NCBI GenBank assembly: GCA_965645245.1
Contig: OZ287081.1
Location: forward strand, 1,798,001-1,862,000
Reading direction: 5' to 3'
Source of the DNA: Massalongia carnosa
Taxonomy: Eukaryota
Length of the DNA stretch: 64,000 nucleotides
The position numbers and the translations under genes are program-made. Shown here piece by piece: positions 1 through 64,000 of this stretch. Within the stretch, counting starts at the first letter, position 1, and each line of letters opens with the position of its first letter. The notes beneath the pieces are model-generated. The model searched no databases and was not told where the DNA came from. It saw only the letters and a list, made by a program, of their open reading frames with translations.

Positions 1-590
1 TAATAATAATGTAACACGGGATGCAGATGCTGACGCTGGGGATACAAATGCATAATGCTTGCATGGTCGATGAATGAATGAGCGTCTTGTAGGTAGATAG
101 TTACTCGTCCAGACTAACAGACTATCAATACTGGGGATCTGAGCGGGTGGAATTCTAGAGTCGGCTGACGTTCCTAGATAGATATATATGTAGATTAGGT
201 GGGTGGGTGGGTCTTTCAGGAGTCAAGAGGACAAGACAGCTAGGTAGCAAGCTAGATATCCCGAGACTGCGAGAGAGAGCGAGAGAAAGAAGGAGAGGGA
301 GGGCAACGACGGGTGGGGCATGGGGAGAATCTCACTCATCTCATCTCTCCTGCCACCGTCTGAAGCAACGAACAACAAGACAAGACGACATATGCAAGGG
401 CTCCTCGACGACAAGGAGGGCTCGAAGGTGAAGAAGAGGAAGAAGAAGAAGCGTCTGAAAGCGGTTAAAGGGAAGGAAGAAGAGTGTGATTCTCCACGGC
501 CGAGGCGAGGCGAGGAAAGCAACGACGTATGTACATGCCTACTGGTAGAGAAAAAAAAGGGAGGGGGAACAAGCTAAACGATCCTTCTAC

Positions 591-1891
591 CTACCTAGAA
601 CTCGAAGCGAGGCGCTCCGGATCGCCGTCCTCAAACACAAAAAGCCCCTTCCCGTTCCGGTGTCCCTCCAGCGTGCCCCGGACCGCCTGGACCAGCTCCT
701 CCCTCGGCGTCTCCCACTTCCACGGCACCTCTGCCACCGGGCCCTCCCGCAGCTGGCCCGCCCGCATCAGCGCCAAGATCCCCTCCACCGTCCTCCGCTT
801 CTCCTCCGGGTGCGCGTCGCTCCATCGGCTGACCCAGAACCCGGAGTACACCAGGTCGTTGAAGATGAGCGCGCCTGCCGGGATCCGGATAGGGCCCTCA
901 CCCATGGCCCCGTAGGTCACCACTTGCCCGCCCGGACTAAGCAGCTGGGCCAACCCGGTAAGCGGCCTTCCCCCTACGCAGTTTAATCCCAGCCCCAGGC
1001 GCTCTCTGCCTCCGTTCCTCCACTCCTTCACCAGGCCAGGAAAGTCTTTCTGCATGAGCTCATCGTCCGTAACTACCTTCGTTGCACCCAGCCCTTCCAG
1101 CTCCTTCTTCAATGCCTCCGTCCCTGGCCCAGGCCTCTTGCGTATTATCGCGATACTCTTGAACCCCCACATCCTTCCTAGCTGTATCGCCAGCCGTCCT
1201 ACCGCGCTATTCGCCCCGTTCTGCACGAACCAGTCGCCCTCTTGTAAACGCCCAAAATCCTTCAGCATGCGCCATGCCGTTACGGGATTCACGGACACGG
1301 TGGCCACCTGCGCGTGGGTCAAACCACTTCGATCGACCGGCATGACGGCCGCTTCGTCGACTTGGAGGTGGGTGCGCCATGTGCCAAGGCCTGTGGCGCG
1401 AGGGATCACCCAATCGCCTTTAGCGACGGTCTTGACCGAGGACCCAGTGGCGACTACCTCAAAACATCCTTCGTTCCCAGGAACTGCGCTAGGCGTACGG
1501 GTAGAGAGAGCAGTCGTGAAGGGAGGATGTATTGGGTATTTCCCTTGAATTTGGTTGATATCGGCTGGGTTGAGGGGCGCGGAGAGCGTGCGGAGAGTGA
1601 CGAGACTGGAGTGCGGTGGAGCGATCGAGTAAGTGTGTAGGCTATAGTAAAAGTATGAAAATTTAGTTCTTGAATCCTTCCAAGCTTCGGCCAGGGAGCA
1701 TACTCAAGCACGTCCGCGACGTTGCCGTGTTGCGAGTACACTAACGATTTGGCTTGGTGGTAGCCGAACGTGGAGAGGGAGCGTTGGCAGTCGCGGACGT
1801 TCTGGAAACCCGCTCTAGGAAGTTGAACGGTCGCGTAACACTGACGTTCCAGGGACGACGGCAGTGGCCCGAGTGGAAGTCTTGGAGGCAT
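591..1891 (-). CDS. ETR1: Mitochondrial 2-enoyl thioester (trans-2-enoyl-CoA/ACP) reductase, MDR family; exons 1891-1704 and 1641-591
   Basis: Motifs APLNPADINQIQGKY, PGNEG, VNPVTAWRML, QNGANSAVG, LNCVGG and VTYGAM; GT..AG intron 1703-1642 joins the two ORFs in frame; Arg/Leu/Ser-rich N-terminus resembling a targeting peptide. Confidence 0.9.
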
Positions 1892-2687
1892 TGGGGTGAT
1901 TTGACCACAAAGTCAACGGCGAGCTGGATGTTTTTTTTAAAGACATCTAAAGGGGGAACGGCTCAGCGGAACACCATCCGCGGCTTCATTCCGCAACTCG
2001 ACAAATCCTTAATTGCCTTTTCAATAATCCTTACTCCGTAGTCGTTATCACTCTTCAAGATATTCACTCCATAAAGCTATTTCCCCTTGTGTCGTGACCG
2101 ATGGTACCTCTTTTATATCTACCTACCGATCCAACCCGCTCAGGTAGCTCAGGAAGCTCAGGTAGCAATCTACCAGCGACTACCTATACCGTACTTCCTT
2201 TCCACCCACCTACCTACCCAACCCCTACCTGTCAATTGGCCTCACTAGATGTGTAGCTCGCATCTCGTATCTCGCCTCTTCGACCTAATGAGTAAGAAGT
2301 CCGCGGGCTCGCCATCTTTCGGTAGGTAGCTGGGTGGCGCAAGTGCTTTGATTAGTTAGGGGGGGTTGGGGTAGGAGAATGTTGAAGAGCATGCATAAGT
2401 GGCGGTGTTGGGGAAGTGAGGTCGGGAAGAGAAGCACGGAGTAAGTAGAACTACTCGATAGGTATGTAATGTAAGTAGTTCGCGGGAATAAGGAAGAGCT
2501 TGAAGTATGTGTTGGATCAGGACCGGAACCCTGTGTTATCTCGCGTCCCCGTTCCGGAATGCTTTTCATCCCATGAGTAAGACGTCAAACCGCCTACGTA
2601 ATTAGACAACTTTCCGAAAAGAAACGAAACGGCTCCTCCCTTTCTAAACCCCGTTTGCCAGTGCCGTAGCTGCGCGCTGAATTGCAC

Positions 2688-3764
2688 TCAGCGGATATGG
2701 CTGAAAAAATCCTCCGCGCCGAAAGACCCGCCGTCTCTCATTCCGTCCAGTACCGGTATTACCGGTGGCGGGCTCTTGACTCTTGCATCCTCCTGCTGTT
2801 GCCCTGCGTCAGACATGGCGGTATCGCTACCCAAATCCTTCATCCCGCCTCCCGAAACCGCTGCCCCATTCGCATTTGTGTTTCCGTTTCCGTTCATCTC
2901 GCCGTGCGCGAGATATACATTCTCGCCATCCCCATTCACCCCGAACGAACTCTTGCGCCGCCAAAATGTTCCGCTCTTTCGCTTTCTCAGTTTCGCTGAC
3001 ACTAGGTCGCCATCGTCCGTGACTCCCCCGGGCCGTTTCAGTTGCTCCTCGTCTTCGTATACAGTAGCCGGACCATTCACGACACCGCCATCTCCAGCCC
3101 CTGGACTCACCCCCTGAGCATGTATCCCCAGGGAACTTTTCCGCCGCATCCAGGAGCTGCCGCTCATTTTCGTGCTGAGGCTTGGGCGAAAACTAGAAAG
3201 GCTTGAGGCGCCTGGGGAGGCAGGGCGGTAGTTGTTGGAGTGTGGAGACTTAGGGGTTTGATCAGACGGGGAGTCTGGGATTGCGTTTTGTGAGGATCGC
3301 CGGAATACCTTGAAGGAGAGAAAGTTCCGTAGACTTGCTGATCGTTTAGGGGACTTAGATGCCAATATGTCGTTATAATTTGGGTTCGATGGCGGCGGTG
3401 AGGCATATGCGGAGGCGGTATATGAGGCCCGTGGATGTGCATTTGGAGTTTGAGGGCTGAGAGATGGAGAAGCAAGAGGAGAGCTTGGGTATGCGCCTGG
3501 CATGGTTGCTGTTGGGGAGAGTTCGGTAGAGGAAAGGTTGCGTTTTGAACTTGACGGCGGAAGTTTTGTGGGTGTGCTGGGCATGTCTTGTGGTTGGGAT
3601 GTTGGTGGAGAAGAGGAGGGTGGAGCGGGGATTGATGTACCAGAGGGGAGGGATTCAGAGAGGGAAAGTGGGAGACCTGAAAGTTGAAATGAGGGTAAGT
3701 GGGTGTCATCAGGATCAGGTATTGAGCTTTCGAGTTTCACGGAGGCGCTGTTATGTTCGGACAT
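2688..3764 (-). CDS. Hypothetical Ser/Pro-rich low-complexity protein
   Basis: Long open frame, likely starting at MSEHNS (3764); repeated basic motifs WMRRKSS and FWRRKSS; no recognisable domain. Confidence 0.65.
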   Translation of the reverse strand: MSEHNSASVKLESSIPDPDDTHLPSFQLSGLPLSLSESLPSGTSIPAPPSSSPPTSQPQDMPSTPTKLPPSSSKRNLSSTELSPTATMPGAYPSSPLASPSLSPQTPNAHPRASYTASAYASPPPSNPNYNDILASKSPKRSASLRNFLSFKVFRRSSQNAIPDSPSDQTPKSPHSNNYRPASPGASSLSSFRPSLSTKMSGSSWMRRKSSLGIHAQGVSPGAGDGGVVNGPATVYEDEEQLKRPGGVTDDGDLVSAKLRKRKSGTFWRRKSSFGVNGDGENVYLAHGEMNGNGNTNANGAAVSGGGMKDLGSDTAMSDAGQQQEDARVKSPPPVIPVLDGMRDGGSFGAEDFFSHIR

Positions 3765-3997
3765 GGCGAAAATCTGAGACTTGGTTGCAAAGTTGGAGAG
3801 AGCGTAGTGATGAATAGTCAATGGTAGTGTTGTAGCTTGTATAGGGGATGTTGTTGTATCAACAAAGAAGGCATAGAAGAGCAGAATCAATAGATGTACG
3901 AAGCACAGGCGAGCCGATGGACGAAGACCGATCAGCCTAGATAGAAGTGCGACAGATGATTAACCCCGACGAAGATGATGGTTTTAATGAATATTGA

Positions 3998-4066
3998 CAA
4001 GAAGAAGAGGGAAGAGGGAGGAGGGAGGAGGGAGGAGGGAGGAGGGAGGAGGAGGAAGGAGAGTGG
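3998..4066. repeat. Polypurine (GGA/GGAG)n tract
   Basis: Visible run gaagaagagggaagagggaggagggaggag... upstream of the 2688-3764 gene. Confidence 0.8.
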
Positions 4067-4649
4067 AGTAAAGGACTGAGCGCAACAACGAACTAGGACT
4101 GCTTCTCTGGTCTCTTAAGCCATCCGAGCGGTTGCGTGCACAATTATCTTTCCAAACAAAGTGCGAAACATGTCCTCTGTAACGTCACGGCGAAGTTTGT
4201 TTGCTTTTCTAAACCCATTTGCACGGTTCTCCTAAGCCAAAAAGCGTCGGGCTGAGCCAATCAGTCATCATCATCGCCCCCGGTATCGTCGTCGCCCTCC
4301 TCGTCCATCGTTCCCATCGCACATGAATGCACCCAAACGATCGATGACATGCATCATCTCCTGCCGGGCTGCAGAACGTGGCTTATTGGACAGGGTCTGG
4401 CCGCGCAGACGTGCAGCGATGGAGCCGTTATACAGAAAGGGCAGGGAATCCGTCGACACGGGCTGCACCACGAAAGGAGTGGATATACAAGCGTACGTGG
4501 TATCGGATTACTCTGTAAGTACCGAGTACCCTGCACTCTGCTGTTCATTTTGTCCATTCCTCTACAATCATCACGATGAATCTAATACTCATCGAATACG
4601 GAGTGGAATGACTGTGATGTACAAGCATCGCGCAAGGCATTATGAACAT

Positions 4650-7078
4650 TCATCTAGCCTTTCCACATTCCACACAACAGTCTTCGGCTTTGGGTCGCCC
4701 ACTTAATGTGTCCACCACCCCCTTTAACGATAGCCAAGCCTCCTGTAGTGGGCGCCGATCCTTCCAATTCGTCTCTTCTCTCTCCAGCAGCTCCATCGGC
4801 CCAAATACCACGCTGGCGCCTTTAATTCCTATCACCACCATGCTCATGTCGTCCGCCACAATTTCGTCCTCACTGCGCCCCGCATACTCTTCGAGATACT
4901 GGATGCACTTTACCGCCAGACGCACCGCCCGTACTCGGTCCATGGGTGAAGGCGTGCCGCCTTGCTGGACATGGCCTGGAATCGCGAATCGAGACTCAAA
5001 CCGACCTTTGGATTCTTCGTGGATCATGTTGGTGATGACTTCGGTGGTGTAGGTCTTTGAAGCATGCTCGTTCCGGAGGATCAATTTCCCTGCTCGGCTT
5101 TGCCCATGGTCTTTGGCGAACCCTTGCCGCAAGTACTCAATGTCACGAACCAGCATCTTAAGGCTGATTCCTTCCTCAGGCGTGTATACAGCTGTAGCAC
5201 CAATCGAAAGACCTGCCATGGTAGCAACGTAGCCAGACCGTCCGCCTTGCGTTTCTACCACGAACACACGACGCCGAGATGCTGAAGCCGACTGCTTGAT
5301 AGCGTCACAGTAATTCACGAGTGCATTGAGACAAGTGTCACTGCCAATCGAGTACTCCGTTCCTGGCACGTTGTTGCTGATGGTGGCAGGAAGAATCACC
5401 ATTGGTATCCGGAACGATGGATAGTCCTTGCGTGCTTTTCGTAGTTCACTAAGAGCTGTGAAAGCTTCGAATCCACCGATAAGGAATAATGCGTTAAATT
5501 TGTAGAGCTCAAAGCATTCGGCGGTCTTGGCCATATCTTCCGAAGGCAAAACTCGATTCGTCCCGATCTCTGACCCCCCTTTGCTGATCCATCCTTCCAC
5601 CGCCAGCCAGTTGAGCTCGCGCACGGATCCTATTGGCTTGTCGTCATGATGGCGGCATAGACCAGAGAAGCCGTTGTGAATGGCAACTGGCGTGTGGCCT
5701 CTTGCCAGGCAGTATGCCACAGCTGCTCGAGTTGCAGGATTCATTCCTCCCGCCGGCGCACCAACATGGATGATAGCAACGCGCATATGCTAGATTGTTT
5801 TTAGTATATATCTTTATAAGTCTTCGAAGATACGATACCTTGTTTATGGGTAATCTTAGCTCAGGTTGATTCGTAGCAGTAGTAGTCTTGTACGCGTTGT
5901 AATACTCGGCAAATTCAGCATTGCGAAGAATCATGGCACGATTAAAATCTTTCTGCTGGATGGCTTTAGCAACCTCTTTGGTGGCGATGACTGCTTCCAT
6001 CAAAGGAGCTCGAACTATCTTATTTTCAATAACTGCTATTATAGGGGTCGGGGTTTCCGGAGTGGCTTCAAGGATCGCCTCAACGGCTTCGACGCCCTGC
6101 AAGGTGGAGAGGATTCGATCATAAGCACAGGCATTCCCACCTCGTTGAACGTGCCCAAGGGTCGTGATACGTGTATCGAGACCGAGTCTGTTGGATAGAA
6201 GATCTTTGACTTGAGTGGGCAAGATCTTTTTCAGGGCGTGGTCTTGGGCGCCTTCTGCAACAATAACAATAGTTTTCCGTTTCCCGAGTTTGCGGTGCTG
6301 TGCCTCGTTAGGAGTTGCTAATTGGCCCTAACAGCTGCCATACCTTGGAAATTGTGTTGCACATATCTGTCTCCCAGCCTTCCAAAGGTGGGTTTTCAGG
6401 TAGAAAAACAAAATCCGCGCCGGTGCTGACGCCAGCCATGAGTGCAAGCCATCCACATTGCCTTCCCATGACTTCAATCACAAATGCACGCTGGTGTGAA
6501 AAGGCCGTAGAGTCGATGTAGTCGACGGCCTCACAGATCCTCCCTAGGGATGAGTAGCAGCCAATAGTAGCATCGGTGGAAGCCATATCATTGTCGATTG
6601 ACCCGACCAGACCTACAATGTTCAGATGTTTAAATGGGGCCACCTGCTGTGCTGTCACTTCCTTTCTGTCTACCAGCTCATTCGTCAGGCTAGACCATTC
6701 GCTTCGAAATATGTCCGCTCCGGTCAAGCTACCGTCTCCCCCAATGATGATGAGAGCATCGATTCCCTTCATGACCATATTCTTCGCAGCTTTCAATCGA
6801 CCAGGTCGTTCCATGAACGATTTGCATCTCGCGGTACCAATGAGAGTTCCTCCTTCCGACAGCCAGCCTCGGACATCTTCCCAGTACATTTGCTTTATCA
6901 AGTCCCCGCCTTGTACTAGGCCTTCGTAGCCTTCATATATTCCATAAGCTTCGCATCCCTTCGCGATTGACATTCTTACTACGGCTCGCACGGCACCGTT
7001 CATTCCAGGTGCATCTCCTCCACTGGTCATCACGCCGATTCGCCGCTTTCTGCCAGCCAAGGGCTCTGGGGGAGCCAT
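4650..7078 (-). CDS. pfkA: ATP-dependent 6-phosphofructokinase (eukaryotic two-domain type); exons 7078-6344, 6297-5839 and 5789-4650
   Basis: [48 protein letters not shown] and ETQGG motifs; two GT..AG introns join the ORFs in frame. Confidence 0.97.
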
Positions 7079-7163
7079 GATTTCAAGGGACGGGAATGTA
7101 TGTATATTTGGTTGGTTCGACAGGCAACCAAGGCAATGAGACAATCAGAGGATAGACAGTAAA

Positions 7164-7220
7164 GTTGAGGTTGAGGTTGAGGTTGAGGTTGAGGTTGAGG
7201 TTGAGGTTGAGGTTGAGGTT
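7164..7220. repeat. (GTTGAG)n hexanucleotide microsatellite, about 9 units
   Basis: Directly visible; lies between the divergent pfkA and MED17 starts. Confidence 0.95.
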
Positions 7221-7741
7221 AAAGACGGGAGAAGAGGAGCTATACAATATCTCTTTAGGTTGAGGGCAAAAGAAGAGCTCGTTGGGGGAAAATACCCGAC
7301 TTTGCAACGTGACTGGGGGGGTGCGTGGGGGAATCTTATCGATTGGCGGAGTTTAGCAATCGACATTTTATGCACACATTTGCGCGGTGCATTGACCACT
7401 TTACTGTACGAAGCAACATATCTAGTTATGGGATGATCCAAATACTTGTTACTGTACGTGAGGATAACTGATAAACGATCAAATGGAATGATCAAATGGG
7501 ACTGTCACTGACAGCTTTGCACGTATTCTACGAAGTACTCCCACTTCTTCGGGAACGTGGGAGGTTCTTCGGTACTCGGTACTCGGTGCTTAGTTACCGT
7601 TGGAAGCAGGCCCGAGAATTCTTCCGGTTAGGGCTGATCGGCATGCGCGCGTCGGTTTCCTTCGCCCCTTGCTTGAGTGAAGAGGACCAAAGGCGAAGGG
7701 AGCGAGAGCCCTTTAGGATGATAACTTCCACACTATCCACC

Positions 7742-9735
7742 ATGACTGATCCGCTTGTGATCTCTCTCAAAGCTTGTCCTGCGCCGAATGACACCAAAGA
7801 GTCACTTCCTTTCCTCATCGCGCGGATTAATGAGCAGCGAGGCTCATTTCGCAATGTAACAGAAGAGAGTCTCGAAGAGGAGATAGGAGCATTGAATGCC
7901 GGCGAAGCTAACCTTGAAGATCAGACTATGGTGGCACATGATGCCGTGGACGATATCAAATCCCGAAAGGAAGAGATATCGACCGCTCGGGATGAGATTG
8001 TTCGCCAAGTCGGGTGAGAGTTTACCCCCCGAGGCGGTTGGTAGAGTATCTAAGTGGTTTTAGGCAGGCCTATATGGAGAGCACACATGCCCTAGACTTT
8101 GTGTCACTTCTTCTCTCCAAGCATACCCCCCGGCAAGCCGAGCTCACCATGTCTCCCTTTCTCAAGCAGAATTTGCCCATGGGCTGTGTGGGTGCTGAGG
8201 TTATTCAAACACCCCAGAAATCTCCGGCAGAACAGCAGACCGAGGAATTGGTTTCGATGGGTTGGAAAATGCAGTCATTGGGCTCAGCGGCGGATTTACT
8301 GCTCACTTCGGCGACTAGGCTGGAGGAAGAGACCAAGCGGGAATCCACATATTGGAACCAAGTCCTTGCAGTGAAAGAATACGGCTGGGCATTATGTCGG
8401 CTACCTCGAGAGAAGCACACATTAGGGGTTCGCTATGGCTTCGCTGAAGGTAGTAGAATACATCACGCTCGTTCAAAACGAATACTAAACATTTGCGCAG
8501 CACATTCTGATTTCCGGGATCGGGGGCTTGCAGCGCTGCGGCGGGACGAAGCTGGCAACGTCAGGCTAGATCGTGGTATAAAATCATCGGACCGAGCGCT
8601 TCGAGTCCGGGTTCTAAAGGGCGGAAAGCCAACTGGCTCCAGCGGCCAAGCGCCCGAATCGGCCGTCGGCGATGTCCCAGTAGAAAAGCTCTTGTTGAAC
8701 GCTCGGAACAGTATCTTTGACGAAGAACTTCATCACGAACTCCATCGGGAGGCGCGTAATTATGCCAATCAAGGGGTGCAGTGTGTCGACGATAAAATAT
8801 TGCTTCCGTATGCTGATGGCCAGCAAATCGAGATCGATCTTCTCTCTCCGACCTGCGAGGAAGCATCATTGTGTAACGATAACTCTGCCCTTGAAAACAC
8901 AGTCGCTACAGGAACCGCCATAGCTCTTCGTGTTCTGTTATCACATGCTCATCGTCAGAATCTGCGCCGCCGTTCTCAAGCCCCCCCGCCAATTGCTGAA
9001 AAGCAAACCCCACGACCTGTATACACAGTTCTAAGGCCGATAGTTGAGAATCTACAGCATCGTTCAGCATCGAGTTCTTTAAGTCAGGTCTTGACACGGC
9101 TAGTAAAGATACTGAAAGCCGCTGGCCTGACGATAAAAGTCGATAACCCAACTTCACCCTACAAATCTCATCAAATGCTTTTAAAAGGCAACAACTCATC
9201 GGTTTCTATGACGGAAGATTTCATTGATGCGCTTACGATACCTCTTCAGTCATCATATAGAGTTCACCTTCCCACCGCACTAACGGTGATTAAAATCGAC
9301 ATTCATACAAGTCTTCAACCTCCATTTTCAGGTACGAGCTTCCAGTTAACCTCTCTCTCCTCCGTACCTGGATCTAAAATTACTACTATGCCACCATCAT
9401 TGTACTCCTCATCCTTCACTGATGTAGAGGGTCATCTACTGCATCACATGCAACTGGATATACTCTCGCTTATAGCCTCTAACCCCGACCCGAAAGGCAA
9501 GTGGACCATTGGAGCTGCGCATGCTGGACGAATGACTAGGAGAAATAAGGCGCGGGACAGCCTTGATCAAATTACAGTAACGCTCGTGCAAGACCATCTT
9601 TCTTTGTTCTGGCAACGTCACGGGCCTCCAAAGCTAAAAGGTTGGAAAAGGTGGGATTCTTCTGGCCAAGGTTTTGTTGATGAGGATAACCAGAGGCATG
9701 GTTTGCTTGAATCGGTTGGAGAGTTTCTGCAATAG
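7742..9735 (+). CDS. MED17: Mediator of RNA polymerase II transcription subunit 17; exons 7742-8013, 8064-8449 and 8501-9735
   Basis: Fungal Srb4/Med17-like motifs LIARINEQRGSFRNVTEESLEEEI, ALDFVSLLLSK, LGVRYGFAE and ARNSIFDEELHHELHREAR; two canonical introns, the second 51 nt and in frame. Confidence 0.9.
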
Positions 9736-10422
9736 CTCATCAAGAACTGGTTCACGTCCCACGCTGAGATCTGATCCTTTTCAAAAAATTAGTTAACTCT
9801 GTGACTGTTGTTTATAAAAACTGTCCGCTAGGTTGGTGAAGTTCCATCTCTTAGAAGCACTTTAAGCAGAAACACGTCCTAGTTGCTGAACATCATTTAC
9901 TTTCAAATTAGACATGCACCACGATCCATAGCTTACCATTCAATTCTCGGGGACTGAGACAAATTCCAAAATCACCAGATATTCTCATCACGTCCAAACC
10001 AAGTTAATAGGGAGTGTGCTCGCTCTGTGGCTGGACTCAACCGAGAGTGATGACTGCACATAATGACCTTCGGGCCAATTTTGCTCCGGTGAGCATACCT
10101 AGGTAGTTCAGTGATGAGAAAACAGAGAGAATAAAACCATTACGGATCGTACAAGGACATTGACGGAGGGTTTTTTGATTACTGATCTGGAATGTCAGCG
10201 GCGCTGTTAGTTTCTATCATACAGGTTAAGGATATAAAACCAGAGCAATCTAACTTTCACTTAACACAACAATTGAACAAACATTTGGATTTGCCTGTCA
10301 TATAATAGCGAATTGGTCATCGTCTTTTTATACAAATCTTTATTCGCTTGTGTCTTGCATCAAGCTTGATCATTCCACCAATCCCCTTGGACACCTCTCA
10401 TAACAGCACTTCATTGATCATC

Positions 10423-11274
10423 ATGGCTGCTCAGCAAACAGCAAAGACAAAATACCTAGACATCAATGGTACTAGCTTTGCCTATCGACGTTTTGGCCAA
10501 TCATCAGGCCTACCACTCGTGCTGTTGCAGCACTTTCGAGGCACCATGGATCACTGGGATCCCGCTTTGATCAATCCTTTAGCCCGAACCCGTCCAGTCA
10601 TTCTTCTTGATAATACCGGCGTCGGTAAAAGTGGTGGCGAGGTCCCTCTCACTTTCAAAGGATGGGCGGAGAACGTCATCCTGCTTCTTCGTGCTTTAGA
10701 AGTCAAGCAAGTCGACCTGCTAGGCTTTTCGATAGGCGGCGCAGCTGCGCAGATGGTGGCTCTGAACGCCCCTGACATTGTGCATAAGCTTATCTTGGCT
10801 GGAACCAGCGCCAGCCAGAACCCAAGCACTGTCGCCGGCCGGAATGCCATTTTCAATGAATTTGCATCCGCTACGACTCAAACGGAAGTTGAGCTAGCTT
10901 TTATGCACTCATTTTATCTGGGCACCGACGTAGGGGAAATGATAGCAAAAGACTCCTGGGAGCGAATCCATGAGAGAAAGGCTGACAGATCGAATATTCT
11001 TGGGGCGGAGGGCACGCAACGACAGATCCAAGCCTGGCAGCAATGGTCGACTTCTGATCCCTCCAACTCCTTCGACCGGCTCCGCGAGTTGCAAATCCCT
11101 ATTTTCGTGGCCGATGGCGATCATGATGTGATTATCCCCTCGCCCAATTCGTGGGAGCTGTCCCGACATCTCGAGAATGCTCATTTGCATATCTATCCGC
11201 TTGCAAATCATGGGTTTCTGAACCAGTATGCGGAGTTGTTCACGACTCATATCGTGCAGTTCTTGGATAACTAG
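10423..11274 (+). CDS. Alpha/beta-fold hydrolase, intronless
   Basis: HFRGTMDHWDP, nucleophile elbow GFSIGG, acid residue in DGDHDV and His in YPLANHGFL. Confidence 0.9.
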   Translation: MAAQQTAKTKYLDINGTSFAYRRFGQSSGLPLVLLQHFRGTMDHWDPALINPLARTRPVILLDNTGVGKSGGEVPLTFKGWAENVILLLRALEVKQVDLLGFSIGGAAAQMVALNAPDIVHKLILAGTSASQNPSTVAGRNAIFNEFASATTQTEVELAFMHSFYLGTDVGEMIAKDSWERIHERKADRSNILGAEGTQRQIQAWQQWSTSDPSNSFDRLRELQIPIFVADGDHDVIIPSPNSWELSRHLENAHLHIYPLANHGFLNQYAELFTTHIVQFLDN

Positions 11275-11619
11275 CTGATCATCGTGCTATGTCGGGTTGG
11301 AGCAAGAGCAAGTGAAGATACAAGAAGGAGAAAGGTAGATCAACAATACTGTGTTAAGCGGACGTCATCACCTCATCAATTTGTTCATTTTGAACTTTAA
11401 GTCTTGTCAGCTTCAATTTTTGTTTTTCTATAAAAGATCTATCTACGTTCATAATTCTGATTCTGCTTTCGTGTATATTCATTCATATGATTATATATAA
11501 TAACTGCAGATATCAAATGTTTTATCCTCTTGATTTCAATTTATCGAGCATGTCAGTAAGCAAAAGACTATCACGATGTCGACAATATGAATTTATCTGT
11601 TTTTTAAATAACAAAAAGC

Positions 11620-11930
11620 GATGTCCAAAATAGTTGGACAAGTAAGGGAGAGAAAGGGCATAAATAGGTGGCCTTTTGGCACTCTTCTCCTCAGCATCAC
11701 CATTGATTCGGAGTTCAGCACCAAAAGGTCTTTTGCCCACCCACCCACTCCCTAAATCAGCCGCATAGGTAGATTGAGTTTTTCCCCTCACTGCTGCCAA
11801 AACAAAGCCATTATAGGAGGGGCCCTCAGCAAAACTGAGCGCCAGCAGGGCAGCAGCGAGGGGAGAGTTGCCCAAATATAGATAGAAATTACGTATATGT
11901 TCAGCTGACACGATGGAGCCCGCGAATTAC
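11620..11930 (+). mobile_element. Terminal-repeat fragment related to the DIRS/Ngaro-like element at 54290-56016
   Basis: 11620-11735 is a diverged reverse-complement match to 55810-55925, the repeat with a TATA-like cataaatagg upstream of that element's gag-like ORF. Confidence 0.55.
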
Positions 11931-13151
11931 CCATGCATTGATTCCAAATCCGATGAAGACAAAGCAATGCGGGCATGTGACGTGCCTCCAGCCAAATATT
12001 ATTTTGCGACTCTTGAGCATTAGAACATAATAGACCATATCGAGGACGAGGAAAAGCATATACAGCCCACTGGCTCTGGAGGTATGTCTTCAATATAACC
12101 CGCGCAATTAGGTCTCGTCGCTTTAATTCTGTTGAGTATAGTGTTGAATTTTGCCTGTGTTTTAGCTTTGGCCGCATCCCAGAAAAGATTCCGATGATAT
12201 GTCTTCTTCCAATTTTTATCGACATTGTCTCCGAGATGTTTGCAACAATGAGCACTTAAAGCGACAGGGAAATGATCAGATACTGCATGTTTGATACCTT
12301 TGTTGCGATCACTAATAATCACTGCTTGTCGTCCCGAGCGAAATCGAATATATAATGCCATTGCCCGTAAAAAATAGATCCAGTTATCTTTGTTCTCGAT
12401 TGAGACCAATGCCCACGTCAGTTCCAATACCTCGTTGTTACCGTCTTGAGTAACAAGAGACAAGATCACAAGCCCGTCCGATATCTTGCAAGCGGTACCA
12501 TCACACTGAAGCACCGAACGACAATGACGAAAAGCACGCTCAGTCGCCTTTGGCAGTACCCAACATCGTTTGAAACAACCGTCCTCATCTAACTCCAGAT
12601 TTGTTCATGCTGTTCGTGTATTGTTTTGTTCTTCGCATGCTGACAAGAATGCAGGTATATATTGAAAGCTTTGCTTAATATTGCCAAACCGCTTAATCTT
12701 GAGAAACTCTTTTGTGCGCCACGTCGCCATATAGTTTGTGTTGTTTCCTCGACTGGAAGTCTCGACGGTTATTAAATGCCTCGATTTAACCCGATGATCA
12801 GATTGCACAAGCGCTTGATTTGTCTTATTGGTGGCTAAATACTGAACAGCATTGCTACCTGAATGGCCGGAGTGGTTCGATATGGCACAGGTATGAGGGA
12901 TCATTTTAGTGAGTTTCCCTGATCTAATGTCAGTATTTCTTTGTCTTAGCTCTTATACATTTAAGTATTACATCTCCCAGTTTTGTTGGACAAGCTAGCT
13001 CTGATTTGAAAGTCACAATGATCGCACTTAACTAGATATCTATTCTTCTCGGTCGCACTTAACTAGATATCTATTCTTCTCGGTCGCACTTAACTAGATA
13101 TCTATTCTTCTTGGCCTTCTCAACACGCCATGACTCGCCCTTGCTTGCAAG
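11931..13151 (-). repeat. Inverted duplicate of MULE transposase segment 13538-14741
   Basis: ORFs 12020-12514 and 12605-12904 are identical to 14113-14607 and 13723-14022; contains a 31-bp triplication at about 13022-13114. Confidence 0.95.
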
Positions 13152-16100
13152 GATAAAAGCCTTGCTACTCCAAGAAAGAAGACATGATTACGGCGATAAA
13201 AACGAGCGACTAGATATCTGTAGCCCGATGATCGTGCGATATCGGGGGGTCAATCATAGGTGAAGTGACTGAACCTACCAATTACAGCTCTATAACTTTC
13301 TGCTTTAAGTGCTATACGCCAATGAAACTCCATAGAATGCTTAAACAAGGCATTTGTACTACGTGGCACTCAGGCTATCTAGCGTTAACTCGGGACTTAT
13401 TTGTGCATATCTTCGTCCATCATTTCTGCATACTTATGTCCCGTTCAATCTCACTATGGCCGAATCATCAACAATTTTGCTATGGCGGTCAAGAGTGGGA
13501 CGATAAATATGAGACAAGACAGGCGATCACTAATTGGCTTGCAAGCAAGGGCGAGTCATGGCGTGTTGAGAAGGCCGAGAAGAATAGATATCTAGTTAAG
13601 TGCGATCATTGTGACTTTCAAATCAGAGCTAGCTTGTCCAACAAAACTGGGAGATGTAATACTTAAATGTATAAGAGCTAAGACAAAGAAATACTGACAT
13701 TAGATCAGGGAAACTCACTAAAATGATCCCTCATACCTGTGCCATATCGAACCACTCCGGCCATTCAGGTAGCAATGCTGTTCAGTATTTAGCCACCAAT
13801 AAGACAAATCAAGCGCTTGTGCAATCTGATCATCGGGTTAAATCGAGGCATTTAATAACCGTCGAGACTTCCAGTCGAGGAAACAACACAAACTATATGG
13901 CGACGTGGCGCACAAAAGAGTTTCTCAAGATTAAGCGGTTTGGCAATATTAAGCAAAGCTTTCAATATATACCTGCATTCTTGTCAGCATGCGAAGAACA
14001 AAACAATACACGAACAGCATGAACAAATCTGGAGTTAGATGAGGACGGTTGTTTCAAACGATGTTGGGTACTGCCAAAGGCGACTGAGCGTGCTTTTCGT
14101 CATTGTCGTTCGGTGCTTCAGTGTGATGGTACCGCTTGCAAGATATCGGACGGGCTTGTGATCTTGTCTCTTGTTACTCAAGACGGTAACAACGAGGTAT
14201 TGGAACTGACGTGGGCATTGGTCTCAATCGAGAACAAAGATAACTGGATCTATTTTTTACGGGCAATGGCATTATATATTCGATTTCGCTCGGGACGACA
14301 AGCAGTGATTATTAGTGATCGCAACAAAGGTATCAAACATGCAGTATCTGATCATTTCCCTGTCGCTTTAAGTGCTCATTGTTGCAAACATCTCGGAGAC
14401 AATGTCGATAAAAATTGGAAGAAGACATATCATCGGAATCTTTTCTGGGATGCGGCCAAAGCTAAAACACAGGCAAAATTCAACACTATACTCAACAGAA
14501 TTAAAGCGACGAGACCTAATTGCGCGGGTTATATTGAAGACATACCTCCAGAGCCAGTGGGCTGTATATGCTTTTCCTCGTCCTCGATATGGTCTATTAT
14601 GTTCTAATGCTCAAGAGTCGCAAAATAATATTTGGCTGGAGGTTATGTTCTAATGCTCAAGAGTCGCAAATAATATTTAGCTGGAGGCACGTCACATGCC
14701 CGCATTGCTTTGTCTCCATCAGATTTGGAACCAATGCATGGACAAACTTTATGAACGGCACAAGCTTGAACACAAGACAGATAGGGTCACTGATTATGTC
14801 TGGAGATGGATTCAAGATGGACGGAAACACTCGGCCGAGTATACTGTTCAAAATTCTCGTCCTTTCTGCGGTATCGTCACTACTGGTACTGGAAGTCATC
14901 ACATCGTGGATCTGGAAGCCAAGACGTGTACTTGTCATGATTTTCAGGATTATGAGATGCCATGTGATCATGCCGTTGCGTTGCGTATGAAGCAAGAAAG
15001 AGAACCAGAGGATTTTGTCAGTCCCATCTTTACAATCGCTGAGTACAAGGCAACATACCAGTCATTTTTACATCCTATTGCTCTCAATGTTCTCGCAGCG
15101 GCCGATGTGAAACCACCAGAATTTGTAGTCCAGGCTGGTCGCCCAAAAATCAGACGTGAGAGAAGAAAACGATTTGATTTATCAAATGAGATGCTCAATC
15201 TGCAAGAGTTTCAAGCATAACAGGCGTACATGTGATCACTCGGGACCTTCCGCGAGTGACGTTTCTGCTAGTACTGCAAGTAAAAACTGCTTCTGTCTCT
15301 CAATCTAGTCACAACGAAGATGAAGTTGATAAAGAGAATGACAATGACTCTAATGACAATAATAGCGACAGCAATCATGACGGCGAGAGCGACAATATGA
15401 GTGTTCATACTGACATAAGTGACTGGAACGGATTCAGTGATCGTTCTTTTGTTTTTAGGTCTCGCAGATTCTCGGCTCAAAACGATGAAGATATTGCGAC
15501 CGAGAGTGACAAGAGTTTTACATCTCATCGCGACAAAAATATTACCCTCGAGAGTGAAATGAATTCCTCATCTCGATCTCAATCGTCGTCAATTGTAACA
15601 GACTCATCGGAAGAGACTAAGGAAGAGCAGAAGAACTATGCTCGTTGGGCTATTGGATGGTTAGACATTGACGAGGCACAGTTGCAACAATTTCAAAGGT
15701 TTGATATGAATCAGACGTTTGCTGGAACACTACAGAAACATAGAAATTACAAACGTCGCTTTTCAGAGGCGGCCGAAGAAGATGCTCGCAAAAAAATGAA
15801 TACTTTATGCTAAATAGGTACGTACTCACCTTAAGAGTAATTCATGGCTAATCATTGAGAGCAGGGTCGAAGATATCTGACAGAGCGACAGTATTAAATT
15901 ATCGTTCCTCATTTCGAGCATATAGCTCCAGCTCCATCGTCGCATACTTCAGTTCTTAGAAAGTTGTTCACCAGCCCATCATGGACGTATCCTCAAAGAC
16001 GATGTCCTCTTCCTCTACGCATTCCATTAGGAGAGCCAACACCACTTCGGAAGGAAAGAGAACACCAGTGGCCTATGATTCTGATGACTTTCCGTACGAA

Positions 16101-17092
16101 AAAGAAGATGCATTATCGGAAGAGAGAGAGGAAGTCGAGAATACATTAGCAGAAGAGCGACAAGAAGTCGAAAATACCTCAGCGGATGATGAGCGACAGG
16201 AAGCTGATAATATACTAGCGGAGGAGCAAATTTGGAGCATGCTAGAGAAAGGTAAAGAACGTGACCGGGCACTGATCTCACCTCGTAAATCTAGATCTGG
16301 ACGGATATTGAAACCTACTGTGAGAGCGCAAGAAGCTTTACACACAAAGCATGCCAACTTAGCGAAGGCAGCTTTAGAAAGCTCTAGAGAGGTGTCATTG
16401 ACTGACTTAATAAACAAGTCACCTCCTCGAAAACGACAAAGGCGAGGGACAAAGCCGAGTTAATAGATGGGTCTAGAGATTATCCTATGAAATTATAGAT
16501 TCACGTGTAGGTATAATAGCATGATTGTCATTGAAGGTGATTATCTATGTGGGCTATAAGTCTGCTTTATATAGCAGTCACAAAATAGTCACATCTAGGA
16601 GCCTAAAAGGTCAGACCTTGTCCCCCCATATCTGATTGTTTAGGCACCCTGACGATCAGACCTTGACTCCTATATATGCTTTTTTAGGCACTTTGCAAGG
16701 CACCTCCCGAGGCTCATGATGGATGCCCATATTGATGGTGGCCTCATCATCTAACATCTAACATATCCTTACAGAGAGAAAGGATAAGCAATCGTGTTTT
16801 CTGTCATGAAGTGACAGAGCATCTGCCGGTGTTTCATGTGCCACTTCTTCGGAGGCGATTTTTTTGGTGAAGGAATGACATATCGAAACATGACAGTCTG
16901 GGGATAGAAAATTAGATCATGATATTGTATTGTGATGTTTTCTGTATATTTTTGTATAGGTATCTAGTCGCTTTTCCTCGTGCTTGTCATTTAATCGTGC
17001 GGTCGCAATATTCCAAATGACCTCAAATGACCTCTTTCAATTAACTACAGTTCTTGGGGGTCATCGTGACAGCGCTAGAAGCAAAATTACGT
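13152..17092 (+). mobile_element. Mutator/MULE DNA transposon, degenerate transposase (about 13437-16463)
   Basis: MULE DDE-region motifs LQCDGT, ENKDNWIYFL, IISDRNKGI and HCCKHLGDN; SWIM finger CTCHDFQDYEMPCDHA; frameshifts; 46-bp tandem duplication at 14597-14687; boundaries approximate. Confidence 0.88.
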
Positions 17093-17203
17093 TGGGCAGC
17101 TTTTTGGGGAGATGACAGGTCAGATCTTTACAAATTGGCTCGTGATTTTGCTGCGAAGAAGATGGGGTACTCGTACTCGGCGAACTCATATCTGGAATTA
17201 TTG
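17093..17203 (+). mobile_element. Short Tc1/mariner transposase fragment
   Basis: WAAFWGDDRSDLYKLARDFAAKKMGYS is nearly identical to the reverse complement of about 20990-21092. Confidence 0.85.
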
Positions 17204-18820
17204 CTGGCCGTCTCAAAAAGAAGAGACGGGAGAAAAAGAAGAAAAATCTTTGCGTGAAACGCTATTCTTTCTACAGAAGTACGGATCACAATCAACGCAG
17301 ATGTGATCAGGAAATTCAGCCTTAAGGGAGATGCCGAGACAATGATAACAACGACGATTTTTGGATGACAGCTCCACAGCGAATAGCACCACAGATAATG
17401 ACACGGAGAGCAGTTTCGCTGGCTTTTCTGATTATCATATTAATCCAGAAAGTCCTGGGCTTTCTGATTCTTCTAGTTTTTCTGGTGGGGATGTGACGCT
17501 TTTTGCTTCTAATGTAAATGATGAAGCGGAGCAGTTTGGGTATTGGAATATGGGTATGAATTGGAATGGAAGGGATGGAGGTAGGGGTGATAATGGGAAT
17601 GAGGATGGAAATAAGAATGAAGGAATTAGAAATGTGAGTGCTAACGAGAAAGAGGGGGATGAAGATGTGAGTGTTGATGAAAACACGAGTGTACAAGAGC
17701 ACTTCTTTGTCAGAAGGTAGGGCAACTCCAATATCTATTTTAGCTGAAAAATAATCAACTCATTGATTGCAGATTTAGAAGAGGATTTGCCGTTTGAAGA
17801 TGACGCCGGCGAGGATGATCGTGAATTGAAGGCTCAGTGGGCTATTTCTGAGGATCCTGATGTTGCACAATTAACCCACTACATTGAGAAAAGTGGGGCT
17901 TCAGTGGTATGTTTTCTGCTCAGTTGGCAAAGCATTTGCAGCATAAAGAGAGATATCCCGAAGATGCAGCCAACGAGATGCGAAAGAAAAGAAGTTGTCT
18001 TGCTCTCGACATCGGCATTGGTCCTCGTCTTACCAGAGAGCAATACTTTGATGCCACTGGGGAGTATGATATACCCGAGCCTCCCGATTATCCTCAGGAT
18101 GGCTTATTTAAGCGCCCGTTATGGTATCATAATTATGGAGATCATCTTGAGGCCTGGGCTAGATGTGATCCGACGAAATAGAATCCTGAATACCTACTGC
18201 GATCGTCACGAGGTGCCGGCTATTGGAGGCGGCATGATCCGGCATGCCGGATGTCGAATAATCCATATCGACATCCTGTCGAGGCTTCGTCTGGTTCATC
18301 AAGCGCGCCGAATGCTGTTGTCAATGACTTGATCGAGGCTTCGTCTGAGTCACTGACGAGGACCAGAAGAGTCAGAAAACTAACGGGAAAAGGTCGAGTG
18401 TGAGCAAATGAGGAGGGACCGACGGCTAGAGTGTTGAAGAGAGCAAGGACGGAGTCTCCGCCTGCGTCTTCAGTGAAGAGAAGAGGAAGGTATAGAAAGA
18501 AGATATAGAAGATAATTAAGGTGACCCGGATAGATAAAGGGTTGGAGAGAATGAAGATGATGTACAGAGGATTGATATTGAATCATTCCTGTTGTAATAG
18601 ACAATGCGTCAGCATTTTTCATGTATAATACTGAAATTCTGAACATGAAAACGTCGCAGTTGATTGACCAGATGTATGCATTGACTGATGAGGTTATTCA
18701 GTATCGAAAGAAAATGGGGGTATGCGAGTAAGAAAATGTTCGGGGGGAGTATTTTGCTGCTGCAAGTAATTTTTAGCTTGTTTTAAACGAGCTTCGTAGA
18801 AAATTCGTTGAGACTGTCAG
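17204..18820 (+). pseudogene. Degenerate acidic ORF(s) of unknown origin, probably transposon-associated
   Basis: Broken frames (17361-17720, 17909-18181) with a possible GT..AG intron near 17717-17772; weak inverted ends ctggccgtctcaa and ttgagactgtcag. Confidence 0.3.
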
Positions 18821-20470
18821 TTTTCGTTGTGAAGTCGTCCGTGCTCGTAAATTGCGGGCGCTACAGGCAAATGTGAAGTCAGTTTCAAGATCAAAAGTTG
18901 ACAGTCTCAAAAAAAAACCTCTGGTCCCTTTAATAGGAAAAACCGTGACTTGGCGCAAGAGTGAAAATGCGGGGATTATGAGCTCGTTTTCAACGACAAT
19001 CATGCGCTTTCGGCTCGATTGTCAAGAACAGAACGTTATCACCATCTCACCCGTGCCATGCAAAACTTAGGTCGCTGTTATTGTGGCGCGATCACCACGA
19101 GGACGTGGTAAAGCATTGCTGGAAAGATCATACGAACGAAACGGCGGTGGGTAGGGCTCCGAAAATTTCGCTCTTTTGACAAGATGACACGAAAAATTCA
19201 TCACGTGCTGACATGGACCCTGAATTTTTGGAAATTAATTACCTAAGCACACATAACTTATACGACAATTAGTAGAATATCGGAGTACCTCGATTTACTA
19301 GGTAATTGTTGAATATCCAATTCCTACCAGCACAATGAACACCTATCAGTACGATGAACATAGCACCTACGGCTGTCCTAGATGGACAGATTATCTACGG
19401 AAACCGTAGATGCCGCATTAGGCTTAGTCCCAAGATAAGATAAGATCACCTCGCTTAGAAGGGGGTGACCAGTAATAGGAAAGATTGCTGCCTAGCAACT
19501 CTTCGTCCTTAACATCACGGTCATACATACCTTTATTATTACATAGCCATATAGCCATAGTCATATACCTATTTCAACAGTAATTGCACTTATAATCAGG
19601 AATCTTTCTATTATCATCTATTATGTCTCAACGAGGTGGACGTCAGAAAAATCACCTGGTAGATGAGAATTTCAAGGATATCATTACTGAGGGCTTAAAA
19701 AACCCTCAACATCAATGCATTCATTGCGGTCACCAATCAACCAGAAATGCTGCTAGGGGACAACAGAATCTAAATCAATGTGATGCCTATCAAAAAGAGA
19801 AAGCTAGAAAACAGAAGGGTATTCTCAGTAATGCCTCTATTCAACTGCCCATCACTACGTTGATTCGTCCCCTTAATCAAGCCCAAATTGCATCAGCACA
19901 TCGAGCAGCTGCGATGTCTGTGTATATGACAAATCTGCCATTTAACCACTTCGAAAATCCGTACGTTATTGCTCATTATCAGGCACTTAATCCGGGCTAT
20001 AAACCTCCTCATTCTGGCCTTGTTGCTGGCAAGCTATTGGACGAAATCTATGGCATCGTTAAATCGAAAGTTATCAAGGAATTGAATGCTTCTAATTACC
20101 TGAACTTCTTCACTGACGAGACAGCCAACATTCGAAAATAACGTGTTATAAATCTCTGTTGTCATGTTCCCCCGTCCGCCACCTCTAATGGAGGAGGATT
20201 TCAATTGAAAGCTGATGCTGGTGTTGCCGAGAAGAAAAGTGCTGTCGTTCAAGCTCAATTGGTGATAAAAAGGTTGTAGGGAATCAACCAACGATCAGCT
20301 TTGGAGAATCAATTGCATTGCCACTGATACGTGTGCAACCATGAAGGCTATGTGGACGGAGATAGCAAAATTTCCAGAGATGAAACACGTGTTTTTCGTT
20401 CCCTGCGACAGTTATGGTCTGCAATTGCTGATGGGAGACATACTGAAATTTCTATTCTTTTCGGAGGTTA

Positions 20471-21298
20471 CAAAAAGTCTGCGGCCCCGCACCCCACTAA
20501 CATTTCAATCATTCTATTCAATCAACAATCAACTACGTCACGATTGCTGAAATGTCTTGAAACTTTACATAATGATTACATACATACTAAACACGAATTC
20601 CCCCAAAAATTGATTTTTAATATTTAGTAAACCATCCTTCCGACGCTATACACGCTTTTATCCTCCTATTCATGCTCTCCATTAACCTCCTCATCATTTT
20701 CACATCTATCAACGTCCAGGCTTCTTCTAACGCTTTCCAAAGTACCTCACGAACAGTTTCATCACTGCCGCTCACCAAATCTATGTTCGGGTTGACTTGA
20801 TAGACGAGCTTTTTGAGCACATACCAAACGTGCTCGATAGGATTTAAATCAGATGAATAGGGGGGCCAATCGATGACCTCTATACCGTTCTCATTGAACC
20901 ATTCCATCACCTTTTTAGCCTTATGTATAGGTGCGTTATCCTGCATGAAATGAGGCCCGGTTGCCAAATTCCAAGCAGATTATCGTTCAATAATTCCATA
21001 TATGAGTTCGCCGAGTACCCCATCTTCTTCGCAGCAAAATCACAAGCCAATTTGTAAAGATCTGACCTGTCATCTTCCCAAAAAGCTGCCCAGACCATGA
21101 CACTGACTCCTTTGCCTTTGGGGACAGGTTGAATCATCTCTTTATTCCATTTTTCTTTCGGTAATCTGAACACCCACTGACGCTGTTTTCCTGACGAAGC
21201 ATGGTGAAATGATGAGGTGGAAGATGGGGGGTTGATGAGTTGAAAACGCGAAATCACGAAAATTACGGGTTGGGCCGCAGACTTTTGGCACGGGATTG
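20471..21298 (-). mobile_element. Internally deleted Tc1/mariner element
   Basis: TA TSD; inverted ends aaaagtctgcggccc / gggccgcagactttt; DD34E-type motifs FMQDNAPIH and WPPYSSDLNPIEHVW; removal restores the hAT frame (SEVIEKAQ). Confidence 0.92.
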
Positions 21299-21540
21299 TA
21301 TAGAAAAGGCACAATTGATAGTAACCAGCTTTCGGGGGTCGAATAAGGAAATATCCATTTTAAGGGGTTATCAAATGAAGGTATGCCAAATTCTTGAATT
21401 ATTAAACTTTCTGATGACCAACCTTTCTGATGATTAAACTTCTGGGCCTATCAACAACGTCGTTCATTGATTCTTAACGTTCTTACCACATGGGGAACGA
21501 CGATAGGCTTATTAAACTCAGTCCTCAGGAATCAGCAGGC

Positions 21541-22570
21541 TGTAATACGGATGGCGCTAGAGGGATACGTGATCGCCTATGGCGGTTGCGGGATTAACTA
21601 GCGTGGACCATGCCGTAGTACGAAGTCGCATAAGCCGTCGAGGCTGACACACTGCCATCTTGCCCCGAAACTTCGGAGTTATTGTTATCACGTTCTTGAC
21701 TACTTACAGATCAAACACCTGTCGAGGCCGTGGTGGTAGATTGCCATGGAGTGTAAGGCGGACTCCTGTGGAGACGCCAAGGAACTCTATATGGGATCTA
21801 CTGGCCTACTCGGAGCTACTGGATCTCTTGATGGTTCAAGAGAGGTAGCAGGAGGCACGGCTCGCTGGACGCAGCTTGAGCTAGGCTCCCCGGTGTAAAC
21901 TTCAGCTTCAACCTTTATTACTACGTTGGTAGTGATGTCGGCTGAATGAACCTACATGACCTCGTTGTCTAGACCTTGTGTCTAGAGGCAGGTCCGCAGT
22001 GTAGCGAGGTATTCAGTCGGAGGTAACCTTCCATCACTAGGTAGTGGTGACGGCGAAATGAAGCTACATAGCCTGAGGCATGTAGTGAGGGATCTAGCCG
22101 GGGGTAGAATTGTTCTACCTTGCAAGGGAAGATCTAGAAGGCTGCTCGAGGCTGACTAGATGATCCAGCGAACGCCGAGTTCGTGGATGGATCCTGAGGG
22201 ATGGTTGGATGTAATGCGATAAAGTCGGATGTGAATTGCAAGGCTGTAATGCTCGCAAGACTCCCAAGGCTTGCAAGGCTCCTAAGGTTCCAAGGCTCCC
22301 AAGGCTATAGGCTTGGGGTGAGTAGGATAAATATCAGAACGAATCTTGTAGTATTCGTTAGCAATTAGTCTTTATTCTATGAACAACCTACGTTTGGGTC
22401 TCGGACGAGATCTCTTGGTCTAAGCACTTCCACATCCATTAGTTCTTTGGATCACGTATACTCTCGGAGACTAGCACGTAGTAGCTATCTTCCTCCTCTC
22501 ACGCTGAGCATTTCCCCTTTCGAGATCAGTGTCGCTCGTGATAAGCTTACTGGTCTCGTAGCCCATTACA
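21541..22570. mobile_element. 1030-bp solo LTR (or non-coding LTR-like element)
   Basis: Ends TGTAAT...ATTACA with exact 5-bp TSD CAGGC; no long ORF. Confidence 0.85.
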
Positions 22571-23129
22571 CAGGCCTTATTGGATTATTTTCAACAAAAG
22601 AATCCCGGCATTGATCAGGGAAGAAAGAATTCTTTGAGAAGCTTCGTCAATGACTTTTCTTTTTGGAAAAAGCTGACCATTGTCAAGAAAGTGATGGATT
22701 CCATATATCAGTTTCAATACATGTCCGAGGCCGAAGAGCATAAACTTTATACCATAGCCAGCACCTGGAATAAGATTCGATCTTATCTATATTCAATGGC
22801 TGCCTGTCAAGGGACTGGATTGGATGGTCAAGCTTTCTAATTGACTGAGTCTATAGCTACAGCTAGGCTAGATTGGCTATTCAAGACGTCGGACAAGGAG
22901 CCAGAACTTTCGAGACTCGACCCCTTCTTTTATATCTGTTCCTCACCTCCTTACCCCTTTGTTTCCTTGATCTTCGATGTCTCCTATTCATCTCCTTTTC
23001 CTAAGTTAATACGAAGACACCTAATGGGGACCGGGTAATTATGGTTTCGAAGATCGGAGGCGGAGCCGTACTTGATCTAACCGCATCGAGAAAGGTTGGA
23101 ACAGCGCGCACTGACTAATGAAGCTGTGG

Positions 23130-23269
23130 TAGGTCCAATGAACCCGCGGTAGGTCCAATGAATCCGCGGTAGTTCCAATGAACCTGCGTTAGGTCCAATG
23201 AACCTGCGTTAGGTCCAATAAACCTGCGTTAGGTCCAATGAACCCGCGGTAGCTCTAATGAACCTGCGG
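23130..23269. repeat. 20-bp tandem array in the Gypsy-1 LTR: 7 units here, 8 at 29392-29551 and 7 at 41803-41942
   Basis: Consensus taggtccaatgaacc(c/t)gcg(g/t), head-to-tail with no spacers. Confidence 0.92.
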
Positions 23270-26200
23270 TACGGTAGGTAGAGACAGGATAGAGGGGGCA
23301 ACTAGGGATAAGGCCGAGATCCTTTTGGTTCGAAGCCGTTTCATGACAGTAGCTCCCCTCTCAAAGGCAGAGCTCCTGCGATGCAATTTTAATCACGACA
23401 CCGTCAACGAGGAATTTGGCACGGGGTGAGATGAGGGCCAGCCGCGTTGGGGTAAGCTTGATGATACTCGTCTAGGGCTTGCTGACAGTTGGTGATGTAG
23501 TTGAATGGTTCCCAGGTGGAGGCGTGTCCTTCCCAGCCGACAAGATACTTCAGAAGTGGGGGTTGGAAACGTCGATCGAGTTTGGAATTCAGAATGCTAT
23601 TTACATACCATTCTCGCTGGCCGTCTTCAGCAACAACGGGGTTTTGAGGCTCCGGTATTTGTCCGGGAAGCGGGTCATTGGCGTCGTGTTGCAATAGATT
23701 GACGTGAAAAACGGGATGAATTTTGACGGTATCGGGAAGTTCGATTTGAACAATCAGTGGGTTGGAAAAAACCTTGCTGACCCGATAGGGACCGATGTTT
23801 CGATCGTCCAATTTAACTGTTGGGCGGGCGGTCTGGATGTTTCTGGTGCTTAGCCATACCATATCTCCTACGAAATAGCGGGGGCAGGGACGTCGATTAG
23901 CATTTGCGGTTGATTCATAAGATGCTTGTGCCATTAGCATTTCGTCTCGGAGATGAGTATCGATGTCCTGCATTTTGTCCACAAACTGATTGGCTGCAAT
24001 CAGGTTTGCCCTTCCCTGAGCGGTCAGGTCTTGAGGTAACGGTTCCTCCGGTTCAAATCCCACACGAGGATGTTGTCCGAATTTGGCTAGGAAGGGGGAG
24101 GCTAGAATACTAGAAGAGTCGGTGTTATTGCTAGCGAATTCGGCGCCGGGAAGCCATTGTGCCCAGTCATCTTGCATGTAGTTGACATAAGCCCTAAGAT
24201 AATGCTCCATTGTGGCATTAGCTCTTTCGGTTTGTCCATCAGTCTCAGGATGATAACCAGTGGAAAGTTTGGCATCGATTTTCAACCTTTTGCATATCAG
24301 TTCCCAGAAGTCGGAGGTAAACTGAGAGCCGCGGTCGGAGACTAGGACATCGGGAAGGCCATGCAATTTCCAGACATTCTGATAGAAAGAATTGGCCGCT
24401 TCTTTAACTTCCATGGTTGCTGTGGGGACAAAGTGTCGCATTTTGGAAAGACGGTCTATAAACACTAAGACATAGCGATAGGTGATTCCCATAAAGGTGC
24501 TGGGAGTCAGTGGTCAAACATAATCCATGGAGACATCACGCCATCTACGTTCTGGAGGGGGTAGCGGACGCAGCCAGCCTTGATAACGCTGACGAGATGG
24601 TTTTGATCTTTTGCAGGTGTGGCAATTCCGAATAAATCTTTTGATGGACTGATGCATACTGGGCCACCAATGTGTTCGATTTACCAATTCGTGACATTTG
24701 GAACGGCCTGGATGTCCTCCGGCGACGCTATCGTGGGCAAGTTGAATGATACGAAGTCGTAGGCGGTCTGATCGATGCACATATTTCTTATTCCGAAAAT
24801 ATAGGACACCTTCTCTGTCTTCGCATTCTGCTAGCTGAATTTGATTATGATGTCTTTCGTTATTGCGAAGAGCTTCTAGAATTCTGGGTGCGAATTGATC
24901 TCGTGCGAGGGCTTGTTCCCAAAGATGCTGAAGGGAATATCCTCATCTGGATTGATTGGGCCCTCGTCTAGCTGAGGTTCTTCGGGGTGAGGTTCTTCGT
25001 CATTTAGAAAGGCTGGGGCTAGAAGAATGGAAGAAAGATAGCTTTTTGCGATTTCCTCGTCTAGGTTTTCGGTTTTTAGAATAGTTTGATGCTGATATTT
25101 CCTTCGATCGTCCGTATCATCCCCTTCTTTAGGAAGATCTCCTGATCGTCGAGTCAAAGCGTCCGGTTTTCCTCCCGCTTTTCCTGGTCGGTAGACTATC
25201 TTGAAGTCAAAACGAGGAAGAAATTCACTCCACCTGGCCTGACGACGACTGAGTTGTTTGGTCGAGGCAAAGTATTCGAGGTTTTTATGATCAGATATGA
25301 CGTTAATGGGAAATGCAGATCCTTCCAATTCTGATCTCCATTCTTCGAAACATCGAACAATTGCCATTAATTCTTTGTCATATATCTCATAGTTGCATTC
25401 AGCCGGATTGTGTTTTCTGGAAAAGTAGGCGACAGGATGAAGCACTCCCTTATCATCATACTGAGAAAGAATGCCACCCGACACATAGTCGGAGGCGTCG
25501 GTTTCTACGACTATTGGACGATCCGGATCGAAATGTCTCAATATAACGTCAGAGGTGAAGGCTTTTTTCAAGATTTCGAAAGCGGTTTGAATTTTTCAGT
25601 CCATCGAAATTCCGTTTCCTTTTTGGTCAGATTGGTTAGGGGGCCGGCTATGTTGCTAAATCCATACACGAATCGTCTATAAAAGTTAGCAAATCCCAAA
25701 AAGCTTTGCACGTCTTTCACATTGACGGGAATTGGCCAGTTCGTGACGGTTTCCACTTTGGCTGGGTCCATCTTTATTCCCTTTGTGGTCACAATCAGCC
25801 CCAGGTATGCAATTTCGGTCACGTGAAATTTGCACTTGGTGATATCGGCCTGCAGACCAGCGTCTCGAAGTCTGGAGAGTATTTTCTTGACGTGTGTCTC
25901 GTGTTCTAGCTCATTATCGCTGTAGATGAGAATGTCATCTAAATAGGCCGTGCAGAAGTCGTCAAGATACTCGCGAAGGGTGTCGAAATCAACGAATTAA
26001 CGTTGTCAATTACGATAGCCGTTTGTGGATTTTGGTCCAGTCATTGATAAAATGTTGAAAAGAGGCGGGTCCGTTGCACAGACCGAATGGCAGGACCAGA
26101 GACTCGAACAGGCCAAAACGAGTGCGAAATGCGGTGAGTTCTTCATCTCCTTCTTTTATTCGAAGCCTGTTGAAGGCGGCGATGATGTCTAGCTTGGTGA

Positions 26201-27814
26201 AAATCTTGGCTCTAGACAATCGATTTAGTGTCTCGGCGATCAGAGGTAGCGGATAGCGATTCTTTATCGTGATGGCATTTAGGCCTCGATAGTCAACACA
26301 AAAGCGAAGTCCTCCTCCAGGCTTTTAAACGAACATTACTGGTGAGGCAGCGTGAGAGCGACTATCTCTAATAAATCCTTTGGCTAAATTCTCATCTAGA
26401 TAGCGACGAAGCTCCTCGATTTCATTGCGACTCATTCTATAAAGAGCCTGACTAGGGGCCTGAGTGCCTTCTTTTAACTTGATGGCATGATCGTACGGGC
26501 GGTGATCGGGTAGGATGTCGGAGTTTTTCTTTGAAAAAACATCTAGGAAGTCGTGATATTGCTTGGGCAGAAAAGGAGCTGGATCGACGTTTTTTCTTTC
26601 CCGATATTCGTCTAATTCCTCCTGGGTAACGGTTGCGTGTAAGGTTAGGGCTTTATTCATTTTGAATAGGGCTAGATGGATTTCCTTTTCACTGAGACTC
26701 GACTGGGGGGACAATGGTTGATAACTTGGGCTGGGACTAGAATTGATAACAAGGCTGGGACTTTGATTGAGGGCTAGACTGGGAACTGGGCTAGGTGAGG
26801 CTTCTATTCTTAAGAAGCGATCGATTTCTTTCATCGAAAGAACAAAGATATCGTGATTTTTCTTCCGGCTTAGTCGGTTGAAGGAGGCGGCTTCGATTTC
26901 GCAGACGTTTAGCTGCAGGCTAGGGATGTTTTTGCGTGCTTTCTGTTCGGCACGTCTTTGAGTAGATGTACGAAGTGAAGAAGGACTTCTATATCGAATT
27001 TTCGGAGTGAGTCCTTGCTGAATTGTCTTCTCGATACGGCTCGGTTCATCATTTGATAGGGGCTCGAGGGGGGTTTCGATTTTGGGCTCGATTTGTTTAG
27101 TTGAAGAGGTATTTTTTTTCTCTTGTTTTAGGAAAGTTTTCGACGTACTGATAATTTGCATGGACGTGATGTCTTCGAAAACTTTCTTGACTGAGTTGAC
27201 ATCCTCAGCCTCCCAGACTTTCTGACTTTCGACTGGGGTGAGGAATTCTTCCTCGATGGCATGAATTTTGACAGGATGGGGGCAACAATGAGTGAGGCAG
27301 AAAGGAGAGGCAAAGGTGAGGGTATTGTTTCCAAAATCAGCTACAGCATTGTGCCGTCGAAGCCATGGGTGACCCAGGACAATTGGGTAATGTTTTAATC
27401 CGGTGACAAATAGAAATAATCTTTCTACATGACCTTCTAGGTCCATGATAATTTCGGCCACCTTGGTGATGTTTCCGGATAGGGCTGCCTGGCCGTCAAA
27501 TCCTTCAAGGCGTCGAGGATATTTGAGGGGATGAAGAGGGATTTGATGAGTTTGCGCAAAGTTTTCATCAATAAATGAGTAGCCAGATGCACCACAATCG
27601 ACAAGGTTAAATGTTTTAATTCTGAATCTAGATAAACGTAAAGTACAGGCAACTACCATGTGGCTGTCTTTGAACGTTTTATCTGATTCGAACAGCTCCA
27701 AAGCGGACGCTACGGAAAAACGAGTATTAGACCTTAGAAAAGGGGAAAACGAGTCGGCCATCAAACAAGAAGAGATGAAAACGGGAGGTCCCTGCACGCG
27801 ACTAAGCGCAGGGA

Positions 27815-28993
27815 CTAGGCTTTTTCCTGATTGTTATCAGGACCCTCGGGGATGAGATCCATGGTTCGAAGGTGAGTTGATTTTTTATTGGGACAGTCAA
27901 TGGCTGACTTCCCGGGATGCTGGCGTTTGCAATAAAAACAGAGTTTCCAGTCTTCGCAAATCTTCCTAACTCCCTCGGTTTTTAGTGAATGGCCCTTGAC
28001 TGCGGCCATAGCAGAGCTAAGATCCATCGGGTCGCCGACGGGCAGAGGTGCTGGGGGGGTGGAAGAGGAGGGGACAGAAGCAGCTCTGACTGCCGAGGGC
28101 TGATTGGTTGATTGTCCCTTTCGGGACGTTGAGGTGATGGCGGCCGAAGCATTGAGTCCCGCGGTAGTGTTGGAGGATTTAGGGGCGAGGTGACGAATTT
28201 GACGCAGGCCGCGGTCCGTCTCCAACCACATGGTGACGTGTTCATCGAAAGTAATCGGTTGTCGATTGGTACCCGGAACCCGATACATGAGGGCCGCTGA
28301 CTGAGTTGAATAGTTGACGTTTGTCTTCATAGCGTCAATCAGAGAGGCGTCCTCCATTCTCGAACGATCCTTCTTTTGGGAGAACAGGTTATAGTATTCC
28401 TCAAAGCTCATACTGCCCTGTTTCAACGTTTCTCGGAGATATTTTCGAGCATCTTCTTGTTCGTAGGGGTTGCCACAGGCACGACGAAGAGCGAATCGCC
28501 AGTCGGAGAAGGAGGTCAGTGTGCAAAGGCCGTCAACTCGATAGGAGTTCATGAGGTTGTGAGCCTTTTTTCCGATGATTAGTCGATTTTCTGCATACGC
28601 GATTTTAGATTCGTCGGAGGGATAGCGATCATTGTTTATATGCATTCGCTGAATGAGGCTTTGTTCCCAGGCGTCCAGTCGAGCTTCGTCCCCGTCGTAT
28701 TCCGGAATATCTGGGAGCTTTTCTGAACGTGGTTCGGGGTTCCTGGCTAGGAGTAGCTTCATCAGGGCAGCTATCTGCGGATCCAAGGATGGGGCGAGAG
28801 CTGGGTTGAGAGTCGAGACGGGGGGATCGGAAGCGGACGGGGATGGGGTTTTGGCAGCGGCGCGAAGCTGAGCTAATTCGTTCGACATGGCTTCCATTTC
28901 GTTCAAGAACTGTTGAGGGTTGGATTGAAGACGTTCCTGAACAAATCTCACACGCTCGTCCTGATGAGGGGGGTTTTCTTCCAGAGAAGACAT
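27815..28993 (-). CDS. Gypsy-1 gag polyprotein
   Basis: [18 protein letters not shown] and zinc knuckle [16 protein letters not shown]. Confidence 0.85.
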
Positions 28994-31900
28994 GGCTGGG
29001 TTGAAAAAGGAATGGATGGAGAAAAGTGCTATGGAAGGCACTTTTTAAGGGATAGGTCCGACGTAATGTCAAGGGACTGGATTGGATGGTCAAGCTTTCT
29101 AATTGACTGAGTCTATAGCTACAGCTAGGCTAGATTGGCTATTCAAGACGTCGGACAAGGAGCCAGAACTTTCGAGACTCGACCCCTTCTTTTATATCTG
29201 TTCCTCACCTCCTTACCCCTTTGTTTCCTTGATCTTCGATGTCTCCTATTCATCTCCTTTTCCTAAGTTAATACGAAGACACCTAATGGGGACCGGGTAA
29301 TTATGGTTTCGAAGATCGGAGGCGGAGCCGTACTTGATCTAACCGCATCGAGAAAGGTTGGAACAGCGCGCACTGACTAATGAAGCTGTGGTAGGTCCAA
29401 TGAACCCGCGGTAGGTCCAATGAATCCGCGGTAGTTCCAATGAACCTGCGTTAGGTCCAATGAACCTGCGTTAGGTCCAATGAACCTGCGTTAGGTCCAA
29501 TAAACCTGCGTTAGGTCCAATGAACCCGCGGTAGCTCTAATGAACCTGCGGTACGGTAGGTAGAGACAGGATAGAGGGGGCAACTAGGGATAAGGCCGAG
29601 ATCCTTTTGGTTCGAAGCCGTTTCATGACACTGCCAATGAAGACGACGAGACGGATTTGAATCACATTGCTCAGGTGATTTGGGAAGACAGATATCACAG
29701 TCAGATTACAGAGCTTCATGTGGTAGCAGCTCTTTTGCTTCCTCAGAATCATGCTATAAAGGTGATTGGCGTATCTACGGAGCCGACATTTGCTCCGCTA
29801 ATGCATAGATTTTTCAATCAACATTTGACTAGTGCAGAGGCAGCTACTGCCATGAAGCAATGGCTCGCATTTCACGATCAAGAAGATGGCTTTCATACAA
29901 GCTCCGAATGCTGGACGTATCAAATGGATCCGGAGCTGTTTTGGACATTCAGCAGAAATTTTGCATCAACCCTTAGCAGCTTAGCCAGAAAGGTGATAAA
30001 ACTTCCTGGTAATTCGGTATTGGCCGAAAGAAGCTGGTCGGTAATGAATCTGATCATGAATAAAACGCGCAATTCCATGAGCTCGATAAGCGTAGATAAA
30101 CTCATGTTTATCTACATGAATGAGCGTACCCTCAACCGACCTGGGGATATCAAAAGAAGTTACAATTTGCTGGCATCGACATTGACGAAAGCGATCTATG
30201 TGAAATGGAAGACAGATTGCTGCAGGATGAAATTGTCATTCAGGAGTCCTTGACGTCATCGAAACGTCCGGCCAGTCAAGAAATAAGAGGTGATTCAGCA
30301 AGATCATAGGTTAAATAAGTAGAAATACATACAATTAATTGTATGACGATGACCGGCAAAATTACGTACTTTTTAAGTTTACTATTTGCTGACTTTTCCC
30401 CGCTTTTCCCCCTTTCCGCACCTCCCTACCCACCCCCTCCCCCCCTGTAAATAATCCATGAAAGTTTCACTCGACAGTGAAAGTTTCGCCCGATCGGGTT
30501 AGGCAAACTTTCAGAGATCTTTTCAAATCGGAGCCCTAGCGATGGGGCAACGAACGGATGACTCATCGAGATGTGCGCGCTTGGCTCCCCCGGGGTGAGA
30601 CTGTCCGATTGTGGAAGGTTCCATTCCGAAAGTGGGTAGCACGATTACATCACATGCACCTGTCAAGCTGATACGTTTTCTGACGCTTTTCAAGTTAAAG
30701 CATTTCAAATCAACGTATGATCTAAGTATCTTAATAAGTTCAAGAATGTCTTCATCCGTAGTCTCACAAAACAATTCTTCAAGCTTTCCGCAGCAGGGCA
30801 CGGTCGATTGGGTCACGTTTTACAACTCAACAGTGCATTGCACAGTGGCTGTCCTTGCAAGGCTATCAAAAGCAGGCCTAGACCAGTACACGATTCATGT
30901 GGGACGTGCGATATGCTCCAATTTCTCCCTTGGACCACAGTCTCAGGAACGCGTTATCGCCGCTATTCAACGACTCAGAAAATATGGTTCCTACGATCGG
31001 GTCATTTGGTTTGGGTTCGGAATCAAATAAGTTTTAACAGATCTTTCGGAGACAGAAGAAGGTCTGACATTACTGGCATTGACTGCTTCACTTTCCGTAA
31101 CATATGACGCCTTGTTTACTGCACAAGTTCTTCGAGAACTGTGCTTATTGGGTAAACCAAAAGAGGCACTCACACCAGCTTTGCGGCAGTGGAGAATCCT
31201 GATTGATCTTTACGCAGGAATCTTGACATCAGTTGATTTCATCCATGTTCTCAGTGGTTTTCATCGTCTCGCGTTACCGTACATCGGTAACAGCTCGAAG
31301 CTAGCCAATGGAACGACAGCTGCTTCAAATCTAGCGATTGCTATATTAGCTTTAGGTAGGGTATCAAAAGAAGACATACATTCTGTGACTATTCTAGGTG
31401 GAATGGATTGTGTATGGCTTGCAGCTTTTGCAGACTGGATTCTGTTACTGGACGTCGGACTTCTTGACCCCACCTCTTCGCCATTATATCGTTCGCGGAA
31501 GGGAGTTTGTGGAGCGCCTCAAGTAATTTTCAGATTATGCGAAGAGAGAGACTTCCCAATGAATAGAGACTTATTGGCTAGTAGAAGAACTTTGATTCAG
31601 AATGGTCAAACTCTTTTCTGTCATATAGATGAAGAGCAGAAAAGGTCTTCGCGATTCCGCGCAACGTGGGAAACTATCTTGCGGGACACGTTTCCAGACG
31701 CAATCGACCTGCTCACGCAAGAAAAAACGAACCATGGGTTAGCACGTTATCTGTATTGTGTATCCAGTCTAGAGAAATTTGAGATTTCAAGATCGCGATT
31801 TGTCATATGAAAAAAGCTTTCTTTTTGAATGCAATCCAGTGGATCCGCTACTCTGGACGCGAAGGGAAAGCAGAAGCCAGAGTTTTCTCGAATTTGCTGC

Positions 31901-32169
31901 AAATCGATTGCCTGAGCTTTAAACCTGCCTTCAAGTCGATTTCTCATCGATGCCTTCCAGCAATCTCGCAACTTATGGTGAAGACGCCATAAAAAGAATT
32001 GCAAGTGTGTGTCCTTGTTACGATCATCAAGGATTACAGAAAAGTGTCCAACGGAGCCCATTATGTTTGAATCTTGGCGCAGACTATTCTATTGTATCTA
32101 TGGATTGCGGTTGCGTCAGAAATCGATGATGACGTGTGTCCTTCTATCAACGGGTTGATACTACTTTAT

Positions 32170-34311
32170 CCCTTCGTCTGGCAATTTGGCAGCCACCTTA
32201 AATAGGCTTAGTGAGATACCGTAGGGCTGAGTCGCGAACTTCAAAACATTCTCCCCTTTTTTTGTAAATAAGAAGGTAAACATCAGTTGAAAATCATTAA
32301 AACATCTACAATTTCTTTAGAATAATCATGAGAGGCATTGAGATAGAAGTTCCTGACCAATCAGCCGCTTTGCCCCCCTCAATTCTGAAAGAACAGGCCA
32401 AAAAGAATAAACCCAGCGTACAAAGCATAATTGACTCCATGCCCCCTCCGTCATCAAATTATTGTCCAATTTCGATCCCATTTCGAAAACCACAGCCGGA
32501 CGAGACGTTGCGCTTGATTAATTAGACTCCTTTCAGTTTATTCTGCCTCTTCTATAGCTTTGAAATGCTTGAAACCATAGCTAAAAACACCAATCATAAA
32601 GCGAAAAAGAAGTATGCCCTAAACGACATCAAGAGACGTCAATGGCATGACACCTCTTCTTCTGAAGTAGGAGCTTTTCTGGGAATTCTGTTATATATGG
32701 GGTATACACTGATGCCACGTCTTACTGACTATTGGAACACGTCTCCTAAATTTGCCATACATGACATGGTGATTCAAGCCATGAGTCTTCGAAGATGGGA
32801 GCAACTCAAGCGAGTTTTGAAGATATCCAACCCCGACGAAAATGAGATCATTGATACTCGAGGCCCTGATTGGTGGAAAAAGCTGGAACCATTGGCCACA
32901 GACTTTCGAAAAGCATTAAAGAAATACTGGATTCCTGGAAGTTATGTGTCAGTTGACGAGCAATTGATTTTATTCAGGGGTAGGAGCTGCCATACTATGC
33001 AAATAGCCACCAAGGCGGCTGGTGTAGGCTTCAAAATCTATAGTTTATATCAGGAAAATTATCTTTTTGACTTCTTATTTACCTCCAAGGGGAGTAGAAA
33101 AGGCCTCAATTTGCATCGTACTAATTGCAAGACAGGTGTCCAAAATTAGTGAGTTAAAAACGCCAGGACAATAGAAATTTCCGACAACCAAATGGGATTT
33201 GTCTCCTTCCTCCCTAGTCGTCATTCAACTGGCGCGAAGTTTACCGTCTGATGAAGGCTTGAAATACGTCATCTTTCTGGACAACTTCTTCACAAATACG
33301 AAGCTATTCAAAGCTCTGAAAACCATTGGAATTGGTGCCTGTGGGACGGCTAAATCTGGATGCGGTTTTCCTGTTGATCTTCTACGTCTGAGGGTTGCAG
33401 CCACCAAGAATAAGAACTGGGGAAAGAAGGCATTGATGACGGTACCTGCAAATAAAAGTAAAAAAGCAAACATTGATGACGGGGACATTCTGTGTATGAC
33501 ATGGGTGGATTTAAACACCGTGCAATTCATGACCACGGTTCATACAATTGAGGATTTGAAGACTTCTTTCTACAAGAAATCCCGTCTACGTCGTAGAATT
33601 CCTGCAAAGTCCAGAGTCATCGTTGATGATGAAGAAGAAAAGCTTCCATTTCCCATGCCCATCGTGGTATATAACCAGCACATGGACGGGTCGGATGGGA
33701 ATGCTCAGCAAAGAGCATATTATTTACCTCAAAGATCTGATCGTCGCTACTGGTAGTCAATTTTCATCTTTCTTCTGGATGCAGCCGTTCTAAATGCCTT
33801 CAAATTGTGGAGAATTCTGTATCCGAATTCAACACTCAGCCATTTGGACTTTCAAAAAGAAATAGTAAATACCCTACTATCCAATCAAGCCGGTGCCCTA
33901 CGGAAACGTCCGACAGATGTCATAGTTACTACTAATCAAGACGTTAATAAAGACGTCGAGTCAACTTGCAAATGGGAGCATTTGAATAAGAAGGACTATT
34001 GTTTGGCCTGCAAAAGGCAAGTGCCAAGACTGAAACGACGCCGACCACTTGCGGAAATTGATGAAAGTTGCACCAGAAGACGACGTGCAAGTCAGACCAG
34101 ATGGCAATATAAGAGCTGTGGACCATGTTGCAAAAAGGAGGCATGTTGGGAAATTTTACATAGATCATGAGGGGTGATTGAGGTGTTGTACCTATTATCG
34201 TTGAAAAGGGAAAATCTGATTGGCCAGATTAAAGTTATTAGTCATTACCCTGAGAAGGCGCGTGTAAAATTGAATATTACCTAAATGGCTGCCAAATTGC
34301 CATACGAAGGG
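32170..34311 (+). mobile_element. piggyBac-like DNA transposon with degenerate transposase (32328-34170)
   Basis: 26-bp TIR CCCTTCGT(C/A)TGGCAATTTGGCAGCCA; VSVDEQLILFRGR, FLDNFFT and YNQHMDGSD (DDD triad); Cys-rich C-terminus; in-frame stops. Confidence 0.93.
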
Positions 34312-35453
34312 ATAGACGTCAAGCATTAGCCGTCGACCCAAACCGTAGCTTCCTTACCGACTCAACACTAATGACATCTGGTGAAGATTTCGTATTAAGT
34401 TTAGTGTCATGGTGCGAATAAGGATAATCTAGGAAAGGTAGTCACAAGAAGGTTGCTAAGATTGCTAAGCGATACCCCCGACATTTAGCGTCGCGGGAGG
34501 TAGCGCATTGGGTTTAGCGGGAAGCTAACCTCATCAAGGTTAGTAAAGGGATCAAGGAGTTATAAGAAAATCTCTGCAGCAATTGCTGCTTTCTTCTTTG
34601 TGTTCGTCTTGTTTATTTAGCATAGCTATTAGCTAGCCATCAAGACCATCATCACCACCACTTGAGTAGGCCTTCTATTGCCCACCCGTTACATTACGAA
34701 CACCTCCCCCATACCTCAAGTGGTCCTTCGTCCCCAGGTCCTTCTCCCGAAAAGGATGGCCTCCAGCTTCTCCGCCGAGGCATCTACCTCTCTCTCCGAA
34801 GGCCAGACCTTCGATCTTCCCCCTCCGGACTTCAAAAACGAAGCCTCTCTTGCCCCTCACGTGATCACGCCTGATGCTTGGAGCCACTCGATCCAGAAAT
34901 TTCCCCACGAGTGGTACAATTTTTCTATTCAAGCTGCCAATCAGATCACGTCCCTCTCGAGCTCCCTGGACATAAAAACGAGTCAGTGCGAGTCTTTAGA
35001 ATCGGAGCGTGATCAAATCCGCCGTCAGCTGCGTGACTCCAATGACGAGCTGATCGCGGCTCGAGCCTTGATCATCAGCCTTCGCGGACACCCATCCCCC
35101 ATCAGCCACGCAGACTCCCGATCGGAGAGACTCCCGGATATTCCCAAGTTCTCGGGAAAGAAGGAGGATTTACGTTCCTGGACAACCCAACTGCACTTGA
35201 AACTTTTCGTCAATAAAGACCGCTTCACTGGAGAAAAATCAGGACTCATCTATGCTATCAGCCGATTGGAGGGGCGTGCGCTCTCCCAGGTACAACCGTA
35301 TGTCAAGTCACAGCACGAAATCTCTCTGCCGGATGTACCGTCCCTCCTGGTGCTGTTGGAACGTGCATTCGGGGACCCTGACCGAAAGGCCACCGCGCAG
35401 CGTGAGCTGCGTGCCCTTCGTCAGGCAAATCGAGAGTTCCATGTGTACTTAGC

Positions 35454-35673
35454 TGTCAGCCAGTTTAGTGGTCAAGCAGTAAGCGATATGTAGCTCGGAT
35501 ACGGTAATCTATTAACCGAATCCCAACATTCTAGTAACTGAGAGAATGGGTGCAAAATCCTTTCAATGCAAGCAATCATCACCTCAATTCCAAGTGTCAA
35601 TTTCAAGTGTCTATCTAAAACGTAAATCATTCTCCAATCACCAAGAGCTTAGATCAATAAATCAAGTTCAATA
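35454..35673. mobile_element. 220-bp solo LTR inserted in Gypsy-2 gag
   Basis: Starts TGTCA and ends CAATA (probably a mutated CA end); exact TSD TTAGC; removal restores YLADFQRIAP. Confidence 0.85.
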
Positions 35674-36074
35674 TTAGCAGATTTCCAACGCATCGCCCCG
35701 GACACCAATTTTGATGAGGAAGCTCAACGCGCTGCCCTGCAACAAGGTATCAGCGAAGAACTTCAACAGCTAATGTTAACGCAGCTGATCCCGGAGGACC
35801 TCAACGAGCTGATCTCGTTACTACAACGGCTAGATACTCGCCAGCGCAATGTCAATGCCCTGCTCCGGAAGCCCTACTCGCCCCGGTCCGCCCCATCTTC
35901 TTCTGATGCGGGGACCACACTTCGTAACCCTCCGTCTGGGGGGGTTGCCCTACCCCGAACCGTCTCCCCCGCCGCTGCCGCTCCCGCCTCGCCTCCAGAC
36001 GCCATGGACCTCTCCGCCTTCTCTCGAGGCAAGTTATCCTCGGCGGAAGTAACTCGTCGTATGAACGAGGGGCT

Positions 36075-39000
36075 GTGCCGTTACTGCGGGGAGTCCGGGC
36101 ACTTTGCGGCCAACTGTCCCAAACTGGCACGAGGGAAGAAACCCAAGCCGTCACGACTCAACGAGTCTACCCTTGCGGAGTCGACGGAAAACGCTGTGTC
36201 TTCGAGCTAAGTCGCTCTCGAAGACCGACGGAAGGATTTCCTGTGTCAATTTCGGCTTTTTCCATATCAGAAGACTCGTTAGATGGTAGACATTTCGTCG
36301 TATCCATAGAACTCTCTGTAGAAAATCGCGTTTTACACACACATGCATTAATAGATTGCGGCGCTTCTGGCTATGCATTCATTGATTCGTCCTTCGCGCA
36401 AAGAAATTCCCTGCCTCTCACCCCCCTTGTCCGCCCTCGCGTTCTCGAAGTTGTGGACGGCCGACCAGCCGCGGCTGGTATGCTCACACACCTGGCCAAG
36501 TTGAAGATGAACGTCAACGGGCATCACGAGCACGGCTCATTCCTTGTGACCCAGTTGGGTCACTATCCGGTAGTCCTGGGAGTCAAATGGCTTCAAATTC
36601 ACGACCCTTTCGTCAGCTGGTCTCGAAATACTCTGACCTTCTCGTCCTCGTATTGTCGTCTGGAGTGTTTAGAGAATAAACACGTCCCTCTTGTTATTCC
36701 TGGCCTTTCTGATCTTTCCGAAGAGTCTCCTCCCCCGGAGTCTGCTTCCTCAGTGCGTCTTGACCCTCTTGAAATCCGTGAGAACAAGGTCTCTCACGCG
36801 AATCCTGAATTCTTGAAACCCTCCGAGTTTATTGAACATATCGAGTTTATTGAACATCCCGAGCCCATGATCCGAGTCCCGAGTTCACGTCTTGAACCCC
36901 CGAAAATCACCAAGTACACTGAACACTCTCAGCCTCCGAGTCTCGTCCCAGAACTTAAGAAGTCCAGCGCCTTGCCCATGAAAATCTGTATGATAGGAGC
37001 CGCGCCATTTTCCACCCTGATGAAGGATCGAAAGAACGAAATCTTCACTGCGTCCTTGTACGAGATCGAAAAAGCCATACAAGCCTTGAAAAACCCGAGC
37101 AACCTCAGCCTTGCAGCCGCATCTCTGGCTGATGTGGCCAAATCCTTGAAACCTAAGAGATTCATCGATCCTGCTACCGTAGTACCCGAGGAATTTCATG
37201 ATCTCCTGGACGTGTTCTCCAAACAAGAGGCCGATAAACTGCCTCCGCATCGTTCATACGATCACAAGATCGTGTTGATGGAGGGCGCAGTTCCTTCTTC
37301 GGGTCCTCTATACAAGATGTCAGCTCCCGAGCTTTTAGTTTTGCAGAAATATCTCAAGGAAAACTTAGCCAAGGGATTCATTCGAGCCAGTTCCTCTCCT
37401 TGTTCCTCGCCGGTATTGTTCGCACGAAAGCCTTCAGGCGGACTGCGATTCTGTGTCGATTACAGAGCCCTGAACGCGATCACCGTAAAGAATCGCTACC
37501 CAATACCCCTGATTCAGGAGACCCTCGATAGGCTCGCAAAAGCCGTTATATTCTCGAAATTTGATATTGTAGCGGCTTTCAATAAGCTGCGCATGCAGAA
37601 GGGACAGGAATGGATGACGGCCTTCAAAACAAGATATGGGCTTTTCGAGTATGATGTTCTTCCTTTCGGATTGTCTGGAGGTCCTGGATCCTTTCAGCAT
37701 TACATTAACGATGTACTCCGCGAATATCTAGACGCCTTTTGCACCGCGTACATCGATGACATCTTGATTTACAGTAAATTGAGAAAAGAACACAGTATCC
37801 ACGTAAGAAAAGTTTTAACAGCTCTACGAGAAGCGGGGTTGCAACTGGACATTGAGAAATGCGAGTTCTTCGTCACCGAGACAACATATTTGGGATTGAT
37901 TATCTCCAATAAAGGAATAAGAATGGATCCTCGCAAAGTTCAAACCATCAAGGACTGGATCACGCCCAAGAATGTTAAAGATATTCAAGCCTTTGTAGGA
38001 TTCGCGAACTTCTATCGCCGTTTCGTCAAAAACTTCTCCGCCATTGCCGCACCCCTGATAAAGCTGACTCGAAAGAGTGTGATCTTTTCTTGGAATCAGG
38101 AATGCGAGACCGCATTTCAAAGATTAAAGGACGCGTTCATGAGCGACCTTGTTCTGATGCATTTTGATCCTGAGAAAAAGATCGTTGTAGAAGTTGACGC
38201 CTCGGATTGGGTAGTGGGGGGAGTGCTCTCGCAACATGACGACGAAGGAATTCTAAGACCTGTGGCATTCTTCTCAAAGAAACACTCACCAGCGGAAGTA
38301 AATTATGAGATTTATGATAAAGAGCTTATGGCTATCGTTCGTGCCTTTGAGGAATGGAGAGCTGAACTCGAAGGAGCCGCATTTCCAATACAAGTAATTT
38401 CCGATCATAAGAATCTGGAATATTTCATGACAACGAAGCAATTGAGTAGAAGGCAAGCACGCTGGTCCGAATATCTTTCTCGTTTTGATTTTCAGATTGT
38501 GTACCGCCCAGGGAAGAGTGGCGGAAAGCCCGATGCCCTTACCAGAAGGTCTCAAGACCTACCTGAGGGGGGGGATGATCCACGAGTGAAGATCCAACAT
38601 CAAACGGTCTTGAAACCTCGAAATCTTGAACTTCTAGCGAACGGGTTAGCAAAGGAATTTTCGGAAGAGAACGATATTGAATCAGGTTCAGATCAAGAGG
38701 AAGTCAAGACCCTGGAAGAACTATGGCAGGAGGCTCTGAAAAATGATCCTTTCCCTGTCAAGATACTGAACCTGTTGCGGTCAGGAGCAAGGCACTCCAA
38801 GGTTATCTCGTTAGCGGAATGCACCGAAATCGACGGTCGATTACACTATCGAGAGAAAATGTTCGTTCCCGACTCTCATGCTTTGAAAATGAGGCTCTGC
38901 GAGTCTGTTCATGATAGTCCAGTGGCAGGTCACCCCGGCCGAGCCAAGACCTTTGATCTTTTACAGCGCCACTATTACTGGCCTCGATTTTATCAGTTCG

Positions 39001-40166
39001 TAGCGAAGTATGTACAGCACTGTCAAGTATGCGCACGAAGCAAATCATCTCGTCAAGGGAAAATGGTAGTTCTCAGACCACTGCCCATTCCCGAGCGTCG
39101 CTGGCAAGATATCTCAATGGACTTTGTCACTGGACTGCCGGAAAGCAATGGATTCGACGCTATACTGGTCGTGATCGATCGTCTGTCGAAAAGACGTCAC
39201 TTCTCTTCATGTCTCACTACAATCAACGCTCAAGAATTGGCTGAGCTCTTTCTTCGGGATATCTGGAAACCCCATGGACTACCAAGCACCATTGTATCAG
39301 ATCGAGGAGTGCTTTTCGTGGCGGAGTTTTGGAAAAAGCTGTGTCAAGGGTTGGGAATCAAGAGTCTTCTGTCGACAGCCTTCCATCCAGAAACAGATGG
39401 GCAGACGGAGCGAGTAAATGCCTCCATGGAACAATACCTTCGCAGTTACACGGATTATCTTCAGGATGACTGGGCAAATTGGTTGCCCATGGCGGAATTT
39501 ACAGGAAACAATGTCGTGTCCGAAACGACTGGGTGCAGCCCCTTTCTTGCGGAGATGGGATACCACCCGCGTATGGGATTTGAATCAATGGAACCCTCTA
39601 GGTCCCCGGCCAGTTTGAACGCAGGGGAATTCGCCAAGAAAATGCAAGATATCACGATCGTGCTGCAAGAGGAAATGAGATTCGCGCAAGCACGATACGA
39701 AGCAGGGGCCAACGAAAATCGCGTGCCAGCACCGGTTTATCAAGTAGGAGACGCCGTATGGCTAAGCACAAAAAACATACGTACACAACGACCCGCTCGA
39801 AAGCTCGATTGGAAGAAACTAGGCCCATTCAGGATATCTAATGTGGTAAGCAAGTATGCGTATCGACTCGATCTCCCCATCGGCATGAAGATTCATCCCG
39901 TGTTTCATGTATCTCTTCTCTCGCCCGTGCCTCAAGATCCTCACCCTGATCACGTTCCACCTCCTCCTCCACCAGTCGAAGTTGACGGCGAAGAGGAGTA
40001 TGAAGTGGAGGATATCCTCGATTCTAAGAAGTTCCGGAATCGCTTGAAGTATCTGGTGCAGTGGATCGGTTGGAACGACCCCACCTGGGAGTACGCAGAG
40101 TACGTCATCAATGCCAACGAAAGAGTAGCAGACTTTCACCGACGATATCCAGAAAAGCCCCGATAA
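36075..40166 (+). CDS. Gypsy-2 pol (protease, RT, RNase H, integrase, chromodomain), uninterrupted; overlaps gag, so probably expressed by frameshifting
   Basis: LIDCGASG, AYIDDILIYS, VEVDASD, GHPG..C..C, FHPETDGQTER and EYEVEDILDS..YLVQWIGW. Confidence 0.95.
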   Translation: MPLLRGVRALCGQLSQTGTREETQAVTTQRVYPCGVDGKRCVFELSRSRRPTEGFPVSISAFSISEDSLDGRHFVVSIELSVENRVLHTHALIDCGASGYAFIDSSFAQRNSLPLTPLVRPRVLEVVDGRPAAAGMLTHLAKLKMNVNGHHEHGSFLVTQLGHYPVVLGVKWLQIHDPFVSWSRNTLTFSSSYCRLECLENKHVPLVIPGLSDLSEESPPPESASSVRLDPLEIRENKVSHANPEFLKPSEFIEHIEFIEHPEPMIRVPSSRLEPPKITKYTEHSQPPSLVPELKKSSALPMKICMIGAAPFSTLMKDRKNEIFTASLYEIEKAIQALKNPSNLSLAAASLADVAKSLKPKRFIDPATVVPEEFHDLLDVFSKQEADKLPPHRSYDHKIVLMEGAVPSSGPLYKMSAPELLVLQKYLKENLAKGFIRASSSPCSSPVLFARKPSGGLRFCVDYRALNAITVKNRYPIPLIQETLDRLAKAVIFSKFDIVAAFNKLRMQKGQEWMTAFKTRYGLFEYDVLPFGLSGGPGSFQHYINDVLREYLDAFCTAYIDDILIYSKLRKEHSIHVRKVLTALREAGLQLDIEKCEFFVTETTYLGLIISNKGIRMDPRKVQTIKDWITPKNVKDIQAFVGFANFYRRFVKNFSAIAAPLIKLTRKSVIFSWNQECETAFQRLKDAFMSDLVLMHFDPEKKIVVEVDASDWVVGGVLSQHDDEGILRPVAFFSKKHSPAEVNYEIYDKELMAIVRAFEEWRAELEGAAFPIQVISDHKNLEYFMTTKQLSRRQARWSEYLSRFDFQIVYRPGKSGGKPDALTRRSQDLPEGGDDPRVKIQHQTVLKPRNLELLANGLAKEFSEENDIESGSDQEEVKTLEELWQEALKNDPFPVKILNLLRSGARHSKVISLAECTEIDGRLHYREKMFVPDSHALKMRLCESVHDSPVAGHPGRAKTFDLLQRHYYWPRFYQFVAKYVQHCQVCARSKSSRQGKMVVLRPLPIPERRWQDISMDFVTGLPESNGFDAILVVIDRLSKRRHFSSCLTTINAQELAELFLRDIWKPHGLPSTIVSDRGVLFVAEFWKKLCQGLGIKSLLSTAFHPETDGQTERVNASMEQYLRSYTDYLQDDWANWLPMAEFTGNNVVSETTGCSPFLAEMGYHPRMGFESMEPSRSPASLNAGEFAKKMQDITIVLQEEMRFAQARYEAGANENRVPAPVYQVGDAVWLSTKNIRTQRPARKLDWKKLGPFRISNVVSKYAYRLDLPIGMKIHPVFHVSLLSPVPQDPHPDHVPPPPPPVEVDGEEEYEVEDILDSKKFRNRLKYLVQWIGWNDPTWEYAEYVINANERVADFHRRYPEKPR

Positions 40167-41485
40167 CTCACACCAACCATGAAGCAATTATGCCTGCGTA
40201 GAATCAGGCCTGAAGGAGGGAGCTACTGTCATGGTGCGAATAAGGATAATCTAGGAAAGGTAGTCACAAGAAGGTTGCTAAGATTGCTAAGCGATACCCC
40301 CGACATTTAGCGTCGCGGGAGGTAGCGCATTGGGTTTAGCGGGAAGCTAACCTCATCAAGGTTAGTAAAGGGATCAAGGAGTTATAAGAAAATCTCTGCA
40401 GCAATTGCTGCTTTCTTCTTTGTGTTCGTCTTGTTTATTTAGCATAGCTATTAGCTAGCCATCAAGACCATCATCACCACCACTTGAGTAGGCCTTCTAT
40501 TGCCACCCGTTACATTTAGTCTTCGCTGTTTTCTCAGGCTCTCGTTTTATTGAAACGTCTACAATGTCTTCGACGATTCAGACGAACAATGAAAGCGCTT
40601 TTCTTGCCTTATCAGGAGGCGGAATCTGTATGTATCGCAAAATCTTGGAAGACCCAACTCTACCGCCCGGTTTGATCTTTAATTTCCGAGTTCTTCCCGG
40701 TGGTATTGTCCATCACGGAGCTCAGTTCAAAGCGGTTAAGAGCTTATATAAGGATGACAGATATTATTCCGAGAAGGCAAAGTCGAATGTATTTCTCCTC
40801 GATGAGAGTATTCAGACTTCTGTAACAACTGTGGTAGAAGAGACTGATGATGCCTTTCTCTTAAACGTGTTTTATCGGATTCTGTATTCCACCAGAATTA
40901 CTGATACCTATTCCACCTTTCTGAATCCCGAGATTTTGCTTGACATATTGCGTGAAATAATAGAGATGTGGGCCTGTTCAGGTGGCTGCCAACCATTAAA
41001 TAATTTAGAAAGGGTCTCTACAGAACATTCGTTATGGAGAAACTCTTCTGCTTGGACGATCAAGGTCGAACCAAATTCCATGAAGATAACTCAAGATATT
41101 CTGAATCAAGTGCGAGAGCCCGCTGAGAAATGGATGTTGACGTGTTCAAGATCTCTTACCCCGTACAAGTTCAATAGAATATTCACTACGGAAAGTGATT
41201 CATTTACGATGATGGTTAACAACCCGTTCATATTATATTTATACTTGAACGATCGACCTTCAGAATATATTGCTCTTTTCCCTTACATGACGTGTCTTTC
41301 TTGTTCAATCGAGCTTGGATATTGGACAAAATGCTACTCACATTTTTTTTCCCATTATGTGGACACAATAACAGACATCGCAGATTTAATAACACCTGGT
41401 AACAATACCTCGATGATCAGGTGGGAGTTAACAACACCCGCAAAGGAACCGTATCAAGGAAATGATAACGTTCATCCAAGTCACC

Positions 41486-42021
41486 TGTCAAGGGACTAGA
41501 TTGGATAGTCAAGCTTTCTAATTGACTGAGTCTATAGCTACAGCTAGGCTAGATTGGCTATTCAAGACATCGGACAAGGAGCCAGAACTTTCGAGACTCG
41601 ACCCCTTCTTTTATATCTGTTCCTCACCTCTTTACCCCTTTGTTTCCTTGATCTTCGATGTCTCCTCCTTTTCCTAAGTTAATACGAAGACACCTAATGG
41701 GGACCGGGTAATTATGGTTTCGAAGATCGGAGGCGGAGCCGTACTCGATCTAACCGCATCGAGAAAGGTTGGAACAGCGGGTACTGACCAATGAAGCTGT
41801 GGTAGGTCTAATGAACCTGCGGTAGGTCCAATGAACCCGCGGTAGGTCCAATGAACCCTCGGTAGTTCCAATGAACCTGCGTTGAGTCCAATGAACCTGC
41901 GTTAGGTCCAGTGAACCCGCGGTAGCTCCAATGAACCTGCTGTACGGTAGGTAGGGACAGGATAGAGGGGACAACTAGGGATAAGGCCGAGATCCTTTTG
42001 GTTCGAAGCCGTTTCATGACA
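41486..42021 (-). mobile_element. Solo LTR of the Gypsy-1 family
   Basis: Slightly diverged copy of 22805-23348; flanks gtcacc / atcacc form an imperfect duplication. Confidence 0.93.
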
Positions 42022-42179
42022 ATCACCTTTTGTGTGTACTCGGTAGCCAGCCATTCAATAAGTGCAATACTTGCTAACCGAGTGACACTTATATCAGTGG
42101 TGATATTGGCAGGAAACCTACCAATTAGTGTGGTCTAATCGGTTAACACATATATATCCTCTACTGCGCTAGTATATAT

Positions 42180-43128
42180 TGTTATGGAATTACCTCTCAC
42201 CTTCCCACGTTTCCTGATCGGGTTAGTATTTAACAGGCTTTCTTGCCGTGAAACCTGCCCTGCATGTTGAATAGAACCGTGGCCCGTTATTCCGAACTAT
42301 CCTGAAACCTCACTCCATGTATTCAGACTTTCTTCCGCTGCCTTCAGTGCACTCCCAAACTCCTATATCCCGAACCCAATCTCAACGTCTCCACTATCCA
42401 AGCCTACGACTGGGATTGCCTAGCAGAGAGAGATTGCTTCGGCAAGGAAAAAGGCGGAGCAGGTCAAAGCGATCATGGTTAGGAAATTAGAACAGGAACA
42501 GAGATAAGGGCAAGTCAAGAATAGGGGAGTTGGAAGCCATGGCTATAAAACCTATGTGGTTTCTCAAGTGTTTGGAGCTCTTCGTCGGACGTCTTGTATA
42601 CTATCCCTAGACCTAGCTTTCTAATAGTAACTCTTGCATATCTCCCTATCTAGACCTTGTCCGTGACACCTATGTAAGATAGTCGTCACGCAACCCTCTA
42701 GTAGCTATAGGAACGAAATCGAAAGTGCCTACGTGTTCCATCTACGATTGCCCTAGGCGGTCCCGAGTGCCGAGTGTCATGGAGTGACTGGGCACCTGCC
42801 AGTTAGTTCATTGAACCAACCTTAGCTGCTTAAACGAAGCACTAGCCGGCTAGCCGATCCGAAAGGAACTAAGCTTAATCCGGTTCAGTCAGGGCAAAGG
42901 TAAGTGTTCCGACTGTCAATAGTGTCATAGCGATAGTTTCATGCCAGGGACTTGGGGGAAATTGGATTAACGGCTGGATTGGGACTAGTTCCGTTCGCCA
43001 GAGTCTTATACTCGCCCACGTTGGATTTCTGTTTCTTTTCTCCTTGTCGAACGTCTTGTCTACCTAGCTAGACAATCAAGTAATACGTTTGCACCGCCTG
43101 AATTCCTACCAGACCTCACACCGTGACA
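42180..43128. mobile_element. Probable LTR remnants (one or two TG..CA units: about 42180-42668 and 42673-43120)
   Basis: TGTTA..TGACA and TGTAAG..CTCACA ends, TATA-like ctataaaa and repeated ccgtgacacc; no clean TSD. Confidence 0.4.
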
Positions 43129-43166
43129 CCGAGGTCGTGCCGTGTAGAATCGTGAAAGAATTCGAT

Positions 43167-43205
43167 ATTTATCGTATTTATCGTATTTATCGTATTTATC
43201 GTATT
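43167..43205. repeat. (ATTTATCGT)4 minisatellite
   Basis: Directly visible. Confidence 0.9.
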
Positions 43206-44027
43206 GAAACGGGGAGACCGTCTCCCAGCAGGCATTCACTACTGGAAGAGGGGATCCACAGGGGCTACACAACGTGATGGTCACAATAGAGGTACAAATA
43301 GGTAGGGTCGGGTCAAAGGGTAGACTAAATGCTACCCTTTTGAAGTGCTTGATCATTGATCTATATAGGATAGGACAATCCATAACCTAAGCTCTTCTTC
43401 CATACCTTGCCCATACTACCTGGTATTTTCGGACTCCGAAATACTTCGGATACCGAAAGACACGGGTAGATAAGACTAGGCAGGTGAGCTAGGGGAGGTG
43501 AGGCGAGGCGAGGGGATACTTCGTGTACTACGAAAACACCTCCATAATAAGTTAAGTCCCCACACTATGCCTAACTGGGTTAGGCGGGACCTTATTGTCT
43601 TGGTGGTTGTTTTGGCTGTACGTATCCCACATAGCCACATAGGCCAGTCTTACGTTCAACGAACGCATACTAGGCCTACCCTATTACACGTATTTATCAA
43701 TTTAATAATTTAATTATTCTGGTATTTCTTATTTATTTACAAATAATAAACCATTGATCACATGAAAAATTCTAGTAATTATGATCTTTGTGACACGAAG
43801 ATCGTGTCAGGTCACGCACGTCCTGACATAAGTGAATCGGTAGTTATAACCGATCTCCGATCTCTGACTAGGACACGGCTCGTGTTCGTAATCTTCTTTT
43901 TATTGTACCAATCATAATCACTGTAATTAAATCAACGGACTGGTGACCCTAAGAAGTAGGGCTATAGGATAAAGACCGGATCGCCCACTTCTTTCGAGGG
44001 GTCACTGATCAGTTTATTGATTTACTA

Positions 44028-46631
44028 CTCTCTAATCATCGGCTCGCTTAGTGGGATCCGACTCGGAGGCCGTCGCCTCCTAGTCGGGGAAAGCGATTTT
44101 CATCCGGAAAGCGATTTGCATCAATTCAAACTGAAATTTTTGACCATTTTTCACCTTTTACCCTCAACTACATTGATCAATCATTACTTAATATCGTAAA
44201 AAGCTTGAAAGCATCGTCGTCGTCATCGTTGTCATCAAAATTATCCCCCCCCCTCAATTTTCGATCCTTTATTATCGCATTTGCAACTTTCGAAAAGAGG
44301 TTTTCAACCTTCCTTCGTACCATGGAAAATAATGCCTCAATCTTGGTTTCCACTCTCAGCCCCATGGAAAGATTGGAAGAAGCGAAGCAGTTTCTGATTG
44401 ATCATCCCGAAGAAAGCAAGGCTGCTGCGTCAAAAATCTACAATTTTAACGTTAAAACGTTTACGTCTTATGTTCGTCGTAATCCGAAAGAAGGACAGAA
44501 AAAAGATGGGAAAAAAAAGGGGGGAGAAAATCAGATACTGAAAGAGCATGAAGCTAGGGCTTTAGATGGATTCATTAAATCCTTATTGATACATGGAATT
44601 CCACCTACGCATCACATGGCTTTTAATGCAATTGTAAGTCTGAGAAAGGCTCATAAATTAAAAGCTCCATCAAGACGATTGTTTCGGTCTTGGTGGAAAC
44701 GTAGCAATTTACACAAGATTAAAACCAAACCATTACCAATGATTTGCTTTGAAGCCGCTGAAGAATCAGATGTGATCAAATGGTTTGATGGCTACAAAGA
44801 GGTATTGAGAGAATTGAAAATCAGAAGAAGACGAAACATTCAAAACTTTGATGAAGCTGGTTTTCGAATTGGATGCATGAAGGGTCAGGAAATCTATGTT
44901 CCTATGGAAATCAAGCAATTCTACGCCGTCAGCCCGGAGAATCGCAGATCTGCGACGGTCATTGAGACGATCAATACTGCTGGCGACTATCCCCTCCCCC
45001 CATGATCATCATACAGGGTCAGGAAATCATGGCGACGTGGTTTTCGGAGGATTTGCCGGTAGGCACGCGTATTGTGCCTTCCGATAGTGGTTTCACATCT
45101 GATAAGATAGCAATTGAATATTTGAAGCATCTCATTCAAAATTCGGATGTAGGACCTAATGCAGATTGGAAATTGCTCCTGATGGATAATAATGGGAGTC
45201 ACGTTACTCCTGAATTTGTACTTCTGGCCAATGAAAACCACATTCGTCCCTACCCACTAATTCCACATTTGACTCATTACATGCAGCCATTGGATGTCGG
45301 CGTATTTCAGCCCTATAAGCACTGGCATCAACAGGCTATTGAGGAGAATGTTGCATCGTCATTTGTCGAGTATTCCCTGACTCGGTTTCTTCAGGATTTG
45401 ATCAAAATTAGAAACCAGACATTCAAAGCTTCTACAATCCGACATGCATTTGAAAATTCGGGAATGTGGCCGGTCAATCCAGAAGCATGCATTCGTCGGC
45501 TGAAACAATTCATTCTCAACAATTCTAGTGTGAACAATTCTGATCTGACTGATCAGCCCTTAGTTTCTCTACCTCGTCAAATTCAACCTAGGGATATAGT
45601 CGAAATAGAACATGGATTGCGTCAATGGGGGTCAAAAATTCAAGAATCTATGCAATGGAGTGATCCCGCCCGAGCAGGGGAATTTGATTCTTTTATAGCT
45701 GGTACGAAAGAGATCATTTCGAAGTCTATACTCGGAGAAGCGGAGCTTGAAATGTATCAGCAGTAAAGAACGAATCAGCTAAACAGCAGACGAATATCTC
45801 GTAAAAGATTGAGACCTGAAATCGGATGATTGGGAATAACCGCTGAAGATGCGAAGCAAGCTATAGCCATAAAGCTACAAAAAGATCAGGAAATTGAGAA
45901 GAAAAAGGAGAATAATAACTTCATGAAGCTGTAGAGAACGGAAAGAGACGAAATTCATGTCAAAGGGGTGACTGCTCGAAAAGCAGAAAGGGATCGAGTC
46001 GAACGACTAAAAGAGATGCAGAAAGGGCTCGGTGCTATCTCAGTTGAGATGTATAAGGAGATTCCTGACCCCGAGGGATTATGGAAAGCGACGAATGAGG
46101 TGTGGATAGCTGAGGAAGCGAAAAAAGAAGCCAGAAAGAATCCATCTGCATCTGCTCGTGCCAATGTTGAAGAAAACGTCACATTTATTGTAGATGAGAC
46201 TGAAGCTAGAAATGGAGGCATTTCGAACATTTCGAACATTCCGGACATTCCAGAAGAAGAAGCATGGCTACGAGTTGATTTTGTGTCTTTCGATCCAGGT
46301 TTCGAATCGGGAGATGCTTCGAATTGTGAGGGGGATGCGGGGTATGCGGGGTATCAGGAAGATCAGAATAATCAGGGTGGTCAGGGTAGTCAAGGGGGTC
46401 AGGGGGGTCAGAGGGATGATTTTAATGACGGCTTTGATGATGACGATGCCTTTCGAGCTTTGTATGAAATTTAGAATCAATAAATCAATGTGGTTGAGGG
46501 TAAAAGGTGAAAAATGGTCAGAATTTCAGTTTGAATGGATGCAAATCGCTTTCCGAATGCAAATCGCTTTCCCCGACTAGGAGGCGACGGCCTCCGAGTC
46601 GGATCCCAATAAGCGAGCCGACGATTATTCG
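44028..46631 (+). mobile_element. pogo/Fot1-like DNA transposon with degenerate transposase (44322-46474)
   Basis: Long TIRs (about 44033-44177 vs 46476-46627) and TA at both flanks; NFDEAGF, LLLMDNNGSH and HYMQPLDVGVFQPYK; frameshift near 45000 and later stops. Confidence 0.93.
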
Positions 46632-46842
46632 TACATTCATCACGAATCCATATAGTAGTCACGCTGTTAGGCTTGACCCCTTACAGATCGTTCGAAACGA
46701 TAAAAATTCTAATGTTTGTAGTAATAATCAATTGAAGTTGAAAGTGAAAACGTTTGAGAATCGATTATTTGCAAAAATCCGATCAATGACAGCACTACGC
46801 CGCACAACTGGTCGGGATTCTCTACTGAAAACCTAACCCGTT

Positions 46843-46924
46843 TGTGGCGAACCCTATAATTTTTAGTGTCCGGGTTGAGTTTTGAAAGAAAAACCCGGTG
46901 GCGAAAAAGCAATTTTGTGGCGAA
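46843..46924 (+). promoter_or_regulatory. Three Rpn4/PACE-like motifs (K-GTGGCGAA) upstream of the proteasome gene
   Basis: tgtggcgaa at 46843, ggtggcgaa at 46897 and tgtggcgaa at 46916; the yeast PACE is GGTGGCAAA; 500-590 bp before the ATG. Confidence 0.5.
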
Positions 46925-47430
46925 AACCCAACCCGCTGCGCGGTGTAGACAGCACAATATCGGAGAATTGAAAGTCAATCGTTTCGGAGGCCGAAAGTCA
47001 ATCATTTGCGGATGTCGCTGACATGCATCGTTTCTTTCCTTTCATGATCCTTCACTTACATTCGGGGCATTTCTTTCTGCTCTCTCGTTGGGGAACCGGC
47101 AGCGATGATGTCGGTGGAATTGTAGGCTCACTGCCTTGTGAAGCCACTCAATGTAGTTCTCACGGAAGAAGTGCGGGAAATATCAACGTTGTTAGCACCC
47201 TTCGTTTTTTTACGGAGCTGAGCCGACAGTTGCTTACTACTCGTTGGGGTTGGGAAGGTGGGGCTTGCATAATAATGCTTAGTCTTACTGCAGTCCCTTG
47301 CCGCGGTAAACCTGCACCCATCATCCAACGAACTTGTCTTCAACTATGTTACTCATCTTCGTCCGAACGGTCGTCTCTGCAGAAAGATCAGCCATAGCAC
47401 CCAAGTTGATTTGATATTGTAAAACACTCA

Positions 47431-48252
47431 ATGGCTTATTTTCATATCGAAGGTTCAATTTGCCCTTCGTCTGAGGTGCTCCAAGCACAGAAAGAGAATG
47501 TCTGTGGCCAGAAAAATCATTCGTTCTATCCGTCAGCGTCACCTGTCCCATGGGTCTGACTCCTCCTAATATCATACAGATACACAGACAACGGCGGCTC
47601 AATCCTAGGCATCAGCAGCGGTAACTTCGCGGTACTTGCCGGCGACACTCGCTCTACCAATGGCTACTCCATCAACTCTCGTTGTGAGCCTAAAGTCTTT
47701 CGTATCGGCTCGGACGACCGCATCGTCCTCGCCCTTGTTGGTTTCGCCGCAGACGGCAAAGAGCTCAAGGAACGTCTTGACACGATGTGCAACATGTATC
47801 AATTTAAACATGGAAAATCCATCAGCGTGACCGCGTGCGCTCACCGACTCTCCACGTTGCTGTATGCTAAGCGGTTCTTCCCTTATCAGGTGCAAGCTAT
47901 TCTCGCGGGACTGGATGAAGAGGGGAATGGAGCTTTGTACAGCTATGATCCCGCAGGCAGCTATAAAAGAGATCAATGTGCAGCAGCCGGGGCTGCCGCG
48001 AGTTTGATCATGCCGTTCCTCGATAATCAAGTGACTTTCAATAACCAATATGTTCCAGGCAACGGAGCTGGGGCCACGGAGTTGGAGTCGAGGCCCGAGG
48101 AGCTGTGGTCCAGAGATGCTGTGATAGAATTGGTCATGGATGCGTTTGATAATGCTACGGAGAGACATATAGAAGTTGGTGATGGCCTGCAACTTATGGT
48201 TCTTACCGAAAATGGGATACAGGAGATCTTCACACCTCTGAAAAGAGATTAG
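47431..48252 (+). CDS. PRE7: 20S proteasome subunit beta6 (Pre7/PSMB1 family), divergent, 257 aa; exons 47431-47531 and 47580-48252
   Basis: FYP|YTDNGGS, LAGDTR, GFAADG, KRFFPY, SLIMPFLDNQV, ERHIEVGDGL and C-terminal LKRD; a 48-nt GT..AG intron with ctaat branch point gives an uninterrupted frame. Confidence 0.95.
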
Positions 48253-49669
48253 GGCTTCCACGGGTAAGTGGTTGAGGAATGATGACGTGAAAAGTCAATT
48301 GACTGGCGAAATGTAGATCCTAATACCGTTTTATCTGGCAGATAAAATGCTGGTTTTATGGGCGAATTGGTCGTCGAGAGGTCGTTTGGGACAAGATTTT
48401 ATGGGTTAACAGGTCCTATGAATGGAGGGGGTCTTCTGGGGGGGAGGGGGCTGAGACAGCGCCTAGAAACAGCAAAAGCCTTCTCCGAAGACTTTCGTGG
48501 ATCCTTTTATCAAGAAATGGAGTAGGTAATGAAGGAAGAATTGAAAAGTGAAGTGAATCATCCGAATGCTGTTTGTGGTGATGAGAAGACTGAAAATCAA
48601 AGAGAATGATGAAATGAATGCAGATGAGAATTGATTTTCGGATCAAATTGACTTCAGGAAATGGTATACAGATTTTGATGAAATTTGTATATAAATTCAT
48701 GTACTTCTTCGAACTGAAAAGGACCGGGCTCCCATCAATGATGAGATTTAGGTTCTATGACACAAGAGGGTTTTCAAGCTTGGTGGGGTTTTATCTGTCA
48801 AATAATACGATATACTATATACGACAATCCCACTTCCACTATATTAACCGGAATCCTATCGGAAAGTCAACTCTCAAAATCAAGCTTCACGACCGTACTG
48901 CTGTAGACGCGATGAGTCGCAGTACATGCAAGTTCCACTTAGTGCGCCCAAGTCCCGGTGAACCTTTCAATCTCTGCCGATATATAAGAGAGAGCAATCC
49001 GGAACTCCGTGAATCACGTTGGCCTTTGCTCGATGGCAGCCGTGGAGGACGAGAGGTAAACTGGTTCTTTGGGAGAAGGAAAAATCCGTAGCTCGACCGT
49101 AATTCTTTCGTAGGAATTTGCAATTGAACCCTCAAAAGTGGCACGCCGAGAGATACGCGCCGTCTTGTATCCCGAGAGATGTCTCACTTTGATCCTCCTT
49201 TGTCTCGTTTGATTGAATGTTTTTGAAAGGTCAGATTCGTGCGAGTCCGATGGTGTCGAGTCCGCGCGCAACCTTTTTATGGTTGTGTCCACAAATCGCA
49301 ATGGCAATCGAAGCGTGAGCTGATGCTCAAGAACTGGCCAAGTGCGCTCCACTATTTGGGAGCCTAGATAATGATCCTCGATGAAGTTGCTCACCGCGTT
49401 GAGGTATTTGACTCCAACGGGGACGATATGCGCGCCAGGGTGAGTTATTCTGATGTTGTCAAACCTGAATGTGGTCGATTCTCATCGCCGATCCTCGACC
49501 CCCTGTCGCGGCAGATGCCGCTAAGCTACGCCATTTCTTCCACACCTTTACCCCTCAATTTGCCGGGGTTAATATCGTTGCTGCCATGACCCCTTTTCCC
49601 TTCTATATAGGTAGCTAGATGTGGGCATTTCCCACATACAGAACACAGCCTTTTTCATCCTTCCTGAAT

Positions 49670-50373
49670 TCATGTGAAAGGTTGACAGATGTATCTATCA
49701 CCACCGATCTGTGCATCCTCAACAGCTTGCGCCATCTTGAGTCCAACAACTGGGTCCCAGCAGCCGCAGAAATGGATAAAAGGTGTGGAGATAAGTGGAT
49801 TTTTGTAGAATGCAGTGTACTTCTTCCTTTGCCCCATCAGAGCACCATAGGTGATTCCAAATTTTAGTTGGGGATGATCTAGAATCTCGAGCGACCGAGG
49901 ATATTGAAAACTTTCAGGGAACTCCCCTGGGCGCGCCTGAACGCTTCTCTGCGTGGCTCACCTTCCAGAAGGGAAGCCACCATTACTGCTAGGAGTGCAC
50001 CTTGTGAGAAGCCCAAGATTCCATCGAACGGCCCCTCTGTTCTCAGGATATCTGCCAACGCGTCCAAACTTTCGACAAACCCTTTAGGTGGGTCCCGGGT
50101 ATCGTGCAGCGTGTGCCAAGCGTATGCATCGATATCGTCGGGGTCGGGTTCGTCATTAAGGTAAGGGTTTTTATCGCTGGCAGGTGGCTCTGACTGTCGT
50201 GAGCTGACACCCAGCGCTTTTTCGCTGGGTCGGAGTCGAACTACGCCTGTAGGGAAATAGACTTGGGCGCCGGGGAAAATGTTTTCGAGGTGAGATTGTA
50301 GCTTGCGAATTTTTCGTTGAAATCCAGGTCCGCTTTGGGTGTAGCCATGGAGGGCCAGAATTTTTACAGCCAT
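49670..50373 (-). pseudogene. FSH1/LovG-family serine hydrolase (esterase), frameshifted and 3'-truncated
   Basis: ILALHGYTQSG and EGPFDGILGFSQGA; after a 1-nt frameshift near 49918 the frame continues HPQLKFGITYG...FIHFCGCWDPVV and stops at 49670 before the catalytic His motif. Confidence 0.85.
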
Positions 50374-50851
50374 GACAGTGATTCAGGAAGTATAATAATC
50401 AGGAGAGAGTATCAGGATCACACAGGCACCCTCCAGATACAAAGCATACAAAATTATTTGAAATGCTAAGCAAAATTCATTACATTTGTACGTTGGATCT
50501 TCAGCGTTCTAATATGCGTATGCCAATTTTTTTCCCCTAAGTCTTAAGCAAAGAAATGTATGTCGTATGCAAAGTCAAACATGACGGACACTCATAAGAT
50601 CGAAACAAGGAGACGGAGGAGTTCAGAACGCGGCAAAGCAGAGTAGAAGGGCTGGGATGTGGGCCATTAATAACAGGAAAACGACCAGACTGTCACTTAG
50701 CAAAGTGAGGTTCCGCCACACACATTGCCACGAAAGAGAATGGCTGGATGTGGGCTTTCAAGTTTCACATCACTTCAATTACTTGCAACGCCCCCGCGGA
50801 CTGAAGGTCAGCTTGTTTCGTCTTCAGGCTCCACCGCCGGCCTTATTTTCC

Positions 50852-53800
50852 CGAGGTGCTTAGGGACAGCCCCCCCCCCCTGTGTAAATCTTTGCTAGTA
50901 AATAGCCATTTCACAGCTCATCCAGGGTGCGTACAAGCTAGTATTGCAACTGCCAACAGCAAATTAAACTCTTTTCGGTTTAAATCGTATGACGTTTTAT
51001 TGCTACTAATAATTACCCTACTCGGTCTGATAAAGCATACCCTCACCCCACCCTCACCCTCATTTACCATTTGCCCTTGCCCTTGTCCTAATCCTTTGCC
51101 CTCACTAAATCTCCCCTTCCACTTATGCTATACCTCATATTATATATTTTACTACTCCTCATCGCGATGGAGTTCGATCCTACTTCTTTGGATGCACGGA
51201 AGCAACATGTCATTGCCCTTCTTACCCAACCTCATCTCCTCCCTCCGCAAGAGAATGAGTTATTTTCGTCTTGGGAGGAAGCAAAGACTCGTCTTCAAGA
51301 CTATGCCTTCACCCAAGGCTTCGCGTTGGTCACAGAAACTCACGATAAGAAAAACCATTTAATCGTATTAGACTGCACACGCCACCACAAAAGAGTTAGA
51401 AACACTAGAAAAGTAGAGGAGGAAGACCGGGTGCGAGCCAATACCAAAGTTTCGTTCAATGAGTGCCCTTATCGCCTCCGTCTCAAAAAAAACAAAGACA
51501 ATGCATGGAGACTAATAGTCACTAACTCCGAGCACAATCATGAGATGGCCACTGATCCCTTTGCATTCAGAGAACATCATAGTAGGGACCCTGATCGAAC
51601 AGATGCCCTAGATCAAGGGAAGAGTCTCCGTGCATCATCAACCCAATATGACCAAGCAGCGAGAATATTAGGAATCCAAGGACTCCGTCTGTCGAGGAGC
51701 GATTATTATAATCTCGCTCATTCGGAGGGAGCTCACACGCCTGAAGAAGAGCTTATTTTTGCCTTGGGCTCGTTGAAAGACAGGGGCTTTCATGTACGGT
51801 GTAAGGAAAAATATATTGTTAAGAATAATGTGCGTGAGAGACGGGTGATAGAACAATTTTTATTTTGCAATGCAAAGCAAATTAGGCTGGCTCGACGTTT
51901 CGTGGGTGGGTTTTTATTAGAAACGGATGCAACATTCAATACTAATAAATTGAACTTGCCTTTAACACCGACCTTTGGTTTCCCGTCGCTTATTGCTATA
52001 TAACTTCCGAATCGGCCGAATGTTTCACTTTTATTTCGAATGTATGAAAGAGTTGATTTTTCATGATGATTGCCCCGGGCCTGGGGTGATTCTCGGGGAT
52101 TTTGCAGCGGGGTTGACTGTAGCCATGCAAAGAAAAGCTAAAGCTCCGGCAATTGATCTCGATGCTGCATTGACCATTGCAAGAGAGGTCGCCGAAAATC
52201 TAAACCAATCAACGATGAAAGCGGGCGAGGATAGATGCGTTTTGCAGCTGTGCACGTGGCATGCGGCCGAGGCAATAAAAAACGACTGATCAAGGCAGGA
52301 CAGTATCCCCAAGAAGTGCGCAACAAGCTGGAGACTCTTATTTGGGATTATATAAAATCCCTCACTATTGATGAGTTGGATGAGAGACGAAGAAAGTTGC
52401 TGAATGAACTTCATCCCGCAGAAAAGGTTAGTAGTGATATATCAAATTAAATTTCAAGCGAGTTAGGGCTACTGCTAACGCTACCTCTTTCGCAGGATTA
52501 TCTCATGAATTTCTATCAACGTCAAGAAATTCAATTCGTGCATGAATATACTACTAAACTCCCTAATTTAGGCGCACACAGCACACAGCGTTCAAAAGGT
52601 CTGCATCCATTGGTTAAAAATGTGACTAATAGAAAAACTCTCATAAGACAATCGGTGCAGAAAATATGTGATGAGGTGCGGAAAAAACAATTAGATCAGG
52701 AGATTTTGTGCAATCAACAGCGAATACGCAATCCTAGATTGATCGATAGAAATGCTTTTACGCTACTCATTGGGAAAACTACGCATCATGCCATTGGCCT
52801 CGTTTCAAGAGAACTCGATGCCGCCAAATCATTAGCTGAACGAATCCTTTCTATTGTCCCTGATGGTGGAAGCTGTGTTTATGATTGTGAATTGCCTTTA
52901 AGGTACGGTCTCCCATGCAAATGCTGGTTGTATAAATGCATCATCGACTCGGTCTCTATTCCCATTTCCCTCATCCACCCCCGCTAGTTTTTTGATGGCC
53001 CACCTTATGCGGTCTCTTGGCAAATGACCTTCGATTTCGCTTGCGGCTCGGAGCCCGAGGTCGAAAAGATCGTCGATGAGGTCGAAGGGACGGGAGAGAT
53101 TGAGGCGGATAAGGATGAGGTCGAGCTCGAAGAAGGCGTGTTGAGTGAGGATAGATTTCGCCGCGGGGGCCTTGATTTGCTACATTCTGTGGCATATCAA
53201 TCTATTGACCTGCATCAATCAATAGAAGATTCTCGTCGAAGGGAGGAGAACGCTCGCGAGCATGCTCACATCGTTGAAAAGTTCAATAAGAAATGGCAAA
53301 AGAAGGAGCTGGTAAGACCTCTCATCCCCACCACATTCCCCGACGAAATTCGGCCCAAAAAAAACCTCATGCATAAGAAAGGAGGGAGTCGTCGACGTGC
53401 CTACACTGGTCGCGAGGCAGCTGAGGCTAGAGAAACTGAACAGCGACGTATTAGGCGAAGGAACTCTATTGAACAAGGGAGGAGGCTTAGATATAATAGA
53501 TTGCGTGCTGGGGGCGACGATGAGGTTGAAGGTGAAACAGAAGGTAAAATTCACGATGTTGCAAAGTTATTGCGCTCGGGTCTGCTAATATTGGGTACAA
53601 TAGGTTTAGGAGAAAACTTAGTTATGGAGAGAATCGAAAACGCGTCTATCGTCTCCGACGACGATGACGAGGTGCAGTATATAAGCACTCAGCCCATTCT
53701 CGGTCGTTCTATGGATCCTATACTTCCTTCGGATGACGATAATGATGTTATTCTTACATCAGAATCCTCGTCGGATTCGCTCGAAGATATTGACGATGTG

Positions 53801-54289
53801 CTTGCCAAGCATAGTCAAAAAGCCCTACCTCAGGCAGCGCCGGCTCCATCTCTTTATAGTCTTAGCCAAAACGTGCGCGCCAGTCAAATTCTCCCTACTT
53901 CCTCTGCAACAACGCGAAGGTCTCGGGGTGTGGCGAAGAAATCAAAGGCTCAGTTGGAGTTGGAATCTCAGCAAAGAGTCGAGAAATCAGTCAAACAGGC
54001 TAGGGCTCAAGCGAGAAAGGAAACGGCGATGAGAAAGGTGGCTAAAACCATGAAGCCTAGAAAAGATGATGTATCGCAATTGGCTGACGAGTTTTTGGAG
54101 TTGAAATCATCGCAATAGGTAGATTTGTAGGTGTTGAATACACTTAGTCAGTAACAGCAACATTATTAATACGTAGTGTAACTGCTAGCTTGTACGCACC
54201 CTGGATGAGTAGTAAATTGGCTGTTTACTAAAGATTTACACGGGGGGGGGGGGGGTACGGTCGGGGGGCGACTGTCCCTAAGCACCTCG
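50852..54289 (+). mobile_element. Second Mutator/MULE family element (FAR1-like N-terminus), degenerate transposase about 51167-54118
   Basis: About 90-100-bp TIRs CGAGGTGCTTAGGGACAG... / ...CTGTCCCTAAGCACCTCG; ETDATFNTNKLNLPL, LQLCTWHA and YGLPCKC; frameshifts; no TSD. Confidence 0.9.
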
Positions 54290-56016
54290 AGTACGTAGTC
54301 CTTGCCCATTCTTTTGACGCCGGCGAGGGCTTCGTCGAAAGTGATATATTCCAGAGCGCCCCATTCTTCGGTAATGAAGTCGTTCACCGAATTACCCTCG
54401 GGGTGGGAGAGGTGATGAATACAGCGCCATCCTCCGTTTACTTGGGGACCAGGCCTAAGGGGGAGCATATATATCTGGCTGGTAAGGTGGGTACCTCGAT
54501 CAATCGGTTCTTGACCCTCTGGTCCTCTACGTCCATGGTCAAAATTTCTGGGGCCGCGTTGGCCGAGGCCAGGTTGTTGCTTAGAATGAACTGATCTGGG
54601 CCGGTGTAACCAATTTTGGCCCCGTACACGATTATATCGTGAATGGTCTGTTTGTAATTTTTTTTTCCGGATGACCCATGAGGTGAAGTTCCCAGCCTTG
54701 TTTTCTTAGAGGTCCTGAGGGTACGATTGCTGATTTATCTATCAGCGGATAGGGGAACCCTTCGGCGATATGATCAAATGGGCCGGCTAGTCAATCTCGT
54801 CTACCCGTTGACATGAAATTTGGGTTGCTGATATGTGCCTTGGGGCAGTTGTTTTTCGTGTGATGGCCGAAACAGAGACTGCAGACGTGAGGGTACCTGC
54901 AGTCCTTGCATTCCCGCCCTGCGTTGTATCGATTGCAGGACATGGGCTTTGATTCAGTGGAGCCGCCTACCGGGATTGATCCCGGGTGCTGTTTGGTGGT
55001 ACCTCCCGTCATGGACAAGTTAGGTGTCCGTCGAGTAAGGTACATGTTTTCGATGGTGGTGTCGATTCTCCTCCATCCGGCCGGGTCGTTCACTCCCTGG
55101 TACACTCGACCCCTGTGGAAGATTATATGAAACACCCGTACTGACTTCCAGGTGTAGATGGTGTAATGTAACAACAAGCGGGCCTGATAGATTTGAAAGG
55201 CCCTACAAAGACTGTCTTTTATTCCGGATGGTGCCAAATGAAGCAAGACTTGTCAATACACCCCGAGGCAGCGAATCAGGTGGGGTAGTCCCTTGATGTC
55301 TCCTGGTGACGCGTCGTCTTCAGTTTCAGTGGGCAGTAGCTGGTTCGGGTGAGGAGTGTGTCCCTCCTACCTATCCTCGGGGACTGTGTTTCCCTCCCTT
55401 ATACGCTGAATGGCCGCCAAGTTGTCGGCGATTTGTTTTTGAAGGTGAAGGTCTCCTCCTGCCTGAGGGCTGTCGCCGTAGCCTTCTGCTGAGCCCTGAG
55501 ATCCAACAGCAGGTCCGGGTTGGTTTCGGTGTTCGGTGGACGTCTATCACATCGCCCCCAAGTGTTCCCTCCGAATCTTGAGTGTTCGGAGGAGGCAGTG
55601 TTTCTGGATATGGCTCCTCTCCTAGGGGGTCGGGTGGAACGAGTGGGACGTTGACCGGGCCTGGAGGTGTTTTCGGAGTGGACGGAGGGCGATGGGAAGG
55701 CATGATGGGCTCAGTGTGGAGGTAATATAGGATGAGAAGTGGAGGTGATTTGGAATGATGGGATTGGGGGTGGGTAATTGATAGATGTTTTTAATTCGGA
55801 AAAGACTTTCAAAAGACCTTTTGGGGTTGAACTCCGAATCAATGGTGATGATGAGGAGAAGAGTGCCAAAACGCCACCTATTTATGCCCTTTCTCTCCCT
55901 TGCTTGTTCAACTATTTTGGGCATCATCCTTCCTTCGACCTTCGGCCTTCGTCGGCTATCCACGGCATGCCTCCACTCGGTCCCGGCATTACCTTTCACC
56001 CTAGCCGAATTATTAC
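54290..56016 (-). mobile_element. 5' part of a DIRS/Ngaro-like (tyrosine-recombinase class) retrotransposon, truncated in RT
   Basis: gag-like frames from 55703 ending in the Cys/His motif CNRYNAGRECKDCRYPHVCSLCFGHHTKNNC; RT N-terminus YGAKIGYTGP, CSPLGLVPK and WRCIHHLSHPEGNSVND; the recombinase ORF itself is absent. Confidence 0.75.
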
Positions 56017-57610
56017 AATGACTCTAATGACAATAATAGCGACAGCAATCATGACGGCGAGAGCGACAACATGAGTGTTCATACTGACATAAGTGACTGG
56101 AATAGATTCAGTGATCGTTCTTTTTTTTTAAGTCTCGCAGATTCTCGGCTCAAAACGATGAAGATATTGCGACCGAGAGCGACAAGAGTTTTACATCTCA
56201 TGGCGACAAAACTATTACCCTCGAGAGTAAAATGAATTCTTCATCTCGATCTCAATAGTCGTCAATCGTAACAGACTCATCAGAAGAGACTAAGGAAGAG
56301 CAGAAGAACTATGCTCGTTGGGCTATTGAATGATTAGACATGGACGAGGCACAGTTACAACAATTTCAAAGGTTTGATATGAATCAGACGTTTGCTGGAA
56401 CACTACAGAAACATAGAAATTACAAACGTCGCTTTCCAGAGGTGGCCGAAGAAGATGCTCGCAAAAAACGAATACTTTATGCTAAACAGGTACGTACTCA
56501 CCTTAAGAGTAATTCATGGCTAATCATTGAGAGCAGGGTCGAAGATATCTGACAGAGCGACAGTATCAAATTATCGTTCCTCATTCGAGCATATAGCTCC
56601 AGCTCCATCGTCGCATACTTCAGTTCTTAGAAAGTTGTTCACCAGCCCATTATGGACGTATCCTCAAAGACAATGTCCTCTTCCTCTACGCATTCCATTA
56701 GGAGAGCCAACACCACTTTCGGAAGGAAAGAGAACACCAGTGGGCTATGATTCTGATGACTTTCCGTACGAAAAAGACGATGCATTATCGGAAGAGAGAG
56801 AGGAAGTCGAGAATACATTAGCGGAAGAGCGACAGGAAGCTGATAATTGTTGGAATACTCGCTTAGCCCCATTAGTTCTAGCTCAGCCCTGCAGGCTGCC
56901 ATGACTGCTATAAGCAGTCACCTCCGTAGTAATTTCAACATTATGCCGTCAACTGTTTATTTGACAATAATATACTAGTGGAAGAGCAAATTTGGAGCAT
57001 GCTAGAGAAAGGTAAAGAACGTGACCAGGCACTGATCTCACCTCGTAAATCTAGATCTGGACGAATATTGAAACCTACTGTGAGAGCGCAAGAAGCTTTA
57101 CACACAAAGCATGCCAACTTAGCGAAGGCAGCTTTAGAAAGCTCTAGAGAAGTGTCATTGACTGACACGACAAAGGTGAGGGACAAAGCCGAGTCAATAG
57201 ATGGGTCTAGAGATTATCCTTACAGAGAGAAAGGATAAGCAATCGTGTTTTCTGTCATGAAGTGACAGAGCATCTGCCGGCTAGCTATGTTTCATGTGCC
57301 ACTTCTTCGGAGGCGATTTTTTTGGTGAAGGAATGACATATCGAAACATGAGTCTGGGGATTGGAAATTAGATCATGATATTGTATCATGATGTTTTCCG
57401 TATATTTTTGTATAGGTATCTAGTCGCTTTTCCTCGTGCTTGTCATTTAATCGTGCGGTCGCAATATTCCAAATGACCCAAATGACCTCTTTCAATTAAT
57501 TACAGTTCTTGGGGGTCATCCTGACAGCGCCAGAAGCAAAATTACGTGTACATTACGGTAATTGACCCCTAAACAACCCCAGGCAAGATGGGGTTATTTG
57601 GGGTCATCTC
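56015..57610 (+). mobile_element. 3' half of a second copy of the first MULE (matches about 15340-17092)
   Basis: Collinear high similarity to 15340-17092 with substitutions and indels; right boundary approximate. Confidence 0.9.
56848..56966. mobile_element. 119-bp solo-LTR-like insertion
   Basis: TGTTG...TGACA with exact TSD ATAAT; absent from the paralogous site at about 16207 (gataatatactag). Confidence 0.88.
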
Positions 57611-58281
57611 AGTAATTTGCCGTTTTTTTTTTTATTTCGATTCGTGTAAAAATTCACGATTTCCTTTTTGAAAGAATTCATTCAAAGGAATTTTTCGTCT
57701 TCTGGGGCTTTATTATTCTGCCAATCGTGTGTGGTAGCTTTCTCTGCAAGGATTAATTGTTACTCACATACAACTCCCGTATGACAAAGCTGAGAGGTGG
57801 GGTGTTGGGGGTCATGCATTTCCCGTTTGCTTCTTACACAAGATGCTTTCATTTGTCGTCCGACCTAGCCTCACATTGTCTGAAAGTGGAAGAGCTCCAG
57901 ACAGGGATTTGGTTCCCTCAAATCATGCTAGTGATGCGGCTTTTATCAGCTGCAGGACATCGAGTCAATGAGATGATTAGTACACCTAGCAGAGCACTCG
58001 TGCCTTTCTTTCACTTTCATTTAGTGCCTATAGCAGAGGCTGAATGATTGCTGAATGCAGGGTCTTGTAGCGTTTTCATCCATCCCCCTGATTTTTCCTA
58101 TTAGTTGTGATTGCTTGAAGAGACCCGATGTGTTTTGCACTTGGAAAATTTCCTCAGTTTGTTTTTTATCTCTTCATATGCCAATGGGAACCAAACATTC
58201 AAAATTCAGTTTAAGTATGTCAAAGTTATTCGTTTTGTGACATAGCTAATAAGTGAACGAGCAGGATATATTCAGGGGAGT

Positions 58282-59979
58282 ATGTATTTCTCACAACCAC
58301 TATCGATTCCTTCGCTGCTGCTGGCGCCGATGATAATTGCGTCGACACAAGCCGCCCCTCTCGAAAGCCCCCCTTCTCCTCCGCTTCAATCAATCGATGA
58401 TGCAATCAGAACCTCTATTTTAAATGTTACCGCAGAAGCTTTCGAGCCTCCATGGGTGCCAGGTCCTAGTCAACGCGGTACCCTCTCGCTTGTCTTCAGC
58501 TGCGCCCTTACGTTATTTCTGTGCGTCTGGACGACGGTACACGTTAACATCGAGCCCGAGGGAAATTATAATAACACTCTATTCCGCTTGTTTCCCGGCT
58601 TGGGTCGCAGATCCGGTGGCGCGCCAACCAAGTCCAGCAGGGCCGTCGGCTACTTGCTGGCCAACAAAACGGTGCGGAAACTCGGATGGGGTTTCGTAAC
58701 ATTGATTGTGCCGGAGGGTGCCATGACTATCGCCGCCTATGAGCGGAGAACGGCGCATAGGCTTCGCAATGAGGTCCGAAAGATTGAGGGCTATGAAAAT
58801 TTTGACCTTCTCCTAGCTTATTATTCTATAATGGGAGGCTTTGTCATTCAGAGCGCAGGGATGATCATGGAACATGGCGAAGGGAAAGTCTCGATGGCTG
58901 GTGGAAAGGATGTGGGAATTGAAGATGAAGAAGCGATCAGAGAAACCATACCAGCTCTTATGAGCAACGAGGAAGAAAAGACCACCCAAGCCGTGTCCTC
59001 CGTATCGGAAAACAAAGAACTGCATCCTTCGAAACTCAACCCACCCAGGGATGGTCACGACAATCTTCAATCCACAGCCAATTTTATCCCGCTCAACGAA
59101 CCCCTCACATTCACCCCACACGGCGTCTTGCAACTCGCACGTTGGGATAAGCTGCCTCCAATAACCTCTGCCCAAGTCCAAGATAAAAGCAATGCCAACA
59201 CTCTCGCGAAGCTACTGGTCTTTTGGCAGGCCCTCTGGATGATCGTTCAGGTCATCGGCCGCGCTGCCGAGAAACTCCCTGTGACTTTGCTCGAGCTCCA
59301 CACCGTTCTCCATACCTTCTGTGCTGTCGCCATGTACATTACCTGGTGGGCCAAACCTGTCGATATCAACTATCCTACCCTCGTGACGGGACTCACCCCC
59401 GACCAGCTACATGATTTACGACATGGAGTCGAGGATTCGAACCCGACCAACCCCTTTGCGGGGCCGAACGGGGACGACCCCATCGACAAATCCTATTTGA
59501 CCTCTCGCGCCGGGCTCGGCAAGCTCATGTATCAGAACTTGGCGGGGGAGCAAAACGTGCTCCTCCACTACTTCGACGTCATGACAACAGCCTACACCAC
59601 GCTTTGGATTTCGCGAAAACGCATCTGGCGCGAAGGCCTCTCCATCTCGCTTGTCGGCCTCACATACGGCGGCGTGCATCTCGCCGCCTGGAACAACACT
59701 TTTCCGACAACGGCCGAGAAAATCCTCTGGCAAGTCGCCGCGCTCGTGACGGCCATCGCGTGGTCGACGTTCGTGTTATCGCTGTGGCTCAGCGTCTTCG
59801 TATCCCGGCAGTCCAAGGGACTGGGGAGGATCTGCGGGATCGTATTCGGGATCGGGGTGTTTCCTTGTCTTGCCGTTAGGGGCTACCTGTTGGTGGAGGC
59901 ATTCCTGGCGCTGAGGAAGTTACCGGTCGGGTCTTATCAGATTACCAAGTGGGCGAATGCTTGGCCGCATGCTTCGTGA
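58282..59979 (+). CDS. Uncharacterised multi-pass membrane protein with signal-peptide-like N-terminus
   Basis: 565-aa intronless ORF; recurrent fungal family motifs RGTLSLVFSCALTLFLCVWTTVHVNI, QDKSNANTLAKLLV, LLELHT, WWAKP, YGGVHLAAWNNTFPT and LLVEAFLALRKLP. Confidence 0.85.
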   Translation: MYFSQPLSIPSLLLAPMIIASTQAAPLESPPSPPLQSIDDAIRTSILNVTAEAFEPPWVPGPSQRGTLSLVFSCALTLFLCVWTTVHVNIEPEGNYNNTLFRLFPGLGRRSGGAPTKSSRAVGYLLANKTVRKLGWGFVTLIVPEGAMTIAAYERRTAHRLRNEVRKIEGYENFDLLLAYYSIMGGFVIQSAGMIMEHGEGKVSMAGGKDVGIEDEEAIRETIPALMSNEEEKTTQAVSSVSENKELHPSKLNPPRDGHDNLQSTANFIPLNEPLTFTPHGVLQLARWDKLPPITSAQVQDKSNANTLAKLLVFWQALWMIVQVIGRAAEKLPVTLLELHTVLHTFCAVAMYITWWAKPVDINYPTLVTGLTPDQLHDLRHGVEDSNPTNPFAGPNGDDPIDKSYLTSRAGLGKLMYQNLAGEQNVLLHYFDVMTTAYTTLWISRKRIWREGLSISLVGLTYGGVHLAAWNNTFPTTAEKILWQVAALVTAIAWSTFVLSLWLSVFVSRQSKGLGRICGIVFGIGVFPCLAVRGYLLVEAFLALRKLPVGSYQITKWANAWPHAS

Positions 59980-61241
59980 GACGATTGGAGAGAAACGCTG
60001 ACCGGGGGGGGATACATCTGGGCATGGCGACTCGATGAGTTTTGGGATTGGATTTGAGAATCGGGGACTGGAGAGGTCGATCGTATGAATTTCTTTCATA
60101 CTTCTTCAGAAACCCGAACTAACAACTTCAACAGCGAACAATTCATGAATCGTTGTGTTTGAGGGGAAGGGAACGTGTGAGTTGTAGCGGGGAGTTTAGG
60201 CAAATTCGCACTTGTCCATTTACTTTCATCATCCTATCGCTTTCGCCATGCTTCTTCCTCCCTCCCCCCTCCCAACCACTCGTAACGGGACGAACAGCAA
60301 CAGTCATCATCACAACTCCCCAGTCAATTTCCACTCCCACTCCCACCCCCATTTCCTTCTCTCGCCGCCCCACTCCTCGTGTAAATCACCAATCCTTTTT
60401 CTCCTCCCCCCAAACCACAATCATGCCATTGATGGGAAAATACACACATCTCACTTCAATCAAAGTGTTCTCGTTAGTCAAGAAGGATTCGAGAAATTAA
60501 GATGTTGGGACGTCGTATCGCATGCTCAATAGTCGAGAGAACGGAATCGTATTTCATAGAGAGAGTTAGGATAAGGAAAAGATGCGGAAGGAGGGGTCCC
60601 TCAACCCCGCACCTCTCGTCATCTTCGACTCCTGTACAGAAACTCCAGTGACATGGCAATTTCCGTCGTTGGGCTCGCGGGAAAATCGGGTATATTTAAC
60701 GGTTTGGGGGCGCGGCAGGACGTTCGTAGCTTTGAGGTGGGGGGTTGGTTACATCGGCAGTGCACTCTAAACGGGCGAATTTGGAAGGAAGGAACGAGGA
60801 GAAGGTTTCAAAAAGATGCTACGACGGGAAAATTTCCAGGCTTAAATAGCGCTCGCAATATACAGTCAAAATTAGATGATCATCCCCTTGTCCTCCTCAA
60901 ATCCTCGCTCCTTCAAGAATCTGTACATGTCCTTTACAAATTCCAAATTATCAGCTGAATTTGGTGAACGGAGTGGTATCGTACCGTCCGACGAGCAGTA
61001 TTTTCCGAGATAATCGCAAGTGTTTTTGCCCACCGTTGAGAATGCTTCGCGATTACGCGACTCACGTATTTCCCCCCTTTTCTGGGAATAGCTTCCAGGA
61101 CCCTTATCCCTCTTTCGTGGATCGAGCGACGTGAAGTTCAACGTCGCTGGTCAGTGGGGGTGACCCTATTCTTGTCCTGCGAAAACGCGCATCGTGAGCA
61201 AATGTAGGTCAAAACCTAGCACGTGGAATACAAACTCGAAC

Positions 61242-62936
61242 TCACTCCCCATGAAGTCTTCGGGACCAATGCAAACCCGCCTCCTTTCCAAACTCGGGCC
61301 ACAAAGCCGCCTCTTTCTCGACATCGCCGTGACAATATGCAACCTGCGAGGTACGATTCCAGGTTCCCGCACCATGAGCTTCGGATCGCTCGTCAAGACA
61401 GCTGTAGAGGATGGTGGAATTCAAGGCTTGAGCCTTATTCCAGGATGCGGGTGAGTTTGTAAGGATGGCGACGATGAGAGTGACGAGGACAAGGACGACA
61501 GGGATGACGATAATAACTTTTACCGAGAGGGTGGCAATATTGATACTCTTGACGATGAAGTCGGCCACTCCCGGATAGATCGATTTGGTGTTTGGGTCTA
61601 TGGCAAGATTGGTGATGTTGGCAGTATTGGACTTAAAGGTTGTAGTATCAGCGAAAATATTTATCGAAGCTATATAGGCAGCCGCCACGAGTTTTCGTAG
61701 GTCGGTCTCCATGTTGGACGAACGTGCGTCGAATACCAAACCTAGCGATGTCGCCGAGGATTGAAGTGCTTGAGCTCCTAGGTTTATGCCGAGGGATACA
61801 ATCATAGGTAGTCCTAAGAAGCGCTCGAAGAAATACTGTCGCAGTTCATCGGGCATATTCAGACCAGGTAGGCTCGAGAGTTCGAAGACATTACCGGTGT
61901 GGCCTTTGTAGGACCAAACATCATTTTCCCAGCACGAGAGAATCGGTCTTCCTGTCCTGACAATGTACCCTGGATTTTCCGCGGTGTCGTTCGTGGATTC
62001 CGTTGCATATAAGGGATCTGATCCTGGGGTAAAGCTTAAGCGCTTTGCCGAGGAAATGGTTATTGCGAACGAGGTGTTGCTCGAACGCTCCTGAAGTGAA
62101 CCCAGGCTAAAATAAGCTGTTGGGGGCCTGCCGTCAAAAAGCGATATATCTATCGTGTTTTCTTTGAGGCCATATAGGTGATAGGTGTCAATCCAGGTGC
62201 CGTTAATCGATCGACTAGCCGCTAGCCATGTGTATTCTGTAATACAAGATCCTTCCACGTTCAGATTAAGACCTGCAGCATGCTGAAGGCCAAAATCCGC
62301 CGCACTAATCGTGTAGGAATAATGTATTTGCTGAACACTCCCAGTCACTCCGGATGTCACCACAGGGCTACTCAAAGTGACCTGTGGAAGCCCCGTGGCG
62401 TTGACACTCCCTGCCGCGCGAAGGCTTGACGGTACTCGGAGGGCAAACGATGCGTATAGGGCCGAGTTGTCGAGGTTCTTATTCGAGGGCACGAAGATAC
62501 TCGTGGGATCAACCGGTGCGCCGTTCCCGAGGATGAGGAATCGAGGAACATTGATGGATACAACATAGCCCACCGCTAAAAGGGTGGCGGCCGCACACAT
62601 CCATAAGACAGCATACCACCTGTCGCGCTTTCTTTTCATGCGGAAAAAGTACTGCGCCATCAGCTTCAAGACCGTAAATGCCGATCCTTGAGAGTTCCAA
62701 ATGGCCGCTGAAGCCGCCCCAATGTTTGGACTATGCGCTTTCCTCATAAACGCGGATATTCCAGCCAGGACAAGCAAAGCCCATAGCTGCAAGATCATCA
62801 GCTCCATCATTAAAGTGTATGCCGACAGAAGCCTTTTGCCATCTTCCGAGGAAACCGAAACGGCATCTCTGGTTCCATTTCCTATCGGCATGGAAAACCG
62901 TTTCCACAGCCTATAAGTTGAGTCGTCCGCCTCCAT
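61242..62936 (-). CDS. Uncharacterised membrane glycoprotein (two N-terminal TM segments, large luminal domain, C-terminal TM)
   Basis: 564-aa intronless ORF with hydrophobic stretches and several N-x-S/T sequons. Confidence 0.75.
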   Translation of the reverse strand: MEADDSTYRLWKRFSMPIGNGTRDAVSVSSEDGKRLLSAYTLMMELMILQLWALLVLAGISAFMRKAHSPNIGAASAAIWNSQGSAFTVLKLMAQYFFRMKRKRDRWYAVLWMCAAATLLAVGYVVSINVPRFLILGNGAPVDPTSIFVPSNKNLDNSALYASFALRVPSSLRAAGSVNATGLPQVTLSSPVVTSGVTGSVQQIHYSYTISAADFGLQHAAGLNLNVEGSCITEYTWLAASRSINGTWIDTYHLYGLKENTIDISLFDGRPPTAYFSLGSLQERSSNTSFAITISSAKRLSFTPGSDPLYATESTNDTAENPGYIVRTGRPILSCWENDVWSYKGHTGNVFELSSLPGLNMPDELRQYFFERFLGLPMIVSLGINLGAQALQSSATSLGLVFDARSSNMETDLRKLVAAAYIASINIFADTTTFKSNTANITNLAIDPNTKSIYPGVADFIVKSINIATLSVKVIIVIPVVLVLVTLIVAILTNSPASWNKAQALNSTILYSCLDERSEAHGAGTWNRTSQVAYCHGDVEKEAALWPEFGKEAGLHWSRRLHGE

Positions 62937-63766
62937 CTCGCCGAAACAGCAGCTAGTCCGAATGCGGGGAAAATGAAAACGGAAGTAGAAATAGAAAATG
63001 GGGTTGATGCGAGACGGATTAAAGTTGGTGCTTTCGGGGGGGGATACCTGCTAACACGCTCATCTTATGCCACCGCAGCCGCAATTCAACTTACTTATTA
63101 CGAATTGAGCCGCAGAAAAATAGCTCGCAGAGGCACTCACACGACCTCCTTGTGCCCCTTTAGGAGCTGGAGGGTTTCAGGGTCTCAAACCAGCCTGTAC
63201 CGCTACGGCCGAAGACCAGTACGCCCAGAGAACAATTTCAGTCCAAGGATGTGGGAAATAAGAAAGATACGTTGATAGGCCGACCGCGCGGATACATGGC
63301 TACACAATGCTAAGTAGGTGCATGTTGCTGGGTAGGATGCTGTTTCTCCCTTTGACGGGGAGCAAACGACTAAGGACACGGAAGGAGCTACCGCGCAAGA
63401 TATCATATCCCTCATTTTCGAGCTTCGTGACTCCGTCCTTAGGGAGGATTGATTCGTCCCGATTCGCCATCACATTTGGCAGCCAGGTTTCAATTATTGG
63501 GATATGGTGGGACATTTGGGGATACGAGCAGAGGGCAGGCTACACCGTGTGAATAGCTGAATGAATGCACGTGGGGGCGGGATAAGCTGAAGTGATGAAA
63601 GTGATAAAAGTGAAATCGGAGAATATAAGAGGAAGCGGGGTATGGTGGAGGCTGCGGGAGTGGGTTGAAGGGTTGCGAGTGGTCGAGGACCTCGTCGAGA
63701 AGAGTGTAATTCAGTGCATCAGGTAGAATGAAAAGGTCAGTAGGTCTGTATCTGGGCTGCACTGCT

Positions 63767-63855
63767 GGAGAATGATGTGATAGCCAAGCCGGGGTTTGCC
63801 GGAATAGCGGAGAATGATGTGATAGCCAAGACGGGGTTTGCCGGAATAGCGGAGA
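63767..63855. repeat. 42-bp tandem duplication
   Basis: ggagaatgatgtgatagccaag(c/a)cggggtttgccggaatagc occurs twice. Confidence 0.9.
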
Positions 63856-64000
63856 GTGGGCTAGTTCGTGTCAATCTCGTTATATTGCTACTAAGTATGT
63901 TTGGGCTATTGCTCACAGCCCCCGGCCTCGAGAGGGGGACTCGATAAGGGCCTTGCTGTCTACTAATGTAAGACCCTCTCGCAGGCCTTGGGCTGTGAAC

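Follow-up and report, generated by a model that had tools for sequence, protein, structure and literature searches.

Two genes, one for a proteasome beta6 subunit and one for an FSH1-type esterase, lie convergently within a 64-kb stretch of the Massalongia carnosa genome (hereafter the window), and the locus raises the question of whether they are ordinary genes, one piece of a dispersed biosynthetic cluster, or what is left of a cluster that has lost its synthetases. A precedent for the pairing is the inp cluster of Aspergillus nidulans, in which inpE reportedly provides resistance to fellutamide B and the esterase is thought to act in release or transfer of the NRPS product (PMC10734572; PMC6517689). 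The inpE and inpF genes, like the window pair, comprise an extra beta6 paralogue, distinct from housekeeping copies, that adjoins an esterase; the A. nidulans cluster differs in also possessing inpA, inpB, inpC, inpD and scpR, which are absent from the window.

An intact beta6 gene in a transposon island

The beta6 (Pre7) gene occupies positions 47431-48252 of the forward strand and consists of two exons. Exon 1 (47431..47531) begins with an ATG at 47431, covers the propeptide region and ends with the residues HSFYP; it is followed by a 48-nt GT..AG intron (47532..47579) with a CTGAC branch-like site, and by exon 2 (47580..48252, stop included), which bears the clade signature residues discussed below. 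Removal of the intron yields a protein of 257 aa with no internal stops, and the junction HSFYP/YTDNGG is the same in the annotated homologues P0009 (Lepraria finkii) and P0011. Exon 2 matches the Pfam Proteasome family PF00227 (E 2.7e-35), and among solved structures it aligns best, over the full length, to yeast beta6/Pre7 (residues 1-223, E 3.4e-74), with beta3 and beta2 chains reaching E 1e-13 or weaker. On the Pfam and structural matches, the product is a proteasome beta6 subunit, which resembles the housekeeping beta6 subunits (yeast Pre7, human PSMB1) in its full-length alignment, its fold family and its lack of the catalytic Thr1.

The coding sequence is highly conserved: its product keeps the common residue in every one of the 95 columns with 97% or higher conservation across 148 other beta6 sequences. 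No indels fall inside the coding sequence among those listed from the contigs of four public runs, in which exon 2 forms one collapsed contig while its flanks split into two versions. Comparison with the beta6 of metagenome contig L001, described below, gave a dN of 0.197 and a dS that is saturated or undefined, and because of this saturation no dN/dS ratio is given.

Transposons fill approximately 11.5-57 kb of the window, with ORFs of MULE, Ty3/gypsy (two), hAT, piggyBac-like, pogo-like DDE_1 and FAR1/MULE elements between about 11.8 and 54.3 kb, and G+C content drops from 0.50-0.57 to 0.42-0.46 within this island. To the left, the pair is bounded by a pogo-like DNA transposon (44033..46627) with inverted 216-bp ends that are 87% alike and a DDE_1 ORF at 44966-45766, and to the right by a Mutator-like element (50870..54253) with inverted 72-bp ends that are 87.5% alike and a FAR1/AFT DNA-binding ORF at 51092-52003. 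Carriage of the pair as cargo of one transposon was considered and rejected, because the repeats on the two sides come from separate elements, and each of these has inverted ends of its own.

Pfam detected no NRPS, PKS, AMP-binding or MFS domain in the ORFs of 130 aa or longer that were scanned across the whole window (54 of 70), nor in 145 further ORFs of 40.9-64 kb, 139 of which are 55-129 aa in length; the scan totals 199 ORFs, with those in 1-40.9 kb restricted to 130 aa or more. The L001 NRPS had no tblastn match in the window at E<=1, and pieces of the L001 ligase produced weak, chance-level matches only (best E 0.005). The ORFs scanned over the 47 kb on the left of the pair and the 16 kb on its right include no gene for an NRPS, an acyl-AMP ligase, a transporter or a regulator. 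The picture drawn in an earlier note on this DNA, of an intact spliced beta6 gene surrounded by transposons with no NRPS or PKS in the window, is therefore upheld by the open frame, intron and matches of the gene, by the mobile-element ORFs and lowered G+C, and by the 199 ORFs.

Counterparts in fellutamide-family clusters

Metagenome contig L001, the one locus among the beta6 loci found whose ORFs were scanned with Pfam, carries an AMP-ligase, a 1512-aa NRPS with C-A-T-R organization, a plus-strand beta6 gene of the same clade as that of the window, and a minus-strand FSH1 ORF of 409 aa. L001 shares with the window the convergent beta6(+)/FSH1(-) order, and the esterases of the two loci group together. 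In Bisporella sp. PMI_857, the cluster beta6 was placed on scaffold_63 between two NRPS genes, with genes extending out to 256,987 (PMC10734572 supplement), and these positions agree with the 263,749-bp contig encoding protein P0011, which fits the identification of P0011 as the cluster beta6. Both clade members with a known context, Bisporella and L001/L002, lie inside NRPS clusters; in L001, as in the published clusters, an NRPS is found at most 18 kb from beta6. Linkage of beta6 to NRPS genes is thus present in L001 and Bisporella and absent here among the ORFs scanned; the neighbours of the Bisporella and L001 copies are NRPS and acyl-AMP ligase genes, those of the window pair are transposons. 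An association of related beta6 genes with NRPS and ligase genes, which the earlier note had proposed to look for, is borne out in L001, where both adjoin beta6 and FSH1, and in Bisporella, where NRPS genes flank beta6. The proposal that the parent cluster was undescribed does not hold, as the cluster type is that of the described fellutamide family.

Aspergillus InpE was absent from the best 120 matches of either beta6 search, including a profile search with the clade alignment, and it is 55% identical to the Bisporella cluster beta6 (PMC10734572 table). InpE may form a long branch or stem from a separate duplication. The label InpE-type, as used here, rests on the clade mates from Bisporella and L001, with A. 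nidulans InpE and InpF lying outside the alignments and trees.

A cluster-type esterase with segregating lesions

The FSH1 esterase gene lies at 49014-50373 on the minus strand, convergent with beta6, and in the window allele its reading frame is not intact, unlike the cluster copies of Bisporella and L001, owing to a deletion of 1 bp and the insertion of approximately 240 bp. Part 1 (49927..50373) starts with an ATG at 50373 and includes the nucleophile motif GFSQG. It is followed by the deletion site (49924..49926), where public contigs possess an extra T, and by part 2 (49693..49924) with the Asp motif WDPVV. The insertion, a high-copy repeat (49452..49692) flanked by CTGATGT and CAGATGT, separates part 2 from part 3 (49014..49451), which contains the His motif ITHPGAHIVP, a tail of about 108 aa and a stop at 49014-49016. 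The GFSQG, WDPVV and HPGAH (Ser-Asp-His) motifs align to homologues, and the frame stays open for 374 codons when it is read through the two lesions. The earlier note had missed the insert and the last part of the esterase with its catalytic His motif (49017-49451).

The window sequence does contain the frameshift, because the FSH1 profile PF03959, matched at positions 5-129 by the piece 49879-50373 (E 2.9e-28), is continued at positions 129-180 in a second frame (49670-49957, E 4.9e-07). Both lesions are nevertheless allele-specific, that is, segregating. The extra T is found in contigs of all four public runs at approximately 0.4-0.7 of local depth, after 49924 in X2 and X4 and after 49926 in X5 and X1, and by frame arithmetic a T at either position brings the esterase back into frame. 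The repeat is skipped by contigs in three of the four runs, which pass from 49452 to 49693 (X1, X2) or from 49451 to 49688 (X4), and its depth in X2 is about 403,000 as compared to about 1,400-2,600 in the flanks. No second copy of the repeat is present in the window, and the insert is left unclassified because it has no clear terminal inverted repeats. Since contigs without each lesion exist, decay of the esterase is not fixed; of the earlier description of a frameshifted esterase, the frameshift itself stands, but a fixed lesion does not. In a relative, the esterase ORF P0140 has a frame change at a different place.

An ordinary FSH protein was initially suggested by first matches, 46-49% identical, that are AN4776 orthologues. 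This search took in proteins of 90-287 aa only, however, and the cluster type, at 406-409 aa, proved closer. Identity to the L001 FSH1 is 52% (159 bits) for part 1 and 57% (96 bits) for part 2, against 46-48% (123-137 bits) and 37-44% for AN4776-type FSH proteins. In a 39-row tree (quick search, midpoint root, SH-aLRT as the support measure) the window esterase groups with the L001/L002 FSH1 at 99% SH-aLRT, apart from housekeeping FSH of the AN4776 type. Together with the convergent placement of L001 FSH1 beside the same beta6 type, near an NRPS and a ligase, this grouping sets the gene apart from ordinary FSH paralogues, in line with the earlier reading. The assignment of L001 FSH1 as an InpF homologue rests on its position and length (409 aa, as compared to 406 aa in Bisporella).

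A dispersed cluster or a remnant

The state of the esterase bears on the possibility that the cluster is alive but split, with the NRPS, ligase, transporter and regulator lying elsewhere in the genome, displaced by transposons or moved, and with beta6 acting as the working self-resistance of a fellutamide-type producer. The full conservation of beta6 and the persistence of contigs lacking each esterase lesion are consistent with this arrangement, as is the fact that the window represents 64 kb of a 605-kb contig, elsewhere on which NRPS genes could lie. Such an arrangement is nonetheless less likely than a remnant, because the spacing of 18 kb or less in known clusters stands against the absence of any NRPS among the ORFs scanned, or of any relic of one by tblastn, over 47 kb and 16 kb here, and because two independent lesions have accumulated in one esterase allele and the copy of a relative is also frameshifted. 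Esterase decay is in itself no proof of lost biosynthesis, since fellutamide synthesis does not strictly require InpF, and inpF is missing from the cluster of Lobaria pulmonaria (PMC10734572). Lobaria is, like Massalongia, a lichen-forming fungus with a cluster-type beta6, for which the authors note unusual nucleotide conservation, a feature paralleled here by the single collapsed contig of beta6 exon 2 between flanks in two versions; by its published description Lobaria has kept the NRPS genes in the absence of inpF, whereas the window has kept an inpF-type esterase in the absence of NRPS genes (PMC10734572).

A beta6 clade distinct from housekeeping copies

In a 50-row tree constructed in the same manner as that of the esterase, the window beta6 and 16 others (17 rows) are split from 33 housekeeping rows at 99% SH-aLRT. 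The clade spans Lecanoromycetes and Leotiomycetes and has at least 13 members of lichen type, while canonical YYVH-type beta6 is found in lichen fungi of several families within the housekeeping clade, which includes Xanthoria, cf. Caloplaca, Bacidia and Chaenotheca. The window beta6 is 72% identical to Bisporella P0011 and 71% to the L001 copy, all three sharing the signature FFP[YF]QVQ, ACAH and DPAG, and 63-71% identical to housekeeping fungal copies among the matches listed. At other loci examined, the beta6 signature is housekeeping-type or distant (L004, L006-L009, L011), or the match is short and ends before the motif (L010).

The two types of beta6 coexist in Bisporella, where the clade-type P0011 and the canonical P0263, the latter on a 2,026,417-bp contig, are 64% identical. 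Both types also occur within the family Teloschistaceae, Flavoplaca having one and Xanthoria and cf. Caloplaca the other. These distributions, the crossing of classes by the window clade, the invariance or near-invariance of Tyr96, Val116 and Glu120 in 132 housekeeping sequences, and a neighbouring esterase of cluster type oriented as in L001 make it highly improbable that the window gene is the only, somewhat divergent, housekeeping beta6 of its lineage with a coincidental esterase neighbour, even though every universally conserved column is kept. The earlier note's separation of this gene from housekeeping orthologues is supported by a phylogeny built without InpE, in which the gene falls in a distinct clade with a published fellutamide-family cluster beta6; judged by its sequence, the window beta6 is not of housekeeping type. 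A canonical beta6 is assumed to lie elsewhere in the M. carnosa genome.

The residues that distinguish the clade are found in exon 2, where the window has Q137, Q139, A159, K163 and D165 in place of the housekeeping Tyr96, His98, Val116, Glu120 and Glu122, while Tyr-5, Pro94, Asp114 and Pro115 are kept. Tyr96 is replaced in all 17 clade members and is Tyr in 131 of 132 housekeeping sequences; Val116 has become Ala in 14 of the 17, and Glu120 has become Lys in 12, both positions being unchanged in all 132. Position 98 is variable among the 132 housekeeping sequences (H in 88, T in 25, Q in 10), and the diagnostic positions are thus Tyr96, Val116, Glu120 and Glu122 only. In yeast beta6, Pro94, Tyr-5, Tyr96 and Pro115 are described as a pocket for the lipid tails of inhibitors bound at beta5, and Asp114 and Ser118 as binding P3 (PMC8248439; PMC6274525). 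The clade-specific changes sit in beta6 loops 94-98 and 114-122, which line the beta5 inhibitor/substrate channel. That location, the presence of both context-known clade members inside NRPS clusters, and the co-inheritance of a cluster-type esterase leave little room for a beta6 isoform that lichen fungi use in particular conditions or tissues, unrelated to inhibitors and with a secondary link to NRPS clusters, which the lichen-type members of the clade might otherwise suggest.

A probable stranded self-protection module

The reading that best accommodates these observations, to which we assign a probability of roughly 70%, is that an InpE/InpF-like module has been stranded without its biosynthetic genes, with beta6 kept and the esterase decaying. 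The pair probably represents a self-protection module left behind by such genes, and not a system of a new kind. The pair would comprise a paralogous, non-catalytic beta6 and an FSH1 (LovG-like) esterase, left alone between two DNA transposons; the counterparts of these two genes in other fungi sit side by side and convergent inside fellutamide-family NRPS clusters. The variant beta6 is predicted to enter the 20S core beside beta5, replacing housekeeping beta6, such that the side of the beta5 substrate channel formed by beta6 would be altered by the Tyr96 to Gln, His98 to Gln, Val116 to Ala and Glu120 to Lys substitutions. The altered surface should have a lower affinity for lipopeptide-aldehyde inhibitors, allowing proteolysis to continue. 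The esterase, in turn, would serve release or transfer of the NRPS product and have no job once the synthetases are gone, presumably by loss rather than relocation, which would explain its decay. No description of the structural basis of InpE-type resistance was found in the literature searched, and the signature (Tyr96 loss in every clade member, plus Val116Ala and Glu120Lys) provides a testable hypothesis, namely that a non-catalytic neighbouring subunit shields the beta5 site.

Unclustered copies of this general kind have a precedent in Eurotiomycetes, in which extra beta6 copies, like that of the window, have no fellutamide-like backbone gene nearby, and for which the authors suggest protection against the inhibitors of neighbours; unlike for the window, no esterase partner is reported for them (PMC6517689). 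It is conceivable, and we offer it tentatively, that lichen fungi keep a stand-alone, immunity-only beta6 under selection after loss of a fellutamide-type synthetase, guarding the fungus from lipopeptide proteasome inhibitors that other organisms in the thallus or substrate produce, with Tyr96 loss, Val116Ala and Glu120Lys forming the structural basis of InpE-type resistance.

In genome mining guided by resistance genes, a surplus copy of a drug target is taken to signal that a biosynthetic cluster lies close by. On the reading preferred here, the Massalongia locus is a clean counter-example, in that both non-biosynthetic genes of a fellutamide-type cluster persist where the synthetases are missing, beta6 in conserved form and the esterase in decay. 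Mining would register orphans of this sort as false positives, and their existence would support the idea that immunity by target replacement can last longer than production.

Anatomy and phylogeny of the beta6 gene

The beta6 gene occupies 47431-48252 of the plus strand, where exon 1 (47431-47531), a 48-nt GT..AG intron (47532-47579) and exon 2 (47580-48252) give an open spliced frame of 257 amino acids with no internal stops. Exon 2 (223 aa) matches Pfam Proteasome with an E value of 2.7e-35. Over its whole length it aligns with yeast beta6/Pre7 at E 3.4e-74, against 1e-13 or weaker for other beta subunits, and the exon junction, between HSFYP and YTDNGG, is that of annotated homologues. Among the database matches listed, the closest relatives are ten lichen-type proteins (77-87% identity) together with the named proteins of Lecanora helva (77%), Lepraria finkii (74%) and Bisporella sp. 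PMI_857 (72%); housekeeping beta6 proteins from every ascomycete class, again among the matches listed, stand at 63-71%.

In a 50-row tree, built by a quick search with a midpoint root, a branch with 99% SH-aLRT support separates a set of 17 that includes the window's gene, in which lichen fungi are mixed with the Leotiomycetes Bisporella and Clarireedia, from 33 housekeeping rows that take in the lichen fungi Xanthoria, cf. Caloplaca, Bacidia and Chaenotheca. A profile search with this clade found a canonical second beta6 of Bisporella sp. PMI_857 (P0263) on a 2.03-Mb contig, 64% identical to that genome's clade member (P0011). The published Bisporella cluster beta6 lies on scaffold_63 at 197,651-198,325 with NRPS genes on either side, and another gene of that scaffold extends to 256,987 (PMC10734572 supplement). 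These coordinates fit the 263,749-bp contig of P0011, and thus at least one genome holds both types, the clade member being the cluster copy. Judged by its sequence relationships, the window's beta6 is of the paralogue type and not housekeeping. InpE and InpF are the beta6 and esterase of the A. nidulans fellutamide B (inp) cluster. With a published identity of 55% between InpE and the Bisporella copy (PMC10734572 supplement), InpE and the window's clade may go back to a single duplication or to separate ones; Jenkinson et al. regard whole fellutamide clusters as homologous.

The gene is well conserved: comparison with 148 other beta6 sequences gave 95 columns with conservation of 97% or more, and its protein has no departures at any of them, other clade members having 0-15. 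Between it and the beta6 of metagenome locus L001, dS is saturated. In contigs from four public runs, none of the indels listed falls inside the beta6 coding sequence. At 48137 all four runs have A, which puts Lys, the residue of 15 of 16 clade members, in place of the window's Met220, and at 48130 all four have C, a synonymous change; either strain variation or an assembly mistake accounts for the window's allele.

Kinship of the esterase

Convergent with beta6 is an FSH1 serine hydrolase gene. The first near-length esterase search, spanning proteins of 90-287 aa only, gave best identities of 46-49%, to orthologues of the A. nidulans housekeeping FSH protein AN4776. The reading of the esterase as an ordinary AN4776-type FSH is rejected, since it is closer to the FSH1 of L001 and the search was limited to that length range.

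Scanning metagenome contigs with beta6 yielded 11 loci, four with the clade signature (L001, L002, L003 and L005). L001, from a 104-kb contig, has a beta6 81.5% identical to the Bisporella cluster copy. It carries an acyl-AMP ligase (1656-3737, minus), an NRPS of 1512 aa with Condensation, AMP-binding, PP-binding and terminal reductase domains (4489-9027, minus), beta6 (9995-10669, plus) and an FSH1 ORF of 409 aa (10928-12157, minus). From its gene content, 1656-12157 looks like part of a fellutamide-family cluster; the contig comes from a Bisporella relative, and its convergent beta6/FSH1 pair has the same arrangement as the window's. The pair recurs in L002, with an esterase identical to that of L001.

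The Bisporella inpF homologue is 406 aa long, lies two protein numbers from beta6 and is 44% identical to InpF (PMC10734572 supplement), and on grounds of position and length we infer that the L001 FSH1 is of InpF type. The window's esterase pieces match it at 52% (159 bits), 57% (96 bits) and 50%, exceeding matches to any AN4776-type protein compared. In a 39-row tree the window's esterase joins L001 and L002 (99% SH-aLRT), with 35 housekeeping FSH rows, four lichen fungi included, apart; by this placement it is of the cluster type.

Lesions and sequence versions

The esterase, on the minus strand with its start at 50373, is split in three. The first piece (50373-49927) contains the nucleophile motif GFSQG; the second (49924-49693), in a different frame, contains WDPVV; and the third (49451-49017) contains ITHPGAHIVP as well as a tail of some 108 aa. 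The earlier note had placed the pair at 47431 to 50373 and called the esterase frameshifted, both of which are borne out, but it overlooked an unclassified inserted repeat of about 240 bp at 49452-49692.

Contigs from the four public runs (X1, X2, X4 and X5, three studies) were checked over 46500-51200. An extra T lies behind 49924 (X2, X4) or 49926 (X5, X1) at about 0.4-0.7 of local depth, and by the frame coordinates each of these insertions brings the gene back into frame. The repeat is missing from contigs of X1, X2 and X4, which pass from 49452 to 49693 with four other letters between or from 49451 to 49688, a net loss of 236 nt that puts pieces 2 and 3 in one frame. A reading that bridges both lesions is open for 374 codons; the lesions are alleles. 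The insert, whose depth in X2 is about 290-fold that of its flanks, is bordered by the 7-bp near-duplicate CTGATGT/CAGATGT; clear inverted termini were not found, nor was a second copy in the window.

P0140, a 139-aa ORF of a relative, is 70% identical to the esterase over the shared part. It spans the 5' flank and the first 80 or so esterase codons before continuing in another frame, and its break site differs from the window's, which suggests independent decay or a contig error.

Over 46950-50900, X1, X2 and X5 contain two versions of the flank and esterase DNA at about equal depth and roughly 5% apart (15 of 264 letters at 48611-48874; 8 of 170 at 50326-50495). In X1 a single contig of 687 bp, at roughly the summed depth, represents beta6 exon 2, and its flanks are two versions at half depth each. 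The two versions may represent two haplotypes, or else a segment that was duplicated, beta6 being the same in each; the single exon 2 contig is reminiscent of the cluster beta6 of Lobaria pulmonaria, for which unusual conservation at the nucleotide level is reported.

The transposon island

The first 11.3 kb carry ordinary genes, namely those for a zinc-type alcohol dehydrogenase, phosphofructokinase, Med17 and an alpha/beta hydrolase. From 11.8 to 54.3 kb, where G+C drops to 0.42-0.46, there are two Mutator-like and two Ty3/gypsy elements as well as ORFs of hAT, piggyBac-like, pogo-like and FAR1/MULE type. Between a pogo-like element (44033-46627) and a Mutator-like element (50870-54253), the DNA of the beta6-esterase segment is unique. 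Each of the two elements has its own inverted ends, so the pair is not cargo of one recognisable element, and that explanation is rejected.

Elsewhere, the Ty3/gypsy element at 34666-40166 has gag-like ORFs and a 1412-aa pol frame (RT, RNase H, integrase, chromodomain) without interruptions, and it could still be active; the other copy (23404-29044, minus) is split over several frames. Two MULE transposase ORFs of 194 aa each, facing opposite ways (12020-12604, minus; 14023-14607, plus), have identical Pfam scores, suggesting that a Mutator-like element was recently duplicated in inverted orientation. The right flank, richer in G+C, has open frames of 577 aa (58246-59979, plus) and 602 aa (61242-63050, minus); both contain several hydrophobic stretches, match nothing in Pfam and are probably genes of unknown function.

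Of the 70 ORFs in the whole window with 130 aa or more, the Pfam scan covered 54; in 40.9-64 kb it took in another 145 ORFs, of which 139 are 55-129 aa long. The absence of NRPS and PKS noted earlier held among the scanned ORFs (in 1-40.9 kb, only those of at least 130 aa), which also had no AMP-binding, MFS or fungal regulator domains. Searched against the window by tblastn, the L001 NRPS gave no match at E<=1 and the ligase pieces only weak, chance-level matches (best E 0.005).

Pocket residues of the clade

Residues were counted in 17 clade members and 132 housekeeping sequences, with position numbers taken from the alignment to yeast beta6, which has no gaps around these loops. Tyr96 (131 housekeeping sequences) is Gln in 11 clade members, Met in 5 and Ser in 1, while Val116, Glu120 and Glu122, each present in all 132, are replaced by Ala in 14, Lys in 12 and Asp in 11, respectively. 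Position 98 is Gln in 16 clade members and variable in housekeeping sequences (His 88, Thr 25, Gln 10). Tyr-5, Pro94, Asp114 and Pro115 are retained.

The tail of fellutamide B reportedly (Hines et al. 2008) sits in the same beta6 pocket as that of glidobactin-type inhibitors. Yeast beta6 Pro94, Tyr-5, Tyr96 and Pro115 make up a hydrophobic pocket for the aliphatic tail of glidobactin-type inhibitors bound at beta5, with Asp114 and Ser118 binding the P3 residue (PMC8248439). In a docking study, Tyr96 and His98 stack upon an inhibitor cap (PMC6274525), and a review says of the fellutamide B tail only that its course differs between active sites (PMC8707610). Literature searches found no paper on the residue basis of InpE-type resistance.

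Interpretation

With a probability of roughly 0.7, the locus is a fellutamide-family InpE/InpF-type pair, accompanied by no biosynthetic genes in the window, that lies within a lichen fungus's transposon island, its beta6 conserved and its esterase decaying. Such loci are partly known already: fellutamide clusters are reported from a lichen fungus (PMC10734572), and three Aspergillus species are reported to carry extra copies of beta6 that are unclustered (PMC6517689). Added here are a defined beta6 clade with a pocket signature, a conserved convergent beta6/FSH1 pair, and a case in which beta6 and FSH1 both survive, within the window, without synthetases.

Follow-up and report, generated by a model that had tools for sequence, protein, structure and literature searches.

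A proteasome β6 gene, probably of the InpE-type resistance lineage, beside a broken inpF-like hydrolase gene and without synthetase genes in 64 kb of a lichen fungus

The proteasome β6 gene at positions 47431-48252 of the 64,000-nucleotide stretch of Massalongia carnosa DNA analysed here (the window) is intact and probably belongs to the InpE-type lineage of second β6 subunits, which accompanies fellutamide-family (lipopeptide aldehyde) NRPS clusters. Genome mining guided by resistance genes relies on duplicated drug targets, for which β6/InpE is the fungal textbook case: InpE (AN3493) is a β6 paralogue and the resistance gene of the fellutamide B cluster of Aspergillus nidulans. A housekeeping β6 gene presumably resides elsewhere in this organism. 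The state of the locus is unusual: it retains the resistance gene, carries a partner hydrolase gene with polymorphic lesions and has no synthetase genes within the 64 kb. That second β6 genes serve as resistance genes, that they are present in Lecanoromycetes and that cluster-less orphans exist is already in print (PMC10734572; PMC6517689).

The β6 gene was predicted from the sequence as two exons on the plus strand. Its parts, and the segment on which a preliminary description of this DNA had focused, are as follows:

47431..47531, plus strand: β6 exon 1, encoding the propeptide and ending in ...KNHSFY plus two bases of a Pro codon (read from the sequence, translated)
47532..47579, plus strand: predicted intron of 48 nt, GT...AG (read from the sequence)
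47580..48252, plus strand: β6 exon 2, encoding the mature subunit, with stop codon (open frame, Pfam, match to solved structure)
47878..47991, plus strand: flagged segment, residues q100-137 (FPYQVQAILAG ... YDPAGSYKRDQCAAAG), carrying the equivalents of yeast Pro95, Tyr96, Asp114, Pro115 and Val116

Once the 48-nt intron is removed, the spliced CDS measures 774 nt (257 codons plus stop). The exon junction ...HSFYP / YTDNGG agrees with that of well-modelled relatives (KEHSFYP in Lepraria, KQHSFYP in Clarireedia and KEHGFYP in the canonical Bisporella copy), and the open frame at 47560-48252 (plus strand) spans nearly the entire proteasome β subunit. Residue numbers q1-q223 refer to the exon-2 translation of 47581-48252 (P0001). 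The protein matches the Pfam family Proteasome (PF00227, E = 2.7e-35) and, as its best solved counterpart, yeast β6 (Pre7/C5; E = 3.4e-74, residues 1-223), which identifies it as a β6 subunit of the Pre7/PSMB1 type. Because the sequence matches solved β6 chains, the fold of the window protein can be regarded as fixed. Fold and family are thus common to yeast Pre7/C5, human PSMB1 and the window protein.

The preliminary description had reported two unusual motifs at 47878-47991, which are indeed present and correspond exactly to residues q100-137 of the translation. It had also stated how filamentous ascomycetes usually read here, and correctly so: among 237 β6 proteins (the matches listed, namely the best 120 per homology search, with the window protein included), 209 combine FPYY with VGSYERE, 11 are near-canonical and 17, the window protein among them, are variant. 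Alignment with these Pezizomycotina sequences bore out all five substitutions it had named. Tyr q103, Val q125, Glu q129, Glu q131 and Arg q134, found respectively in 219, 217, 220, 219 and 219 of the 220 canonical rows, are replaced by Gln, Ala, Lys, Asp and Ala. The window protein hence differs from housekeeping β6, whose FPYY...VGSYEREQCR residues it does not carry and from which it groups apart. The flanking stretches SLIMPFLDNQV and ERHIEVGDG are conserved, again as described.

In contrast, the claim that these changes cluster in the segment did not hold. Taking as conserved every site at which at least 90% of the canonical copies agree, we counted 143 such sites, 22 of which differ in the window protein; 5 of 30 are changed inside the segment versus 17 of 113 outside (Fisher p = 0.78). 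Identity to the canonical consensus is higher within the segment (30/38) than outside it (124/185). By a simple count, the ligand-contact positions derived from the literature (q101, 102, 105, 123, 124, 125, 128 and 129) are not enriched in changes either, with three of eight altered compared with about 31% overall. Divergence is therefore roughly uniform along the protein, the very pattern that the preliminary description had named as speaking against its own proposal of targeted remodelling; moreover, just one of the four named groove residues discussed below is changed. Its further inference, namely inhibitor resistance or altered specificity as opposed to decay, proved right in kind, as the gene belongs to a paralogue lineage and is not decaying, whereas the clustering on which that inference had been based fell away. 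Divergence spread across the whole protein would also suit a different explanation, in which the window gene is the sole housekeeping β6 of this fungus, has drifted in this lichen lineage and has acquired lineage-specific residues unrelated to inhibitors. The phylogenetic data make this explanation very improbable.

In a maximum-likelihood tree of 55 rows, a branch supported at 100/99 separates the 17 variants from all other rows. Since the variants had been chosen by their motifs, the tree was rebuilt minus columns q85-137, and the variant split persisted (SH-aLRT 98, quick method). When a yeast-like and a Pezizomycete outgroup were added, a group of the variants and three other extra copies received 94/91 support, and all canonical rows fell on the opposite side (85/79). 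The window protein accordingly groups with cluster-borne or extra copies and not with housekeeping β6. One of the three additional copies is the extra β6 of Aspergillus homomorphus, which may belong beside the variants, a placement on a very long branch (2.63) of which we are unsure. A. nidulans InpE was not among the rows of the lineage trees: it is absent from the best 120 matches of each homology search, and it could not be identified among the 50%-identity representatives, where the only named entries are the A. homomorphus extra copy and Tricharina.

Two named species contain both types of β6. Lecanora helva encodes a variant (P0008, 77% identical to the window protein) together with a canonical copy (P0205), and Bisporella sp. 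PMI_857 a variant (P0013) together with a canonical copy (P0163); both canonical copies group with their taxonomic kin. The drifted-housekeeping explanation is at odds with the canonical copy in Lecanora helva, the closest named species with a variant. It is equally at odds with the housekeeping β6 of lichens (Usnea, Bacidia, Xanthoria, Trapelia and others), which is canonical and lies apart from the variants, and with the Leotiomycetes, in which variants likewise occur beside canonical copies. The coexistence of the paralogue lineage with canonical β6 in these two species, together with a relative that adjoins NRPS and FSH1 genes, supports the earlier view that the window gene is neither decayed nor an ordinary β6. 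Compared with the variant of metagenome locus L001 or the canonical gene of L004, the window gene yields dN values of 0.20-0.27, with dS saturated.

Among the listed matches, the canonical β6 proteins nearest to the variants come from Chaetothyriales (Exophiala, Capronia and Rhinocladiella; P0021, P0032, P0037 and P0039; 67-69%), and the lichens' own canonical copies show slightly lower similarity to the variant lineage (about 66%). Three Chaetothyriales rows also stand next to the variants in the tree built without the segment (98). This closeness could be a hint at the origin of the lineage or a rate artefact. Four metagenome loci (L006, L007, L008 and L011), at 45-49% identity, encode a β6 with the motif YDPVGSYSK[DE]GERRAA, which resembles the Pezizomycete protein of Tricharina praecox (P0240). 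These loci have no neighbouring frame of 1000 aa or longer and are probably ordinary β6 genes of another class. Two fragments, P0241 (171 aa) and P0260 (136 aa), share FPYQLQ and continue with YDPAGSYQRE and YDPVGCYEKR, respectively. Both sit on long branches beside the A. homomorphus extra copy, a grouping that therefore points to more diverse extra β6 copies in environmental data.

The connection of this lineage to fellutamide biosynthesis runs through Bisporella sp., for which a complete fellutamide cluster has been reported, with the β6 gene on scaffold_63 between two NRPS genes; the report lists an inpE homologue of 253 aa that is 55% identical to InpE, an inpF homologue of 406 aa and an inpA homologue of 1528 aa (PMC10734572). 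We infer that P0013 is this cluster copy, because it measures 252 aa compared with the listed 253 aa and lies on a 264-kb contig, with the canonical P0163 on a 2-Mb contig. Like InpE, the window protein is of the β6 type, and its lineage contains the Bisporella copy listed as an inpE homologue, through which the likeness to InpE was judged.

Genomic context for a further relative is provided by metagenome locus L001 (20.7 kb of a 104-kb contig), which harbours a variant β6 with FPFQVQ and YDPAGCYERS. About 1 kb upstream of β6, in divergent orientation, lies a frame of 1511 aa with Condensation, AMP-binding, PP-binding and terminal reductase domains (a C-A-T-R NRPS), and a second AMP-binding gene is located farther on, at 1659-3322 of the 20.7 kb. 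Directly downstream of β6, and convergent with it, a 408-aa FSH1 hydrolase is encoded. The order β6 then FSH1 is also found in L002, which has the coding sequence of L001 and a flank too short to judge NRPS genes. Judged by its domains, the terminal reductase of L001 would fit the release of a peptide aldehyde. Because the L001 and Bisporella genes agree in length and position, InpF appears to be an FSH1-family protein.

This gene neighbourhood also bears on the possibility that the lineage represents a specialised β6 isoform of an alternative proteasome with changed cleavage preference or assembly and a physiological role, by analogy to the tissue-specific subunits of vertebrates. Such an isoform could have an altered specificity, as the changed residues line the substrate channel; besides, the window contains no biosynthetic gene, and orphan extra copies have been described in aspergilli that lack the cluster (PMC6517689). 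However, NRPS genes adjoin the relatives whose context is visible, that is, L001, the sole distinct locus with enough flank, and the Bisporella gene (PMC10734572), and the conserved partner is the inpF-like hydrolase gene, a member of the cluster. We thus regard a physiological isoform as improbable.

Of the window's sequence, 47 kb lie to the left of β6 and 16 kb to its right. A Pfam search of every stop-to-stop frame of 80 aa or more over the 64 kb revealed no domains of NRPS, PKS, acyl-AMP ligases or transporters, and no trace of the L001 NRPS was found in the window by tblastn at E up to 0.01. Within these bounds the β6 gene does not lie in a cluster of two NRPS genes, an acyl-AMP ligase gene and a transporter gene; the FSH1 gene is its only cluster-type neighbour. 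Compared with the InpE cluster, the window lacks inpA, inpB, inpC, inpD and scpR, and an inpF-like hydrolase gene does lie next to β6. The remaining surroundings include the following features:

11500..44032, unstranded: transposon-rich tract with two MULE, one DDE_3, two Ty3/Gypsy, one hAT and one piggyBac-like element (Pfam)
12023-12604, minus strand, and 14023-14604, plus strand: MULE transposase frames with identical Pfam scores, in opposite orientation
23404-29129, minus strand: fragmented Ty3/Gypsy element
32526-33753: piggyBac-like transposase in two frames
35928-40166, plus strand: Ty3/Gypsy element with an uninterrupted pol frame of 1412 aa
44033..46627, unstranded: DDE_1 (pogo/Fot-like) transposon (Pfam E = 4.8e-14; inverted ends of about 216 bp)
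51092-52003: AFT/FAR1-type DNA-binding domain in a frame that lies right of the hydrolase gene

The transposon tract, in which the DDE_3 and hAT elements are fragments, separates β6 from housekeeping genes on the left and has a GC content of 0.42-0.50, lower than the approximately 0.52-0.57 of the left gene block. The inverted ends of the DDE_1 element (46413-46627 versus 44247-44033) are 87% identical, and the element ends about 800 bp upstream of the β6 start codon. To the right, the AFT/FAR1-type frame is followed by long frames without a Pfam family (376, 577 and 602 aa, in 50805-54118 and 58246-63050). These have no match in the flank of L001 and may be transposon-derived or lineage-specific genes.

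Convergent with β6, we located the hydrolase gene and its two lesions:

49014..50373 (approximate), minus strand: FSH1-family serine hydrolase gene (inpF-like), disrupted, convergent with β6 (Pfam, tblastn)
49924..49926, minus strand: one-base frameshift in the FSH1 gene (tblastn frame change and public contigs)
49452..49693, unstranded: insertion of a high-copy repeat, about 240 bp long, in the FSH1 gene (skipped by contigs; read depth)

Pfam recognises FSH1 in two separate frames (E = 2.6e-28 and 4.9e-07), leaving profile positions 181-211 unmatched, and a tblastn search with the L001 FSH1 protein returned three pieces of 50-57% identity (50367-49927, 49924-49697 and 49457-49368). Owing to the frameshift and the insertion of about 240 bp, the window allele does not encode an intact FSH1 domain. 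A 35-nt intron was considered for the frame change and rejected, as the stretch aligns as coding sequence to the L001 FSH1 gene and other alleles are one base longer.

Five public runs from three studies contain this stretch, one of them labelled as a lichen metagenome, and the contigs of four were compared over 47300-50500. All four runs contain contigs with an extra T at 49924 or 49926, at about half the depth (two thirds in X5), and in three runs the contigs lack 236-240 bases of the interval 49452-49693. Read depth in this interval is 60-180 times that of the flanks; together with the shorter contigs, this indicates that the repeat is present in high copy and is absent from other forms of the locus. 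No second copy of the insert was found within the window. Neither of two candidate identities suited it: a MITE is contradicted by the lack of terminal inverted or direct repeats, and for an RNA-derived SINE there was but a sub-threshold snoRNA match (23 bits versus a gathering score of 50). Since public contigs include forms free of either defect, the hydrolase gene of the window is a broken allele, and the gene seems whole in other forms.

Around β6, the public data resolve into two forms of the locus. The flanks of β6 split into two forms in all four runs; in the intergenic stretch 48611-48874 these are of about equal depth and differ at 15 of 264 positions (about 6%). Two alleles or two nuclei could account for this, as could two copies of the locus, in which case the other copy might still carry NRPS genes. 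β6 exon 2, by contrast, lies on a single contig (47575-48261) at full depth in X1 and X4. Six of the nine CDS differences from the public contigs that are among those listed are synonymous, including all three within the segment, a ratio of 6:3 that is provisional in view of 63 further differences beyond those listed. At q186 (position 48137) the window encodes Met (ATG), where all four runs have AAG (Lys) and the variant β6 rows shown also have Lys; this Met is either a private change or an assembly error.

On the basis of these results, the locus looks like a remnant or detached part of a fellutamide-type cluster that has kept its resistance gene, because only this gene and the broken inpF-like hydrolase gene remain, between transposons. 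Disruption of the inpF-like gene in this allele may signify that the locus is decaying. One could go further and suppose that β6 itself no longer functions, being left over from a destroyed cluster and still free of disabling mutations. The missing NRPS genes, the transposons on both sides, the frameshift and repeat insertion in the adjacent FSH1 gene and the private Met at q186 all agree with this. The β6 gene itself, however, shows signs of constraint: its frame is open and its splice sites are canonical. Furthermore, its terminal branch of 0.12 is not longer than those of its sisters (0.06-0.36) and is near the tree median (0.13), the listed coding differences are mainly synonymous, and the CDS forms one full-depth contig amid flanks that diverge. 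A functionless relic is hence unlikely, slightly more so than a physiological isoform. Retention of an intact resistance-type subunit remains the better account.

How such a subunit might act can be gauged from inhibitor complexes. In published work, β6 Asp114 forms a hydrogen bond to the P3 NH of the inhibitor (PMC2933030), and the acyl tail of fellutamide B sits in a β6 groove made up of Pro95, Tyr96, Pro115 and Val116, a groove that a review credits with nanomolar potency at β5 versus micromolar potency at β1 and β2 (PMC13180746). The assertion of the preliminary description that the segment belongs to the β5 inhibitor site is in keeping with these contacts. Yeast positions were mapped by counting along the alignment, P-Y of FFPYY being q101-102 and P-V after the Asp being q124-125. 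Pro95, Tyr96, Asp114 and Pro115 of the yeast and human subunits are retained in the window protein, so that Val116, replaced by Ala, is the only one of the four named groove residues to differ. Ala at this position (q125) occurs in 14 of 17 variants, compared with a single one of the 220 canonical rows. All 17 variants lack Tyr q103 (replaced by Gln, Met or Ser), as does one canonical row of 220; 16 of the 17 carry Gln at q105 (His to Gln in the window), and 14 show a change from Gln to His at q88. The A. homomorphus copy carries His, Gln and Ala at q103, q105 and q125. The yeast/human chimeric β6 used for 'humanized' β5/β6 channels differs from yeast at q96, q97, q105, q106 and q129. Among the papers that our literature search listed, none joins inpE with these residues, which the primary InpE and fellutamide B structure papers may nevertheless discuss.

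We propose that the window protein would replace housekeeping β6 beside β5 in the 20S core and so alter a non-catalytic wall of the chymotrypsin-like site. The exchange of Val116 for Ala would shrink the hydrophobic groove for the acyl tail, and the change of the neighbouring Tyr q103 and His q105 to Gln would leave this groove smaller and more polar. In addition, replacement of Glu120 by Lys (q129) would reverse a charge in the loop lining S3. Inhibitors would then bind β5 less tightly, and proteolysis would continue, as the catalytic β5 subunit is untouched. Resistance to fellutamide B or other proteasome inhibitors is thereby indirectly supported through the predicted effect of Val116Ala in the tail groove.

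An altered β6 that affects the β5 site is known from Plasmodium falciparum. In that species, β6 residues Phe135, Asp153, Ser154, Val155 and Cys159 touch the ligand at the β5 site, and the β6 mutation A117D flips the 156-161 loop of the β5 S3 pocket, lowers inhibitor binding and confers resistance (PMC10721928). If mapped by counting offsets only, these contacts correspond to q105, q123-125 and q129, and A117 to q87, which adjoins q88. In both cases a non-catalytic β6 subunit beside β5 is altered, and an effect of the window protein on inhibitors may be envisaged by analogy. The two differ in that A117D is a laboratory-selected point mutation in the sole β6 gene (PMC10721928), whereas the window gene is of a dedicated paralogue type.

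Natural counterparts are found among fungi. Lobaria pulmonaria, by the published description of its fellutamide-family cluster (PMC10734572), shares with the window an inpE-type β6 gene in a lichen-forming Lecanoromycete; the cluster is described as keeping NRPS genes and lacking inpF, whereas the window has an inpF-like gene and no NRPS gene. For the orphan extra β6 copies in aspergilli lacking the cluster, protection against the fellutamides of neighbours has been proposed (PMC6517689). Of these, the A. homomorphus copy groups with the window lineage (94/91) and has in common with it a non-Tyr residue at q103, Gln at q105 and Ala at q125, but it is 41% identical to the window protein by BLASTP (46% in the MAFFT alignment) and sits on its very long branch. 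According to a review, inpE is expressed constitutively and is not co-regulated with its cluster (PMC8597713), which makes a stand-alone copy plausible.

A bolder reading, which we offer tentatively and hold to be possible and not probable, is that the resistance subunit has outlived its cluster as stand-alone immunity and that its residue signature is a readable code of insensitivity across three fungal classes. The NRPS genes would have been lost by transposon-driven rearrangement, and the slow-growing lichen fungus would retain the insensitive β6 under purifying selection, possibly for protection from fellutamide-like lipopeptide aldehydes of neighbouring or lichen-inhabiting fungi. The proposed signature would comprise loss of Tyr q103, Gln q105, Ala in place of Val116 and often Lys in place of Glu120.

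For the β6 family, the comparison of residues amounts to a concrete proposal of how a non-catalytic neighbour may lower the affinity of β5 for inhibitors, namely through Val116Ala and loss of the adjacent Tyr. The locus further indicates that a resistance gene of this kind can occur in a lichen fungus without its biosynthetic partners, at least within 64 kb; for mining pipelines, a duplicated target would then be no marker of a producer. It also bears on how self-resistance genes may become stand-alone resistance genes.
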